DNA of 64,000 bases from contig OX442314.1 of the NCBI GenBank assembly GCA_949358305.1, positions 1,240,001-1,304,000 of the forward strand, read 5' to 3'. Position 1 is the first letter of the stretch; every line of letters starts with the position of its first letter. Positions 1-64,000 of the stretch are shown one piece after another. A program made the position numbers and the translations under genes. The notes beneath the pieces were generated by a model. It was not told where the DNA came from. It did no database searches and was given only the letters and a program-made list of their open reading frames with translations. The DNA comes from Strigamia acuminata (taxonomy: Eukaryota).

Positions 1-42
1 AAGTTAGATACATCAAACTTGAAAAAGACAAAGATAACGGCG

Positions 43-56
43 GTTGCCATAGAAAC
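43..56. promoter_or_regulatory. RFX X-box-like motif GTTGCCATAGAAAC, with a second half-site (..CATAGCAAC, ~62-70) and a CCAAT box near 99
   Basis: Exact match to the X-box consensus GTHNYY-AT-RRNAAC; the regulated gene is not visible in the window. Confidence 0.4.
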
Positions 57-2384
57 TAGTGCATAGCAACAGAAGCGAGTCGTAGTAACGTTGCAGTCCA
101 ATCACAATACAGGAAAAAATAAGTTACGTGAAATTTAATTTTCCCAAATTGTTTAAAAAAAAATTAATTTTCGCAACTTGTCCAAATTTTTCTCCAATTT
201 TTCTCAAAAAGTTTTAATAAATTTGAGAATTTTTTTAAATCATGCCACTGATGTGACATTTTCGTAATTTGTCCATTTAATAAGTTGGCGAAACGTCACA
301 TACTGGTAGTATATTTTTCAAATCTAGTAATGAATGATTTATTTTCATATTTTTATATTTATTACCGGTAAGCGATTTGCTTCAGTGACCAAGGAACGGG
401 AAGAAACGATGCGGGAGACGAGAGACATCTCGTAACAAATTTCATCATCACTTGCATTGAATGCGTCGTTGAAATATACGGAGGACTATTGGAGATATTT
501 GATAAAATATGGTTTGATAAATCAAATCTGTTTGATAGTTTTTTTTAAATATTTATTTTTTAAAAAGATTAAATCGAATAAAATTAAACGATAAAAATTA
601 TCAGAAATATTTTATCAAGTTAAAATAAAAGTGCGACATGTCGCCGATACTCTTCCGTAAACTCGAATTGGCCTTTAATGGCGTCGTATCTCGAGAAGCG
701 AACGTGGTAGAAACGTAAAAACGATGGCACTGTTCGTCAACAGTTTGCGATTCGGATCAAGCACTGTTTTCAGAGACTACCGAAAGTTTCTGTTCAAAGA
801 ATTGACGGACGTAGCCCGGGTTTCGCCCTCGCGAGCTCTCGAAGTAAACTCGGACATTCGTGCAACACTCGTCGCGCTCGGCCACGGTCATTCGACCCAG
901 CCTGAGTGGCCACAACAAACCAAAAAGCCTAGCTTGAAATCTGGTGTCTGGTTCTCGCGAGCACAGTTTTGTCGAGAGTTGTTTTGTATGTAAAACAAAT
1001 CGCATCAGTTTGAAGAGTGCGCTACATTCTTCAAATGAACGCCCGATCCAATCAGCCAAAATTAAACGTCATTTGACTCAGTTGAGATTTTTTGCTTTTT
1101 ATAGTTTGTGATTAGAGCGGTCAGTGATTTGTTGCTAATTGATTGATTGATTAATTGATTGTTTTTCTCTTTTTTTTAGTTGATTATGTGAATTATTGAG
1201 CACATCGTCTGGTGATGTGATAAAGTGGCTAGATCCAAGATTGAGACAATTTGAGACATTTTAAACTTCCTCTTCTTATTGACCGTTGTGGAGTTTATGC
1301 GCAGGCTGGCAGATTTCAGTAATTTAATGAGGTAAGTACCTGTAAGTTTCTTTTTCTTTTTCTTTTCTACACTTTTACAATTCCTGGTGGGCGAAATTGT
1401 GTTGAGGAACGATGGGACCAGAGTCGGAATTTGGGTGATTCCATTGTTTTGCCAAATTTACTCACATTGTTTGTGATGAATGGTCACTTACTCGTTAGTG
1501 TGTAAGAAGCAGTGTTGCAACTCGTTCATGGAACTGGGAACGTGTTGACGCTCATGTTCGCTGTAAGCTGTTCACACACAAACTATTCAAGTACCCGAAG
1601 TTGAACTTATCTGAAATTTTTGGTAATTATTTTTCCAATTTTTCTAGAAATTCAGTTAAATTTTTGAAATTACGACCAATTTTTGTATAAATTCTCAAAA
1701 TGTTGGTCAACTTTTGCCAATGAAACATGTCAGGCACGGTGAACGTGTTGATGAACTTAATTCACGAACTAATGGACACTGGTGACAAATGATGCAAATT
1801 GCATTTTGAAAGAAACTGACACTAGAAATATTGAAATTGCTGACAAATAGTTTGTTGCTTAATTGTTATTAATTTGGAAATAAGAAAATAAGACTTCTAA
1901 CATCTTGTGTCTTGTTTGTCATTAAGTTTATTTTCATATTAAAATGGTTTATTTCATGTTTACAACTAAGATATTTTCTCGTTTGGTTTCTTGTTCTTGA
2001 GATGTCCTCAGTTTCGGTCCTTGAGATGCTTCAGCAAACCTCAAACTAATACTTAAGATGAAACAACAAGAGTTTATTTTATAATTTAGTACATTCGAGA
2101 TGAAATACATTTCAGTTTTTGACATTAAAATCAACACTAAGCTTAAAATTACATTACGAATGCAGCTGGTGTTAAATGTTCCTTAATTGTGCCTATGTAC
2201 GTTATTTGTTACTGATACTCAGCTACACATGAAACATGCATTAAATGGGGCTGGCGTATACGTTTACATATTTATTCTATACTTTTATAAGACACAAACA
2301 CAATGTTTGTGAGAAGTGAAATAATAGAATTACTTGTACAGAAAAACATTGAATAGTTGAAGAGTGGTTTTGTTGACTTTTAAG

Positions 2385-2702
2385 TCAAATGAAATATTCA
2401 ACAAGTGAAAATATTGAGAGACTGGTCAAAATATCAAAAATTGATCCGATTTGAAAAAATAATTTGACTAATGAAATTACTTTCTGTTCTTCTATTACTT
2501 CTCGTATGTTGCTGTCAATACTGTATGTTATCAAATCGCCTGCCCCTTTACTTAGTTGAATAAATAGAGATATGAATATTGTTTCTTCGCAGCGTGCCGC
2601 ACATTTGCAGTCTTTCTGGGGATCTGTCTTGAATTGAGTCGTCAAATATTGTTTGGAAGTGCTCTTAATAATTTGTAGATTTATTTTTGTGGGCGGGACC
2701 AA
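2385..2702 (-). pseudogene. 5'-truncated duplicate of the terminal DEG/ENaC exon of gene A (pseudo-exon or alternative last exon)
   Basis: Translation QFKTDPQKDCKCAARCEETIF...IDSNIREVIEEQKVISLVKLFFQIGSIFDILTSLSIFSLVEYFI* parallels exon 2833-3172; it lacks the LPFMETSKIPLC start, and two TM2 glycines are replaced (D, S). Confidence 0.75.
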
Positions 2703-2832
2703 ACTGCATTATGTCATATTTTTCCAATGATCAATTAATTAAAAAGAAGAACTTGTACATTATGAGGTGAAGGATTCAGTTGAAAGAGTGAAAAAAAGCA
2801 TTTGTTTTACGAATTATTTCATTGCTTTGCAA

Positions 2833-5800
2833 TCATATGAAATATTCGAGGAGTGCAAATATTGAGAGACCGGTAAAAATTCCAATGATTGATCCCATTT
2901 GACAAAACAATTTGACAATGGAAACTTGTTTCTCTTCCGCAATTATCTCTCGAATGTTGCTGTCAATCGTGAATGTATTTCTGCTAAGGCGGTTTCTATT
3001 CATTTCCTGTTGTACTGACGATAGGAATATTGTTTGTTCACAGCGAGCTGGACAGTCACAGTCTTTGCGAGGATCTGTCTTGAATTGAGCCTCCAAATAC
3101 ATGTTAACAGTTTTTTCGGCCGTTTCAGTGGTCATGCACAAAGGTATCTTACTCGTTTCCATAAATGGCAATCTAATAGTAGGACAAACTGTGATTACCA
3201 GTCAAATTGTCTAATATGCAAACCAATGCATTGAAAACACACACTTGCACTTGAAAGGTTGTAGCTGTAGCTTCCCTGCAAAACATTGTTCTTCACATTT
3301 TGAAACTCGATCATTTGCTGCACAAGGGTTTTTCGGAGTGTTTATTTGAACCAACTAAAAAGAATAAACTTGCAAATACCGTAATGAATTTTTTAGTACA
3401 AACATTACCGTTTTACGAGAAATGAAAATTCGAACAAAACCCATACTGGGTGTGTAAACAATATATTTCGGGTGAAGATATTGGTTCTGTGGTAGAATGA
3501 AGTTCTAGAATGAATGCAATCCAAATAATCAACTGAATGAAATAAAAACATCGAAAGATCTCACTGGTTGGTTCACATTCCATTTGTAAATATTACCAAA
3601 GGAATACTGGTAGGTAAGAATTAAATGGTTCTTGTGCGGACAATAAGGCAGATCAACTGAAAACATTTAAAAGTGAGAAAACAATAATTTGTTTTGTATT
3701 TACCTCTACTTTTTTTAAATTCAGTGCAGTTTCCAAATACGGTTGACACAGCTGACACATTGCTGTAATGCACAACATCAAAAGATTTACCGTCTTTATG
3801 GAACATCTATAAAAATAGCTATTTGTTTAAAAATGTGAAATTGAGCAATGAATGCATTTAAAGAAAAATCAATCTTGTTACTTACTTGGAGTTCGGTATA
3901 ATGGCGTTCTAAATTAGAAGAGGCCTTCCATAATTCCAGAGAATTGTTTGCGAATTTCGACGATGAATGGAGTAAGTAATAAAGCTTGTAATGACGAACA
4001 TCATAGTGCAGTTGTTCACTTACATTTTCCTTGACTTTTACTATTTCTTCAGATTCTCGGCAATGTACAATCCGTGGAAACTGAATGATTTTGTCTCTAG
4101 CCAGAATAACTGATTTGATGATTGGATAATCAAAGTAATGATCAATTGAAGCATAAACTTGGTAAATCGATGTGAAAATCAGAAATAGTAGCACAATCTT
4201 TATCAGTTTGCTTCGCTTGTGCGTTTTCTTATTAATTTCTAGAATTGCTTGAATTTTTCCTTTTAACTCTGAATTTGATTTATTTTTTTTTCTGAACATT
4301 AAAAAAGGCATTTTGTAGCAGTGAACAAATATTTCGACGAGTGTCAAACAAGACATTCCGAAGTAGAGTCCAATGTTTCCGCCAATGTCGCACAGCAAAG
4401 AGATGATGTCGTAAGAAAATTGTTCTTGCAATGTACGAACGAAATTATTCAGAAGAGAAACATCGAGGATATTCTCAGAATAGGGTATTGCATCGAAGGA
4501 TGTGCTCAGTTCTGTCACATGGCATAAATAAGGACATTTGCACAGTTCTATTGCATCCTCATTATCATTTTTAATTGATTTCATCCACTTTTCACGTTGA
4601 CGCTTTAGTTCATTATTCTCGCATTCTGGTAGGCTTCTTGCATCGTAAAATAGAAACCTGAGATACAGTACATTTTATTCATGTTTCTTTAGAATGAATA
4701 GGTAGCTGATGCACAGCAAGCAATTAAAACAGTTAGGCTAAATAACTGAAGCAACATGGAGAAAAAAATTGAACTCTGGATTCTGGAAAGTGTGGTCAAC
4801 TGTTTTACTTCTTTCAATTATGATGTTTAATGCATCATAATGTAAAAGGAACTAAAGTTATCAAATGATTTAAGTATGATATAGTGAATCACAATGGTTG
4901 AACAAACTTAAAACAGTTAAACAGATGGGAAGTTTTTGTTCATTGTGGTGTTGTGTATCACAACTGTGAACACCATAACTGATTGAACAGATGGTCAATA
5001 TAAAGCTTTCAAAATATCCCTGAAACATCGTAGGTTTCACTTGTTTCTGGTCGTCAAAACAAAAACATTCATTTCAAAGCTAACTTGAACACTATTTTTA
5101 TGACTGCAATTATATTTTCATGTTTAGCTTGTTTAAGCATATACAAATTTACCTGCAAGTAACATTCTTCATGAAACAAGGGAGCAAACAGCCATGTAAA
5201 TTGTTATTGCAAGGATTTCTCTTCGTGCGGAGGAAGTGATACTGAAAGTAAAGTTGTTAAGTTTCAAATGAATTCCTTTGTGTGATATTTAATTTCAAGA
5301 AAATCTGGAACAGTATTTATATCTGTGTCCAAAAGGGTCCCATTAATTTGACGTGTGGTAGTATTGATTTGGGTGCAGAAACTGCGGCTGGCGTACCATT
5401 TTGCAACTACCCATCAACGTTTGCCCGTGTATCTGAAAAGACAGAAGAATTGGGCCAGGTGTCAAAAGGATACGCCCCCTTAATTTTACCAAATTAAAAT
5501 AAATAATTCGTGACTCTACAAGTACAAAACTTAGATTTAATTTTTTAAAATGTATGCTAGGGACCCCAAAAAGTTAAAATAAGATCCTGTGACGCATTTC
5601 AAATTCGGTGCACATGCATCTTACTTTTTCCAAATTAGTTGTAGCACTATGTCTAGTTGCTCTCAAATTTTCTCTATCTCTATGAATGGTTGCAATGTCT
5701 TTTGCATTCAGTAACAATTTCACTCCTTCAATAAAACCAGATGCATAATAGTAGACCGGTGAAGGATTTATTTTTACCTGAAAATTTTAAGAACAAGTCT

Positions 5801-6619
5801 AACAGTTATGGCACTACACAAATTTTGTAACTTCGGCAACATCATAAACATACATTAACCATTTTGCATTTTGCTGGGAATTTTAGTTTGATTACCATCT
5901 TGTAATCAGAATATCCATATGGGAGCTGCAATACTAATCAACAATAAAGGATTTAGAAATAAAAATCGTGAATGCCTTTTTTTTTTACGTACGACTTGAA
6001 ACTTGAGCAGTAGCTTGTACAAAACTATCGTAATTTTGAATTGTCAGATTAATGCGCAATTTTCCCTGAAATAGGATTGCTCATTTATTAAACTAAGAAC
6101 AAGAAATAGATAGAGCTTTACCATTTTGAAGTGTGCATCAGTTATGTAACTCGGTATACTCATGTATTTGAAAACATCAAGTAGATTATACTGGTATTTA
6201 AAATTATTTGCATCGGCATATCTTCTCTCGGCTATAGTCCTACCATCACAGCTTTCAAGATCTTTTTTTCTGCCACTCACTTTTACTCTAAAATTATTAA
6301 ATTCTTGAGTTGTGTATGGGAAAAAGTAAACATACGGGAAAATGCCATGCACTGTTTCAATGAAATCCGCATTGACTGTTGTCGGTTCATCCATGTAATA
6401 CAATATCCGATCTACAGTTTGGAAAATGCAAACTGCCAAATTGATAATAAGTAATGCGAAAAACAGATAATAATTAAATTTTTTCTTTTTTGAAATGTTT
6501 TTCAGAGATTTGGCAAATGGTGGTATCTCCGATTCTTCTTCTATGACAGTGACAACAATGTGTTGCAGTCTTCTCCTCCTTAGTTGTTGAATTCGGCCTA
6601 ATGGGTGAAACACACGCAT
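2833..6619 (-). CDS. DEG/ENaC-family channel gene A, two subunits fused in tandem (about 11 exons, roughly 800 aa, 4 predicted TM helices)
   Basis: Hand-spliced exons at approx. 6619-6122, 6065-5993, 5932-5859, 5777-5625, 5241-5153, 4657-3886, 3806-3704, 3656-3564, 3504-3409, 3354-3245 and 3172-2833 join in frame at GT-AG sites. Repeat 1: TM1 ...CIFQTVDRILYYMDEPTT, Cys-rich thumb, TM2 YDIISLLCDIGGNIGLYFGMSCLTLVE. Repeat 2: TM1 ...IYQVYASIDHYFDYPII..FPRIVHC, TVFGNCTEF, CDCPARCEQ, TM2 LFCQMGSIIGIFTGLSIFALLEYFI*. Confidence 0.88.
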
Positions 6620-6848
6620 ATTTTTGTCTTCCGTTTTAGCTGTTTAAAGAATTACACGCAGAACTGAATGAATTTAAACTTTGAATGTATCTGATGACGG
6701 GTGTTACATAAAATTGATAAACAATGAAGTATTTCTGGCAGGAGATTTGGTAAAATTCAGTCCTCGAACAGTAAAGGTGAATTTCAACTAAGGACAGGGT
6801 CAAAGATTAGAGGAATAGCTTTACTACAAGCTCAATTCCAAAATGTGA

Positions 6849-7504
6849 TGTAACTGTCTGGTTGTATCAAATCCCAAAATGAGGAGCAATGATCTACTCT
6901 AGGGGTTTACTTATAGCTCGTCTATGTGCTGTCACTGCCCAAAGGGAGATGACACTTAGCAACCGGCCCATTGCACACAAGACCAACAGACAACACTCAC
7001 ATGTCCCACGTACGGTGCGGTCGGTTACTCTATCTGTTCTCATCACACTTACTTGAACACTTATGTAGGCTGCAACTCGGTCTGAACCAGGTTACTGGGT
7101 ATCACAGTGATGAAAACTCTCAACAGGGAGAAGGTCCCTGGCGTTTGAAACTCAACTACTAGAATTAAGAAGTGCCTGGTGACAAGAGACTCTGGACCAA
7201 TGAAATTACAGACACAAACCAGGAATGACTAAGCATGCTAACCATACCGTGACTAAAATGCCCAATTCCCCATCACATTAAAAAAAAACAGTTAAAGTGA
7301 GGTTTGCAGAGGGGGGCGCTGGCCCCCTTGTTAAGAAAAAACCCAAGAACATGCGAAAATCCAAGAAACAGCATTAGTCACTCCTGACTGAGGAGCCCCG
7401 ATCGCCAGGCGTTACTCTAGAATTATCCCTCACTACACCACTCAGACCTCTCTTTCTCCCCTTTTAGGTTCGTCTATTCCGTCTGTAGGGTAGGACTATC
7501 TGAC
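6849..7504 (-). mobile_element. Diverged solo LTR of the family also at 12748, 29924 and 39145
   Basis: TGT...ACA ends; shares the blocks GCAACCG.CCC..CACAC, GGTCGGTT and ACACCACTC.G with the 12748-13331 copy in the same order; no clear TSD. Confidence 0.5.
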
Positions 7505-8795
7505 AAGCTTGCTTAAATGTTTAAACTAACAATTATGTTTTTTTTTCTGCACTTACAGTTTCAAATGTGCTTGGTCTGTTCGAATTGATTCATTATAAAG
7601 ACGTATCAAAACACTAAATTAAAGAAAATTATTTTTTATCGTTCATGGCTTTCCGAAGATATTCGTGAATTGTGTCGCCGGTGCTAATGAATAAATGAAT
7701 GAGTTTTGCTCGATTTTCGAGAAGCACGGTTGGCATTGACATGGGAAAACAACTAAAACAGATTTTAATGAATTAAAATATAAAATATTACTTCTCTTTT
7801 CACTTTCTTTTAAGCTGATGAGTTTTTGATTGATTTTCTTCTGGGAGAAAAATAAATTTACGCCCTTTTAACATTTTTGAGTTTGCTCACCATTGATTCA
7901 GTCAGGAGTGAACAAGTTGAGCTGTCTGGCGCCACTGAAACTCAATAGATTTACATTGCCACGCCTCTGGTGAGAACAATTTTACCTACTGAAATAAAAG
8001 CAATATTTTTTTTCGTGCTTGGGCGTACCTAATCAATATATTTTTTGATTAAAGTGTGCATAGTTGACATAAAAACAGACATTACTGAATTAGATTAAAA
8101 AAGACTTGATGAATTATTCATTTTGTCATAAAAGCAGTAATAAACCAACATCAAAAACAAAATTAATATTTGTTTTTGTACTCAACTATTTATGGGGTTT
8201 TATGATTGAAACCGTTTTCCCTGCATTTAAGAAAGGCGGAACACACTACTCACACACTCATAAATTATATGCTTTGGTGATTGCTTTTGCTGGCAGACCT
8301 TTATTAGCTTTCTGTTCTTACAGTTTGAAGTTGCGATTAATAGATTTGCGGCACTTGATCTGTTCGTATTGCCACTGCATGCAGTATATTGATGTTGTGT
8401 CTGTTGGAAGAGTAATTGAAAATTAATGACAACTAAAAGAATTTATCACAAAGACGAAAGTCGTAATAATTGAAGACTTGATTATAGCTAATCATCAGTT
8501 GAATGTCAGAAAACCAAAGATTAAAATGAGAATTAAAATGTTTCAAAAGACATTTGCTAGGTGAAATAATGAGTTTACTCTGTAATAACTATGTTCATGT
8601 TTCTTCTGGACAGTAAACATCAATAATATTTTGCAAAGAAATATGATTACATATTCCATTCACTTGACCCAAATGCCAGGAGCTATTGAGCAATGTGTAT
8701 ACGAAACCTGTACAAGCTTACAGATACAGGTTTTGTGTATACATTTTTTTGTGTGTACATTGTTTAGGGGTACTCTGTATTTGTTAAAATGAGAA

Positions 8796-8832
8796 TGGTG
8801 CAAGTCATCAGAAGTTCTGATGACTTGCACCA
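8796..8832. repeat. Perfect 37-bp palindrome (18-bp arms, 1-nt centre)
   Basis: TGGTGCAAGTCATCAGAA-G-TTCTGATGACTTGCACCA. Confidence 0.9.
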
Positions 8833-9535
8833 CAGACTTAAAAATACACTAGACTGCAAACTGAAGGATTATGGGTAAGAAGTGTATGCCTACAGGTAGT
8901 GGCAACACTAAATTCTTTTTCACTTCCTGTCAAGGTTATGGCTGTCTAAAATCAGCATACAAACAAAATTTCCGAACAATGGTTAGCAAATACTGCGTGG
9001 TTTTGAATTGTGAAATGTCACAATCCAGATGAATTTATTTAAATCTAACTAAGACTGAAAAAAAATGCCAAAAAAATGAGGGAAATACGAGAGAAAAACT
9101 AAAAATAGGATTGAAACAGGAAGTGGAGATAATTCATGACGTCACTTCATCCCAACAATGCTCCTCCTCTCACCTTGGACAAATCAAACACAGCGCGCGC
9201 AATTTCAATTCATCTCTTCGAGCCATGCAAGTTTCGGCTTTTATTTTCGAATGTCGGCCGAAAAGGGCTAAGAGCCTTTCGGGTTCTTTTTCTAAAAAGA
9301 GAATAACAGCGGTTTAATTTGATAGCAGCAAATTGCTTCAGGTATTCTGGATAATTACTTAAACTTCGGATTAATTTCCCGTTTCTTTTCACAGAGTTGA
9401 GCCGTTGTGAATATCAATAAGTAACTGGCAGATCCCGAATGTCTGCGGAATGTGAATTACATCAACGCGACGGTTTACGGGTGGTTGGACAATCGGTCTT
9501 ATCCGAAGTTGGCCGCCCTTCTGCGAGCCGGCGAC

Positions 9536-10188
9536 TAAGCTTGTTAACGGATCGGTTCTGATCCGCATATCCGCGGATCGGATCGGATCGGATGCGGATG
9601 CGAATCGGAGCAAACCATCCGACCGCCATTTTAATTGCGGATCGGATGGGCGCTCAATCCGCACGCTAAATCCGCGGATGAAAATCCGTTCATCCGCGGA
9701 TTGATCCGAACAATCCGCAAATTTTTTTTAATTGTTATTATTGAAATAACAATTAAAAGAACTATTAAAAATGACTTAAAATCGAGAAAATAAAACAAAA
9801 AAAGCCCAACCGGCGCACGTAGCGACGAACAAATGACCAAAAAAGGCCTAAAACCGAATCGGGTGTTTATTTGCCCAGTCGGTTATAGGCCTTTTTTTGA
9901 TCGTTTGTTCGTCGCTGTTCGCTGCGTGCGCCAGTTCGGCTTTTTTTGTTTATTTTCTCGATTTTTAGTTGCTTTGAAAGGAAAATTTAAACATTTTTAG
10001 GCAAAAAAAAAAAAAAAAAAAAGCATCCGCATTGGATCCGCAATCCGCGGATTGATTGCGGATCGGATCGGATAGGCCAACCAGGGAATGCGGATCGGAT
10101 CGGATCCGCATTTTTCGACCCGCACTATTTTCGGATCGGATGCGGATTGGCCAGAAATCCGATCCAATCCGATCCGTTAACAAGCTTA
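9536..10188. mobile_element. Non-autonomous hAT element (MITE)
   Basis: TIR TAAGCTTGTTAACGGATCGG / CCGATCCGTTAACAAGCTTA; perfect 8-bp TSD CCGGCGAC (9528-9535, 10189-10196); many subterminal GGATC motifs; internal inverted repeat with ~90-bp arms at ~9778-9966. Confidence 0.9.
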
Positions 10189-11187
10189 CCGGCGACTAAA
10201 CGGAAATTTGTGGAAAGGTTTTCTTGTTGTTATATGTGTTCGAATATTTTTATAATATAACACAAGATTTTTATTACGGATTATTTTTTTTCAATCATTT
10301 TGCTGTTCGTTTTGCAGCGATTTCGGCATCGAGGAGTTCTAGGAGAACGGAATGTGAGTTAATGATTGATGAGTCACTAAAGTTAATCAATCTCATTTCA
10401 ACTCGCTTGTCAGGTGTCCTTAATTCTCGAACTTTGGCTAGAAATGGAATCCCACGTAATTACACGTCATGATTTTTTTATTTTATTTTAAGCTACCGTA
10501 CGTTTGATTTTGTCTTCCATGTCTATGTACAACTTTTCTTTGTAGAACAGTTCCTCGATTGAGTCATGTTTTCTCACAGTTTCTCTTCTCTTCTTGGCTA
10601 ACGGTTCTGCAATTAATAGAATTAATTGATTAAGTTTATTATTTATTCTTTGTGTTTGATTAATTCACAGTCTGTGGGCGAAAGCAAAACGTTCCAGAGC
10701 TCAGTCATTTCCTTTGTGGTCGGCGGTAGGTGGAAACGATGTTTTTCCATTACTATCAACAAATCGGCATTGTACGCGTATTGAAGCTGGTTTTGCACAT
10801 AGCAACGGACGTGCTTTTTGTACGAAGCACTCATCACTCTATCTTCGCTTTTGAAACATCTCCAAGAAATCCTCGATGCCGAAATCGCTGCAAATATACA
10901 GAAAAATCATCGGAGAATCTTGATGAAGGTAATTAAAATCTTGTGTTCTACAGGGTGGGCCAAAAGCCACGAACCCATCTTAAAAATTATTTATTTTTTT
11001 TATTTTTTTAGAGTGTAAAGATTTGCAATTGTAGGATGCGTTTTTCCTGTTCACAGTATTATTAAAGGACTGACTAATTAAGCTACAAGGTTGCATATTT
11101 CAACTTAATTAATTAATTCTTATTTTTTAAATTTCAGAATCATTGGCTTACAACTTCAAGCTTATTGTTACTTTACTGAAGTAAAAA

Positions 11188-12141
11188 ATGGAGAGAAAAC
11201 GCCAGGATTACAATTGCAATCTGTGTGATTATTCGTGTTCACGCTATTCACTTTTGGAACAGCATATGCTTAGACACACTGGTGAAAAGCCTTTCAAATG
11301 TCAAATGTGTGATTATTGTTCGAGTCGTCGTGAACATTTAAACAGTCACCTATTAACCCACACTGGAGAAAAACCATTCAAGTGCCATTTGTGTGCTTTT
11401 TCCTGCATTCAAAGTGGGGATTTAAGAAGACATCTATTAACCCATTCAGGAGAAAAACCATTCAAGTGCCATTTGTGTGATTATTCCTGTATTGGAAGTG
11501 GGGATTTAAGAAAACATCTAATATCCCATTCAGGCGAAAAACCATTCAAGTGCCATTTGTGTGATTATTCCAGTGCTCAAAGTGGGACTTTAAGAAAACA
11601 TTTAGCCAGACACACAGGAGAAAAACCATTCAAGTGCCATTTGTGTGCTTTTTCCTGCATTCAAAGTGGGGATTTAAGAAGACATCTATTAACCCATTCA
11701 GGAGAAAAACCATTCAAGTGCCATTTGTGTGATTATTCCTGTATTGGAAGTGGGGATTTAAGAAAACATCTAATAACCCATTCAGGCAAAAAACCATTCA
11801 AGTGCCATTTGTGTGATTATTCCAGTGCTCAAAGTGGGACTTTAAGAAAACATTTAGCCAGACACACAGGAGAAAAACCATTCAAGTGCCATTTGTGTGC
11901 TTATTCTTGCAATCAAAATTGGGGTTTAAAAAGTCACCTATTAACCCATTTAGGAGAAAAGCCATTCAAGTGTCATTTGTGTAATTATTCTTGCAATCAT
12001 AGTGGGAATTTAAAAGTCCATTTATTGACCCACACAGGAGAAAAACCATTCAAGTGCCATTTGTGTGATTATTCTTGCATTCATAAGAGGAGTTTAAAAT
12101 ACCATCTATTAACCCACACTGCAAAAAAACCATTCAAGTGA
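11188..12141 (+). CDS. Tandem C2H2 (Kruppel-type) zinc-finger protein, 11 fingers
   Basis: Eleven CxxC-x12-HxxxH units with TGEKPF-type linkers; splice acceptor TTTCAG at ~11138 and several upstream splice-bounded segments (probable 5' UTR exons); no effector domain seen. Confidence 0.92.
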   Translation: MERKRQDYNCNLCDYSCSRYSLLEQHMLRHTGEKPFKCQMCDYCSSRREHLNSHLLTHTGEKPFKCHLCAFSCIQSGDLRRHLLTHSGEKPFKCHLCDYSCIGSGDLRKHLISHSGEKPFKCHLCDYSSAQSGTLRKHLARHTGEKPFKCHLCAFSCIQSGDLRRHLLTHSGEKPFKCHLCDYSCIGSGDLRKHLITHSGKKPFKCHLCDYSSAQSGTLRKHLARHTGEKPFKCHLCAYSCNQNWGLKSHLLTHLGEKPFKCHLCNYSCNHSGNLKVHLLTHTGEKPFKCHLCDYSCIHKRSLKYHLLTHTAKKPFK

Positions 12142-12747
12142 TCACCTGAATAACATTTACCTAAACATTAAAAAGTTTTGCATTGTTACACTCTAATCGT
12201 TGATTTCTGCTTTTATTTGTTTATTTTAATTTGGATTTTAAAAAAAGATTGGTGTTTTTTTCTATTTTAATTGAAAAGTTCAGAAAACAAAGATCTGTTA
12301 AATTGTACTCCGTAATATTATTCTCGCTTGTATCCATGTTTTAACGTCCGGAAAACATTTGAAACCTGTATAAAATACTTGAGAAAACTTACATTTGTGA
12401 CTGAAATAGTTGACAGTGCGTTCAAATCTGGAAAATTGTTCAAGCCCATTAAATAAAATTAATCATTTTTTGTTATTCCAAGTCATGTGTTTTTAAGTGT
12501 TTTAAAGTTACATTTTGTGTTTAATCATTTAAAAAAAAAAAGATTTTCTCATTTTTCTCTATTTGTTTATAAATTTTTCCATTTGTCTTGATCTGAATCA
12601 CATTTTGCCGTTTTTCTTCAGTTTAAACCACATTTTGTCGTTTTTCTTCACGTTTAATCACATTTTGTTGTTCTTCCTTTTTATTTGGCTTCATAACAAC
12701 AATACATCTTTTTGCGCCTGGAATGGCATTTGTTTATTCAAAGGTGT

Positions 12748-13331
12748 TGTGACTGATTTGGTCTTCGCCAGGGCAATTAGGGAACTAATTACACTGGTGT
12801 GGGACGCATATTCACGTAAAATAACGGAGACTCCCTAATATTGGTTGGTTGGCCTTTATTATGTTGTCTAGGGGTATGGGGAATCCCGTTACCCGTTGCA
12901 GAGGTGCCACGAAGGCACACCGCACCGGCAACCGACCCGTCACACACTGGGCGAGAGCCCAATGGGTAACATGGTCGGTTCAACATTACATTCATGTCGC
13001 ACTCACCTACGACCCGCAGTAGCCATTCATGGAGGCGCGCATCATGGAAACCGCCATGACACTGAGCGTCTCTGTGGTGAATGGGAAGGAGTGCAGAGTC
13101 CACACAGCCGGGACACGTCTTGTCCCCTTGATGGTTACACACACCTCGGACTCTCTACACACGACCGTCCTGGTCGGTGTCCGCACTCTCTCTCTCTGCA
13201 TCTCTTCCCCACACCACTCTGCTCCCTCCTCCCCCAGGCTAGATCACTTCACCCAATGAGGGGGTGACCTTAGGGCCGTAAGGCAGTGTGTGGTAGTGAA
13301 GTGAGTCACCCTGGGTGGCCAGACAGTCACA
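12748..13331 (-). mobile_element. Solo LTR (Gypsy-like, 584 bp)
   Basis: Terminal inverted repeats TGTGACTG...CAGTCACA; 4-bp TSD GTGT at 12744-12747 and 13332-13335; AATAAA on the minus strand; homologous to 29924-30502. Confidence 0.85.
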
Positions 13332-13592
13332 GTGTATTTTTTTGCTAGTTTATAATTGTACTTATTTTTTTAATCCAAACAACGCAATTCATTACAGTTT
13401 GTTATTTTCATCGAGCAGGAATAAATGGGATAATCATTTAAACCATAATTTGTTTTTGTCTACACTTGGCTACGATATTAGTAATTAAATAAAAGTAATA
13501 AAATAACCGACTTTAATTGCTGTTTCAATTAAAAATCTCCATAGTCCATGTAAACTATTGTTTTATGTTGGTTTAGTTTGGTTTTATTGAAA

Positions 13593-14074
13593 TAAAAATT
13601 GTCATTTTATCTAAAAATTGTCATTTTATCTAAAAATTGTCATTTTATCTAAACATTGTCATTTTATCTAAAAATTGTCATTTTATCTAAAAATTGTCAT
13701 TTTATCTAAAAATTGTCATTTTATCTAAAAATTGTCATTTTATCTAAAAATTGTCATTTTATCTAAAAATTGTCATTTTATCTAAAAATTGTCATTTTAT
13801 CTAAAAATTGTCATTTTATCTAAAAATTGTCATTTTATCTAAAAATTGTCATTTTATCTAAAAATTGTCATTTTATCTAAAAATTGTCATTTTATCTAAA
13901 AATTGTCATTTTATCTAAAAATTGTCATTTTATCTAAAAATTGTCATTTTATCTAAAAATTGTCATTTTATCTAAAAATTGTCATTTTATCTAAAAATTG
14001 TCATTTTATCTAAAAATTGTCATTTTATCTAAAAATTGTCATTTTATCTAAAAATTGTCATTTTATCTAAAAAT
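13593..14074. repeat. 19-bp minisatellite (TAAAAATTGTCATTTTATC), ~25 near-identical copies
   Basis: Directly visible tandem array. Confidence 0.95.
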
Positions 14075-16858
14075 GAAATCGAAATCCGCATTTCGGGGGT
14101 GACTATTCTGGGAATTCCGGGTGGACCATACTCTTCCGAAAAATGTCCGGGGTGGTGTTGGGAGTGTCGATAGACTGTTTTGTGTCAAGGTTGCCAATTT
14201 TCATGTAAGTATTGGAAGGTTCATTTCTGTGCATTCTCATATATTTTTTTCACAGGAGCAACGAGGCGCGATGAAGGGGGATCAAGCGAGAGTGAATAAA
14301 ATAAACTCGTTTTTGTCTCAAATGCGCGTTTGCGTTTGTAAATTTGGTTGTCTTGCAACGCGGTGGCGCGTTTGAGTTTCGTGTTGCGATACAAACACGC
14401 ACGGGTGCGTATTGGAGTCGTAAACGACTTTCTGTCGCAATGCAATCGCGTATTTGACAAATTTCTGCAGATTTTTGCCAATATTTGACAATTTTCAGAC
14501 AAATTTCAATTAATTTTAGAAATTTTTGAGAGATTTCAATAAAAGTTTGAGGAATTTCTTATGCTGACGCTAAAATGCCAAAAGGAGTCTTAACTCAGAA
14601 GAGCACCTTTCCGACCACTTAGGTGTCGGAAAAGCACTTCCAAAGGTCGCAAAACGTGCTCTACGCGTTTTTTGACACTAGAACGGTCGAAAACGAGTCT
14701 AAAACTGCTAAGCTGGCGCCTGTAACTTGGCGCATTCGCTGGGTCGCTCGAAAATGAGATTCGAGCGAACCGAAACCTATGAGAGAAACGCGCCGGCGGA
14801 AATATTCGTTTTTACCAATGAATACTTAATAAATCTTCATGGGAATTTAATCCCAATCTACTGTAGGCTTAGGAACCTTGAATACCAAATAAAAACAAAG
14901 GAGCAAAGGCGGGAAACAAAGAACAAGGGCCCGACGCCCGTAAATCACCAAAATGGCTATCTGCCAGACACGCTAGTGGCCTTGAGCCACTTCTAACTTC
15001 GTTTTCGAGGTCGTGGGTCTCGAAAACGACTAAACCGAGTGGTGGGAACGATTCCCCGAGGTCTTTTTAGTCAATGTCGCCCAAAACCCGAATCAACAAG
15101 CTAACTTTCAACGAGAAACGAAGACTGGAGCCGAATGCGGTGATAAGCGCTCATTCCAGACTCGTGTAAGCGATCTCCGCTTAAAGCCAGTTGCTCTGAG
15201 CAGACGACGCAATCGCTTACCAAGGAAAAAGACGGGTTTATGGGCTCAAAACCCGACGAAACACTTAAACAGGATCCAGAAATTACCAAGCGAGTTGGTA
15301 AGCTAAACTAAAACTGTAAAATAAGTTGGGGACTTGGTAAAATGCGAGTCTCTCAAACTTTTGTTGCGTCCTGCTCGCAACACGCGCGATGTACGCGCGT
15401 GGCCGCGTGTTGAACGTGCGCACTACGCGCAAGAACCGTACAAACCGAGGTAAAACGAATTAAACACATATCTAATGCAAAAACAATTATTAAATACATC
15501 ATTCTTGTTGCTGTTTGCAAACTTGCAAAACTTGCACCGAATTTGGGCAATTTTTTACAAATTTCAGCAGATTTTTGCCTATATTTGACAAATTTCAGAA
15601 GATTTCCTCAATCCTCAAACATTTGCTGAAATTTCTCATAAAATTTCTAAAATTAATTGAAATTTGTCTGAAATTTGTCTGGAATTTGTCAAATATTGTC
15701 AAAAATCCGTGGAAATTTGCCAAATACTGGCAAAAATCCATGTAAATTTGTCAAAAATTGCCATAATTCGGTGCAAATTGTGTTAGATATTGGAAAAATT
15801 TATTTTAACGCTTCCAACGCGCCAGTAAATCGCGCGTGCACACGCATGGATTTTTCGTCATAGTTGGATGCGCGCAAACCTCACGTAACTTGCGCCAAAA
15901 TTTGGCAATTTTTGACAAATTTCAGCAGATTTTTGCCAGTATTTGACAAATTTCCACTGATTTTTGACAATATTTGACCCAACAACTGCGCCACGTTCCA
16001 GGCGCCGGTTTAGGCATTTCAGACCCGTTTTAGATGGCGAAAACGTTCTCTCCATCATTTTCTACCCCTGGGTGAGGTTTTCAGCGTTCATGATTGATGA
16101 AAAAGCTGTTTTCTAACTAGCTGTCCCATTGCTAGTTTTGGCGTCAGGTTTTAGCAACCTTCCAATCCGACTCTGTCGTCTGCACGACCTCCAAGACCGT
16201 TTTAGGGTTAATTTGAGTCAAATAATTCATTCTGGGGGTTGTTTTGGGTTTTTTACAAGTGTGTTTTTGTAGTTTTTATTGGTTTCAAACATTGTCAATT
16301 CTTTATACAAGTGTAACTTTCATTTCTCTGTATTTTGAGAACTTTGCATTGCAGCAAAGTTCATTTCTTGCCCCTTAATTATTGTGTAATTGTTGGTTTT
16401 CAAGCCCGTTTTTTAACAATAACTTTATTTGAAGTGCCTATTGTTTCAGTCACGTGCTTCCACGTGCCTTTTATTGTTGAGCAATTTCTTGGGCAGTTGC
16501 GCTCCTGTTGCTAGCATTGCCGCGCGTTCTCCGCGCGTGTACTCGCGCGTTTCGCATCACACACATTCGGGTTCAATGGCCTATCGCGGCGGCACATTGT
16601 GTGGCATAGCGCGGCACGTTGCAATTACGTGACGTGGCACGTTGCTGTTACGTGACGCGATAGCCAGTATTTAAGCAGGGGATTCCATCATCGTTTACAC
16701 AAATGCGCATTGCAACGTGGAGGCGCATTCGAGTCCTTTTCCCAAGCGTTGAAAAAGGACAAAACTCGTATTCGATTCGAAAGCGAATCGAATACGATTT
16801 TTGTCCTTTTTCAACGCAAAATTGTATTCGATTCGCTTTCGAATCGAATACGAGTTTT

Positions 16859-17730
16859 GCCCTTCTTCAACGCGAAATCGTATTCGACTGGTTTTCGAGT
16901 CGAATACGAGTTTTGCCCTTCTTCAACGCGAAATCGTATTCGACTCGTTTTCGAGTCGAATGCGAATTTTGCCCTTCTTCAACGCGAAATCGTATTCGAC
17001 TCGTTCGAGTCGAATGCGAATTTTGCCCTTCTTCAACGCGAAATCGTATTCGACTCGTTTTCGAGTCGAATGCGAATTTTGCCCTTCTTTAACGCGAAAT
17101 CGTATTCGACTCGTTTTCGAGTCGAATGCGAATTTTGCCCTTCTTCAACGCGAAATCGTATTCGACTCGTTTTCGAGTCGAGTGCGAATTTTGCCCTTCT
17201 TCAACGCGAAATCGTATTCGACTCGTTTTCGAGTCGAGTACGAATTTTGCCCTTCTTCAACGCGAAATCGTATTCGACTCGTTTTCGAGTCGAATGCGAA
17301 TTTTGCCCTTCTTCAACGCGAAATCGTATTCGACTCGTTTTCGAGTCGAGTACGAATTTTGCCCTTCTTTAACGCGAAATCGTATTCGACTCGTTTTCGA
17401 GTCGAATGCGAATTTTGCCCTTCTTCAACGCGAAATCGTATTCGACTCGTTTTCGAGTCGAGTGCGAATTTTGCCCTTCTTCAACGCGAAATCGTATTCG
17501 ACTCGTTTTCGAGTCGAGTACGAATTTTGCCCTTCTTCAACGCGAAATCGTATTCGACTCGTTTTCGAGTCGAATGCGAATTTTGCCCTTCTTCAACGCG
17601 AAATCGTATTCGACTCGTTTTCGAGTCGAGTACGAATTTTGCCCTTCTTCAACGCGAAATCGTATTCGACTCGTTTTCGAGTCGAGTACGAATTTTGCCC
17701 TTCTTCAACGCGAAATCGTATTCGACTCGC
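16859..17730 (+). repeat. 56-bp minisatellite with internal hairpin, ~16 copies (left palindrome arm)
   Basis: Unit GCCCTTCTTCAACGCGAAAT-CGTATTCGACTCG-TTTT-CGAGTCGAATGCG-AATTTT; the units abut with no spacers. Confidence 0.95.
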
Positions 17731-18419
17731 TTTCGAATCGTATACGAGATGGTCGATTTTTGTTTCCCGGACTTTGATTCGTATTCGAGTTGTTACGAGT
17801 TCGTATTTTGATCGTATTCGTATTCGAATCGAATTCGAATCGTATTCGAATCGAATACGAATCGAATTCGAGTCGTATTCGAGATGGTCGATGATTTCCA
17901 CTCGCTCGTATACGCGTTGTATACGAGCTCGTATTTTGATCGTAATCGTAAACGAATCGTTTACAAGTCGTATACAAGTTGTATACGACGTGTATACACC
18001 TCGTATACGAACGAAGTTTGGAAAATCCACCGGATACTTACTACGACATGAAAACACATAGTAGTCACATACGTCTTATTTGGAAATTGTGTTTTCACAA
18101 ACTTCGTTCGTATACGAGGTGTATACACGTCGTATACAACTTGTATACGACTTGTAAACGATTCGTTTACGATTACGATCAAAATACGAGCTCGTATACA
18201 ACGCGTATACGAGCGAGTGGAAATCATCGACCATCTCGAATACGACTCGAATTCGATTCGTATTCGATTCGAATACGATTCGAATTCGATTCGAATACGA
18301 TTCGAATTCGATTCGAATACGAATACGATCAAAATACGAACTCGTAACAACTCGAATACGAATCAAAGTCCGGGAAACAAAAATCGACCATCTCGTATAC
18401 GATTCGAAAGCGAATCGAA

Positions 18420-19020
18420 TACGATTTCACGTTGAAGAAGGGCAAAATTCGTACTCGACTCGAAAACGAGTCGAATACGATTTCGCGTTGAAGAAGGGCA
18501 AAATTCGTACTCGACTCGAAAACGAGTCGAATACGATTTCGCGTTGAAGAAGGGCAAAATTCGTACTCGACTCGAAAACGAGTCGAATACGATTTCGCGT
18601 TGAAGAAGGGCAAAATTCGTACTCGACTCGAAAACGAGTCGAATACGATTTCGCGTTGAAGAAGGGCAAAATTCGTACTCGACTCGAAAACGAGTCGAAT
18701 ACGATTTCGCGTTGAAGAAGGGCAAAATTCGCATTCGACTCGAAAACGAGTCGAATACGATTTCGCGTTGAAGAAGGGCAAAATTCGCATTCGACTCGAA
18801 AACGAGTCGAATACGATTTCGCGTTGAAGAAGGGCAAAATTCGCATTCGACTTGAAAACGAGTCGAATACGATTTCGCGTTGAAGAAGGGCAAAATTCGC
18901 ATTCGACTCGAAAACGAGTCGAATACGATTTCGCGTTGAAGAAGGGCAAAATTCGCATTCGACTCGAAAACGAGTCGAATACGATTTCGCGTTGAAGAAG
19001 GGCAAAACTCGTATTCGATT
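18420..19020 (-). repeat. Same 56-bp minisatellite in inverted orientation, ~11 copies (right palindrome arm)
   Basis: GAAGAAGGGCAAAATTCG units at 56-bp spacing from ~18434 to ~18994. Confidence 0.95.
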
Positions 19021-19235
19021 CGAAAGCGAATCGAATACAATTTTGCGTTGAAAAAGGACAAAAATCGTATTCGATTCGAAAGCGAATCGAATACGAGTTT
19101 TGTCCTTTTTCAACGCTTGGGAAAAGGACTCGAATGCGCCTCCACGTTGCAATGCGCATTTGTGTAAACGATGATGGAATCCCCTGCTTAAATACTGGCT
19201 ATCGCGTCACGTAACAGCAACGTGCCACGTCACGT

Positions 19236-22200
19236 AATTGCAACGTGCCGCGCTATGCCACACAATGTGCCGCCGCGATAGGCCATTGAACCCGAATGTG
19301 TGTGATGCGAAACGCGCGAGTACACGCGCGGAGAACGCGCGGCAATGCTAGCAACAGGAGCGCAACTGCCCAAGAAATTGCTCAACAATAAAAGGCACGT
19401 GGAAGCACGTGACTGAAACAATAGGCACTTCAAATAAAGTTATTGTTAAAAAACGGGCTTGAAAACCAACAATTACACAATAATTAAGGGGCAAGAAATG
19501 AACTTTGCTGCAATGCAAAGTTCTCAAAATACAGAGAAATGAAAGTTACACTTGTATAAAGAATTGACAATGTTTGAAACCAATAAAAACTACAAAAACA
19601 CACTTGTAAAAAACCCAAAACAACCCCCAGAATGAATTATTTGACTCAAATTAACCCTAAAACGGTCTTGGAGGTCGTGCAGACGACAGAGTCGGATTGG
19701 AAGGTTGCTAAAACCTGACGCCAAAACTAGCAATGGGACAGCTAGTTAGAAAACAGCTTTTTCATCAATCATGAACGCTGAAAACCTCACCCAGGGGTAG
19801 AAAATGATGGAGAGAACGTTTTTGCCATCTAAAACGGTCTAAAACGGGTCTAAAATGCCTAAACCGGCGCCTGGAACGTGGCGCAGTTGTTGGGTCAAAT
19901 ATTGTCAAAAATCAGTGGAAATTTGTCAAATACTGGCAAAAATCTGCTGAAATTTGTCAAAAATTGCCAAATTTTGGCGCAAGTTACGTGAGGTTTGCGC
20001 GCATCCAACTATGACGAAAAATCCATGCGTGTGCACGCGCGATTTACTGGCGCGTTGGAAGCGTTAAAATAAATTTTTCCAATATCTAACACAATTTGCA
20101 CCGAATTATGGCAATTTTTGACAAATTTACATGGATTTTTGCCAGTATTTGGCAAATTTCCACGGATTTTTGACAATATTTGACAAATTCCAGACAAATT
20201 TCAGACAAATTTCAATTAATTTTAGAAATTTTATGAGAAATTTCAGCAAATGTTTGAGGATTGAGGAAATCTTCTGAAATTTGTCAAATATAGGCAAAAA
20301 TCTTCTGAAATTTGTCAAATACAGGCAAAAATCTGCTGAAATTTGTCAAAAATTGCCCAAATTCCGTGCAAGTTTTGCAAGTTTTGCGCGCATCAAATCG
20401 TATGCGCGCCTATACTATTGCACGAGCGCATTGACGCGTGATGAACACCGACCACGTTTACGAAGTGAATTCGAGCTACAAAAGTATCGAGTCGCCATTC
20501 TATGATGGAAAAAAAAAATTAAGTGTAAACAAACAAAATAAAAACTTTAATATACAAGAAACGTACAATTCCACTCAACTTTGTTTCAAATTTTATTTAT
20601 TGGATCATTGAAAATAAACAGTAGTGTTGTGCACTGTACGCTTAAGTGTATACCGGCGATGCGTTGTTTTGTGGTGGGGATTTGCCTCGATAATTGATCT
20701 TTTCTCTTTGTTTGCAATATTTTTTTGGCCTTTTTTGTTGATTTTTCGGTTTGAAATTGTTTTTTTCCGGTGTAATTTAAGTGGTGGAAGGTTGTTGGCG
20801 TGTGTTGAGGGTAATTTTGGCGGTTTTTGGGTCGGGATTAGTGTTTTCTGCGATTTTTTATCGGTATTTGGGGTTTGATGCAGCGGATAGCGCATGCGAA
20901 TCGCCGTCGACCGTAGCATTAGCAATTGCAACGTGCCGCGCTATGCCACACAATGTGCCGCCGCGATAGGCCATCGAATCCGAATGTGTGTGATGCGAAA
21001 CGCGAGTACGCGCGCGGAGAACGCGCGGCAATGCTAGCAACAGGAGCGCAACTGCCCAAGAAATTGCTCAACAATAAAAGGCACGTGGAAGCACGTGCCT
21101 GAAACAATAGGCACTTCAAATAAAGTTATTGTTAAAAAACGGGCTTGAAAACCAACAATTACACAATAATTAAGGGGCAAGAAATGAACTTTGCTGCAAT
21201 GCAAAGTTCTCAAAATACAGAGAAATGAAAGTTACACTTGTATAAAGAATTGACAATGTTTGAAACCAATAAAAACTACAAAAACACACTTGTAAAAAAC
21301 CCAAAACAACCCCCAGAATGAATTATTTGACTCAAATTAACCCTAAAACAGTCTTGGAGGTCGTGCAGACGACAGAGTCGGATCGGAAGGTTGCTAAAAC
21401 CTGACGCCAAAACTAGCAATGGGACAGCTAGTTAGAAAACAGCTTTTTCATCAATCATGAACGCTGAAAACCTCACCCAGGGGTAGAAAATAATGGAGAG
21501 AACGTTTTCGCCATCTAAAACGGTCTAAAACGGGTCTAAAATGCCTAAACCGGCGCCTGGAACGTGGCGCAGTTGTTGGGTCAAATATTGTCAAAAATCA
21601 GTGGAAATTTGTCAAATACTGGCAAAAATCTGCTGAAATTTGTCAAAAATTGCCAAATTTTGGCGCAAGTTACGTGAGGTTTGCGCGCATCCAACTATGA
21701 CGAAAAATCCATGCGTGTGCACGCGCGATTTACTGGCGCGTTGGAAGCGTTAAAATAAATTTTTCCAATATCTAACACAATTTGCACCGAATTATGGCAA
21801 TTTTTGACAAATTTACATGGATTTTTGCCAGTATTTGACAAATTTCCACGGATTTTTGACAATATTTGACAAATTCCAGACAAATTTCAGACAAATTTCA
21901 ATTAATTTTAGAAATTTTATGAGAAATTTCAGCAAATGTTTGAGGATTGAGGAAATCTTCTGAAATTTGTCAAATATAGGCAAAAATCTTCTGAAATTTG
22001 TCAAATACAGGCAAAAATCTGCTGAAATTTGTCAAAAATTGCCCAAATTCCGTGCAAGTTTTGCAAGTTTTGCGCGCATCAAATCGTATGCGCGCCTATA
22101 CTATTGCACGAGCGCATTGACGCGTGATGAACACCGACCACGTTTACGAAGTGAATTCGAGCTACAAAAGTATCGAGTCGCCATTCTATGATGGAAAAAA

Positions 22201-23350
22201 AAAATTAAGTGTAAACAAACAAAATAAAAACTTTAATATACAAGAAACGTACAATTCCACTCAACTTTGTTTCAAATTTTATTTATTGGATCATTGAAAA
22301 TAAACAGTAGTGTTGTGCACTGTACGCTTAAGTGTATACCGGCGATGCGTTGTTTTGTGGTGGGGATTTGCCTCGATAATTGATCTTTTCTCTTTGTTTG
22401 CAATATTTTTTTGGCCTTTTTTGTTGATTTTTCGGTTTGAAATTGTTTTTTTCCGGTGTAATTTAAGTGGTGGAAGGTTGTTGGCGTGTGTTGAGGGTAA
22501 TTTTGGCGGTTTTTGGGTCGGGATTAGTGTTTTCTGCGATTTTTTATCGGTATTTGGGGTTTGATGCAGCGGATAGCGCATGCGAATCGCTGTCGACCGT
22601 AGCATTAGCAATTGCAACCTGCCGCGCTATGCCACACAATGTGCCGCCGCGATAGGCCATCGAATCCGAATGTGTGTGATGCGAAACGCGAGTACGCGCG
22701 CGGAGAACGCGCGGCAATGCTAGCAACAGGAGCGCAACTGCCCAAGAAATTGCTGAAACAATAGGCACTTCAAATAAAGTTATTGTTAAAAAACGGGCTT
22801 GAAAACCAACAATTACACAATAATTAAGGGGCAAGAAATGAACTTTGCTGCAATGCAAAGTTCTCAAAATACAGAGAAATGAAAGTTACACTTGTATAAA
22901 GAATTGACAATGTTTGAAACCAATAAAAACTACAAAAACACACTTGTAAAAAACCCAAAACAACCCCCAGAATGAATTATTTGACTCAAATTAACCCTAA
23001 AACAGTCTTGGAGGTCGTGCAGACGACAGAGTCGGATCGGAAGGTTGCTAAAACCTGACGCTAAAACTAGCAATGGGACAGCTAGTTAGAAAACAGCTTT
23101 TTCATCAATCATGAACGCTGAAAACCTCACCCAGGGGTAGAAAATGATGGAGAGAACGTTTTCGCCATCTAAAACGGTCTAAAACGGGTCTAAAATGCCT
23201 AAACCGGCGCCTGGAACGTGGCGCAGTTGTTGGGTCAAATATTGTCAAAAATCAGTGGAAATTTGTCAAATACTGGCAAAAATCTGCTGAAATTTGTCAA
23301 AAATTGCCAAATTTTGGCGCAAGTTACGTGAGGTTTGCGCGCATCCAACT
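19236..23350. repeat. ~1.69-kb tandem repeat, two full copies plus a truncated third
   Basis: AATTGCAAC.TGCCGCGCTATGCC recurs at 19236, 20924 and 22610; identical ORFs at 20605/22291, 20624/22310 and 20281/21967. Confidence 0.93.
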
Positions 23351-23770
23351 GAGAAAATAAAACGTGTGTGGAAGAGTAAATGTTCTTTGGTGATCGCCAT
23401 GAGTTCGTACTTTGTCGTGGGCGCGAAATGTGTGTGATATATATGCTACTATGCGTGATGTAGCGCCGTCAGCGCGTTTCAGCACGCGATGTAGCGCCCT
23501 GAGCGCGTCCAAATGCGTACAGGTGTTCGACAGATGTGCCAGGGCTTCACGTGCATACACGAAACATAAACATGAAGAAAACAGAAAAAACCGTTGTGTG
23601 TGATGTTTATAAAGACACATTACACAAAGAATACTACTCTTCATACAAAAAGCAATAAACTTTATACATATTGCAATAAACTTACAAAATGGTAAAAATA
23701 AAATACTGGAAAACATGGCCTTGAATAATAGTGGAAAACATGGCGTACTGCCTTGAATACCCCCTTGAAT

Positions 23771-24803
23771 ACGTCGCACCGCATCATCTCGCCTCACTTC
23801 CCGTCTTGGAAATAAATAAACGCCCCGGCGTTTATTCGAGGCAATGTCCAACTTGGGCTTTCATTCGCGCCTCACATCCCGCCTTGGTAATAAATAAACG
23901 CCCCGGCGTTTATTCGAGGCACATCACCCACACCTCCCCGGCGTTCAAACGAGTAGCTGCGCGTATTTGACCCCGGTTTTTATTCTTTCAAATTGTCGTG
24001 TGTTTTCAAAGTTCTTAATTTGTTCAAAAACAAACAAAATGGCTATTTGTTGATTTTTAATTGATTTTATCGATTTCTGTTCGTTTTTTGCTGGTTTTTA
24101 ATCGATTTTTCTGTATTTTTGATCAATTTTTGCCAATTGTAATCGTTATTTGTCATTCTGAATTGATTATTGTCAGGTTTCAGTCGATTTTTGTCGATTT
24201 CTGATCAATGTTTATACATTTCTTATCATTTTGTGTAGATTTCTGTTGAATTTTAATCATATTTCTTCGTTTTTATTCAATTTTTGTCCCATGCTCCGCG
24301 ATCAGTTCGAATAATTGACACCATACTGTGCTTTTACTCATATTCAAGATGGCGTCGCAAACTCAAGGTCGAATTCCGCTGAATTCATTTATTGCGACTG
24401 TTTGCGCTCCATACATGCGAAAAGGATTATGGGAAAAATCCTCAATGCAGGTCATTTTGGTGTCAAATGAGCGAGGAAGGCTGGAGATAAGGAAAATTGG
24501 TGAAATTTCAAAAAAAAGCTAAACAATCAAAATTTACATGAAGCTCAATTTTTCTAACTGGAAATGCATGTATCGTCAATTTCGGGATATTTTAGGGGTG
24601 AAATTGACTGGGAAGGGACCCCCACATTCCCCATGCGTCAACGCGCGCGTTGACGAAATTCAAATCCAGGTTTTCACACAGCCCCACGTTATTTTCGGGT
24701 TCCAATTGCCATATTGCCGTATTGCCTCAAATAAACGCCGGGGCGTTTATTAATTTTCATTAATTTTCCAGACCGGAAATGAGGCGAGGTGATGCGGTAC
24801 GAT
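23771..24803. mobile_element. Degenerate inverted-repeat element (MITE-like)
   Basis: ~75-bp imperfect inverted repeats at ~23771-23846 and ~24720-24803 containing AATAAACGCCCCGGCGTTTATT; ends and TSD not resolved. Confidence 0.5.
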
Positions 24804-25715
24804 GCAAAATTGCGAGATGTAGTTTGCTTTATTTGTTAAAACAAATTAGGCGTCACTAATTCACCTGTATTAGGGTTTCAATGTGTGAAATTTCAAAATT
24901 TATCGGTTCCGTCAAAACGCCATTGAAAAGTTACATTTTTATAACGTTTCAATGATGAAAACGGCCATTTTTGATGAAAAACAGCCATTTTTTATAGAAA
25001 AAACGACGAAGAAAGCCATTTTCACTATGAAAAATGGCTGAAAATGACCATTTTGACGAAAAACGGCCATTTTTACTACGAAAAATGGCTAAAAATGCCA
25101 CTTGAGTGAGTGCAAGTACATTTGGTGATGTACTATCGCGAGCGCGCGCGTTTTTGTGCAGTACAATGTGCTGATTAAACCAACAGCATTATAGAGTGAT
25201 TACATTGTTCATTTGTGTTTTTAAGTTACAAAATGGTACAAAATCATAAAATAAACTTGTAAAGTGCAATTTCTGCGGATTGATCAAAATCCGCAAAATC
25301 CGCCGCAAAATTGCGAACAGGGGATCAGCATATAGGCAGCCGTAATGTTAAAAATGGGGTCCCTTTCGCACTCCGCAAAATCCGCATGCGCGCCATAAGG
25401 TTAATTCGTCCAAATCAGAAGAGAAATGAATTGCTAATGGAGGTTTGTCTGTGGTTTGTGTGTTTGAATCGTTCAAGCCGGAGCAATTCCATGTGCTTTT
25501 ATCACGGTAATTCTATTTGTGTATTTCCTGTTTGTGCCAGGTTGGTTGCACTAGTCATTCCTGAATTTCAGATTGTGATACTTTATGAATTTTTTCAGCC
25601 GAACTTTTGTGGATTTCTTCACATGTACCAGTACGAGCTCGCGCGAGATTTTGCATGATTTTGTAAAATTTTGCTAGATTTTGTAAAATACCTGTAATAT
25701 TGGAACTTATATTAA

Positions 25716-26147
25716 CCCTTCCAACCCTAAGATGGGTCATTTTGTGACCCCATTTTAAAAAAATCATTATTTTTATGTGAAATAATTTTTTTTTTAATCT
25801 GATTTTTGCTGACTATTCCTTTGAAACATCAGTAGACACTATAACACAATTGAAATTTTTTTAATTTTTCAATTTTATCTGTAATTTGAACCCAAAGATT
25901 AACTGGGTCAAAAAAGACCCATCTTAGGAGTCTAAAGGACATAAATCATGATCATCAGCAGGCTCCGCTAATGTCAATCATGTCCACCACGTCCATATGG
26001 CGTTCACAACATGACGAGTCAATCTGACCCCATTGGCTAGATGTTCGGAATTCCCTAAAACCCGGATTTTGCGCATGCGCAGAATCTGGGTCATATAATG
26101 CCCATCTTAGGGAGAGATGAGAGGCAAATTCTTTCGGGTTGGAAGGG
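25716..26147. mobile_element. piggyBac-type MITE
   Basis: TTAA on both sides (25712-25715, 26148-26151); TIR CCCTTCCAACCC / GGGTTGGAAGGG; internal CCTAAGATGGG / CCCATCTTAGG repeats. Confidence 0.85.
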
Positions 26148-26942
26148 TTAATGTGTAATGTTTCAGGGGGCCCACTTGCCATTGGGCAAACTGGCCTTAT
26201 TGCCAGTCCCCCACTGCTTTGTACTGATACTGGACGGACAGTTTCAGAAGGGTTAATATCACCGCAAATCCAACAATAGAATGCGGGTATGAGTGCTAAT
26301 TTCAAAATCCAGATTTTAAAGACCCGCGATTCTGGAAGGATCTGGCGTGAATCCTCCGCATTTTATTATTACTTGTGCGGTGCAGAGAAGTTTCTAGCGG
26401 ACGTTTTCAATTTTTAGTTTAAAATAATTTTAGTTTTGTCTGATCCAAATAAGCAGAAGAGTGAATTCAACTGCAATCAGCAGATTGTCCTCCAAATTGA
26501 TAGAAAAGAAAACGTTGAACTTCAAGAACCTCAGAAATGAAGAAATTCTCGACAATTCTTGAAACAATTTTGTCAAATTTCAACCAGGTTCATATGTGTT
26601 TCCTCAGAGTGTGCTTGGTCCTGCCGCTCTGCTGGACATTTAAATTAATTGACTCTTTCTAGTGCATGTCAAACTAACAATTCGTGTTCATTTAATACAG
26701 ACCTTTTTTAAATTTGTAATGCAACAGATTTAAAATGTTTATGTGGATAGCTTTATTGAAGTAATATTTTATGGCCAGGAAATTTCAAAAGAGTTCACAT
26801 GTGCATGTGATTTTAAGACGAGTTCCATAAAGATAAATAACTTTAAGAAAAATTTTGTTATAGTAAATGAAGTAAACTTTATGACAAATGTAACTTTTAA
26901 AAATTAATGTACAATTTAAGTTATGTCTTCAACATACACGAG

Positions 26943-27158
26943 CAGTGGCGGATCTAGCATAGGGCCAATGGGGTTTGAGCCCAAGGCCCCCAAATTCTAA
27001 GGGGCCTCCAAGATACAAAGCGATGTACTAAAAAAAGAAAAAGAAAAAAGGTCGCTAAAAAAAGGAAAAAAGAAGAAAGGTTGCTATTAAAAATTTCAAT
27101 AAAGCGGCCCCGAAAAAACCTCAAGCCCAGGGCCCCCGAAAAGCTAGATTCACCCCTG
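26943..27158. mobile_element. hAT-type MITE
   Basis: TIR CAGTGGCGGATCTAGC / GCTAGATTCACCCCTG; 8-bp TSD TACACGAG / CACACGAG (one mismatch). Confidence 0.8.
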
Positions 27159-27379
27159 CACACGAGCCAGACTATCTCCCTTTACAGTTAGGACTAACAT
27201 GTGACATATGGATAGCTTTAACGTTGCCATATTTTATTGCTTCTTTTGAAACCAAAACGACACGATCCTGATTTTATACCAATTATAACTGTTTAAAAGG
27301 CAAATGTAGAGAGACAACAATGACATTCCCAAACCTAATCCTACAATACTACCGACATCACTTAACAATTGAGACAATA

Positions 27380-27924
27380 GTGAGTTTGCGGTTGCCAATT
27401 GTTCCTTATAATTATGAGTTACAAGCTCATAATTATAAAATTGGACTTATAACATAACGTAACTCCTCAATTTTTACACTATTTTGTAAAATAAGGGAGC
27501 CAATCAGATCGCTTAACACTATTTTAAGCTCCTCCCACTATTGCAAATGGCGCTGATGGTGCTAATAGAAATTCAAAATGGCTGCCTGACCTGTTTCAAC
27601 AATCAGCCTCAATCACAATTTCTTTCTGCCATCGAAGGATAGAAACAACTAAAATCATTCCAGGTCAGCAAATAAATGAACTGGAAGCCAATTTCATGTC
27701 TGAAAACTGTCAAATTAGTAAAACTACAGATTTTCATTTTCTTTTGCATATGGATTTGTTCTACCATTACATGCAAGAGATTTGTACTGTTCACATGGTA
27801 TTTATAAGTATAATTTATAAAATATTTATTGTACCGCAAGTGCCTATTTCAAGAAGGAATTATAATTATAATTATGAGCTTGTAACTCATAATTATAAGG
27901 AACAATTGGCAACCGCAAACTCAC
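27380..27924. mobile_element. TA-targeting MITE inserted in the last coding exon of ENaC gene B
   Basis: ~59-bp TIR GTGAGTTTGCGGTTGCCAATTGTTCCTTATAATTATGAGTTACAAGCTCATAATTATAA; TA at 27378-27379 and 27925-27926; removing the element and one TA restores AYPILSQLLSDVG in frame. Confidence 0.9.
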
Positions 27925-29170
27925 TATTGGATATGCTTGTTGCTCTTCTACACTCTCCAACAAAGTATCAGGGAATTCAATAACTATTAATGTGAAATAA
28001 TTATCTAAGAATTTAGTTCCATGCAAAAAATATTTGTAAAAACTAATTTCACATGGTAGTTTACATTTGCATTGTTTCTGATTTGAGTCAAAATTCTTTA
28101 GGTACATTAAATGAGCAGAAGTGGATTCATTTGTTGTGTTACAAGCTGGCAGATCCAGTCTCCATAAATAAGGCAATCTGAAACAAAAGTAGAACTAGAA
28201 ATGTGAAATTTATGTACTACCATGTATAGTTTATTTGCTGAATAAGCTAGACATGTTCATACTATATATGTACTGTATGTTGCAAACACAATACAATTAG
28301 AATATCTAAACTTACACACCTGCAGGTAACATTTTGAACTAAATTGTTTCTCAGGCAAGCCTTTTTACACATGAAGTAAGCACTTTTGTTCTTTTCACAT
28401 GGATTATTCTTCGTACTTCTTCGAATAATCTATTTCATAAAATAAGGTTAGTAAGTGTCAGCATTTATGGAATTTGTTTAATTTTCTACTTTAGATTCCC
28501 TAAGTGTTACTTGGTTCCACCAATAATAGTTTAAAGCCGACGGTGCCAAAATATTAACATCTTCTTCCAGATTATTTAGAAAAACCTAAATATTTTTATA
28601 ATTCAAAAGTAGATGAATGATAAATTATTTGAAAACATCTGTATGGTTTAAATTGATTAACACTCCAAGCAATAAGCAATAAGCTAAATATACACAGCTT
28701 AATTCCGTGCTCAGAATAGAAGAAAGTTCAGGCCAATATAGTACACACGCTTTGGTAGCACATGCAAGGAAATTATTTGGCAAGCGGAACTATACAGTAT
28801 AGTCTATTATTTCAGGCAGTGACAGTACACAAAAAATGAATGAGTGAATAGAATTTTTTTTTAATTTTTATGTATTTGTAATTGCTGGAAATTTCGTACT
28901 TTGTTTGGGTTGATGTTCGAACGGTGAATGGCACAATGGTGGAAATGTGCAGATTTGTCATTCAAAATTAATTTTATTGTTTCCAATGGGGAACTTAACT
29001 TTTTCGACATTAGAGGAGCATTTGAACATACATATAGGATTTTTGTAGTAATTAGACATATTGTTTCTAATTCATATCTTATGTTTATGTCTGTGAACAT
29101 CTTATCATATACGGTTCGAAAGATGAAAGAAGTATTCTGTGCAAAAATTTAAAGAGTGGCATGCATAGTA

Positions 29171-29586
29171 TACTCTTTCCACACTCAAGAAGAGCCCTGG
29201 AATCTTGGCTCCGACTGGCCTAGTCTGATTACTCAGAACTGTAGTCGAAGTTCTACCACAAGGGAAAGTAGTTCCGTATGATTTTAATTCCTTTTTAGTA
29301 TAATAATGATTCAAATGATGTACTTTTAATGTTACTCTAGAATAAAAACTAATTTCCATTTTACAAATAAAGTTTTATGTTCTTTTTATTTTAAAATGCA
29401 TGTCTGTTAAGTTGATCGCTTGCTTTGTCAGGAAAGGAAATCGATTGCAATGTATGTACTTCTATTTATATCTGTTTTATGCAATTCTGGTGTTTTGGGT
29501 CTTTTTTTATGTATCACTACACAAGTGAAATGTCTCGGCCAATGGGAGCCAAGATTCCAGAGCTCCTCTTGAGTGTGGAAAGAGTA
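29171..29586. mobile_element. TA-flanked MITE (416 bp), family shared with 37264-37680
   Basis: TIR TACTCTTTCCACACTCAAGA.GAGC.CTGGAATCTTGGCTCC and its reverse complement; TA on both sides. Confidence 0.8.
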
Positions 29587-29923
29587 TAGTTACTATGCCG
29601 CTACATCCTGGCAGGAGTGGTGCTAGGAGTTGTTTTTGTCGTTTGTCGGTGTGTTTGCTATCAATATTGGACAGCGGTGAGAGAAGTAAGAAATGTGTCT
29701 GTGCAAATGGGGTTATGTTGTTGATACATTGTTGATTCTCAAGGTTGTTCAAGCGCCATCTCTTATCGGGAAATGTTTCCCAGCGTGGCATTGTGAGGTT
29801 TGCTTGTGAGCTTGTGATTAGGTTAAGGTTTGCCAATAATTGGAGTTGGCACCAGTCGCTATTTCCGTTGATGGTGCTGGTTTACATTTTCACCAATAAG
29901 GACTGTTCTCTTAGGACATAGCT

Positions 29924-30502
29924 TGTGACCGCTTGGCCACTCACTGTGACCTGCATCACTCCACACACGCCCAGTGGCCCCGAAGTCGTTTCCCTTCGCA
30001 GAGTGGACTGATCTAGTTAGGGAAGGAGAGAGCTGAGTGGTGTGGTGAGAGAGCAGAGAGGAAGGATGCACTGTAGAGAGAAAGAGAAGACGTATGCTGC
30101 GAAGGTCCCGACGCCAGCAAGGGTAACCGTGCTTGCAGCTGACTCTGATCTTCTCACCATTCACCACTGTTATGTTCAGTGACATGGTGTTGCGCCTGTT
30201 GCAGCCTCCATGAGTGGCTACATGGTTTCATACTGTACGTGGTAAGTACGATAGAATGTCTTTTAGTAATCGACCACGTCACCCATGGGACTCATGCCCT
30301 GCGTGTGACGGAACGGTTGCTGGAGTAGCGTGCAAAAAAGCACTGCCACACATGGGTAGATGGGAGACTCCAACTCCTGGACAACGATTAAAGATCAAAA
30401 CCCAACAATCTGGAGTCCCTGTCTCAATCATTTACATGAGTATGCGTCCCTCCCATGGAAGTCAATCCCCAGACAACCGTGGGTAAGACCATACAAGTCA
30501 CA
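29924..30502 (+). mobile_element. Solo LTR (579 bp), same family as 12748-13331
   Basis: TGTGAC...GTCACA ends; TSD AGCT/AGTT (one mismatch); colinear similarity to the 12748 copy. Confidence 0.8.
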
Positions 30503-30920
30503 AGTTCTACGTCAGAAGAGTTTTTATTACATGTTAAATAGTGTTATTTAGATGTACACCCGTGGAAATAAAAAACTTCCCTTGGTAACCGTGATTTTCC
30601 ATTTGCCCACCAGAGGCATGAAAAACTGTTGAGATTGGATGACATCACAGATCCCACATGGATCTGTTTTCATTCTGCTGTTCCCATTGGCTTAATTGAT
30701 TACAAACAATACAAATACAATATTAATAAGTAGAAATTTTTGTTATTATTATTATTTGTGTAATTTTAAAATATTGTTAATAAAAACTATTAATTTATAT
30801 TTCAATAACTGCTTTGATTTCATTTTCTTATTATAATTATTTTATCTGATTTTTGGAAGAATTTATGCAAATTAGATAAATAGAAAAAATAAAAACAGAT
30901 ACAAAATATTAGAAATCAAG

Positions 30921-33084
30921 ATGCCACGTCTTACAAAACAACAAAAGGATAGGCTAACTGGACTTTATGATGCAGGGGTATTGTTTAAATTGTCAAACCA
31001 ACTTATTAATTTATTATTAAAACATCATTATTAAAAAAAATAACCAACAAGCAAAAATTTCAAAAATTCTATTCCTATACCGGTAGTATTGAAAAAAAAC
31101 ATTTTTAAACAAACAAGAATATTAAATTAATATCTTTTTAAATTTATAGTATTTTAAATTTAATATTTTAAATTTAGTATTTTGAAATTTGTAGTATTTT
31201 AAAATTTAATATTTTAAATTTAGTATTTTGAAATTTGTAGTATTTTAAAATTTATAGTGTTTTACTAGTTATAGTATTTTGAAATTATAGTGTTTTGAAT
31301 TTTATAGTGTTTTAAAATTTATAATGTTTTAAAATTTATAGTATTTTCAATTTTATTGCATTTTTAATTTCATAATATTTTTAATTTTATAATATTTTTA
31401 ATTTTATTTGCTATTTTAAAAACCCCAACATAAAAATTATCAAAAAAATGATTAAAAGACAAATAAACTACAAAAAATTGATAAAAAGACAAATAAACTA
31501 CAAAAAATTGATAAACTACAAAAAATTGATAAACTACAAAAAATTGCTAAAAAGACAAATAAACTACAAAAAATTGCTAAAAAGACAAATAAACTACAAA
31601 AAATTGCTAAAAAGACAAATAAACTACAAAAAATTGATAAAAAGACAAATAAACAACAAAAAATTGATAAACTACAAAAAATTGCTAAAAAGACAAATAA
31701 ACTACAAAAAATTGCTAAAAAGACAAATAAACAACAAAAAATTGATAAACTACAAAAAATTGATAAAAAGACAAATAAACTACAAAAAATTGCTAAAAAG
31801 ACAAATAAACTACAAAAAATTGCTAAAAAGACAAATAAACTACAAAAAATTGATAAAAAGACAAATAAACTACAAAAAATTGATAAAAAGATAAATAAAG
31901 TGTAATAAATTATTTAAAAGACAAATCAACCATGAAACAATCAAAAATGTATGAAAAACAAAAGAAATTTCTTTAACAATAAAAACATTTTCTTACAGAT
32001 GTCGGTGTCAGATATTGCTGAACAGCTAGGATGCAGTGATAAAACCGTTAGAAAGTGGGCACAACAATGGCGACAAGATCACAATGTGGATCGCCGAGTT
32101 GGGAGTGGGAGGCCAAGGAAAACAGATGAGCAGCAGGATGAAGCCATAGTCACCCACTCCCTGGCCAATCCATTTGATGGGTCACAGGCCATTAAGGCAC
32201 ACCTCCAGCTGGCTGTGACTTCAAGAACCATCCGCAACCGCCTGCGAGAGCACGGTTTGCATGGGCGAGTTGCTGCGCAGAGAGATTTGCTCACTGCTAA
32301 CCATCGGGCTCTGAGGGTTCAATTTTGTGAGCATAATCTGCTCCGAAATTGGAACAACGTTGTTTTTTCTGATGAGTCCCGAGTTAGTGTTGGTGGAAGT
32401 GGGCAAGTCTACGTGCGCAGGCCAACTGGCGATAGGTTTGATCCAGCCTTCGTCATGCCAAAGGTGAAATTTTCTCAAATCATGAAATATTCGAATAAAT
32501 AATTAATTTTAAATCTACTTAACATTTAATTCCAGAAAAGCAGTGGTCGGTTTGGGGTGAATGTGTGGGCCTGGCTGTCTCAAGGCGGACTTGGGCAGAT
32601 TTCCCGGCTAACTGGATTTTTGAATTCAGTTATGTATGTTGATACACTTGGCCGGGACTTACTGCCCAGTGCTGAAAGAAGATTTGGTGTCCAGCCTTGG
32701 GTCTTTCAGCACGACCGCGCACCGCCACACACAGCCCGAAACACCCAACAGTGGATGGCCCAACACATGGGACCAAACATTGAAATTTTGGAGTGGCCAG
32801 CGAGAGGTGCGGATTTGAACCCCATTGAGAACATCTGGGCAATTTTGAAGTCCAACCTGCAGAAGAAAGTAAATTAGCTGCAAATATAAATAAATTCTTG
32901 ATTTTTTTAATTCATTAAATTATTTCAGCCAATGGCAACAAATGCAGACGAATTGTGGGGTCAAATCCAAGACGTATGGCAACAGCTTGCCCTGGATGCA
33001 CAACTCGTGCCCAATTTGATATCATCAATGCCAAGGCGTGTTCAGGAAGTGGTTAACAACAATGGACATTGGATCCACTACTGA
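30921..33084 (+). CDS. Tc1-family transposase, DD37E triad, 4 exons (30921-30977, 31999-32463, 32536-32868, 32929-33084), 336 aa
   Basis: Three phase-0 GT-AG introns; motifs MPRLTKQQK, HTH (IAEQLGCSDKTVRKW), GRPRKT, VVFSDESR, FQHDRAPPH, WPARGADLNPIENIW, SMPRR..GHWIHY*; 37 residues counted between the second D and the E. Confidence 0.9.
31140..31894. repeat. AT-rich ~19-bp repeats and a 30-bp minisatellite (AAAAGACAAATAAACTACAAAAAATTGCTA) inside transposase intron 1
   Basis: Visible tandem arrays; they explain spurious ORF 31448..31894. Confidence 0.9.
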
Positions 33085-33876
33085 AAGCAGAACCATGTCA
33101 CCATTATTATCATCATTATTATTATTATTTTAAATTAACTTGTTTTTTTTATTTATTATTCAATTAGTTGTAATTCTTTGCAATTTGTTTTTTATTTTAA
33201 TTTGTTTTTGATTTTTGACAGTAGTAACTAATTAAATATAAATTTAATTTCCATGCAATAAACAAAAATACCTCTTATTGTGAAAGAATGTTTTATTTTC
33301 ATACCAACTTCTTGTAGGTGCTATAAAATATTTCAAACATTAATGTTTTATTCTGCAAATGATTATGACCACATTGATGAAAATACCTTATATGATATCA
33401 GTCATTTTTAGATTGCACGTGTGATTCTGGCAGCCTTCTATGTAAGCGCGCTCTACAAAAAAAATTAGATTTAAAGATGTGCAAAGATCCAAGCAAGGAA
33501 GGCAGCATCGCAGCAGAGCCCAGTTTGAACTGCCTAGCTGCGCACACAACAGACTGAAAGAACAACTCAAACCGCTATGTTTAAAAGAACCCACTAAAAT
33601 GGTGAATTTATTTTTAACGAGAACTAAGCAAAACTACGTAGAAAAAGAAGAAGACATCTTAGGACTAACATCCAACAGTCGCAACAACAAAAAACCTAGC
33701 AACAACAAACAATCAGGACGACCGATTCAGTTAAAAGATAACAGCTAACTTACTCATGAAAAAACGAATTGGTTCTAGTGATAAATTAAAGCATTAAAGC
33801 TAGCAAAAAATACATAGCCGTAACAGAAATAAATACAAACAGCACAAATGCATATCAAATAAATTTGCACTGATCA

Positions 33877-34407
<531 letters not shown>

Positions 34408-36527
34408 GTAACAAAATCGTTATTTTTTTGTTACATTAAAACCATCAAATACATTCACCCGACTTTAAAAACAAAAACAAACCAGGCCGCTCTTCGCACG
34501 TGATATGCGTTTAGACCAGATAAATAATAAAAATCGCGACGTCTGTTGATTTGAAACGTAAAAAGAGCGACGCTGGATGCATTCGTCGTTTTCGTTTTTC
34601 TCCACTTGACGTGGCCACTCTCGGCTTCCGACGCTTCGTGTTTTACACCGACATTTGATGGATTTTGCGGCGTCCACATCATTCCTTTGCTCTGGATCCA
34701 ACCGCTGTTCGGATTACCCGTTCCGCCGGTCTGGTGCACCAATTCCAGCACAAATTGACCGTCTGTCGTGTAAATAAATGCGAAAAATAATTAAAATGAT
34801 TAAAACGATCAAAAATCGTCAATTTTTTACGATTTTACTCAATTATTGCCTAAATAAAAACTTAGATTACCGTTCTTGTTGTTCTCGGTATGATTCGTGC
34901 ATGTTTCGTGATGTTTCGTGTTGATTTGCGTCGATAAACAACGTCGGAGCGTTGAATTTCCGTTCGTGCACGAGTTTTTTGAGAAATTCGTGCGCAGTTG
35001 CGGTTGCTGGCACTCGTTGGGGTCCGTGGAACGTTGAGCACATCCAGAACTGTTTATGGATGAATCAGAGTGAATTCGAAGGTGAAAACCGAAGTGAACA
35101 AAGCAGGTCGGCCATTTTGAGATCAGGTTTAGTTCTGTGATGTCATACAAACTCTGTGAATTTTCATGCCTCTGGTGGGAAAATTTACAACTGCCGTTAC
35201 CAAGGGAAGTTTTTTATTTCCACGGGTGTACCTTTAGATGCTGGTCACATAGTTTTGAAGGAAATAGATTTTCAAATGTAATGTAAAGGTAAGCGTTTAA
35301 GTCTTTTGATTGTTCTGAAAAACATTGGAAGGGTATGAATTAATTTTAAGATGCATCAGCCAGACAGGATTTTTACTGGAAATATTATCCCAACCAAAAA
35401 ATTAAATTATTACAAAAAAGTGAGTTTTGTGAGAATAATCAAATAATGTATCGGAAAAGTAATACTCCGTAATATAATTAAACATCTTGTAATCTCGGTC
35501 GTTTTAAGTGTACTTTTTTTTTTAGCCCTCCTGAAGCTTGGTTCAGACTTGTGTATAGGCTGCGGATACATAGCTCAAAAATAGGTCAATTCTGCAATAA
35601 CATGATGTAGGGATTCACTCCAGTTTGGTTATGATAGGAATTAAGTCATAATTGCTCATATTTTCTTTCAGCATGACTCATTATGTGTTATATGATTATT
35701 TAGTTCAATTTACTATTGGGCATCTTGCAAGTTATGCTAGATGCCATGTCAGTTTTTACAATATAAGATCTTATGTATAGATAGTTTACTGTGTTTAGCA
35801 CAGTCGTTTGCGCAATTGCCAACAGGTGGCAATAACTGTATTATTGCTTTCTTGTTCTGCCACTAGAGTGGCTATTGTGCACTCTTCCTTTGTTTTGTCT
35901 AGCAGCAAGATGGCTGCCTCCATGCTAAGATGGATTACATGTAAAGTATTGTTTGTTTTTAGTTATAATTAAAGTTGGTTTATTTTCTAGATAAGTTTGA
36001 CGGTTATTACTCTACTTTACTCTTGTATACATTGAATTTGTGCAATATAGAGCGCAAATTAATGCACTAGGAGCAAGGTGTAAATTCATTCATGCATGAG
36101 AAATTTTAATGAGTAAACATTTTTATCGTGCATTTTCACACTTTGACATCAAATGAACAAAAAGACATCATGTTTGAGCATCTGCCACTGCAATTTTTTT
36201 CCGCTTATCCCAACAACACCTACATTGCGAATTGTTGGAGCCATATTTGATGGTGAAAGACAATAATGTCTTGACAATGATGACATGAGCTGTGATTTGC
36301 TGCTGGAAAAATTGCAAAAAAAAATCCTGCAGAATAATATAAAATATTCCTATTTTCAAAATCTGCAGAAAATCCGCAGAAAATCCTTATTTTAACAGGA
36401 AGTAACGTCATTTTGAGCATTTTTAGTATCCGTAGAGATGGATTTACAGTTTGGGAATCATTCTGGTGGCTTTATTTGAGGCCCGTAATTGCCACACATC
36501 TTTTTTGCACCAGACTTGATTTATGAC

Positions 36528-37061
36528 TAGACCCCGGATACATATGCAAAATAAATTTCGTTATATGCGCATATAATATGCACCAAAAATTCCAATAAAT
36601 GCAAAAAAAAAATAAAATATGCAAAATAAAAAAATTTATTCGAGTGAAATGAGGTGTTAAATAACAACTTAATGCCATTTCAAAGTGTTCTTGGTGTAAA
36701 TGAACGAAAATTAGTAATTACAATTCATTTTTTTCTATTTTTTTATTTGTTTATTTGTTTATATCTTAAAACTTTTTCCAGACACTAATTTAGTGACTTC
36801 CCCTGGTGTCTGTTTTTGGCGAAATTTACAGTTTTCCGAACGTAAGCATACGTACATGATACGTGTCTTAAAAAAAGCAAAAAATTGATACGTACGTGTT
36901 ACGTATCGTTAAAAAGAGATACAAATCGCCGTTTTTTCCCGGAAAAATGGCAATATATGCATTTATTTTCCGATTTTCGGAAAATATGCAATTTAAGCCA
37001 ATTTCGGCTATATATGCAATATACATATGAAGTATGCATTTATGCATTTATCCGGGGTCAA
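36528..37061. mobile_element. hAT-type MITE
   Basis: TIR TAGACCCCGGATA / TATCCGGGGTCAA; 8-bp TSD TTTATGAC (36520-36527, 37062-37069); subterminal ATATGCA repeats. Confidence 0.85.
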
Positions 37062-37263
37062 TTTATGACCCTCTGACAGTGCTAAAGTGTGAACTAGTAG
37101 AAATTAAATTTCTAATTTACCTGTGTTTATCCGTGAACAATTGCCGAAAGGAAGAGGAATAGGATGCTTTGATATGTTTAGCGCTATTTTATATCCGTAC
37201 CATTTCTACAAAAAAAAATTTATTGTAATTTCTTTTTGGATGATATAAAACAAAAGAGTACTA

Positions 37264-37680
37264 CACTCTTGTTCGACTCAAAAGGGTGGCCTTCTCCCAT
37301 TGGCCGAGCCGCATTACTCCTAACTACAGCCTGTATTACTACCACTAGGAGAAGTAGTTTTATTTTTATTATGTTTTGTGATTGCTATTACCATTTAAGT
37401 TGATATAATTTTAATTGTATTTTTTCTAAAATGTTATTTCCATTTAGAAAATAAAGTTTTATGCACAAATAAATGTAAAACTCGTGTTTGTTCTGTTTAT
37501 TGGTTGCTTTGTCTGGAAAGCACAATATTTTGAAATTTGGGCCATTACCTAGGCAATCGATTACAATGTCTGTACATTGTAATGCATTTTTGGTGTTTGA
37601 GTCTATATTTTTGGATCACTACACCAGTGATACGGCTCGGCCAATGAGAGAAGGCCACCCTTTTGAGTCGAACAAGAGTA
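37264..37680. mobile_element. TA-flanked MITE (417 bp), related to 29171-29586
   Basis: TIR (C/T)ACTCTTGTTCGACTCAAAAGGGTGGCCTTCTC.CATTGGCCGAGCCG; TA on both sides; sits 7 bp inside an intron of gene B. Confidence 0.82.
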
Positions 37681-38750
37681 TAAAATACCTCATTTTCAAT
37701 ATCAATGGTATCATGAACATTGAGTGTTTCCCAAATTTCTTCCAGTGACAAATTGTTATTGAACATTTGCCAGGGTGATATTTCATTGCAAGTTTTGTTG
37801 GTGTGTTTCAGTAAGTATGATCTGACGGCATCCATAGCATTACTTTGCTTTTCACCACAAACTGTGACTGACCGATATTCGGTGTAGCGACGTTGAGCTA
37901 TTCTAACAATTGTTGTTACCGGTTCATCAATGTAGTAGTTGATACGAATTTGCAAGCAGTATAAAGTGAATCCCGCAATGACAAATACGAGCACAAACTT
38001 AAACCTTTCTAAGACTCCATTTGTTATAGGTTTACCTTTGCTTGCAATGACTTTCTTCTTGCATATCTCGTACAGAGGGCAAATCTTATCGATGGATGAT
38101 ATTTCTTGGTGAATGTTCGTTGCAACATAGTATAAATACACAATGATTTCAGGTATTGAAATTAATGCTAGGCCGAAAAACAAGCCAAGATTGCCTCCTA
38201 AATCTGACAGAAGAGCAATTGCGTCGTAGGTGTATCGTTCTTCATACACACTTATTTTGTCATTAGTAATTGCTAGAGATACAGATACAGATTTGGTATC
38301 ATCTGCTATGCCTATTTCAGTGGAAGGTGTAAAGGTTATTTGGTGACATGGACGTCGACAGAGACAAACTGTAATGGGATTTGTGGTTTGAATCAACTGC
38401 ATTGCAGCAACTAGATGCGTGTTTATGTTTTTCGAACATTTGCAAAGTGGTAAATCGATCTTCATAAAGGGAAATCTTTAATGGAAGATTTGTAATTATT
38501 ATTTTTTGATGTAGAACTACATCTTTCTCACAAAGCGAGCTGCAACAATTGGACTGGAGCAACATGGGAAATGGAAATGACGTAGGGAAGGGAAATGTTG
38601 TAGGTATGGAACGGAAATGTCGTTGGGAATGGCAACTGAAACAAAAAGAACAAACGAACAAAGTGATACAACATGTGCAGCCACCCTGTCTGCTGACGGC
38701 ACAATACAATGTGAAACAATGTACACGTCTAAGAACTCAAAGTATAAGTA

Positions 38751-39129
38751 CCGTATATTATCGATTACTACACGGGCCTCTATTAGCCCGCGGGCCTCGA
38801 ATTGCGCGCGGGGCAAATTTTATTTTTGCCAATAATGCGCGGGCCTCGAATTGCGCGCGGATACAGAATTGGAGGCCCGAAATGTGCCAAAAAAGGTTCA
38901 CAAATGACACGTTTTGCATACGTTTCGGCAGAAAATTACCGAAACGTATGGAAAACGTCTCAATTGTCACCTTTTTAGGTGATTTTTGTTGCCGATATGT
39001 TAAAAAAACCCAGCATCGGCCAGTCGGCCGATGCTTGGTGTAAATAGTCCGCGGGCCTCTAATAGCCCGCGGGCCTGCAATACCGCGCGGGTCAAATAGC
39101 GCACCCGTGCGCTATTTGCAAATATACGG
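38751..39129. mobile_element. TA-flanked MITE with CCGTATATT ends (pogo/Tc1-mariner-like)
   Basis: TA-CCGTATATT...AATATACGG-TA; internal CGCGGGCCTC repeats. Confidence 0.75.
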
Positions 39130-39144
39130 TAATAACAAGAAAAC

Positions 39145-39355
39145 TGTAACCGTTTGGCCACCCTGCGTGGCCTACGTCACTCCACACACCGCCTAGTGAC
39201 CCCAAGCCATCCCCCTCACGGAATGGACCGGCCTAGCAGGGGAGGAGGGAGCTGAGTGGTGTGCTGAGAGAGAGACGTTGCTGAGAGAGCCGAGAGGGCG
39301 AAGACGTGTCAGGGTGAGCTGCCACGATCCCAACCACAGCACTTGTCCCATCACA
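39145..39355 (+). mobile_element. Internally deleted remnant of the same solo-LTR family
   Basis: Starts TGTAACCGTTTGGCCAC; contains CACTCCACACAC and GAGCTGAGTGGTGTG like the 29924 copy; ends TCACA; flanks AAAC/AATC. Confidence 0.65.
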
Positions 39356-40982
39356 AATCAATGCTCACAGCAGATACAAACAGCAACAAAACCAAAAACC
39401 ACACTCACAACTTCCACAACCTCCTTCCTTCTTTTCACTCTGAATGTAGTTGTACGTTTGGCACATTGGAGACTGTCCCTTTGCAATTTGTTTGATTTCT
39501 TACCTGCATGTTAGCTTCTTCTTAAATTTTTTCAATAGACAACTCCGATAGCATTCTCTGTATTCGTCTTGACTTGAGCATTCATTTATCGGCGAATTCA
39601 AAAAAATGAACTAAAATTTATGAATAAAATAAGGTGATGCATAGTAATTTTTGGTCTTGAATAAAATTTTACTTTGTTATATCTCAAATAAACTTTTGTT
39701 GTTCCACCAGGATATTGTTTTCCCACGCCGAGGAATTTCCCAAAATCATAGAAATGGAGACTTAACTAAGGGCAAAGAAGAGAAATGTAGACAGTAAACA
39801 TTATTGCAATTTATTTAAATTACATAGTACGGCGCTGCATGGCATATGTAATCATATCTCTGTTCTATTTTGACTGTTACTACTTGTCCAACCAATGATT
39901 TGCTAGATGCTTTAGCTACGTGTCCATAAATAATAAAGTGAATTGAAGTTGATAGTGGTAAATGTCTGATTATACTTACGAAATTGAATTGATGAGCATA
40001 TTCCTACATCAATGACTTCTGTCAGAACAAATGTTTTGTTCGAATTAGAATGTACCTGTACAAAATAAAAGGATTTAAATTATTTTTTTTAACTCATTGA
40101 CAATTACTTTATTGAATCGTTTTACTTTTATTTTCACGCTCACTACTTCTTTCGTCAAATTACTCGCTTTCCAAATTTCCTCTAGATTGTAAGTTGGGAT
40201 TTCCATCAGTGTGGTTACCATGTTAGGGCAGTCGGAAGGTGGATCTTGGGATTTTGCGTATGTTTTATTCCAAAGTCTGGCCATTTCTTTCGTATAGCTA
40301 CTACATATCATCAAATTTGGTAGGACGACCTCTTCAGATCTACTCGTTACATCAACAGCCGTAGGATAACTTAAGTAATGCATTATCCTATCATAAGTCT
40401 GATAAGTTAGCATGCACATGCAAAATGAGAATAACACTAGCCAAAAGGTGTGACGCTTTGTCCTCAGTTTTCTACTGTTTAAGAAATCATCCAAACCAAT
40501 TACGTTGCATCGAAGTTTGTTTGCATCATCTGTCAACAATCGGTGAATTGCAGGACGTAGTTGTCTTAATCTTTGCCTGTTCCCTCTCAGTAGAGTGTTA
40601 TTCTGCATTCTATTTTACTTCCTATAAACAGATTTCAAACTTGTGAATTGGAAACAACTTGTAATTATTGGATATTGTGCAGTGTTGCCTGCGTTTGGTG
40701 CTGTTAAGAAGGAAAGTTAATAGGTGTCTATCCTTGCTCGCTTCAGAATCGACTGTTCTTTGTTTGGATACCTACTGTAATAAATTCTTATTTGCCCAAT
40801 TGAATTTGTGGTTGCCACGTATCATAGAATAAATAATGAACATGTTTGTTTTTCATTTGTATTCTTTGCTTACCAACTTGTCTAGATATTTTGGATGTTT
40901 CATGACAGTTGTTTATATGTTTGAGTTCATGATAAACATACTATTTACTTCCACTGCTGTGCGTTTCTTCAATATGTTGTCA

Positions 40983-41252
40983 TTTTTATGTCAATTTGTC
41001 TTTTTCATGTTATTTTTATGTCAATTTGTCTTTTTCATGTTATTTTTATGTCAATTTGTCTTTTTCATGTTATTTTTATGTCAATTTGTCTTTTTCAAGT
41101 TATTTTTTATGTCAATTTGTCTTTTTCATGCTATTTTTATGTCAATTTGTCTTTTTTATGTTATTTTTATGTCAATTTGTCTTTTTCATGTTATTTTTAT
41201 GTCAATTTGTCTTTTTCATGTTATTTTTATGTCAATTTGTCTTTTTCGTGTC
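40983..41252. repeat. 30-bp minisatellite (TTTTTATGTCAATTTGTCTTTTTCATGTTA), ~9 copies
   Basis: Visible tandem array; explains ORFs 40836-41467. Confidence 0.92.
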
Positions 41253-43115
41253 ATTTTTGTGTTTATCATGTCATTTTCTGTCGTTTGTTCTCATTTTCCG
41301 AGAACCAATTATTTTGTATGTTTTTGTTCTCATTTCCGAGAACCAATTATCTTATGTATATAACTTCGTTTTTGACACGAATAAATTTAGTACATCATTT
41401 CACCTTACACCAGAGGAGAGCTGTTCTTGTTGAGCAGCTAGAAACTTATTTGTATTCACACAACTGAACCCTGAAAGGAACTTAGAACATTTTCGAAACC
41501 TGAACTTTTATTTTGACACGCAAAAAGGAGAACTTTTGACATTTACAACTTGGGATTTTCACATAAAGTGAATTGGAGACATCGGTTTTATGAAAACATG
41601 AACATTTTATTGGGTCTTGGGTGTCAATATTGTAAAAACTGGCGTTTTACTCCAGGTTAACATTCCCTTTAATGTGTCATTTATTTGTTGTTTTTGTATT
41701 TTAATTCCATAACATTTTATTCTGGGTTCACATTCCCTTTAATGTGCCAATTTTGTTGTTATTTCGTATTTCTCTTACTGATAACTTTACATTTAACATT
41801 TGTGTATTTTTTATTCGTTTTGATGTAATATTTCAGTGCCATTTATTTGATTTCTATATTTCATAATTCAATGGTGTTACATTTAACCCTTTTATATGTA
41901 TTTTAAATTCAATAATGTTTACATTTAATAATTTGAGTTTTATCAAGTTTTATTACAATTTGTCATTAACCGGTTGTTTATGATGGTTAAACCGCGTTTG
42001 AAAAGCGCGCCGGTTACGATACAAGGAGAGCCTGGTCCCGAATAAGGGCCCGGGCAACGATTAGCAGCCTGGAGGGTGGCGGCAAGCTAATCCCCTTACT
42101 CGATCATATTCACAAATTTTACCGGGTTTGTTGGAATCGTAAAAATAGAAGAAGATGATGCACACGCGCGGACTTAACAACGCTAGCGTGGCTTATGCTA
42201 ATCTGGCAGGGACCCCTAATGGCGGAGCGGCCAGACCGAGCAAGCGCGCACTAATCGCGCGCAAAAGACAAAATAACAACTCATTAGCTACGTGAATCAA
42301 ATTCTTAGTCCTTTGGCCCGTATCAGCGGCATAAACGTAATGATAACAAAAGATCAACAAAAGGAAGGAAATTCAAAGGTGAGACGCGGAATTAAACACG
42401 CAATATGATATTGCAAACACTCAAACACGCAGAGTTAACTTGCATGGAGTTATACTGTGAATTAACACAGGAGGAAGTTGCCAAATGCACAACGGCTAAT
42501 TAAAGCTCTTACAATATGTGAAAATCGGATGATTTTACGTGTGAATTGTTATTTGGATTTCTTTAATATTGTTTAAACTCATAATTGTGTTGATTGAATT
42601 GTATTGTTGATTTGTATTTCCATTTTTTACTTGTGATTTTATTTGATTTGTGTATGTTATATTTTCGTATCATAATATGTTTTATTTCCATTTAAATGTT
42701 TTAACTTGATCTCTTACAATTGGAATGTTAATTCGTTAATCCTTTTAAGAATGTTCTATTCCTCTGAAATTGTAAGCGCTCGCCATTGGTCCTTTGAGCG
42801 CGTCATTTACATACCTCCACCTCGTGATTGCTTGTGATTGGTTCTTCGAACTCGTCATTTACATCACCTGTTTCCTTTATAACTTGAATAAAATTAGTGT
42901 ACTTTTTCAACTAAAACTGTGTGGTTGTGCTCCTTTATACTCCAACGCCATCTTGGACTTCAACGCGATTTTCAACTGTTACATCCACTTGTAGTCAAGG
43001 ACTTTAGAAATTGATTGGTAAACTTTGAATATCTTTTTATTTACTTCAAGTTTAACATTGGTGCCGAAACCCGGGAACATTTTAAATTCCGAATTTATCT
43101 AACAAATCTACTAAA

Positions 43116-46100
43116 ATGGTGAGAAATTTCGAGTTAAAGAACAAAGCATTCCGAGCGGCCATGATGGTCACAGAAACACTCCTGACCACGATCACCACTG
43201 CGCTGAATGGGAGAGCTGCAATTCCGCAAGCCACAATTGAATTATGGCTGCAACAGCTCGAACAAAAGCAGAAGCGAGTGCAACTAACGTTTGACGCCAC
43301 ACTGGACCAAGCAAGAAGCGACCAGGAGATTGACGACACTGTGCTAGCACTCGACGCACTGGAGGACCGCTTGGCCGCATCAAAAGCCGACTTAGGCAGG
43401 TACACTCAAATGAATTACCCACCTAATTTACCCCAGAACATACGACCGAACGCGGACGCGCAACCGGCGGACATCGACGCACTAGCGGCGGCTATTACCG
43501 CAGCAGTGACGGCAGCAACACCACGCACAACACCGACGAACGGTCAACCATTCATCAAACGTAAGCCACTCGAAATACCTAAGTTTGACGGACGTAAGCC
43601 AGAAGAATGGGGAGGGTTTTGGAAGACGTTTTCGATCCAAGTCGGCGACAACGATCAACTGGACGGAACGAATAAGCTTTTATATTTAAGAAATTACCTG
43701 GTTGGAGAGGCGCTCGACGATATAAAAGCACTCGAGATCACCGCAGGAAATTACACCGTCGCAATCGCACGTCTGCAGAAGAAATACGGCGACAAAATCG
43801 TACTCGAGAATAAATACTTGTCTAACCTCATAAATTTGCCATCTGTTAGCAGCGAGCGAGATCGAATAGGTTTACAGAAGCTGCACAGACACGTGGAAGT
43901 CAACATAGAGAATCTAGCCAACATCGAAGTACCACTGGCGGAAATACAGCGGACCATTTTTCCCGTGCTGTCGTCTGCAGTTCCACGTAGTATCATCATG
44001 GAATATGACAAAGACTGCGATGGAGAGCGATCGATAACGAGGTTAATGGATTGGTTGAGTGATCACATTGCTAAACACGCCAAGTACGACATGCTAAAAA
44101 CTCAGTCGAAGCCAGATGCGACCAACAACAAAACGTCGGGAGGGGACAGCAATTACACCAACAAGGGGCGATTCAACCGAAAGGAGAAGGAGCCTCGATC
44201 TGGATCAGCGTCACAATTGTCAGTATTAATAATGAAGTGTCAATTTTGTGATTTAGCAGAACATAACCGGAAAAGATGCCCGCTCACGATGGAGGAGAGA
44301 CGTAAAAAGCTGCAGAAAAAAGGAATTTGCATGAGATGCTTGGGGAAAGTGCCCCACAAGACTGAAGAATGCAGGACTCGCATGAAATGTTACAGCTGTG
44401 AGGGAGCGCATCACACCCACGTGTGCGACACACCAAAAGCTACAGAAGCCGGCGAGGGAATCACCCACACCAACGCAGTCGTTACCACCTGTCCACCCAA
44501 GTCCGAATTTTTGATGGTGCAGATGGTGAAGATGGCCGGACCAACGCACTCAGCTTTGGGAGTGTGCTATATCGATGGGGGAGCCCAACGTACCTTCATA
44601 CGCTCTGAGTTGACTAAAAAACTGAATTTGAGAATTTTAGGCACTGAAACGATAAATTTGGCCGTGTTTGGGCAAGAGCCCAGATCAGAAGTTCGCAACA
44701 GAGTCGAGTTAGTCCTCAGCCCCGCCAACTCGAAGTCGCCAGCAGTCACAATTGAAGCCATCGAAGCTGACCACGTCACGTCCACTCCTGGAGAACAACC
44801 GAACAAACAACTCAAAGCGGAACTACAACGAAGAAAAATCGAAGTGGCCTGCAAGCAAGTTGCGTTGCATTCGAAGGAAGTGGACCTGCTAATTGGAGTG
44901 GACCATTACTGGCGAGTGATGACTGGACAAACAGAATTTTTGGAAGAAAACTTAATTGCAGTAAAAACGAAATTTGGTTGGACATTACACGGACAGACTA
45001 CAAACGGAACGAGAGTCATTGCTGCACCGGTGAGAATTAACAAAATAACACTTACCCCATCAACAGATGATCTTTTGCGCCGGATGTGGGAGCTGGAACC
45101 GATCGGAGTCCGCCACGAGTCGGTCGAAACGAACGACGACGCTGAGACGTTGGAAAAGTTCGAAAAGGCAATCAAGTGGACGGGATCGAATTATTCAGTG
45201 GAGCTGCCGTGGATTGTGAATAGCAACGAGCTGGACGACAACTATCGAGGCGCCGAGCAACGTATCATGTCACTAATCCGTCGTTTCAGAAAACAACCCA
45301 ACCTGTATTTGGAATACAAAAAAGTCATCGACGAACAACTGAAAACAGGCATTGTTGAAGAAATTCCGAATCAAACGGCAACAGGACCCATTTACTACAT
45401 GCCACACAGCCCAGTCATCAAGGAAGAACGCGTAACCACGAAATTGAGAGTGGTATTTGATGCATCTTCACATCGAAAGGGACATCTCTCCTTGAACGAC
45501 TGCTTGTCGAAAGGTATCAATTTTTTGCCGTCATTAATATTTGTGCTGTTGGGATTTCGTCTCGGAAGAGTGGCCATCGTGGGAGACATCAAAAAGGCGT
45601 TTCACATGATCGAAATCGCCTTGAAGGACCGCGACGCAACAAGATTCTTCTGGATTGATGAACACTGGGACGGTGTAGGAAAAGCACTGTTGAAAATACT
45701 GCGACAGACTCGAGTATTGTTTGGCGCTACACCAAGCCCATTTTTGTTGAGCGCGACCATTCGACACCATCTGCGCAAGTTCGAGAAACAATACCCCGAA
45801 ACTGTGAAGTTACTGCTGCGATATCTATACGTGGACGACTTCATCTCTTCGCTCAAAAACGACGCTGAAGCACTGGTAACATTCCGACAATCTAATCTGA
45901 TTTTTGTAGCAGCCGGCATGGAACTCGCCAAGTGGCAAACCAATTCACCAGAACTAAGAGCCAAATTTCGCGAGGAAAATCCCACTGACTCACAGTTGAT
46001 GTCGGATGAAGAAACCAAAGTGTTGGGAGTCAAGTGGAACCCAAACTCGGACGAATTGGGCCTGGCGGTTGAGGAAAATTGCCCGCCTTGCAGGAAAACA

Positions 46101-46652
46101 ACGAAAAGGGAAGTAATAAAAATAACGTCTCAAATATTCGACCCTTTAGGATTTGCCACACCATTCACGGTAACTGCACGAATGTTCTTCCAATCCCTGT
46201 GGCTCAAGAACCTGCCATGGGACGACGAATTGGGCAACGAATTGCTCACTGACTGGAAAAAATGGACAAACCAAATTCCCACGCTAAAATACATTCAAGT
46301 TCCACGTTGGCTAGGATTGGACGAGTTCGACCAGTGCGAAGTGCACATATTTTGCGACGCAAGTCCGAAGGCATACGGGGCAGTGGCCTATATACAGAAC
46401 AGTACTGGTGATTTAATCGAAACCTCCTTTATAATTTCAAAGTGTCGTGTTGCTCCTGTCAAACCACTAACATTACCAAAACTCGAACTCATGGGAGCAT
46501 TGATTGCTGTGCGCCTCTCCGACCAAATTAAGGAGTTGGTGACACACCAAGTGAAATGTTTTTTTGGACAGATTCGCAGATATGCCTTCACTGGATCAAG
46601 AATACGTCCAAACGACCGCCAACCTTCGTTCACAATCGGGTCTTGGAGATAA
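43116..46652 (+). CDS. BEL/Pao polyprotein part 1: Gag (IPKFDG, three Cys/His knuckles), protease (IDGGAQRTF), RT (YVDD), start of RNase H (FCDAS)
   Basis: Motifs [45 protein letters not shown]. Confidence 0.93.
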
Positions 46653-48394
46653 GAGAAAAATCGAGAGTGGAAGAATGGAATCACGTGCCTGGAATAGAGA
46701 ATCCAGCTGACCGTCTGACGAGGGGGATGGACGCGGAAGCCATGATATCCGACCAACTTTGGTGGCAAGGGCCGGACTGGTTGCGCGGAAGTCGCCAAGA
46801 ATGGCCGAAAGTGCCGTCAGAAACGGTCGAAGAGCAAGACGATGAAGAAATTGCAGAAATTCACGTCGAAGCAGTGCAAACAACCACTAATATTTTTCCG
46901 TTTGACAGGTTTGGATCGCTGTCAAAGGCAATCCGAACGCTGGCATGGGTTTTCAGGTTCGCAGACAACGCTGGGAAACGGCAAACAGACGCCAGTCGAC
47001 GAGATCGAGGCCCATTGAAAGCAGCCGAGCTGACACGCGCGAAATTCAGTTTGATTAAAATTGCGCAAACGGAAGTTTATGGCCGAGAAATCGAAAGAAT
47101 GAGGAATGGCAGACCAGTTCATGGAGAATCAAAGCTACGGGACCTGAATCCACGACTAAACGAAATGGGATTAATCGAGCTGCGAAACAGACTGCATGAA
47201 TCGCGAGATTTGCCTACTGCCACTCAACCTTTGATTTTGCCACCTAAACACAAACTTACAGAACTAATTTTGCATTTTTCACATTTGCAGGTCCTCCATT
47301 GCGGACTGACATCCACGCTATCCAAGTTTCGAGAAAAATACTGGACTCCATCCGCAAGGAGGACCTTGAAGACGATGTTGGATCGGTGTGTCATTTGTAA
47401 AAAAATCAACGGACGACTGATGCGGGAAGTGCCAGGAGCCCTCCCAGCCGACAGGTCGTCCAAAACTCAACCGTTCGCAGTCACCGGAGTCGACTTTGCG
47501 GGGCCCATAATCGTGAAAGGACGGAAAACTAAATCGTACGTAGCTGTATTTACTTGTGCTACCATTCGGGCAGTCCACTTGGAATTGGTGCCCTCACTAG
47601 CAACGACAGACTTTTTGGGAGCATTCGAGCGCTTTATCAGTCGCAGGGGGCTCCCGAAGACGATGTACAGCGACAACGGGACCACATTCCACCGCGCCCA
47701 CAAAGAGCTCGCCGCACTCCTGAACCACACGAAGGACGAGACGTTTCGAAATTATTTGGCCCAAAAAGGCATCGAATGGAAGTTCATCGTCGAAAACGGA
47801 CCGTGGTGGGGCGGGTTTTGGGAGAGAATGGTGCAGACGGTCAAAAGATGTTTGAGAAAAGCTATTGGTTCAGCGCACTTGAACTTTTACCAACTCGGAA
47901 CTTTTCTTGTACAAACTGAAGCAGTCATAAATCGCAGACCAATCACGTACGTGTACGACAACCCAAACGAAATTGAGCCACTTACGCCCGCACACTTTTT
48001 GACCGGCGTGATGTTGACTCACCTGCCCGACTCGGGAACGACAGACAACATCGAACCTACTCAGAGGGAGTTTGTTCGGCAATGGCGCTATCAACAACGC
48101 GTATTGCTCTCATTCTGGAATCGGTGGTCTCGGGAATATTTGACAGATTTGAAAATTCAGACGGGCAAACCAGGCGTGCGAGAACTCCAGCTGGACGACG
48201 TCGTTATAATTGAAGAGCCATTCAAACCACGCCTAAAATGGAAAATGGGTCGAGTGGTCGAAGTTAAGCGAGGTCGAGATAACAAAATCAGGTCATGCGA
48301 AATGGTACTCGCCAGTGGAGAAAAGATGCGTCGACCAATACAACGTCTTGTGCGCTTGGAAGTGGAATCAGGCGATCCCCGCCCGGCAGTGTGA
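46556..48394 (+). CDS. BEL/Pao polyprotein part 2: end of RNase H (WTDS) and integrase (HHCC, GVDFAGP, SDNGTTF, WERMV)
   Basis: Continues part 1 in the -1 frame across a T7 run at 46559-46565; the stop codon lies inside the 3' LTR. Confidence 0.92.
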
Positions 48395-50079
48395 AAATCG
48401 GATGATTTTACGTGTGAATTGTTATTTGGATTTCTTTAATATTGTTTAAACTCATAATTGTGTTGATTGAATTGTATTGTTGATTTGTATTTCCATTTTT
48501 TACTTGTGATTTTATTTGATTTGTGTATGTTATATTTTCGTATCATAATATGTTTTATTTCCATTTAAATGTTTTAACTTGATCTCTTACAATTGGAATG
48601 TTAATTCGTTAATCCTTTTAAGAATGTTCTATTCCTCTGAAATTGTAAGCGCTCGCCATTGGTCCTTTGAGCGCGTTATTTACATACCTCCACCTCGTGA
48701 TTGCTTGTGATTGGTTCTTCGAACTCGTCATTTACATCACCTGTTTCCTTTATAACTTGAATAAAATTAGTGTACTTTTTCAACTAAAACTGTGTGGTCG
48801 TGCTCCTTTATACTCCAACGCCATCTTGGACTTCAACGCGATTTTCAACTGTTACATCCACTTGTAGTCAAGGACTTTAGAAATTGATTGGTAAACTTTG
48901 AATATCTTTTTATTTACTTCAAGTTTAACACAATAGCTCATGGTCTTACACCTTCTGATCAGATCTGGCTGAAACAGCTCTTAAGTGAACTTGGGCCAGA
49001 TCCATCACAGAAAATGAGGGAAAACCAATGAGCTCACAACGCGTAAGCCAATCAGGCGCACTTGTGAATAATTAACACGATGACTAACTCGCGTGTGATT
49101 CAACATTTAAATTAGGATGGCTAAACTAAAGGAAATCAGGAGGGGTAACAGTGAGTAATACACAACTTAGACTAGTCTGATGTGGCAAAATTGAGCCACA
49201 CCAGACCAAATCAAGGGATGAAAATGAATAAGAAATGAGATGACAAGGTAGGAAAATTCAAATTAGGCTTGGGATTTTATCAGGAATCAAACAAAACAAT
49301 GATTGGAAACAATAGCTAGGAACACACGGATAACGCGTACAAACTCAACAATTAGGTGACAAATTTCAGTGTCTTTAACCCTAGTTTATTTCTTTTAATT
49401 ATTTGGGTTAGATTTATTGTCACTTGCTACAGCTCCCCACCTTGGTATGCAGCTGTAGCCAATTAAAGGATTAGCGTTGCTCCAATAGGAGCTCTTTTTG
49501 TATATATTTTGTGAGACAATAAAGTTTAACCCCAGTGAATGTACAAATTTCGTGGTGCCAGCATGTATCCATTTTCTTTCAACCAACATTTCCATTTACA
49601 TAGAAGCCAGAGACTTTGGAATGATTTCAACAAACGATTGAATTCATCAGATATAATTAAGCTTACATTTATAATTACTGTATTTCTGCCAAATTCTACA
49701 AAATAAAAGTTATATAAACACCAAAGCCAACATTTGGCTAATTAATATGTGACGGTGACCACCTCAAACCCTACCAAATGGTAGTACCGGGGAGCGGGGA
49801 TAGATTGTAGCAAGTGAACAACATAAAAGATAAATACACAATACCAAATGGTTCTCAACACATTACACTTTATTGGTTACCGGATATATTTATCTTAATA
49901 ATTATTCCGGCCAATACAAATAAAAAACTAAATTATAAATAGGACTAATGCCGACATGTAGCCAGTTAAACATTAAGTTGGGATGGGATACTTGGGTCGA
50001 AATGACCGACCACAGCTAGCAATAGTGGAAACTAGGCTTGGCTATGGGAAGGTTAAATCAAAAATCGACAATTTAAGCC

Positions 50080-50338
50080 AAACATCGACAGTTTAAGCCA
50101 AACATCGACAGTTTAAGCCAAACATCGACAGTTTAAGCCAAACATCGACAGTTTAAGCCAAACATCGACAGTTTAAGCCAAACATCGACAGTTTAAGCCA
50201 AACATCGACAGTTTAAGCCAAACATCGACAGTTTAAGCCAAACATCGACAGTTTAAGCCAAACATCGACAGTTTAAGCCAAACATCGACAGTTTAAGCCA
50301 AACATCGACAGTTTAAACCAAACATCGACAGTTTAAGC
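50080..50338. repeat. 20-bp minisatellite (AAACATCGACAGTTTAAGCC), ~13 copies
   Basis: Visible tandem array. Confidence 0.95.
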
Positions 50339-50635
50339 TGAAAAATAAACGTTTTAGCCAAAAAACATTATTTCTTATTTATATTTATTTGTTGTTTATT
50401 ATTTTAATTCTGCGCGCAATCTGGCCAAATTTAAATGGTGCACATCAGGTCCTGGCCGGCAGTACGCACAGTTTTCTTTGTTAAAAATTAATATAATTAA
50501 TATACTGGTAAAAATCACAACCAGCAACGCCAAAAGTCAAAAAGTCAAAAAATGCTTTCCAAAAAGTCTGCTTTAAACCCTTGCGGTAGACTTTTGTTCA
50601 AAAATACACTGACACTAATCATGCTTTACTATTAG

Positions 50636-50966
50636 ATTACCATTTATGGAAAACAGTTCATTGCCTTATTGCGAGGATCACGCTACAGCTAAGAAAACTA
50701 CCAGACAATATTTGGAGAGTCAATTCAAAACAAATCCCCAGAAAGACTGTTCCTGCGCAGCACGTTGTGAAGAAACAATATTCATTCTTTCAATAAATAA
50801 AGATGACAACAACTTAATTACGAGATTCACTATAGACAGCAACATTCGGGAGGTAATAGAAGAACAGAAAGTAATTTCCATTGTCAAATTACTCTGTCAA
50901 ATCGGATCAATTTTTGGTATTTTGACCGGTCTCTCGATACTTTCGCTTGTTGAATATTTCATTTGA
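50636..50966 (+). pseudogene. Orphan copy of the terminal DEG/ENaC exon (open frame, acceptor retained)
   Basis: ACTATTAG|ATTACCATTTATGGAA matches the gene A acceptor; encodes CSCAARCEETIF...KLLCQIGSIFGILTGLSILSLVEYFI*; no upstream ENaC exons found on this strand. Confidence 0.8.
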
Positions 50967-51379
50967 TACAAAGGTTAACAAAACTATTATATAATTTCAC
51001 TTTCCACACACATTTACTTGTATTTTATAAAAGTAGTGACAATTTAAGTAAAAAGTAACATAAGAATGCATTCTATGTATAATTGCATAATTTTTGCTTA
51101 TTGCAGCAAAAAACACCAATTTAGACCAACTCACACAAAGTTTAATTTGAAATTTGAAAATCATTTAATCGCAAAAGCTGCAAAAAATATTCACAAGAGT
51201 AGAGTTAAGTGACAGCAGTTGTGCATAATTAACGCAACATTGACTTATTTTCAATGTTAAAACTTGAGTAGTTTTAAAAAAAAAACAAAGAAAAAGCTAT
51301 TGTGTAATGATTTATGCAAAAATTCTCCACTCTACTAATGTATAACTTATTTGTCAAACCACGACTTTAAATACATTAT

Positions 51380-51510
51380 TTACATCAACATTCGAGCAGT
51401 AAATGAATAGAAAATAATTTCCATTGCAAACTATTGTGTCAAATTGGATCAATTTTTTCTATCTTGACCGATCTGTTAGTGTTTCCTCTTGTCCAATACT
51501 TTATTTGGTT
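51380..51510 (+). pseudogene. Degenerate fragment of the same terminal ENaC exon
   Basis: AACATTCGAGCAGTAAAT...TGTCAAATTGGATCAATTTTT...TTGACCGATCT resembles 50840-50960, with indels. Confidence 0.6.
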
Positions 51511-53519
51511 GTAAAGTAAACTAAATTAACATTCAATTTGCATTTTATAAAACCACTGAATATGTAACTACAAACTAATGCAAAAAAGCATTGTCAGTAA
51601 ATTGGACTCATTTAAACTTTGCTGTACAAGAGTTAAAAACTCCACCGAGAAAAGACAGAAAAGGCTGATTGTATGCCAAGGAAAACTCAAAATAATCTGA
51701 AATAAAAAATACATTTCATCACAGTAAGCACAAAAACTATTTCCAAACAGTGTTAGATAACTGTTTGATAATTGAACACCCAGCACGTGTACAGTAATGT
51801 ATTTATGTATTTAAGCAATAGTAGTCACAGCCACTACATCAATACACGTTATAATGATCACTCTCATTTAACCTTTAATAGCACACTGACACACCAGTTG
51901 CTTTCGATAAATAATGTACCCTCAATCTTTATTTCTATTTATAAAAGAACATAAATGTATTTAATGTTGTAAGTTATGTGTTTAAATGTAAAAGTTAAAA
52001 TCTTTCACCTGGAATATTACTTTTAGATTAACTTGTTTTTCCTGCTAATAAACTGGTTCAGGAAGCACATTCAGAAAGTCATGTTTAACCTGCAGTAAAA
52101 CAGCTTTTGTTGTTTAAATCTTGTGCGCATGGCTACTGCAGCTGGAGACTGACTGAATCGTCACCATTTTTGAACTTAGATCGACACAAACAGTTTAAAA
52201 ACGTGTTGTTTAGACTAAATGACTTTGGGAATGCACCTTGTTATCCACTTTTTAAATGCACTTTTTTTCCTCATTGTTCCCGAATCGCCTCTGCTGGGAA
52301 GGAATGGCCTCGGATTCCACCAGAGAACATCTCACTTGTAACACATGAAATTCATCATTTGTAATATCGTGTAAAAAGTAAAAATCAACTTAATGTTAAA
52401 CAAAATACAAAAAGAATCTTTTTCTCTCTATCAATCTAACTTTTGATAACAACTTGAATTCATTCACGAGCATTAGTTTGTGACATTGCCAACACAAGCA
52501 TTACTTGCATCACTCGCAACATACCGTACTGCCTCATATAAATGCCCAATTCAAATAAGGGCAGGGTCGCGTTTATGCGCCGGGAAACAGCAACAAGCTG
52601 GCAGCAGGCAACACGGGATTAGACCGCTGACTGTACAGTGGTTTCGTTTGCAGAAATAAATCAGAATTAAAACAATTAGTCCAGAGTTAGGTTTAATTCA
52701 AACAATGGTCGCCTGACTGATTGGGTCGTGAATTAAGTGACATTATTCATGACTATTAGTAAATGCTACACTCTTACATATGAAGTGCAAACTTAGAAAT
52801 ACCAACATTATTTCAACCAGAGCTCTCTTTTAGCACGACCCAGGAGTGACCACAAGGAGGTAGGGAGTTGGATTTTACACCCCACGAACCGGCCAGGACC
52901 TAATCCGCAGAGCCTGATCCGCGTGTCCCTATTCCGCGTCAAATAATTATGTAATGTAAACAGATGTCACGTGGCTGAAACTGCAAGCGGGCACGGCAAA
53001 ACGAGCTGGGCATGCAATTCCTTTTATCTGAAATTGTTTCCTTGAGCGGAAAGAATTAAATTTCTTGCTCGGAATAGCGTGGCTGCAACGTTATCGTAAC
53101 GTTACGTACCCCGACGTTGCTGCATTGGCAGTACGAGCGGATGCGCGTGGAGAAGTGCACCACCGCATTAAATTCGATTACAATCCAATATTAACTCGCA
53201 CCAACCCATCCGATCAAAATCCAATGTTAATCCAGTTACTTGGACATAAAGTCGATCGAAAAACGAATGGACTTAGCTAAAAATATCGAACCGAACCGAA
53301 AATGATGCGAAAATGACTACGCGAAATGAAATGTGTACAACACAACCACATGACTGTTGCTATGCCGACAAAAGAAGCACCGCTATTGTTAGGAATCATA
53401 TAGTCAATAACACTTGTTCCCACCAGAGCGCAGAGCGGCACTGATGAGACACTAATCAGTGTGAGCAAAATTTGAATTTTCGCATTCGTAAATGATGAAT
53501 TAAAATTTTAAAAAGAGAA

Positions 53520-53730
53520 GAAAACAGTTCGTTACCTTATTGTGAGGATTACAAAACGGCTAAGAGAACTACCAAACAATATTTGGAGATATCAATTCCA
53601 GACAGATGCGCACAAAGACTGCTCATGTGTACCACGCTGTGAAGAAACAATATTTATACCTTCAGTAATTAAACAAAGGGAGGTCGACTCAACCATTAAA
53701 TTTTCAATTGAAAGCAACATCCAAGAAGCC
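53520..53730 (+). pseudogene. Frameshifted, 3'-truncated copy of the terminal ENaC exon
   Basis: NSSLPYCED... then QFQTDAHKDCSCVPRCEETIFIPS...FSIESNIQE; lacks TM2. Confidence 0.75.
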
Positions 53731-54579
53731 GCAATTGCACTGAGAATTCGTCTCCTTGTTGGGGTGTCATCGTTCGTCGTGGACTGCACCGTCACTTCGG
53801 GTCGAGCTCTTCACATGGCGGTTTCTTAGTCGGGGTAAATGCCCTCTTCTGGAACGTTTTGTGAACTGTTTCCCCTGGAATACGGATTGATTGTTTGTTA
53901 ATGTTATTCAAGTTTATCGTGTTTGTGTTGACCTGTTTTTACGTAGAATTTGAGTTTCATGGTTGCCATGTTGCCCAGCCATTTTCCAGTCCACTTGCGG
54001 TCACAACTTGAGGAGGTCGTCACTTCGCTAAACACTGCTAAACATAGACTGGAAAAGGAAGACGCACAGAATATTTCATGTAAGACAATTAACCGTTTAT
54101 TTTAATAATTTCGTGTTTACTGACCTTTGTTTTTTGTGCTTTCATGTCCCTCGTTGTGCTTGGTTAGCTGGTTGTCCGGTCCGATGCGTCTTTTGATGGG
54201 TCAACGTGATCGCAGACGCCTCCGATTTAATTCGCCAACTAGATCGAGCCATTTCGTTAATATTTGCTTATTGCTTATCGCAGGCTAACTTGTTACGATG
54301 GCTAATCACCTTCTGTTTGTCCATGTTACTCTTGATACCGCCCTTTACTTTCATCCCGATCGTTAATTGTTTATAGGGCGCCATCTTTGTTTGAGTGTGA
54401 TTTTTGGCGCTCTCGGTGTTGACAGTGTTATGAATAATATACGGGTTCTCGGTAAATGCTTATCATTTTTTAATGTGTTATTATTTTAGTATTGTATTAA
54501 TTCCTACGGTTCACGTACTTCAATTGCCGTTTTAGCTCGGAGGTGATTCCGAGTTCGCAGCGATAGAGAATCCACTTGT

Positions 54580-54850
54580 ACGGACATTTGACGTCATATC
54601 TTATCCCGTTGCTTATGGAAGAATCACAAGGTGCGGCCAATCACACCCGAGTAATCCCACTGTAGCTTTGAATTTGAGGTTGCCATCTAGAAACTTCGAA
54701 CTACGGGGAGATGAGGAGTGTGGTTATTTATGCATTTATATAAAAAATAAATTGAGGTGAAAAATGCACTATACGCAGTGAATGGACATTTTTCAGAAAA
54801 ATAATTCAATTTTAGAAAATATACATTTTTGGACCAGAAAATTGAATTGC
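54580..54850. repeat. Diverged duplicate of the RNF8-like upstream region (56900-57190), including a TGACGTCA (CRE) site
   Basis: TGACGTCATATCTTATCCCGT.GCTTATGGAAGAATCACAAG...GTTGCCATCT.GAAA.TTCGAACT is present at both loci. Confidence 0.8.
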
Positions 54851-55440
54851 GGTATGATGTCATGAGATCAAATTGCGATTTGTTTGAAATTACAAGTGGC
54901 GGATGAAGCATCGAGCATTTATTCATCAAACCTCACGTGTATATTACAAAACGCATTTTTCCTAGTAAAATGTCCTTTCTCACCTCAATAATGCATTTTC
55001 CATGCATTTTTTCTGCAAAAATAAAAGTTTTTCACATTAAACTGTACTTTTTCAAGCAGAAATGCAGATATTTCTAGAAAATTTTTCCAAACTTGCTAAA
55101 AATTTGTCAAATTTTTTGCAATTTATCACAATTTCTCGCAGATTTTTTTTTCTCAGCTTTTTTCATCATTTTTCAAAAGGTTTTTCTCAAAATTGTTTAA
55201 GAGGTTTGAAGTTATGTTAGACCGAAGAAGTGTGTGCGTCTAGAGACTTTTAGGAATTGATTTTTTACTGGCAACACTATGGGGTTGATACTACACGTTT
55301 TATGGGTCGATCCAACCTAAGGGGTCGGATTGACAATAATCTCAATAATGATCGAAATGCGCAATGTTTGACATTCTAACAAGACTTTTCTCAAAAATAG
55401 TTTAAATGGTTTTTCTCAAAAATTGTTCAAAAGGTTTTTC

Positions 55441-56854
55441 TCAAAATAACCCAATAGATAATCTTAGATGATCAAATTCGTGCACAAACTGATGAGATCC
55501 AGGACATTGTTGCACAGTTTGCTGATGTTGGTTGCTCAATCTAGCCTCAAGTAATCGCCGACGACGAGTTTTCAATTCGCTGGACCACGTGTCCACCATG
55601 CAATCGATTATCGAGTCTAAAAATCGCGATGGAGTTCCACTCGTGATCTCCGTTCGGCAAACCGGACATTGGCTCTTTTCCCTTTTCCATTCGATGATGC
55701 AGTGCCAGCAGAACGAATGCGAACAATTCAACACGACAGCCTGAAACGTTCGAGTAAATATTAAAATTAAATATTAAAAATCAAAAGCCCAAACGAAAAT
55801 TACCTTGATTATGATCTCCGAACAAATGCAGCACGCCAGTTCGCTTACGAGCACCGAGCTGAGTTTCGACACAATTTCGCTTTGACTTTTGTGTTTCTCG
55901 GCCATCGTTTCCAATTCCTTGCTCACAATCGCCAGATGTCGCTCCTTCACTTCGAGCGTCCGTTCCAACTGACTCTTAGCGCCCTCTTCCGCCAACTCTA
56001 ATTGCAGTCTATTAGCGTCCACCTGACTCTTCATGTTGTCAACTAATCTTTCAAACTGTATTTTTCCTCCATTTCTCCTTACATTTTTAGATTGACGTTC
56101 CCGCAGAGTCCGAACTTTCTCCTTCTCATTCGCCTAAAAATTAATCAAAATTTATTTTAATTAATTATTTAAAAAAAATAAAAAAAATTTTTTTTTTTGC
56201 CATTTTCATTTCAAATTCCTCTTCCTTCTTATTCAGCCGTCGTTTCAACGTTTCCTCTTTTTTCTTCTGTTGGCTTAATTCACTCTGCACGCGCTTTAAC
56301 TCTTTTTCCAATCTCTCGTTTTCCTTCTTCATTTTATCGCCGCCAGGTGGACCTACATCTCTCTCTGCGCTCAAGTTACTTTTAAAAATGAAGAACAATT
56401 CCCGGCTCGCTGTTTTCTCGCCTAAACAAACCGTGTCGCCGTGTTTGAGTCTCGTGGCTTTGCGCGCTTCTAATTTCACCTCATTAACATAAACTCCATT
56501 CTTCGTCTGTCAATTATTTAAAAAAATGAATATAATAAAAATCACGGTTTTAGCGATTGTTACATACGTTATCATCTGCCACGTGCCACACATCCTTGCG
56601 TCTGGTGAAAATAGCGTGGATCGACGATATGGTTGGATTTTTGATGACGAAATCGGCGGAATCATCGCGACCAATGGTAAACTGGAGATTCAAAAACAAT
56701 TTCATTTAATTGGATTAAAAATTGTACATTCGCTCAATTTCTTTACCTCATTCTTGTTTAGAACGATTATTCTGTCCACTGTGTGTTTGCGGACACGTGA
56801 TTGTATCAATTTGTATGAAATTAAACACGGTACGTTTTCAAGTTCTGCATTCAT
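55441..56854 (-). CDS. RNF8: RNF8-like E3 ubiquitin ligase (FHA - coiled coil - C3HC4 RING), 5 exons
   Basis: Exons approx. 56854-56747, 56681-56568 (FTIGRDD..ISSIHA), 56506-~56201 (KNGVYVN..HGDTVCLG, coiled coil), 56133-55804 (ELACCICSEIIIK), 55741-55441 (AVVLNCSHSFCWHCIIEW..CPVCR..LDSII). The RING context closely resembles RNF8; orthology versus paralogy is not established. Confidence 0.78.
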
Positions 56855-58115
56855 TTTATCGGCAACTTGGCTAATCGCGTTGAGATTGAAAACACTTATC
56901 CGGACTTATGACGTCATATCTTATCCCGTGGCTTATGGAAGAATCACAAGATACAGCTAATCACAACCGAGTAATCTCGCATGACTACGGAAGCCTTCAG
57001 TTTGAGGTTGCCATCTGGAAATTTCGAACTGCGAGGGGATGGGTGTGGTTATACAAGCATTTTTGTGAGAAATAAATTCAGACGAAAAATGCACTATTGT
57101 GCACAGAATGGATTTTTTCAGACAAAATAGACGCATTTTCGAACAAAATATAATTCAATTCATATGCATTTTTGCGCCAGAAAATACATTTTTGGGCCAT
57201 GTTGTGGTGACCCCGCGGGTGGTCGTCCCTCCAGTGGACGCCATCCGCATGAGTCACTAGGAAAGGTCAGTTCCCTCGCGTTGGCTCCGCCTTCCCTCCC
57301 TGGGAAGCGCGTGCCCCGAGGGGGTGAGGTGGCGCGTGGCCGGCCCCCATTGGCCGAGCCAGGCCCCTCACCCTGGCCTATATCAGGTAGAGTTTCGCGC
57401 CCTACAAGCAGAACTTACACAAACGACACCAAGAACACAGCAACTACCTCACCGTCAGGCCAACTCCACCAAAAGTTAGGATTGATAGAGGACCGCTGAT
57501 TCCAGTGCAACTGTAACTCTCACGAATTTACACTGTGCGTTTATTTCCCGCGAAAGCAGGAAAATAACCCTTGTGAATTCACACCGAATAACCGACCCAC
57601 GGTTATTCCATCACTAAAGTGTCCGAGTGCCCTGTAAGAAACTCCTCGTTTCTGGACGGAGCCTTGCGACGCTAAAACCAACCCCTAGACAACAGGCACG
57701 GATAGAAGACTCGAAAGAGCATTCCACCGCGTCCGTGAACGACGAATCCGTGACGAATTAACGACAACTCGAGACGCCGCCTTTGTTCCGCCGACCACGC
57801 GGAACCGACGACGCCATCTTGGGAAATCCTTTATTCGACTCTGACCAAGTCGACTCTAGTTTTATACTGAGTGTATTTTAAGGCTTACGCCTATTGAATA
57901 AACCTGTTTGTTCATTTACATATACTTAGTATTCATTTGGGTAATTTACATATTTAGTAGAATCACAGGTAAAGTAATACACGTTAGCTCATTAAACCTA
58001 TCACCAGGTAGGACGCGACACGTGGGGGCCTGTCCGGGATTTAGAAATAAATCTCAACTGAACTTGTGATCTCTCATTTAATATAATAACCCAAATCGAA
58101 GAATTACTCAAAGAA

Positions 58116-61100
58116 ATGTCAGACCAAGATGAACAATCCGCGTCTGATAACGAGCGACCTACGCTCGAAAAGGGAAAACGGACCTCCGACTATAACTTAA
58201 GGTCGGGCGGCCCGGTTCCCGAACAATCCGCGAAGGCGAAAGCCCGAGCGAATCGGAGGAAAGCAAAGGCGCAAAAAGAGGAAGCAGCTGCCACGCTCGA
58301 GGCCCTAACCGAGCCCGAGCGAGAGCCGCTCTCCTCAGATATGCCCTTTGTCGAAGATACCGATACGGAAGTCCTAGAAAATCAAGAAGAAATTCGCGAT
58401 ACAACAACAGGACGAGTGCCGATACTGGTAGCCGAGGAGAAGACGAAAACTCCGAGGCGGACAACCACAATCGACCGCAACCCATCACCGGAAAAAAGTC
58501 ACCAATCCGCCCCCCTAAACGAAACTCCGGTACGAAGCACGAGCGGGACCCCGATGGCCTCCAGCGCCTCGGCGAGACCTGCCCCTGTGTCCCCCGAAGT
58601 AGCCCATTTAATTCACCTATCGCAACAAGCAGCCCGACTGAAGGCGGTAACCGATATTCCGCCGGGAACGTCGGTCTGGGACTCTATTACCATACTCACA
58701 AAGGCGATTTGCGCAGCACAGGCCCCGACGCCAGTCGCAAGACCAGCGGCGGAGACGCCTGTATCGCAAGAAACGCCGAGTGACGTAGGTAACTTCGTGC
58801 CCGATCCTCACAAAGCCCTTCACGAATCTCGGGAGAAAGCCCGAGAAGAATCGAGGCAGGAAACGATAAATCGTCAGCGTAGAGCGAGCACTGAGAGGAG
58901 AGAACTCTGGAAAGAGGAAGAGGAACGACTGCAGCGAGAAAAAAGGGCCACGGAGAGAACGGAAGAAATGGTGCAGGAGATAAGGGAAGAGCAGGAAGCC
59001 AAAATACGAAGAGAATGGAATAATACCGTAGAAGGGAGGCACAGGGAAGCCCAAGACTACGAAGACCAATTCCGAGCCCTCCTAGCCCAGCGAAAAGCCG
59101 AGAAATTGCAGAAACTGAGAGAAGAAGCTCAGCGGCAACACCAGAAGTGGGAAGAACAATACCACGAAAGGATGAAAGCCGCGAGAGCAAGGAGAGAAAA
59201 GGAGCAACTTCTAGAAGAACAAGAAGAATGGGGGCGGTACAGACGGACCGACGAGTACCAAGCTAAGAAAAAAGAGATAATTGACGAGCAAAAACGATGG
59301 GAAGCCGAAAATTGGGAAAAGGAAACAGAGAAATTCCAAAGAGAGTACGAGCCGGACGTTTCGGAGAGGAATAAAAAGGAGGATCCGAAAACGGACAAAG
59401 AGCCCACCAGTGGTTCCCACGCCGAAACAAAAAAGAGGAAGTCACAGGAAGACGACCAACCGGACGGAAAATCCAGAAACCGTAACCCCTCGAAACGATC
59501 CGAAAGAAGCGCCGCAATCGACGCGTTACTTAACAAAAAGAACGCGAATAAGGACAGCGAGCGCCCAGAAAGCGAAGAGAATAAATGGTATTCTTTTTAC
59601 GGGAGCAGCGACGAAAAGGAGCCGCCGCCCTCCGGAGGCTCGAAGAAATCACGGGATGGCGAAGAAGTCCCCCCGAAGGGACCAAGAGACCACCCACGAG
59701 GCGACCCTTCCGACCCCTCTGATTCATCGGACGACGACGACCGACGTCGACCGTCATCCGGATCGCACCGAGAGAGCCGCGGCAGCAACCAGCGCCATTC
59801 GGACCGACCGAATGCCTCCAACCGATCTTCACACAGCTCTCGCCCTTCCATACAGGAGGGGAACTTCCAGGACTCTGCCGGCCGACAATATACAATGGCT
59901 GAACTGGGACGTGCCTTATTGAACTCTTTCCGTAAGGAAGGAATCGACTTGGGCCACCCCGGCGATGAACATAACCGCGCCGGTGAAAGGGTCAAACGCA
60001 AATATGGCGTACGTAACGAACCCGCTGCCGAAGCCACGGGTAATATCCGATGGCAACACTACGTGCAGACGCGATTCGACGGTTCGTGGAAAGCGGGAGA
60101 CCGCTTCCTCGACGAAGTGATGAGAATTAAGAAAGCTACGAAGGCGACCGTCGCCGATATGCTCACACACGGTCTAGTGGAACTAACCACTGGATCAGCC
60201 CGCGAGTGGTACCAAGGACTGAAAAATCCGACCTGGGACGACTTTCTCGTCCGTTTCGACCTTCGATACGGCGAGACACCAGACGAGATCAGCAACAAAT
60301 TGCGTGGCCTCCGTCAAGCCCCAGGTGAAACACTCGCCGACTACGACGCCCGAGCGAAATTACTCTTCGCCCGAGCACCGTACGAAATTAACCCTGCCGG
60401 GTTTACGATGATTTTCTATGGGGGATTGTCAGCACATTCACAACGAATACTGCTGGACATGCGTGCTCCCCGCACTGGCAACTATCGGGATGTCAGTAAT
60501 TATCTCCTAACCAATACGCTGGAGATAGAACAAAGGTATTACGCCTCACTGCCACCCGAAGAAGCGGAAGCCCACGAAAAGCGACTGATAACCAGCGCCG
60601 AACGCCATAAAGCTTCCGAGAAACTAATGAGACCGAGCGAATACCTCAGCGGCATAATGAGCCTCACTGAGGCGTCTTCGGGACGGACGTTGACCCCAAA
60701 AACCGGTGTAACGCTCCCAAGCAACCCGATTGCTGCCCCAAAGAAAGCTCCGACGACTACGGCGATGCAGGTGACCTCAACTGACTTAGCCACCTCGGCA
60801 AAAGCAGAAGAAACGTCACCTCCCGCGGCGGTCGCCGAGCCAGCAGAGGAATCAAGCGATGAAGAAGACCTGCACGAGCACCTCGAGAACTTATCGACGG
60901 GGTGCGACGAACAAGGCCCGTACCTTCATCACGCGCACCGAGCGTTAGCCATCACCCAATTCAGAGCTCACGCCCGCGCAGCCAAGGAAAAAGGGGCGCC
61001 GGGCCCCAAAAGACGGTTCCCAACAGCATTCGTCCCGAAAAAACCGGGTTTCACACCCACGGGCGACAAAAGCAATATTAAATGCTACAGCTGTGGGGAA

Positions 61101-61235
61101 TACGGCCATTATTCCGACAAATGCGAAAAAAAGGCCAAAATCACTAGCGAGACACAGACCATGATGAAGATGATGGCAGAGTTAAATGTCGCCCTGGCAA
61201 AAAACTGCCAAGCGCAGGCGTCGTCGAAGAAATAG
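58116..61235 (+). CDS. Gypsy Gag, 1039 aa, long charged/low-complexity N-terminus, capsid-like region and CCHC knuckle
   Basis: LTTGSAREWY...LRQAPGETLADY (retrotransposon gag-like); CYSCGEYGHYSDKC knuckle. Confidence 0.88.
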   Translation: MSDQDEQSASDNERPTLEKGKRTSDYNLRSGGPVPEQSAKAKARANRRKAKAQKEEAAATLEALTEPEREPLSSDMPFVEDTDTEVLENQEEIRDTTTGRVPILVAEEKTKTPRRTTTIDRNPSPEKSHQSAPLNETPVRSTSGTPMASSASARPAPVSPEVAHLIHLSQQAARLKAVTDIPPGTSVWDSITILTKAICAAQAPTPVARPAAETPVSQETPSDVGNFVPDPHKALHESREKAREESRQETINRQRRASTERRELWKEEEERLQREKRATERTEEMVQEIREEQEAKIRREWNNTVEGRHREAQDYEDQFRALLAQRKAEKLQKLREEAQRQHQKWEEQYHERMKAARARREKEQLLEEQEEWGRYRRTDEYQAKKKEIIDEQKRWEAENWEKETEKFQREYEPDVSERNKKEDPKTDKEPTSGSHAETKKRKSQEDDQPDGKSRNRNPSKRSERSAAIDALLNKKNANKDSERPESEENKWYSFYGSSDEKEPPPSGGSKKSRDGEEVPPKGPRDHPRGDPSDPSDSSDDDDRRRPSSGSHRESRGSNQRHSDRPNASNRSSHSSRPSIQEGNFQDSAGRQYTMAELGRALLNSFRKEGIDLGHPGDEHNRAGERVKRKYGVRNEPAAEATGNIRWQHYVQTRFDGSWKAGDRFLDEVMRIKKATKATVADMLTHGLVELTTGSAREWYQGLKNPTWDDFLVRFDLRYGETPDEISNKLRGLRQAPGETLADYDARAKLLFARAPYEINPAGFTMIFYGGLSAHSQRILLDMRAPRTGNYRDVSNYLLTNTLEIEQRYYASLPPEEAEAHEKRLITSAERHKASEKLMRPSEYLSGIMSLTEASSGRTLTPKTGVTLPSNPIAAPKKAPTTTAMQVTSTDLATSAKAEETSPPAAVAEPAEESSDEEDLHEHLENLSTGCDEQGPYLHHAHRALAITQFRAHARAAKEKGAPGPKRRFPTAFVPKKPGFTPTGDKSNIKCYSCGEYGHYSDKCEKKAKITSETQTMMKMMAELNVALAKNCQAQASSKK

Positions 61236-61251
61236 AATCGACTTCGTCTGC
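61199..61251 (+). promoter_or_regulatory. -1 programmed ribosomal frameshift signal (A AAA AAC plus stem-loop)
   Basis: Heptamer at 61199-61205 is in phase with gag; ~7 nt later CGCAGGCG..GTCGA / TCGAC..CGTCTGCG can pair; the -1 frame is open from here into pol. Confidence 0.8.
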
Positions 61252-61366
61252 GAAAGCCGAGGAAATAACAAGGAAAAAGAAATTCCATACCGGACCTGCC
61301 GGTCATGCCATACTTGATGCGCAGGTCAAAGACCGAGCCCAATCCGCACCAGAAAAGGAAGAAAAA

Positions 61367-63352
61367 GTGATACTGAGGGGCATGCAAGTGAGAACTGAGG
61401 CCAAGACAGACGATAGTTGGGCCGAACTCCCGTTTGACTTGGACATCGTACCGCAGAAATTGCGAGTATTCCACTGCAACGTCTCAAAGTCACATTGTGA
61501 GACACTCTGTATGTTACCAGTGACCATTGAAAACCAAAAGTTACTGGGACTACTGGATTCCGGAGCGGATCGTTCTTTCATATCCGAAGATCTAGTCGAG
61601 AGCCTAGACATCGAAGACAAAATGATGAAAGTAAATGAGAATGTGGAATTGCTCACGGCTAATGGCTATGTAAAGCCAAGGGGCGTAATAAAAATTACCA
61701 TCGATTGGAGGGGAGGGAACCTATCCCACCCCTTCTTGGTGCTGCCATCCCACGACAAGGTGTTCCTCCTCGGAATCGACATCATGGCTAAACTAAAAAT
61801 ACAGCCAAATCCGATAACGAGATCGTGGAATTGGATAAGCCCCGAAGGTGAAAGGCCCATTCCAGTAGTACCCCAAAAATTACTGGACGAGGCCCAAGAG
61901 AAGGAGGAATACGAGAGAGGACTGCGAAAATTCGTACAGGACTACGATTTCGTAGCCTTCGCTCTGGAATTGCAAAGAAGCAACATGGTGGACACGTTGG
62001 TCGAGGAAGCCGCTCTGCAAGTCAACGAGGCATCATTGCTGAGACGAATACTTCGTAAGCACGAGCGGATCCTCACCAAAACACCCGGAAGGACGACCGA
62101 GGCCGTACACGAGATCGAACTGACGACGGACAAACCGATTCGCGTGCCATACAAGGGGATGAATCCCCAAAAACGGGACATAGTGACCCAGATGTGTCAA
62201 GACATGCTCGACAAAGGCATCGTCACAGAAGCATTGGGCGAATACGCGATGAGGATCGTCCTAGTAATGCGACCCGGCTCCGAGCCTCGCTTGTGTATCG
62301 ACTACCGCCCGCTCAATGCAATAACGGTGATAGATCCGATACAGATGCCCTCCATCGAAGCGATTCTCCGAGAGCTGGCTCCATTTAATTGGGTAACCAC
62401 CATGGACCTGTCAAAAGGGTACTGGCAGGTCGAACTCCGACCAGAAGATAAGCTAAAGACAGCGTTTTACTCGCCTATAGGGCGATTAATGTTCAACGTA
62501 ATGCCATTCGGACTAGTGAACGCACCAAGCACATTTCAAAAGTTAATCGAAAGCGTCCTCGGAGACATGTTACATGATTTCGTATGGGCTTATCTCGACG
62601 ATATCATTATTGCGTCAGACACTTTTGAGGAACACATAGAGCACATAGACCGAGTGGTCTCCCGTTTAGCCAAAGCTGGACTCCATGTCCACCCCGGAAA
62701 GAGCAAGTTCTGTAGAAAAGAACTTGCCTTCCTAGGCTATCGAATCGGAGTTGAGGGGATCGCCATTGATCCCGAAAAAGTACGAGCGATAAATGGATTC
62801 CCGGCACCCGAAGATATAAAGGGAGTCCAGAGATTCATGGGAATGATTAATTTTTTCGGCAGGCTGCTCCCCAATTTGGCAGAAGTAGCCGCGCCCGTGA
62901 CGGACCTCCTGCGAACCGACCGCGAGTTCGCTTGGACGGCCGAATGCGAGGCCGCCTTCAACGCCATAAAACAAATGCTGGCCGACGTCGACAAAATGCC
63001 GCTACCCGATCTAAACCGACCGTTCGTACTGCATACCGACGCCAGCCGAGTCGGCTTGGGAGCAGCCCTCTTGCAAAAACACACGTACAACGGAGTGGAG
63101 CAAGAAGTACCCTGTATGTTCATAAGCCGAAAAATACAGGGGGCCGAGAAAAACTACACGGCTACAGAACTGGAGTGCTTAGCCGTAATATGGGCTGTTC
63201 GGAAATTTCGTGACTACCTAGAGTATACGAATTTCGAAGTGCAGACCGATCATCAAGCATTAAGCTGGTTGATGAAGTTAAAAGAACCATCCGGCAGGCT
63301 CGCCAGATGGCAACTCGAACTCATGGCGTGCGACATAACAATAACATTGTGA
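61367..63352 (+). CDS. Gypsy Pol: protease (LLDSGA), RT (YLDD), RNase H (TDAS..TDH); no integrase; true start is the frameshift at ~61205
   Basis: Motifs RLCIDYR, DLSKGYWQ, MPFGLVNAP, YLDDII, NYTATELECLAV, GRLARW. Confidence 0.92.
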   Translation: MILRGMQVRTEAKTDDSWAELPFDLDIVPQKLRVFHCNVSKSHCETLCMLPVTIENQKLLGLLDSGADRSFISEDLVESLDIEDKMMKVNENVELLTANGYVKPRGVIKITIDWRGGNLSHPFLVLPSHDKVFLLGIDIMAKLKIQPNPITRSWNWISPEGERPIPVVPQKLLDEAQEKEEYERGLRKFVQDYDFVAFALELQRSNMVDTLVEEAALQVNEASLLRRILRKHERILTKTPGRTTEAVHEIELTTDKPIRVPYKGMNPQKRDIVTQMCQDMLDKGIVTEALGEYAMRIVLVMRPGSEPRLCIDYRPLNAITVIDPIQMPSIEAILRELAPFNWVTTMDLSKGYWQVELRPEDKLKTAFYSPIGRLMFNVMPFGLVNAPSTFQKLIESVLGDMLHDFVWAYLDDIIIASDTFEEHIEHIDRVVSRLAKAGLHVHPGKSKFCRKELAFLGYRIGVEGIAIDPEKVRAINGFPAPEDIKGVQRFMGMINFFGRLLPNLAEVAAPVTDLLRTDREFAWTAECEAAFNAIKQMLADVDKMPLPDLNRPFVLHTDASRVGLGAALLQKHTYNGVEQEVPCMFISRKIQGAEKNYTATELECLAVIWAVRKFRDYLEYTNFEVQTDHQALSWLMKLKEPSGRLARWQLELMACDITITL

Positions 63353-64000
63353 CGGTTTACAATGGCTATAAATGCCTATTTTCTTAGAAAGAAGCGCTGT
63401 TGCGCCATTATCATGATATCTCGAAGATATTCTGTGTAAAACTGATAAATGTCTGGAATAAAGTTATTTATGATGTTTCAAATACAAAGATGTTCGTTTA
63501 TTAAGAATAAACACTCATTCCTACTTGATATCAAAGGATTCCGGCCGAATCACGAAGAGTCGTCTGCTAAAACCGCATTTGTCAATGCGCAATGTTGCCA
63601 CAAGATGGCGCGATTACGATTTAGCGGCAAATTCAAGATATGAATATAAAACATGTAAATAAATATAAAACTATATTTACTAGAATGAAACGAAGCTTTG
63701 TGAACATTAATATAAAGATATATTAATGTCTTGTGATGTTAAATACAATGTAACTTCCATTTTCTGCGGGACAGGACATTTGGTGATCAATCGATCAACC
63801 AATAGATCTGATTGGTGGATCCATTTCCGGTCCTGGGTATCCAGTTCCGGTTGTGGTGAGAATTAGCACATTGTTCCTCCGTATCCACTTCCGGTGATAC
63901 GGGATTGGAGGGATTCGTGGAACCCATGTTCCAATTGGATAACTGGATTAATCCTTAATCCAGTCAGGTTATATAAACCCAAACAACCGGCCATTCTGCA

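What the first reader, a model, noticed from the sequence alone, without database searches (positions are those of the whole stretch)
2833..6619. Natural concatemeric DEG/ENaC: two channel subunits fused in one intact polypeptide (gene A)
Seen: within a single uninterrupted exon (4657-3886) a complete TM2 (LLCDIGGNIGLYFGMSCLTLVE) is followed by a ~40-aa basic linker and then a second TM1 plus FP..C motif. The fusion therefore cannot be a splicing or gene-merge artefact. All exons join in frame, and both halves share intron positions (before the NPC exon and after the thumb C-R/K), indicating whole-gene internal duplication. Established: DEG/ENaC/ASIC subunits have two TM helices and assemble as trimers; concatemers are normally engineered. 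Inference: a covalent dimer would impose 2+1 assembly with a monomeric partner, leave a subunit outside the pore, or cross-link neighbouring channels. I know of no characterised natural example.
Basis: partly seen in the sequence, partly recalled or inferred. Interest (0 to 1): 0.88.

Follow-up and report, generated by a model that had tools for sequence, protein, structure and literature searches.

The report
Two sodium-channel subunits fused in one gene
One exon of this gene runs without a break from the end of one DEG/ENaC sodium-channel subunit into the start of a second, so the gene would likely make two linked subunits as a single protein; a second gene in the window and many centipede proteins share the layout, which is unusual because these channels are normally trimers of separate subunits.

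Summary
On the minus strand, exon 4657-3886 (AG/GT-bounded, 257 codons) holds the end of one ASC domain with TM2, a 40-residue basic linker, and the start of a second ASC domain with TM1 and FPRIVHC.

A model with only GT-AG introns gives 787 aa (799 with a doubtful 36-nt exon), no internal stop and four hydrophobic helices.

The layout is not private to this gene:
- A 26%-identical paralogue in the window (gene B, 40608-27243) has the same junction exon.
- 25 of 150 listed database relatives align in one piece across the junction; 23 are uncharacterised Strigamia maritima proteins.
- All four units of genes A and B carry five introns of phases 0,1,0,0,2.
- Second units of different genes form one clade (SH-aLRT 99), so the fusion is old.
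- Three-unit relatives occur in shrimp-like crustaceans.

Seven library searches and eight papers checked found no description of natural DEG/ENaC concatemers.

Weak points:
- No RNA data were available.
- Read-derived variants in gene A look nearly neutral (17 of 20 exonic are nonsynonymous).
- Gene B's last exon carries a young 555-bp insertion.

Verdict: a real, probably expressed tandem-subunit channel gene, and a new variant of a known family.

The parts
6122..6619 (-). Gene A exon 1: ATG (6619-6617), cytoplasmic N-terminus, TM1 of unit 1 (YLFFALLIINLAVCIFQTV, aa 51-69), start of ectodomain
   Evidence: Pfam ASC N-terminal part E 0.0019, 17.7 bits, below cut-off
5993..6065 (-). Gene A exon 2 (73 nt, ends in phase 1; donor GTACGT)
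   Evidence: phase matches the equivalent intron of unit 2 and of gene B
5896..5933 (-). Gene A exon 3 (38 nt; LLQLPYGYSDYKM)
   Evidence: resembles DLPYC at the start of exon 3656-3565
5625..5777 (-). Gene A exon 4 (153 nt)
5397..5432 (-). Doubtful 36-nt exon (in frame, GT-AG). It has no counterpart in unit 2 or gene B, and read contigs carry a 1-nt insertion in it
5153..5241 (-). Gene A 'NPC' exon of unit 1 (YHFLRTKRNPC...NVTC, ends in phase 2)
3886..4657 (-). Junction exon (772 nt): thumb and TM2 of unit 1, linker, TM1 and post-TM1 of unit 2
4327..4398 (-). TM2 of unit 1, LLCDIGGNIGLYFGMSCLTLVEIF (G-x-S pore motif)
4207..4326 (-). 40-residue basic linker, predicted cytoplasmic. It is conserved at the amino-acid level (KIQxILE) in Strigamia relatives
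4144..4206 (-). TM1 of unit 2, LIKIVLLFLIFTSIYQVYASI
3704..3806 (-). Gene A exon with the GNC motif of unit 2 (ends in phase 1)
3565..3656 (-). Gene A exon (92 nt; same length and phases as gene B exon 39915-39824)
3409..3504 (-). Gene A exon (NFILPQNQ...GFVRIFISRKT)
3245..3354 (-). Gene A 'NPC' exon of unit 2 (ends in phase 2 after C-K)
2833..3172 (-). Gene A last exon: thumb, TM2 of unit 2 (GSIIGIFTGLSIFALLEYFI) and TGA stop
   Evidence: (ASC 328-453, E 1.1e-8)
27243..40608 (-). Gene B: second two-unit DEG/ENaC gene, 11 exons (40608-40126, 40055-39980, 39915-39824, 39765-39673, 39610-39504, 38475-37689, 37205-37121, 35314-35232, 28585-28511, 28429-28320, 28177 onward). About 50-53% identical to Strigamia T1JEH2
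37689..38475 (-). Gene B junction exon (787 nt): TM2 of unit 1, a linker with no methionine, TM1 of unit 2
27375..27929 (.). 555-bp element with perfect 64-nt inverted ends inserted in gene B's last exon, just before TM2 of unit 2

Best explanation
Gene A (6619-2833, minus strand) is an intact DEG/ENaC gene whose reading frame runs, inside one exon and with no stop, from the second membrane helix of one channel unit through a 40-residue basic linker into the first membrane helix of a second unit. It is therefore predicted to be translated as one protein of about 787 residues with four membrane helices, which would supply two neighbouring, non-identical protomers of a trimeric channel.

Shown:
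- The open frame and canonical splice sites.
- Two ASC units, each with TM1, a cysteine-rich ectodomain and TM2 carrying a G-x-S motif.
- The same layout in a distant paralogue in the window and in 23 Strigamia maritima proteins.
- The same five intron phases in all four units of genes A and B.
- Unit-2 sequences of different genes forming one clade.

Inferred:
- The ancestor was a head-to-tail tandem duplicate that lost the stop, intergenic DNA and start between the copies. The fused gene then multiplied.
- Topology: TM2 ends in the cytoplasm and TM1 starts there, so the linker would be cytoplasmic and both ectodomains outside.
- Most likely assembly is 2+1: the chain fixes which two unlike units sit side by side and in which order, and a third unit comes from a single-unit subunit or from another chain.

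Not shown: the transcript, the protein, the channel activity and the stoichiometry.
For: 1; frame 4674..3796 is open for 292 codons; exon 4657-3886 is AG/GT-bounded.
2; within that exon, ASC profile positions 328-454 are followed by positions 13-117.
3; all splice sites are GT-AG. The CDS is 2364 nt (787 aa), or 2400 nt with a doubtful exon, with 0 internal stops. Hydrophobic peaks lie at aa 51-69, 379-397, 435-453 and 769-787.
4. P(no stop in 787 codons) is about 3e-26 at this base composition.
5; contigs of two DNA runs cover the exon, with no insertion or deletion listed between 3886 and 4657.
6; gene B has the same junction exon. It is 26% identical to gene A's (E 1e-15) and 53% identical to Strigamia T1JEH2 over 263 aligned residues (E 7e-84).
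7; gene B's linker holds no methionine, so its unit 2 has no start codon of its own.
8; 189 database relatives at E<=1e-3. Of the 150 listed, 25 align in one piece across TM2-linker-TM1; 23 of these are Strigamia maritima proteins, one is a 1154-nt ENA contig and one a Logan contig.
9; the linker is conserved as protein (KIQxILE) among gene A and five Strigamia proteins that are 46-51% identical to it.
10; the four units have introns of phases 0,1,0,0,2. The last two fall in identical alignment columns.
11; the unit-2 clade has SH-aLRT 99, the unit-1 group 88, and the two are sister groups at 90.
12. (PMC5449180, passages read): engineered a-b-c ASIC1a concatemers give functional channels, so head-to-tail linkage is compatible with a trimer.
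13; three-unit relatives have uninterrupted reading frames of about 1270-1310 aa on 4.2-4.7 kb contigs.
Against: - No RNA run was available, so one transcript and one protein are not shown.
- Gene A's linker begins with two methionines (YKMPFLMF), so a separate start for unit 2 cannot be excluded for gene A.
- Variants read from the DNA runs look nearly neutral under the 12-exon model. There were 20 in 2400 exonic bases, 17 nonsynonymous and 3 synonymous, against 16 in 1387 intronic bases. The variant table was truncated (7 more rows not shown), and some contigs may be paralogues.
- Unit 1 of gene A is a very long branch (2.8 changes per column) that the tree could not place. It lacks both cysteines of the FP..C / G.C pair (sequence reading; the motif is recalled, not from a call).
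- Gene B as assembled stops before TM2 of unit 2, because of a 555-bp insertion.
- The Strigamia proteins are gene models, not verified proteins.
- The 2+1 assembly rests on inference only.
Confidence: 0.75

Rival explanations
1. One locus, two products: the frame is open, but the units are made separately. An internal promoter and the methionines at the start of the linker would give unit 2. Alternative 3' processing would give unit 1.
For: Gene A's linker starts ...YKMPFLMF, with two in-frame ATGs about 31-35 residues before TM1 of unit 2. That is a plausible N-terminal tail. An AATAAA hexamer lies in the linker at 4284. No RNA data exclude this reading.
Against: No in-frame stop follows TM2 of unit 1, so a unit-1-only message would lack a stop codon. 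AATAAA/ATTAAA hexamers occur in three gene A exons (four sites) and one gene B exon (two sites), so the one in the linker is not special. Gene B's linker has no methionine at all. The linker is conserved as protein.
Confidence: 0.1
2. Gene A is a fused gene that is no longer under constraint in this species: a young pseudogene, or a nearly neutral member of a large, fast-turning-over family.
For: 17 of 20 exonic variants are nonsynonymous, and variant density in exons (0.83%) is close to that in introns (1.15%). Unit 1 is a long, unplaced branch. Orphan and degenerate copies of the last exon lie around the gene. Gene B carries a fresh insertion.
Against: There is no stop or frameshift in 2364 coding bases where 7% of random codons are stops. 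All splice sites are intact. Both pore motifs are intact, and by eye each unit keeps eight thumb cysteines in the same pattern. The variant sample is small, truncated and possibly mixed with paralogues.
Confidence: 0.1
3. The tandem chain is real but assembles differently. Three chains would build two linked trimers, one of unit 1 and one of unit 2, giving a twin-pore complex rather than a 2+1 trimer.
For: Six units from three chains satisfy trimer arithmetic without a partner. A fully extended 40-residue linker could span roughly 100 angstroms or more (my estimate, not computed). Unit 1 and unit 2 are distinct conserved lineages.
Against: No structural test was run. Three-unit relatives show that in this superfamily linked units can add up to exactly one trimer. 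Linked neighbouring protomers are the arrangement known to work in engineered concatemers.
Confidence: 0.15
4. Assembly or reading artefact: the open junction comes from a sequencing or assembly error.
For: None was found. The only independent DNA data may derive from the same sample.
Against: Two runs cover the exon without any listed insertion or deletion. The same junction is seen in gene B, in an ENA contig and in 23 Strigamia proteins.
Confidence: 0.02

Closest known systems
Centipede single-unit DEG/ENaC channels BRTNaC1 and PDPNaC1 (Scolopendra; PDB 8ymx, 9jf7; PMC9974506 and PMC12714832, passages read)
   Same: Compact ASC units of about 420-430 aa. They are among the solved chains that match the junction exon, though not the best: E 1.3e-6 for PDPNaC1 and 4.4e-5 for BRTNaC1, against 5.1e-7 for ASIC1. 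The same kind of TM2 region aligns.
   Different: They have one unit per chain and are deposited as three chains. PDPNaC1 is described as a homotrimer (abstract). The passages searched for 'tandem', 'fused' or 'concatem' showed no tandem form. Here two unlike units are linked in one chain.
Engineered ASIC1a concatemers (PMC5449180, passages read)
   Same: Head-to-tail linkage of TM2 of one subunit to TM1 of the next. These constructs give functional trimeric channels.
   Different: They are man-made: three identical or point-mutated units joined through cloning sites. Here the linkage is natural, there are two units only 17% identical, and the linker sequence is conserved.
Uncharacterised Strigamia maritima proteins, e.g. 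T1JD34 (791 aa), T1ITL7 (805 aa), T1JEH2, T1JF29, T1IVW1
   Same: The same TM2-linker-TM1 junction. They are 46-53% identical to genes A and B at the junction. T1JD34 and T1ITL7 show four hydrophobic helices in the order TM1-TM2-TM1-TM2.
   Different: They are predicted gene models from another species. Many are fragments and none has been studied.
Three-unit predicted proteins of malacostracan crustaceans (Halocaridina rubra KAK7028032.1 and KAK7013173.1; unnamed Logan contigs P0090, P0151, P0152; a distant Penaeus vannamei relative)
   Same: Several ASC units in one chain, with each unit position a conserved lineage of its own.
   Different: They have three units, enough for a whole trimer in one chain. 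In the tree they form a separate clade from the centipede units (SH-aLRT 96), so the fusion was probably independent. Unit 1 has G-A-G where units 2 and 3 have G-x-S.
Tandem-domain channels of other families (two-pore-domain K+ channels, two-pore channels, four-domain Na+/Ca2+ channels); recalled, not tested here
   Same: Pore-forming units that were once separate subunits and became linked in one chain after duplication. This fixes stoichiometry and allows asymmetry.
   Different: These are tetrameric-pore families unrelated in fold. I found no natural equivalent described for a trimeric channel family.

Membership tests
DEG/ENaC (Pfam ASC, PF00858) | Significant match to the ASC profile | tested here: met
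   Junction exon E 1.4e-13, 51.1 bits (cut-off 23.6). Last exon 35 bits. Gene B junction exon 54.9 bits and its exon 1 38.9 bits. Gene A exon 1 alone scores only 17.7 bits.
DEG/ENaC (Pfam ASC, PF00858) | Each unit has two membrane helices flanking a large ectodomain | tested here: met
   A Kyte-Doolittle scan (19-residue window, my own script) gives peaks at aa 51-69, 379-397, 435-453 and 769-787 of the 787-aa model. No dedicated topology predictor was run.
DEG/ENaC (Pfam ASC, PF00858) | TM2 pore motif GG..GL..G-x-S (motif recalled) | tested here: met
   Unit 1 has GGNIGLYFGMS and unit 2 has GSIIGIFTGLS. Gene B has GGNLGLFFGLA (the last residue is A, not S) and GSIVGLGLGMS.
DEG/ENaC (Pfam ASC, PF00858) | Post-TM1 FP...C and its partner cysteine in G-x-C (motif and disulfide recalled) | tested here: inconclusive
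   Unit 2 has FPRIVHC and FGNC. Unit 1 has FPYVYFF and QATAQ, so both cysteines are absent together. Gene B has both cysteines in both units.
DEG/ENaC (Pfam ASC, PF00858) | Trimeric assembly, Na+-selective current, amiloride block | not testable with these tools
   This needs expression and electrophysiology or a structure.
Natural covalent multi-subunit (tandem) channel | Uninterrupted reading frame from one unit into the next in genomic DNA | tested here: met
   Gene A exon 4657-3886 and gene B exon 38475-37689. Contigs of two DNA runs agree for gene A.
Natural covalent multi-subunit (tandem) channel | Layout kept through divergence (paralogues, other species) | tested here: met
   Gene A versus gene B: 26% identity across the junction. 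25 of 150 listed relatives span it. The unit-2 clade has SH-aLRT 99.
Natural covalent multi-subunit (tandem) channel | The second unit cannot start on its own | tested here: inconclusive
   Gene B has no methionine in the linker. Gene A has two at the start of the linker.
Natural covalent multi-subunit (tandem) channel | Full-length transcript and protein | not testable with these tools
   No RNA run was listed.
Pseudogene | Stops, frameshifts or broken splice sites | tested here: not met
   Gene A has none in 2364 nt or at 20 splice sites. Gene B has one transposon-like insertion that truncates the as-is reading.

The most novel reading that the evidence does not exclude
Arthropod DEG/ENaC channels have more than once turned separate subunits into covalently linked ones. 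Centipedes carry a conserved family of two-unit chains in which unit 1 and unit 2 are fixed, unlike partners. Malacostracan crustaceans carry three-unit chains that would form a whole asymmetric trimer from one polypeptide. These would be the first natural concatemers of a trimeric ion-channel family, the counterpart of what two-pore and four-domain channels are for tetrameric pores.
Probability: 0.5. Interest if true: 0.85.

Novelty: new variant of a known kind. Interest (0 to 1): 0.7.

Why it matters
DEG/ENaC channels (ENaC, ASICs, degenerins, pickpockets) are trimers. For most invertebrate members nobody knows which subunits combine or in what order. A natural chain that hard-wires two unlike units side by side, and in crustacean relatives three, would show that evolution fixed stoichiometry and arrangement in this family by gene fusion, as it did in K2P, TPC and Nav/Cav channels.

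It would also offer ready-made constructs for asking how asymmetric pores behave, for example G-A-G next to G-x-S filters. It gives genome annotators a concrete rule: multi-ASC gene models in myriapods and crustaceans should not be split automatically as merged tandem genes. The nearest characterised centipede relatives are sensory receptors for heat and acid in the antenna, so a sensory role is a reasonable guess.

Tried and rejected
- RNA evidence: no RNA holder was listed. The two runs found cover the introns and behave as DNA.
That question stays open.
- Word-indexed protein search with the junction exon against longer proteins: no hit. Only the full HMMER scan found relatives.
- Word-indexed search with the two-unit Strigamia protein P0022: only two other Strigamia proteins besides P0022 itself. 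No two-unit form outside that species was found this way.
- Own-genome search: no genome is held for this window.
- Earlier findings of this scan: none by place, words or sequence.
- A third unit in gene A: no ASC-like exon lies upstream of 6619 on the minus strand. Downstream there is only a degenerate copy of the last exon. Rejected.
- The 36-nt exon 5432-5397: in frame, but it has no counterpart in unit 2 or gene B, and the read contigs carry a 1-nt insertion in it. Treated as doubtful.
- The plus-strand ASC-like ORFs at about 50.6, 51.4 and 53.5 kb: only copies of the last exon, with no other exons nearby. Not a third gene.
- Structure and complex prediction were not run.
- Literature: one search was swamped by 'tandem ASCT' papers. 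Searches gave nothing on natural concatemers. Supplements were not read.
Full report
**What is in the sequence**

On the minus strand, the frame 4674..3796 is open for 292 codons. The exon 4657-3886 is bounded by a pyrimidine-rich acceptor (...tgtactgtatctcAG|) and a GTAAGT donor. Its 257 codons read:
- a cysteine-rich stretch;
- LLCDIGGNIGLYFGMSCLTLVEIF (4398-4327);
- a 40-residue linker with 12 K/R by my count (4326-4207);
- LIKIVLLFLIFTSIYQVYASI (4206-4144);
- ...FPRIVHC (4080-4060).

Pfam places residues 1-113 on ASC (PF00858) profile positions 328-454 of 455 (E 6.4e-10). It places residues 114-257 on positions 13-117 (E 2.7e-4, below the cut-off when scanned alone). So one exon holds the end of one channel unit and the beginning of another. 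With the local base composition (A+T 66%), 7.2% of random codons are stops. P(no stop) is 3e-10 for 292 codons, but 0.06 for a 37-codon linker alone. The linker by itself is therefore not decisive.

**Gene model**

Eleven exons joined only through GT-AG sites give a CDS of 2364 nt. This is 787 aa from the ATG at 6619 to the TGA at 2835-2833, with no internal stop. A twelfth 36-nt exon (5432-5397) is also in frame. I treat it as doubtful for two reasons. It has no counterpart in the second unit or in gene B. The read contigs also carry a 1-nt insertion in it. A hydrophobicity scan gives four peaks at aa 51-69, 379-397, 435-453 and 769-787.

Strigamia gene models support the unit-2 exons. P0003, P0005, P0006 and P0009 align to 3806-3704, 3656-3565, 3504-3409, 3354-3245 and 3172-2833.

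**Independent DNA**

Two public runs of the same coded organism hold 72-82% of the sampled words. Their contigs cover exons and introns alike, so they behave as DNA. No insertion or deletion is listed inside 3886-4657. They may be the data the window was assembled from. No RNA run was listed.

**The layout recurs**

- A second locus in the window, gene B (40608 to about 27243, minus strand), has an 11-exon structure. Its 787-nt exon (38475-37689) runs from ...LLSDLGGNLGLFFGLALISIPEII through a linker into FKFVLVFVIAGFTLYCLQI and ...SVTVCG.
- Gene B's junction exon is 26% identical to gene A's across the junction (E 1e-15).
- It is 53% identical to Strigamia maritima T1JEH2 over 263 aligned residues (E 7e-84).
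- Its linker contains no methionine, so its second unit has no start codon of its own.

A full HMMER scan of 1.84 billion representative proteins with the junction exon gave 189 relatives at E<=1e-3. Of the 150 listed, 25 align in a single piece from TM2 through the linker into TM1. Twenty-three of these are uncharacterised S. maritima proteins, one is a 1154-nt ENA contig and one a Logan contig.

T1JD34 (791 aa) and T1ITL7 (805 aa) show four hydrophobic helices in the order TM1, TM2, TM1, TM2 and end soon after the last one. The linker is conserved as protein: gene A and five Strigamia proteins that are 46-51% identical to it share K-I-Q/K/M-x-I/V/A-L/F-E/Q.

**Origin**

All four units of genes A and B carry five introns of phases 0, 1, 0, 0, 2. 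The last two fall in identical alignment columns and the others in identical or nearby ones. The only boundary without an intron is the unit 1-unit 2 junction. Within a gene the two units are 17-19% identical.

I built a quick maximum-likelihood tree of 39 unit sequences. Eleven single-unit hits were chosen by length and fragmentary models were left out. Results:
- The second units of gene A, gene B and five Strigamia proteins, plus one 463-aa protein, form a clade (SH-aLRT 99).
- The first units of gene B and four Strigamia proteins, plus one 540-aa protein, form a group (88).
- The two groups are sisters (90).
- Gene A's first unit is a very long branch that the tree could not place.

The simplest reading is one old head-to-tail duplication that lost stop, spacer and start. 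The fused gene then multiplied.

**Wider context found on the way**

- Halocaridina rubra proteins of 1244 and 1289 aa show hydrophobic helices in the order of three TM1...TM2 units. My TM2 motif matched three times in the first and twice in the second.
- Three unnamed Logan proteins of 1271-1307 aa carry the motif three times each. They are 72-74% identical to each other, on contigs of only 4.2-4.7 kb, so the reading frames are uninterrupted.
- In the tree each unit position is its own lineage, and the crustacean units form a clade apart from the centipede ones (96).
- Unit 1 of the Logan proteins has G-A-G where units 2 and 3 have G-x-S.
- Thirteen of 54 listed hits of 600 aa or more have at least two matches to my TM2 motif. 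Some of these (P0074, P0116) look like merged near-identical tandem genes.

**Mechanism**

TM2 of these channels ends in the cytoplasm and TM1 begins there (established topology, recalled). The linker is therefore predicted to be cytoplasmic, with both ectodomains outside. Engineered a-b-c ASIC1a concatemers work (PMC5449180, passages read), so the linkage is compatible with a trimer. Both TM2 helices keep the pore motif.

I commit to a 2+1 assembly, in which the chain fixes two unlike neighbouring protomers and a third unit completes the pore. A twin-trimer built from three chains is the main alternative. Neither was tested.

**Evidence against, in full**

- No transcript data were available.
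- Gene A's linker begins with two methionines.
- Twenty variants fall in 2400 exonic bases (17 nonsynonymous, 3 synonymous), against 16 in 1387 intronic bases (12-exon model). This shows no sign of strong purifying selection. The variant table was truncated, and a depth spike over 4341-4497 shows that paralogous words are mixed in.
- Gene A's unit 1 lacks both cysteines of the FP..C / G.C pair.
- Gene B's last exon is interrupted by a 555-bp element with perfect 64-nt inverted ends, just before TM2 of unit 2. As assembled, the frame stops at ...NSFLK. Leaving the element and one TA out gives a 795-aa reading. A GT at the element's start and an AG inside its far end would also keep the frame, giving 805 aa.

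**Comparison with the known**

By sequence the best solved matches are ASIC1 (E 5e-7). The centipede channels PDPNaC1 (E 1.3e-6) and BRTNaC1 (E 4.4e-5) also match. Both are single-unit chains deposited as three chains, and PDPNaC1 is described as a homotrimer (abstract). The passages I searched in those two papers mention no tandem form.

Seven library searches turned up no description of natural DEG/ENaC concatemers. Neither did term searches in six further papers:
- the Tetranychus chemoreceptor paper;
- the insect PPK paper;
- the Nematostella DEG/ENaC phylogeny;
- a 2022 family review;
- the Strigamia genome paper;
- the decapod chemoreceptor paper.

Subscription journals and supplements were not covered.

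**Verdict**

It is a member of DEG/ENaC by every feature testable here, with a new architecture. Expression as one chain and the mode of assembly remain to be shown.

Noticed in passing
window 2388-2708 (-): A degenerate second copy of gene A's last exon lies about 130 bp downstream of the stop. It is 52% identical to the real one. TM2 reads GSIFDILTSLS, with D and S where the real exon has G. It has its own stop after LVEYFI, and a phase-2-compatible acceptor (…ataatgcAG|T) precedes it. It could be a dead duplicate or an alternative last exon.
   Followed up: partly
window 50625-50963, 51428-51505, 53520-53727 (+): Orphan copies of the same last exon lie on the other strand. The copy at 50625-50963 is 60% identical to gene A's with an intact GSIFGILTGLS. 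The other two are fragments. No other ASC exons were found beside them.
   Followed up: partly
window 27375-27929: A 555-bp element with perfect 64-nt inverted ends and a likely TA duplication sits inside gene B's last exon. Its first bases are GTGAGT, and an AG inside its far end would let it be spliced out in frame. This could be an insertion on the way to becoming an intron. No other copy of its end occurs in the window.
   Followed up: partly
window 4341-4497: Word depth in both DNA runs rises about tenfold over the TM2-coding part of the junction exon, and contigs diverge on either side of it. Near-identical TM2 sequence is therefore present in many copies in this genome.
   Followed up: no
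window 11185-12141 (+): A 318-codon open frame made of repeated C2H2 zinc-finger units (HTGEKPFKC linkers), read by eye from the ORF list.
   Followed up: no
window 43086-48394 (+) and 58062-63352 (+): Long open frames of 1188 + 620 aa and 1057 + 734 aa. Both sets look like retrotransposon gag-pol by eye (zinc knuckle, protease-like and reverse-transcriptase-like stretches); an integrase-like stretch is seen only in the first set. They were not scanned against any library.
   Followed up: no
window 31936-32877 (+): Two open frames that look by eye like pieces of a Tc1/mariner-type transposase, next to a 31.4-31.9 kb simple tandem repeat.
   Followed up: no
window 16656-19206: A large block of short tandem repeats, open in several frames on both strands and arranged as two inverted halves.
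   Followed up: no
proteins P0034, P0045, P0049, P0059, P0066, P0079, P0139 (database hits, sources not looked up): A further set of proteins of about 930-1045 aa appears to have three TM1...TM2 units with a much shorter middle ectodomain (about 150-180 aa). Three of them (P0049, P0079, P0139) share a WPPFN motif after the third TM1 with the Halocaridina three-unit protein P0027.
   Followed up: no

What the first reader, a model, noticed from the sequence alone, without database searches (positions are those of the whole stretch)
37688..38475. A highly diverged paralog (gene B) has the same TM2-linker-TM1 fusion, so this is a gene family
Seen: exon 38475-37688 reads YDAIALLSDLGGNLGLFFGLALISIPEII...PITNGVLERFKFVLVFVIAGFTLYCLQIRINYYIDEPVTT...YRSVTVC with no stop, and the exon layout mirrors gene A although the proteins are only distantly similar. 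Inference: the fusion predates the A/B split and was maintained long enough for deep divergence, which argues for function rather than chance read-through.
Basis: partly seen in the sequence, partly recalled or inferred. Interest (0 to 1): 0.8.

Follow-up and report, generated by a model that had tools for sequence, protein, structure and literature searches.

The report
Tandem two-repeat DEG/ENaC channel gene
An intact gene here encodes two complete DEG/ENaC (amiloride-sensitive sodium channel) subunits joined head-to-tail in one protein, as do a neighbouring paralogue and many Strigamia maritima gene models, and this would likely hard-wire two of the three positions of a normally trimeric channel.

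Summary
The minus-strand exon 38475-37689 is open throughout. It runs from the end of one DEG/ENaC repeat (Cys-rich part and TM2) through a 39-residue linker into TM1 and the start of a second repeat.

My splice model makes gene B an 11-exon, 815-codon ORF (40608-27234) with GT-AG introns and no stops. Gene A (6619-2833) is a 9-exon, 748-codon ORF with the same layout.

Of 23 Strigamia maritima models that I looked up, 21 carry the same TM2-linker-TM1 junction. B-like ones are 53-55% identical across the whole exon, and the linker keeps its length (16-17 of 39 residues identical).

A domain tree puts A1 with B1 (97/95) and A2 with B2 (96/90). AU tests reject A1+A2 (p 0.0013) and B1+B2 (p 0.0012).

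How the protein assembles is inferred only. Most likely it fills two neighbouring positions of a trimeric pore.

Caveats: I have no RNA evidence. A 555-bp inverted-repeat element sits in B2's last coding exon.

I found no paper describing natural multi-repeat DEG/ENaC subunits. Verdict: a new variant of a known kind.

The parts
37689..38475 (-). Gene B exon 5, the fused exon. It encodes the end of repeat 1's extracellular domain, TM2, the linker, TM1 of repeat 2 and the start of repeat 2's extracellular domain.
   Evidence: Open frame; splice sites; Pfam ASC; 53-55% identity to Strigamia P0001 and P0003 over 259-263 residues.
38127..38228 (-). TM2 of repeat B1 (YDAIALLSDLGGNLGLFFGLALISIPEIIVYLYY).
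   Evidence: Hydropathy peak; Pfam profile positions up to 455; 26 of 34 residues identical to P0001.
38010..38126 (-). 39-residue linker, predicted to be cytoplasmic. It contains no Met and no stop.
   Evidence: 16 of 39 residues identical to P0001 and 17 of 39 to P0003, with one single-residue indel.
37929..38009 (-). TM1 of repeat B2 (ERFKFVLVFVIAGFTLYCLQIRINYYI).
   Evidence: Hydropathy peak; TM1-block HMM E 5e-17.
40126..40608 (-). Gene B exon 1: ATG, N-terminus, TM1 of repeat B1.
   Evidence: Pfam ASC profile 5-76, E 9.6e-10; 50% identity to P0001; model.
39504..40003 (-). Gene B exons 2-4 (40003-39824, 39765-39673, 39610-39504): the middle of B1's extracellular domain and its Cys-rich exon. 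The exon 2 acceptor is the least certain boundary in the model.
   Evidence: Colinear with Strigamia P0001 and P0003.
28320..37205 (-). Gene B exons 6-9 (37205-37121, 35314-35232, 28585-28490, 28429-28320): the extracellular domain of repeat B2.
   Evidence: tblastn with P0001 and P0005; splice sites.
27234..28177 (-). Gene B's last coding exon (LPYLWR ... TM2 of B2 ... WFQKKQ, stop). It is interrupted by the inverted-repeat element and is modelled as exons 10 (28177-27925) and 11 (27404-27234).
   Evidence: 57% identity to P0005 over 49 residues.
27375..27929 (.). 555-bp element with perfect 64-nt terminal inverted repeats, inserted just before TM2 of B2.
   Evidence: arms 100% complementary; single copy in the window. 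Removing 27376-27928 keeps the frame.
3886..4636 (-). Gene A's fused exon (TM2 of A1, 32-residue gap between blocks, TM1 of A2).
   Evidence: 44-46% identity to Strigamia P0020 and P0027.
2833..6619 (-). Gene A, 9 exons, 748 codons: 6619-6122, 5898-5854, 5777-5625, 5241-5153, 4636-3886, 3806-3642, 3504-3409, 3354-3245, 3172-2833.
   Evidence: All introns are GT-AG. The exon 6 donor (gtccgc) is weak.

Best explanation
Gene B is an intact, conserved gene for a tandem two-repeat DEG/ENaC subunit (TM1-ectodomain-TM2, a 39-residue linker, TM1-ectodomain-TM2). It descends from one ancient duplication-and-fusion shared with gene A and with Strigamia maritima, and its two repeats are predicted to sit side by side as two of the three pore-forming units of a DEG/ENaC-type channel.

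Shown directly: the open fused exon, the complete spliced ORFs, the conservation across species, and the repeat phylogeny.

Inferred: the topology. With four membrane passes, the N-terminus, the linker and the C-terminus would all be cytoplasmic.

Also inferred: that both repeats line a pore. I infer further that the third position is filled by another subunit, either a single-repeat DEG/ENaC or a repeat from a second tandem chain. The fusion would then fix the ratio and the neighbour order of two non-equivalent repeats.
For: 1. Open exon and Pfam ASC matches on both sides of the junction.

2. Full models without stops and with GT-AG introns: B is 815 codons in 11 exons; A is 748 codons in 9 exons.

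3. Conservation of the B exon against Strigamia P0001: pre-TM2 43/83, TM2 26/34, linker 16/39 with one indel, TM1 14/27, post-TM1 43/80. B's second-repeat exons are 33-57% identical to P0005.

4. There is no Met between TM2 of B1 and TM1 of B2, so B2 cannot start on its own upstream of its TM1.

5. Family size. 31 of 143 representative hits carry a TM2-block followed by a TM1-block. 21 of the 23 Strigamia-named models do, with gaps of 26-60 residues and a median of 41.

6. Phylogeny and AU tests.

7. The same phase-2 intron lies before the 'LP' exon in all four repeats. A2 and B2 also share 96-nt and 110-nt exons.

8. Pore hallmarks. The G-x-S motif reads A1 GMS, A2 GLS, B2 GMS. The following Glu is present in A1, A2 and B1 (read from the sequence).

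9. The first repeats keep D-x-GGN-x-G, while the second repeats have D-x-G-(S/N/G). The two repeats have therefore stayed distinct.

10. An AlphaFold2 model of the Strigamia two-repeat paralogue P0011 has pLDDT 69.6 and pTM 0.64. It shows four long helices, two beta-rich domains, and a low-confidence stretch at 396-422 between them. Its best fold matches are the centipede channels BRTNaC1 (8ymr, TM-score 0.69) and PDPNaC1 (9jf7, 0.73).
Against: - No RNA evidence. No RNA run holds the exon, and the two runs I laid are genomic DNA.
- A 555-bp element with perfect inverted repeats interrupts B2's last coding exon just before TM2. In this haplotype, B2 either carries an 11-residue insertion (if the GT/AG pair inside the arms is used) or is broken.
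- B1 has G-L-A where its Strigamia relatives have G-x-S. B2 lacks the Glu after the filter.
- No repeat has a canonical His-Gly motif before TM1 (B1 'IG', B2 'NG').
- Two splice sites in my models are weak: the B exon 2 acceptor and the A exon 6 donor.
- The Strigamia proteins are automated models, and several are plainly mis-joined (P0001 has a duplicated N-terminus; P0066 and P0096).
- Two repeats do not divide evenly into a trimer, and nothing here shows how assembly happens.
- The groups for the AU tests included Strigamia partners that I chose after seeing the quick tree.
Confidence: 0.62

Rival explanations
1. Same gene, different assembly. Three tandem chains would build two linked trimeric pores, for example one of first repeats and one of second repeats, or mixed. 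The alternative I favour is one chain plus a third subunit forming a single pore.
For: The arithmetic works: 3 x 2 = 2 x 3. The linker between blocks is 26-60 residues long, enough to reach a neighbouring assembly. The first and second repeats form separate, conserved clades, as would be expected if each had its own homotypic partners.
Against: Nothing was measured here. Both centipede DEG/ENaC channels with solved structures are simple homotrimers (PMC12714832 abstract and passages; PDB titles). Strigamia P0009 (two repeats plus the start of a third) and decapod three-repeat proteins fit better with repeats of one chain sharing one pore.
Confidence: 0.2
2. The fused frame is made but does not act as one protein. 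The linker would be cleaved, or alternative transcripts would give two ordinary single-repeat subunits, so the fusion is only a way of co-expressing them.
For: The linker is basic and the least conserved segment (16 of 39 identical). It has low confidence in the P0011 model (residues 396-422 below pLDDT 50). The A and Strigamia linkers do contain Met codons.
Against: B's linker has no Met. There is no stop after TM2 in A, in B or in 21 Strigamia models. Linker length is conserved between species, 39 against 38 residues. No splice donor or acceptor is needed inside the exon.
Confidence: 0.1
3. Gene B, or at least its second repeat, is a decaying pseudogene, and the open junction is left over from a chance read-through.
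For: The inverted-repeat insertion in the last coding exon. B1 has GLA instead of G-x-S. No expression data exist.
Against: 815 codons over 11 exons without a stop. 46-50% identity to Strigamia B-like models along both repeats. The insertion has 100% identical arms, so it is very recent. The same architecture is found in gene A and in 21 Strigamia models.
Confidence: 0.06
4. A and B became two-repeat genes independently, by two separate fusions of neighbouring single-repeat genes.
For: DEG/ENaC genes often lie in tandem. A separate Strigamia clade (P0006, P0007, P0009, P0018) has near-identical repeats within one model, and P0010's two repeats group together. Repeat turnover or further fusions therefore do occur.
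Against: A1+B1 and A2+B2 clades (97/95 and 96/90). AU tests reject A1+A2 (p 0.0013) and B1+B2 (p 0.0012). Intron phases and exon sizes are shared.
Confidence: 0.02

Closest known systems
[quoted passage not shown]
   Same: They are the closest solved relatives by sequence: E 1.4e-9 and 2.7e-8 to residues 1-115 of the exon. They are also the closest by fold to the Strigamia paralogue model, with TM-scores 0.69-0.73. They share the compact ectodomain. PDPNaC1 likewise lacks a canonical HG motif (PMC12714832, passages read).
   Different: Both are single-repeat proteins of 431 and 421 residues with two TM helices (PMC9974506, PMC12714832, passages read); PDPNaC1 is reported to form a homotrimer and the BRTNaC1 entries list three chains each. 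The window's genes join two diverged repeats in one chain of 748-815 residues.
Strigamia maritima uncharacterised proteins (UniProt T1JEH2, T1JGJ4, T1IYF0, T1JD34, T1ITL7, T1IPM9, T1IVW1 and others)
   Same: They belong to the same family and have the same TM2-linker-TM1 junction. B-like models are 46-55% identical and A-like models 43-46%.
   Different: They are automated, unnamed and partly mis-joined models. No description of their architecture turned up in my searches.
Engineered ASIC and ENaC concatemers (recalled from memory; no paper read here)
   Same: Head-to-tail joining of subunits through a cytoplasmic linker from TM2 to the next TM1, used in the laboratory to fix subunit order and ratio.
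   Different: Those are artificial constructs. This would be a natural, old and conserved one, with two repeats rather than three.
Two-pore-domain K+ channels and two-pore channels (recalled analogy)
   Same: Tandem duplication of a pore-forming unit within one chain.
   Different: In those families the repeat number divides the channel's symmetry (2 x 2 = 4). Here two repeats face a three-fold channel. The protein family is unrelated.
Decapod proteins of about 1000-1290 residues with three TM1/TM2 pairs (Penaeus vannamei XP_069977668, Cherax XP_053632225, Halocaridina KAK7013173 and KAK7028032)
   Same: Several DEG/ENaC repeats in one predicted chain.
   Different: They have three repeats, the middle one short in some. 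They lie in a different part of the domain tree from the centipede family, so they probably arose separately.

Membership tests
DEG/ENaC (Pfam PF00858, ASC) | Profile match above the curated cut-off | tested here: met
   B fused exon 53.4 bits, B exon 1 38.5 bits, A fused exon 51.4 bits and A last exon 35.0 bits, against a cut-off of 23.6. A exon 1 (17.7 bits) and the B2 TM2 piece (20.5 bits) fall below the cut-off on their own.
DEG/ENaC (Pfam PF00858, ASC) | Two transmembrane helices flanking a Cys-rich extracellular domain, in each repeat | tested here: met
   My TM1-block and TM2-block HMMs find the order N-C-N-C in both models. There are four N blocks in the window and a complete C block for each of the four repeats. 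Hydropathy peaks agree, except that B1's TM1 falls below my threshold of 1.6.
DEG/ENaC (Pfam PF00858, ASC) | G/S-x-S selectivity motif in TM2 (feature recalled; also discussed in PMC12714832) | tested here: inconclusive
   A1 GMS, A2 GLS and B2 GMS meet it. B1 reads GLA, whereas Strigamia B-like models read GQS or GLS.
DEG/ENaC (Pfam PF00858, ASC) | His-Gly motif before TM1 (feature recalled; PMC12714832 cites Yoder and Gouaux 2020) | tested here: not met
   B1 'NVIGLDDF', B2 'ITNGVLERF', and no candidate in A1 or A2. The homotrimeric centipede channel PDPNaC1 also lacks a canonical HG motif (PMC12714832), so this does not exclude membership.
DEG/ENaC (Pfam PF00858, ASC) | ASIC-like fold | tested here: met
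   Tested on the Strigamia paralogue P0011, not on the window's own protein. Foldseek gives E 6.8e-18 to 8ymr_A, TM-scores 0.69-0.73 to BRTNaC1 and PDPNaC1, and 0.50-0.56 to ASIC1 chains.
DEG/ENaC (Pfam PF00858, ASC) | Assembly as a trimer around one pore | not testable with these tools
   No stoichiometry can be derived here.
Centipede tandem two-repeat DEG/ENaC family (defined here) | TM2 of one repeat and TM1 of the next in one open frame, 26-60 residues apart | tested here: met
   B 39 residues, A 32, and 21 of 23 Strigamia models 26-60. In the window the junction lies within a single exon.
Centipede tandem two-repeat DEG/ENaC family (defined here) | First repeats and second repeats form separate clades | tested here: met

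The most novel reading that the evidence does not exclude
Centipedes, and independently decapod crustaceans, have natural DEG/ENaC concatemers. In the two-repeat form seen here, gene fusion fixes the order and ratio of two non-equivalent pore units. In the three-repeat forms (Strigamia P0009/P0006; decapod proteins with three TM pairs), one polypeptide would form a whole pseudo-trimeric channel. That would be the trimeric-channel counterpart of the route from single-domain to multi-domain cation channels.
Probability: 0.3. Interest if true: 0.85.

Novelty: new variant of a known kind. Interest (0 to 1): 0.7.

Why it matters
DEG/ENaC channels (ASICs, ENaC, degenerins, pickpockets) are textbook trimers of separate two-helix subunits. 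Subunit order and ratio in heteromers are usually studied with artificial concatemers.

A natural, old, conserved two-repeat subunit raises a concrete question: how do two fused repeats fit a three-fold pore? It also supplies ready-made material to answer that question, namely two genes here and about twenty models in Strigamia.

It matters for annotation too. Such genes look like wrongly merged neighbours and are likely to be split by curators, or ignored in counts of chemosensory and mechanosensory gene families in myriapods.

Tried and rejected
- Whole-genome search: no genome is held for this window, so no genome-wide count was possible.
- RNA evidence: no RNA holder is listed for the exon. 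The second showed that X1 and X2 are genomic DNA contigs crossing exon-intron borders, so they say nothing about expression.
- Complex prediction on the two repeats of P0011 (residues 36-395 and 415-791): no verdict, score 0.09. This is not evidence either way. It was preceded by queue refusals.
- The search for homologous proteins with lengths 'near': nothing found, although P0003 (350 residues) exists. This is a limit of the word index.
- The search of earlier findings: nothing on this genome or sequence.
- VIA-align fold search: the machine was busy three times, so I do not know which repeat of the P0011 model matches the solved chains.
- ESM Atlas: a family-level match only.
- Literature search was swamped by 'tandem ASCT' papers and told me nothing. 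Vizueta et al. 2020, cited in PMC8438182 for PPK candidates in Strigamia, is not in the library and I did not see it. Supplements of the Strigamia genome paper were not opened.
- A megablast of the inverted-repeat element against E. coli genomes found nothing and was not informative.
- One script call gave no answer and I repeated it.
- Rejected model: B exon 5 beginning at 38459 in phase 0, my first model.

Full report
**What is at the coordinates**

On the minus strand a frame stays open from 38477 to 37545, 310 codons.

The exon is bounded by an acceptor ...ttaaag|A, giving an exon start at 38475 in phase 2. The donor is GAG|gtattt, giving an exon end at 37689.

Pfam's ASC family (PF00858) matches the translation at 53.4 bits against a cut-off of 23.6, in two stretches. 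The better stretch covers profile positions 335-455, the Cys-rich end of the ectodomain and TM2. HMMs that I built for the TM1 block and the TM2 block place a TM2 block at 38136-38474 (E 2.5e-33). A TM1 block follows at 37851-38009 (E 5e-17).

Between them lie 39 residues with no stop and no Met.

**The genes**

I built the models using Strigamia proteins as guides and canonical splice sites.

Gene B can be read as 11 exons from an ATG at 40608 to a TAA ending at 27234. That is 815 codons, every intron GT-AG, no internal stop.

Gene A, 20 kb downstream on the same strand, reads as 9 exons from 6619 to 2833, 748 codons.

The weakest points in the models are the acceptor of B exon 2 (gatgtag|GAA at 40003) and the donor of A exon 6 (gtccgc).

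Both models have the block order TM1, TM2, TM1, TM2. The window holds exactly four TM1 blocks, all on the minus strand.

- In all four repeats a phase-2 intron separates a Cys-rich exon ending ...C from an exon beginning (R/K)-x-P.
- A2 and B2 share exons of 96 and 110 nt.
- A and B are colinear at 22% identity over 781 columns, E 2.7e-33.
- The two fused exons align end to end at 25-26% identity.

**Relatives**

The B exon finds Strigamia maritima T1JEH2 (P0001) at 54% identity over 99% of the query. The A exon finds T1IP81 (P0002).

A full HMMER scan of 1.84 billion representatives gave 143 hits. By my block HMMs, 31 of these 143 have a TM2 block followed by a TM1 block in the same protein.

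I looked up the names of 30 representatives, and two more were named. Of these, 23 are Strigamia models, and 21 of the 23 carry the junction. The gaps are 26-60 residues, median 41.

Four Strigamia models are complete two-repeat proteins of 791-907 residues (P0007, P0010, P0011, P0017). One unnamed 1154-bp ENA contig encodes the junction in a single 241-residue frame (P0019).

All best matches are to this one centipede, at 43-55% identity. I therefore infer that the window comes from a myriapod, probably a centipede other than S. maritima. No call names the organism.

**Signs of constraint**

Against P0001 the exon is identical at 43 of 83 pre-TM2 positions and 26 of 34 TM2 positions. It is identical at 16 of 39 linker positions (one single-residue indel), 14 of 27 TM1 positions and 43 of 80 post-TM1 positions. 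P0003 gives 17 of 39 in the linker. The linker is thus the least conserved part, but it keeps its length and a recognisable sequence.

The exons of the second repeat are conserved too: 33-57% identity to P0005 in the later exons, and 46.6% over 356 columns overall.

I could not compute dN/dS because no Strigamia DNA was available to me.

**One fusion or several**

I cut 91 repeats (TM1 block to TM2 block, 250-520 residues) from the hits and the two models. I left out seven near-identical cluster members and the second version of B.

The quick tree of all 91 repeats already grouped A1 with B1 and A2 with B2.

For a careful tree I kept 44 rows. These were the 39-row clade holding the centipede family, minus the long-branch row P0071, plus six neighbouring rows as outgroup. 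The other 46 rows were dropped.

In the careful tree:
- The first repeats of A and B fall in a clade of 10 rows (97/95).
- The second repeats fall in a clade of 8 rows (96/90).
- The two clades are sisters (92/86).

The two 'single-repeat' rows inside these clades, P0096 and P0066, turned out to be mis-joined two-repeat models.

Holding A1, A2 and their nearest Strigamia partners together is rejected (lnL difference 41.1, p-AU 0.0013). The same holds for B (30.9, p-AU 0.0012). The partners were chosen after I had seen the quick tree, which weakens the p-values somewhat.

There are exceptions. P0010's two repeats group together. A separate, fully supported Strigamia clade (P0006, P0007, P0009, P0018 and three single-repeat rows) mixes first, middle and last repeats. 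Repeat replacement or further fusions have therefore also happened.

**What it most likely does**

Each repeat keeps channel hallmarks. The TM2 motif D-x-G-G/S-x-x-G is present in all four. The G-x-S filter reads GMS, GLS and GMS, with GLA in B1. The following Glu is present in three of the four repeats (read).

The first repeats share GGN-x-G, while the second repeats have G-(S/N/G). The two have therefore stayed different for a long time.

An AlphaFold2 model of P0011, built from 22 aligned Strigamia sequences, has pLDDT 69.6 and pTM 0.64. It shows helices at 38-71, 359-396, 401-452 and 755-790, two beta-rich domains between them, and low confidence at 396-422. Foldseek's best matches are the centipede channels BRTNaC1 and PDPNaC1, with TM-scores 0.69-0.73 normalised to the target. 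These are also the closest solved sequences.

From this I infer a four-pass protein with a cytoplasmic linker. Its two ectodomains and two TM2 helices would take two neighbouring places in a DEG/ENaC-type pore.

Who supplies the third place is open. Three chains forming two linked pores is also possible. I favour the single-pore reading for one reason: Strigamia P0009 continues into a third repeat, and decapod proteins carry three TM pairs. Both suggest that the repeats of one chain belong together.

**What speaks against function**

No RNA data were available.

Just before TM2 of B2 lies a 555-bp element, 27375-27929, with perfect 64-nt inverted ends. It is single-copy in the window.
- Removing 27376-27928 restores ...VEEQQAYP|SQLLSDVGS..., with spacing like that of other second repeats.
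- A GT at 27924 and an AG at 27405, inside the arms, would splice the element out, leaving 11 extra residues.

The perfect arms mean the insertion is recent, so it does not bear on the age of the fusion. It may mean that this copy of B has just been damaged.

**Comparison with what is known**

The two characterised centipede DEG/ENaCs are single-repeat proteins of 431 and 421 residues (PMC9974506 and PMC12714832, passages read).

The main text of the Strigamia genome paper does not mention ENaC, pickpocket, degenerin or amiloride (PMC4244043). PMC8438182 only notes that PPK candidates exist in Strigamia. Papers on Tetranychus and decapod chemoreceptors do not mention fused repeats.

Seven full-text searches gave no paper on natural multi-repeat DEG/ENaC subunits. 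The library lacks many subscription papers, among them Vizueta et al. 2020.

**Verdict**

I rate it a new variant of a known kind.

Noticed in passing
window 27375-27929: 555-bp element with perfect 64-nt terminal inverted repeats, each arm itself partly palindromic. It is inserted in the last coding exon of gene B. A GT/AG pair inside the arms could make it behave as a new intron, leaving 11 extra residues.
   Followed up: partly
window 2391-2669 (-), 50631-50960 (+), 51428-51505 (+), 53557-53727 (+): Extra copies of gene A's last exon (the TM2 block). The minus-strand copy just downstream of gene A is degenerate (G to D and G to S in TM2, start missing). The copy at 50631-50960 is an intact frame, 62-71% identical. 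DNA similarity is confined to the exon, and no TM1 block lies on the plus strand.
   Followed up: partly
proteins P0009 and P0006 (Strigamia T1IZL2, T1IU28): P0009 has two full repeats plus the start of a third. P0006 begins with the end of one repeat followed by two full repeats, and overlaps P0009 almost identically. Together they suggest a three-repeat gene.
   Followed up: partly
proteins P0035/P0144 (Penaeus vannamei XP_069977668), P0126, P0138 (Cherax XP_053632225), P0054 and P0067 (Halocaridina), P0074 (Portunus): Decapod DEG/ENaC proteins of about 970-1290 residues with three TM1/TM2 pairs; the middle repeat is short in some. Members of the P0035 cluster sit on 3.4-4.0 kb contigs carrying a 3-kb frame, which looks like transcripts.
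   Followed up: partly
protein P0048 (Polypedilum vanderplanki KAG5672929): A 1460-residue model with three closely related pickpocket-like repeats joined by very short linkers. It may be a merged gene model.
   Followed up: no
window 37193-37716: The intron after the fused exon holds a very high-copy repeat (contig depth up to hundreds of thousands in the DNA runs). An inverted copy lies at 37247-37318.
   Followed up: no
window 31385-31913 and 40833-41467; 31936-33084 (+); 43086-46652 (+); 11185-12141 (+): Two long tandem-repeat tracts, a Tc1/mariner-like transposase frame inside gene B's large intron, a 1188-codon retrotransposon gag-pol frame upstream of gene B, and a C2H2 zinc-finger frame between genes A and B. 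The family names are my reading of the translations; they were not tested.
   Followed up: no
window 37908, 38368, 40387, 40393: Differences seen in the DNA-run contigs within gene B's coding exons: two synonymous and two conservative (I to M, V to A). The number is too small to weigh.
   Followed up: partly
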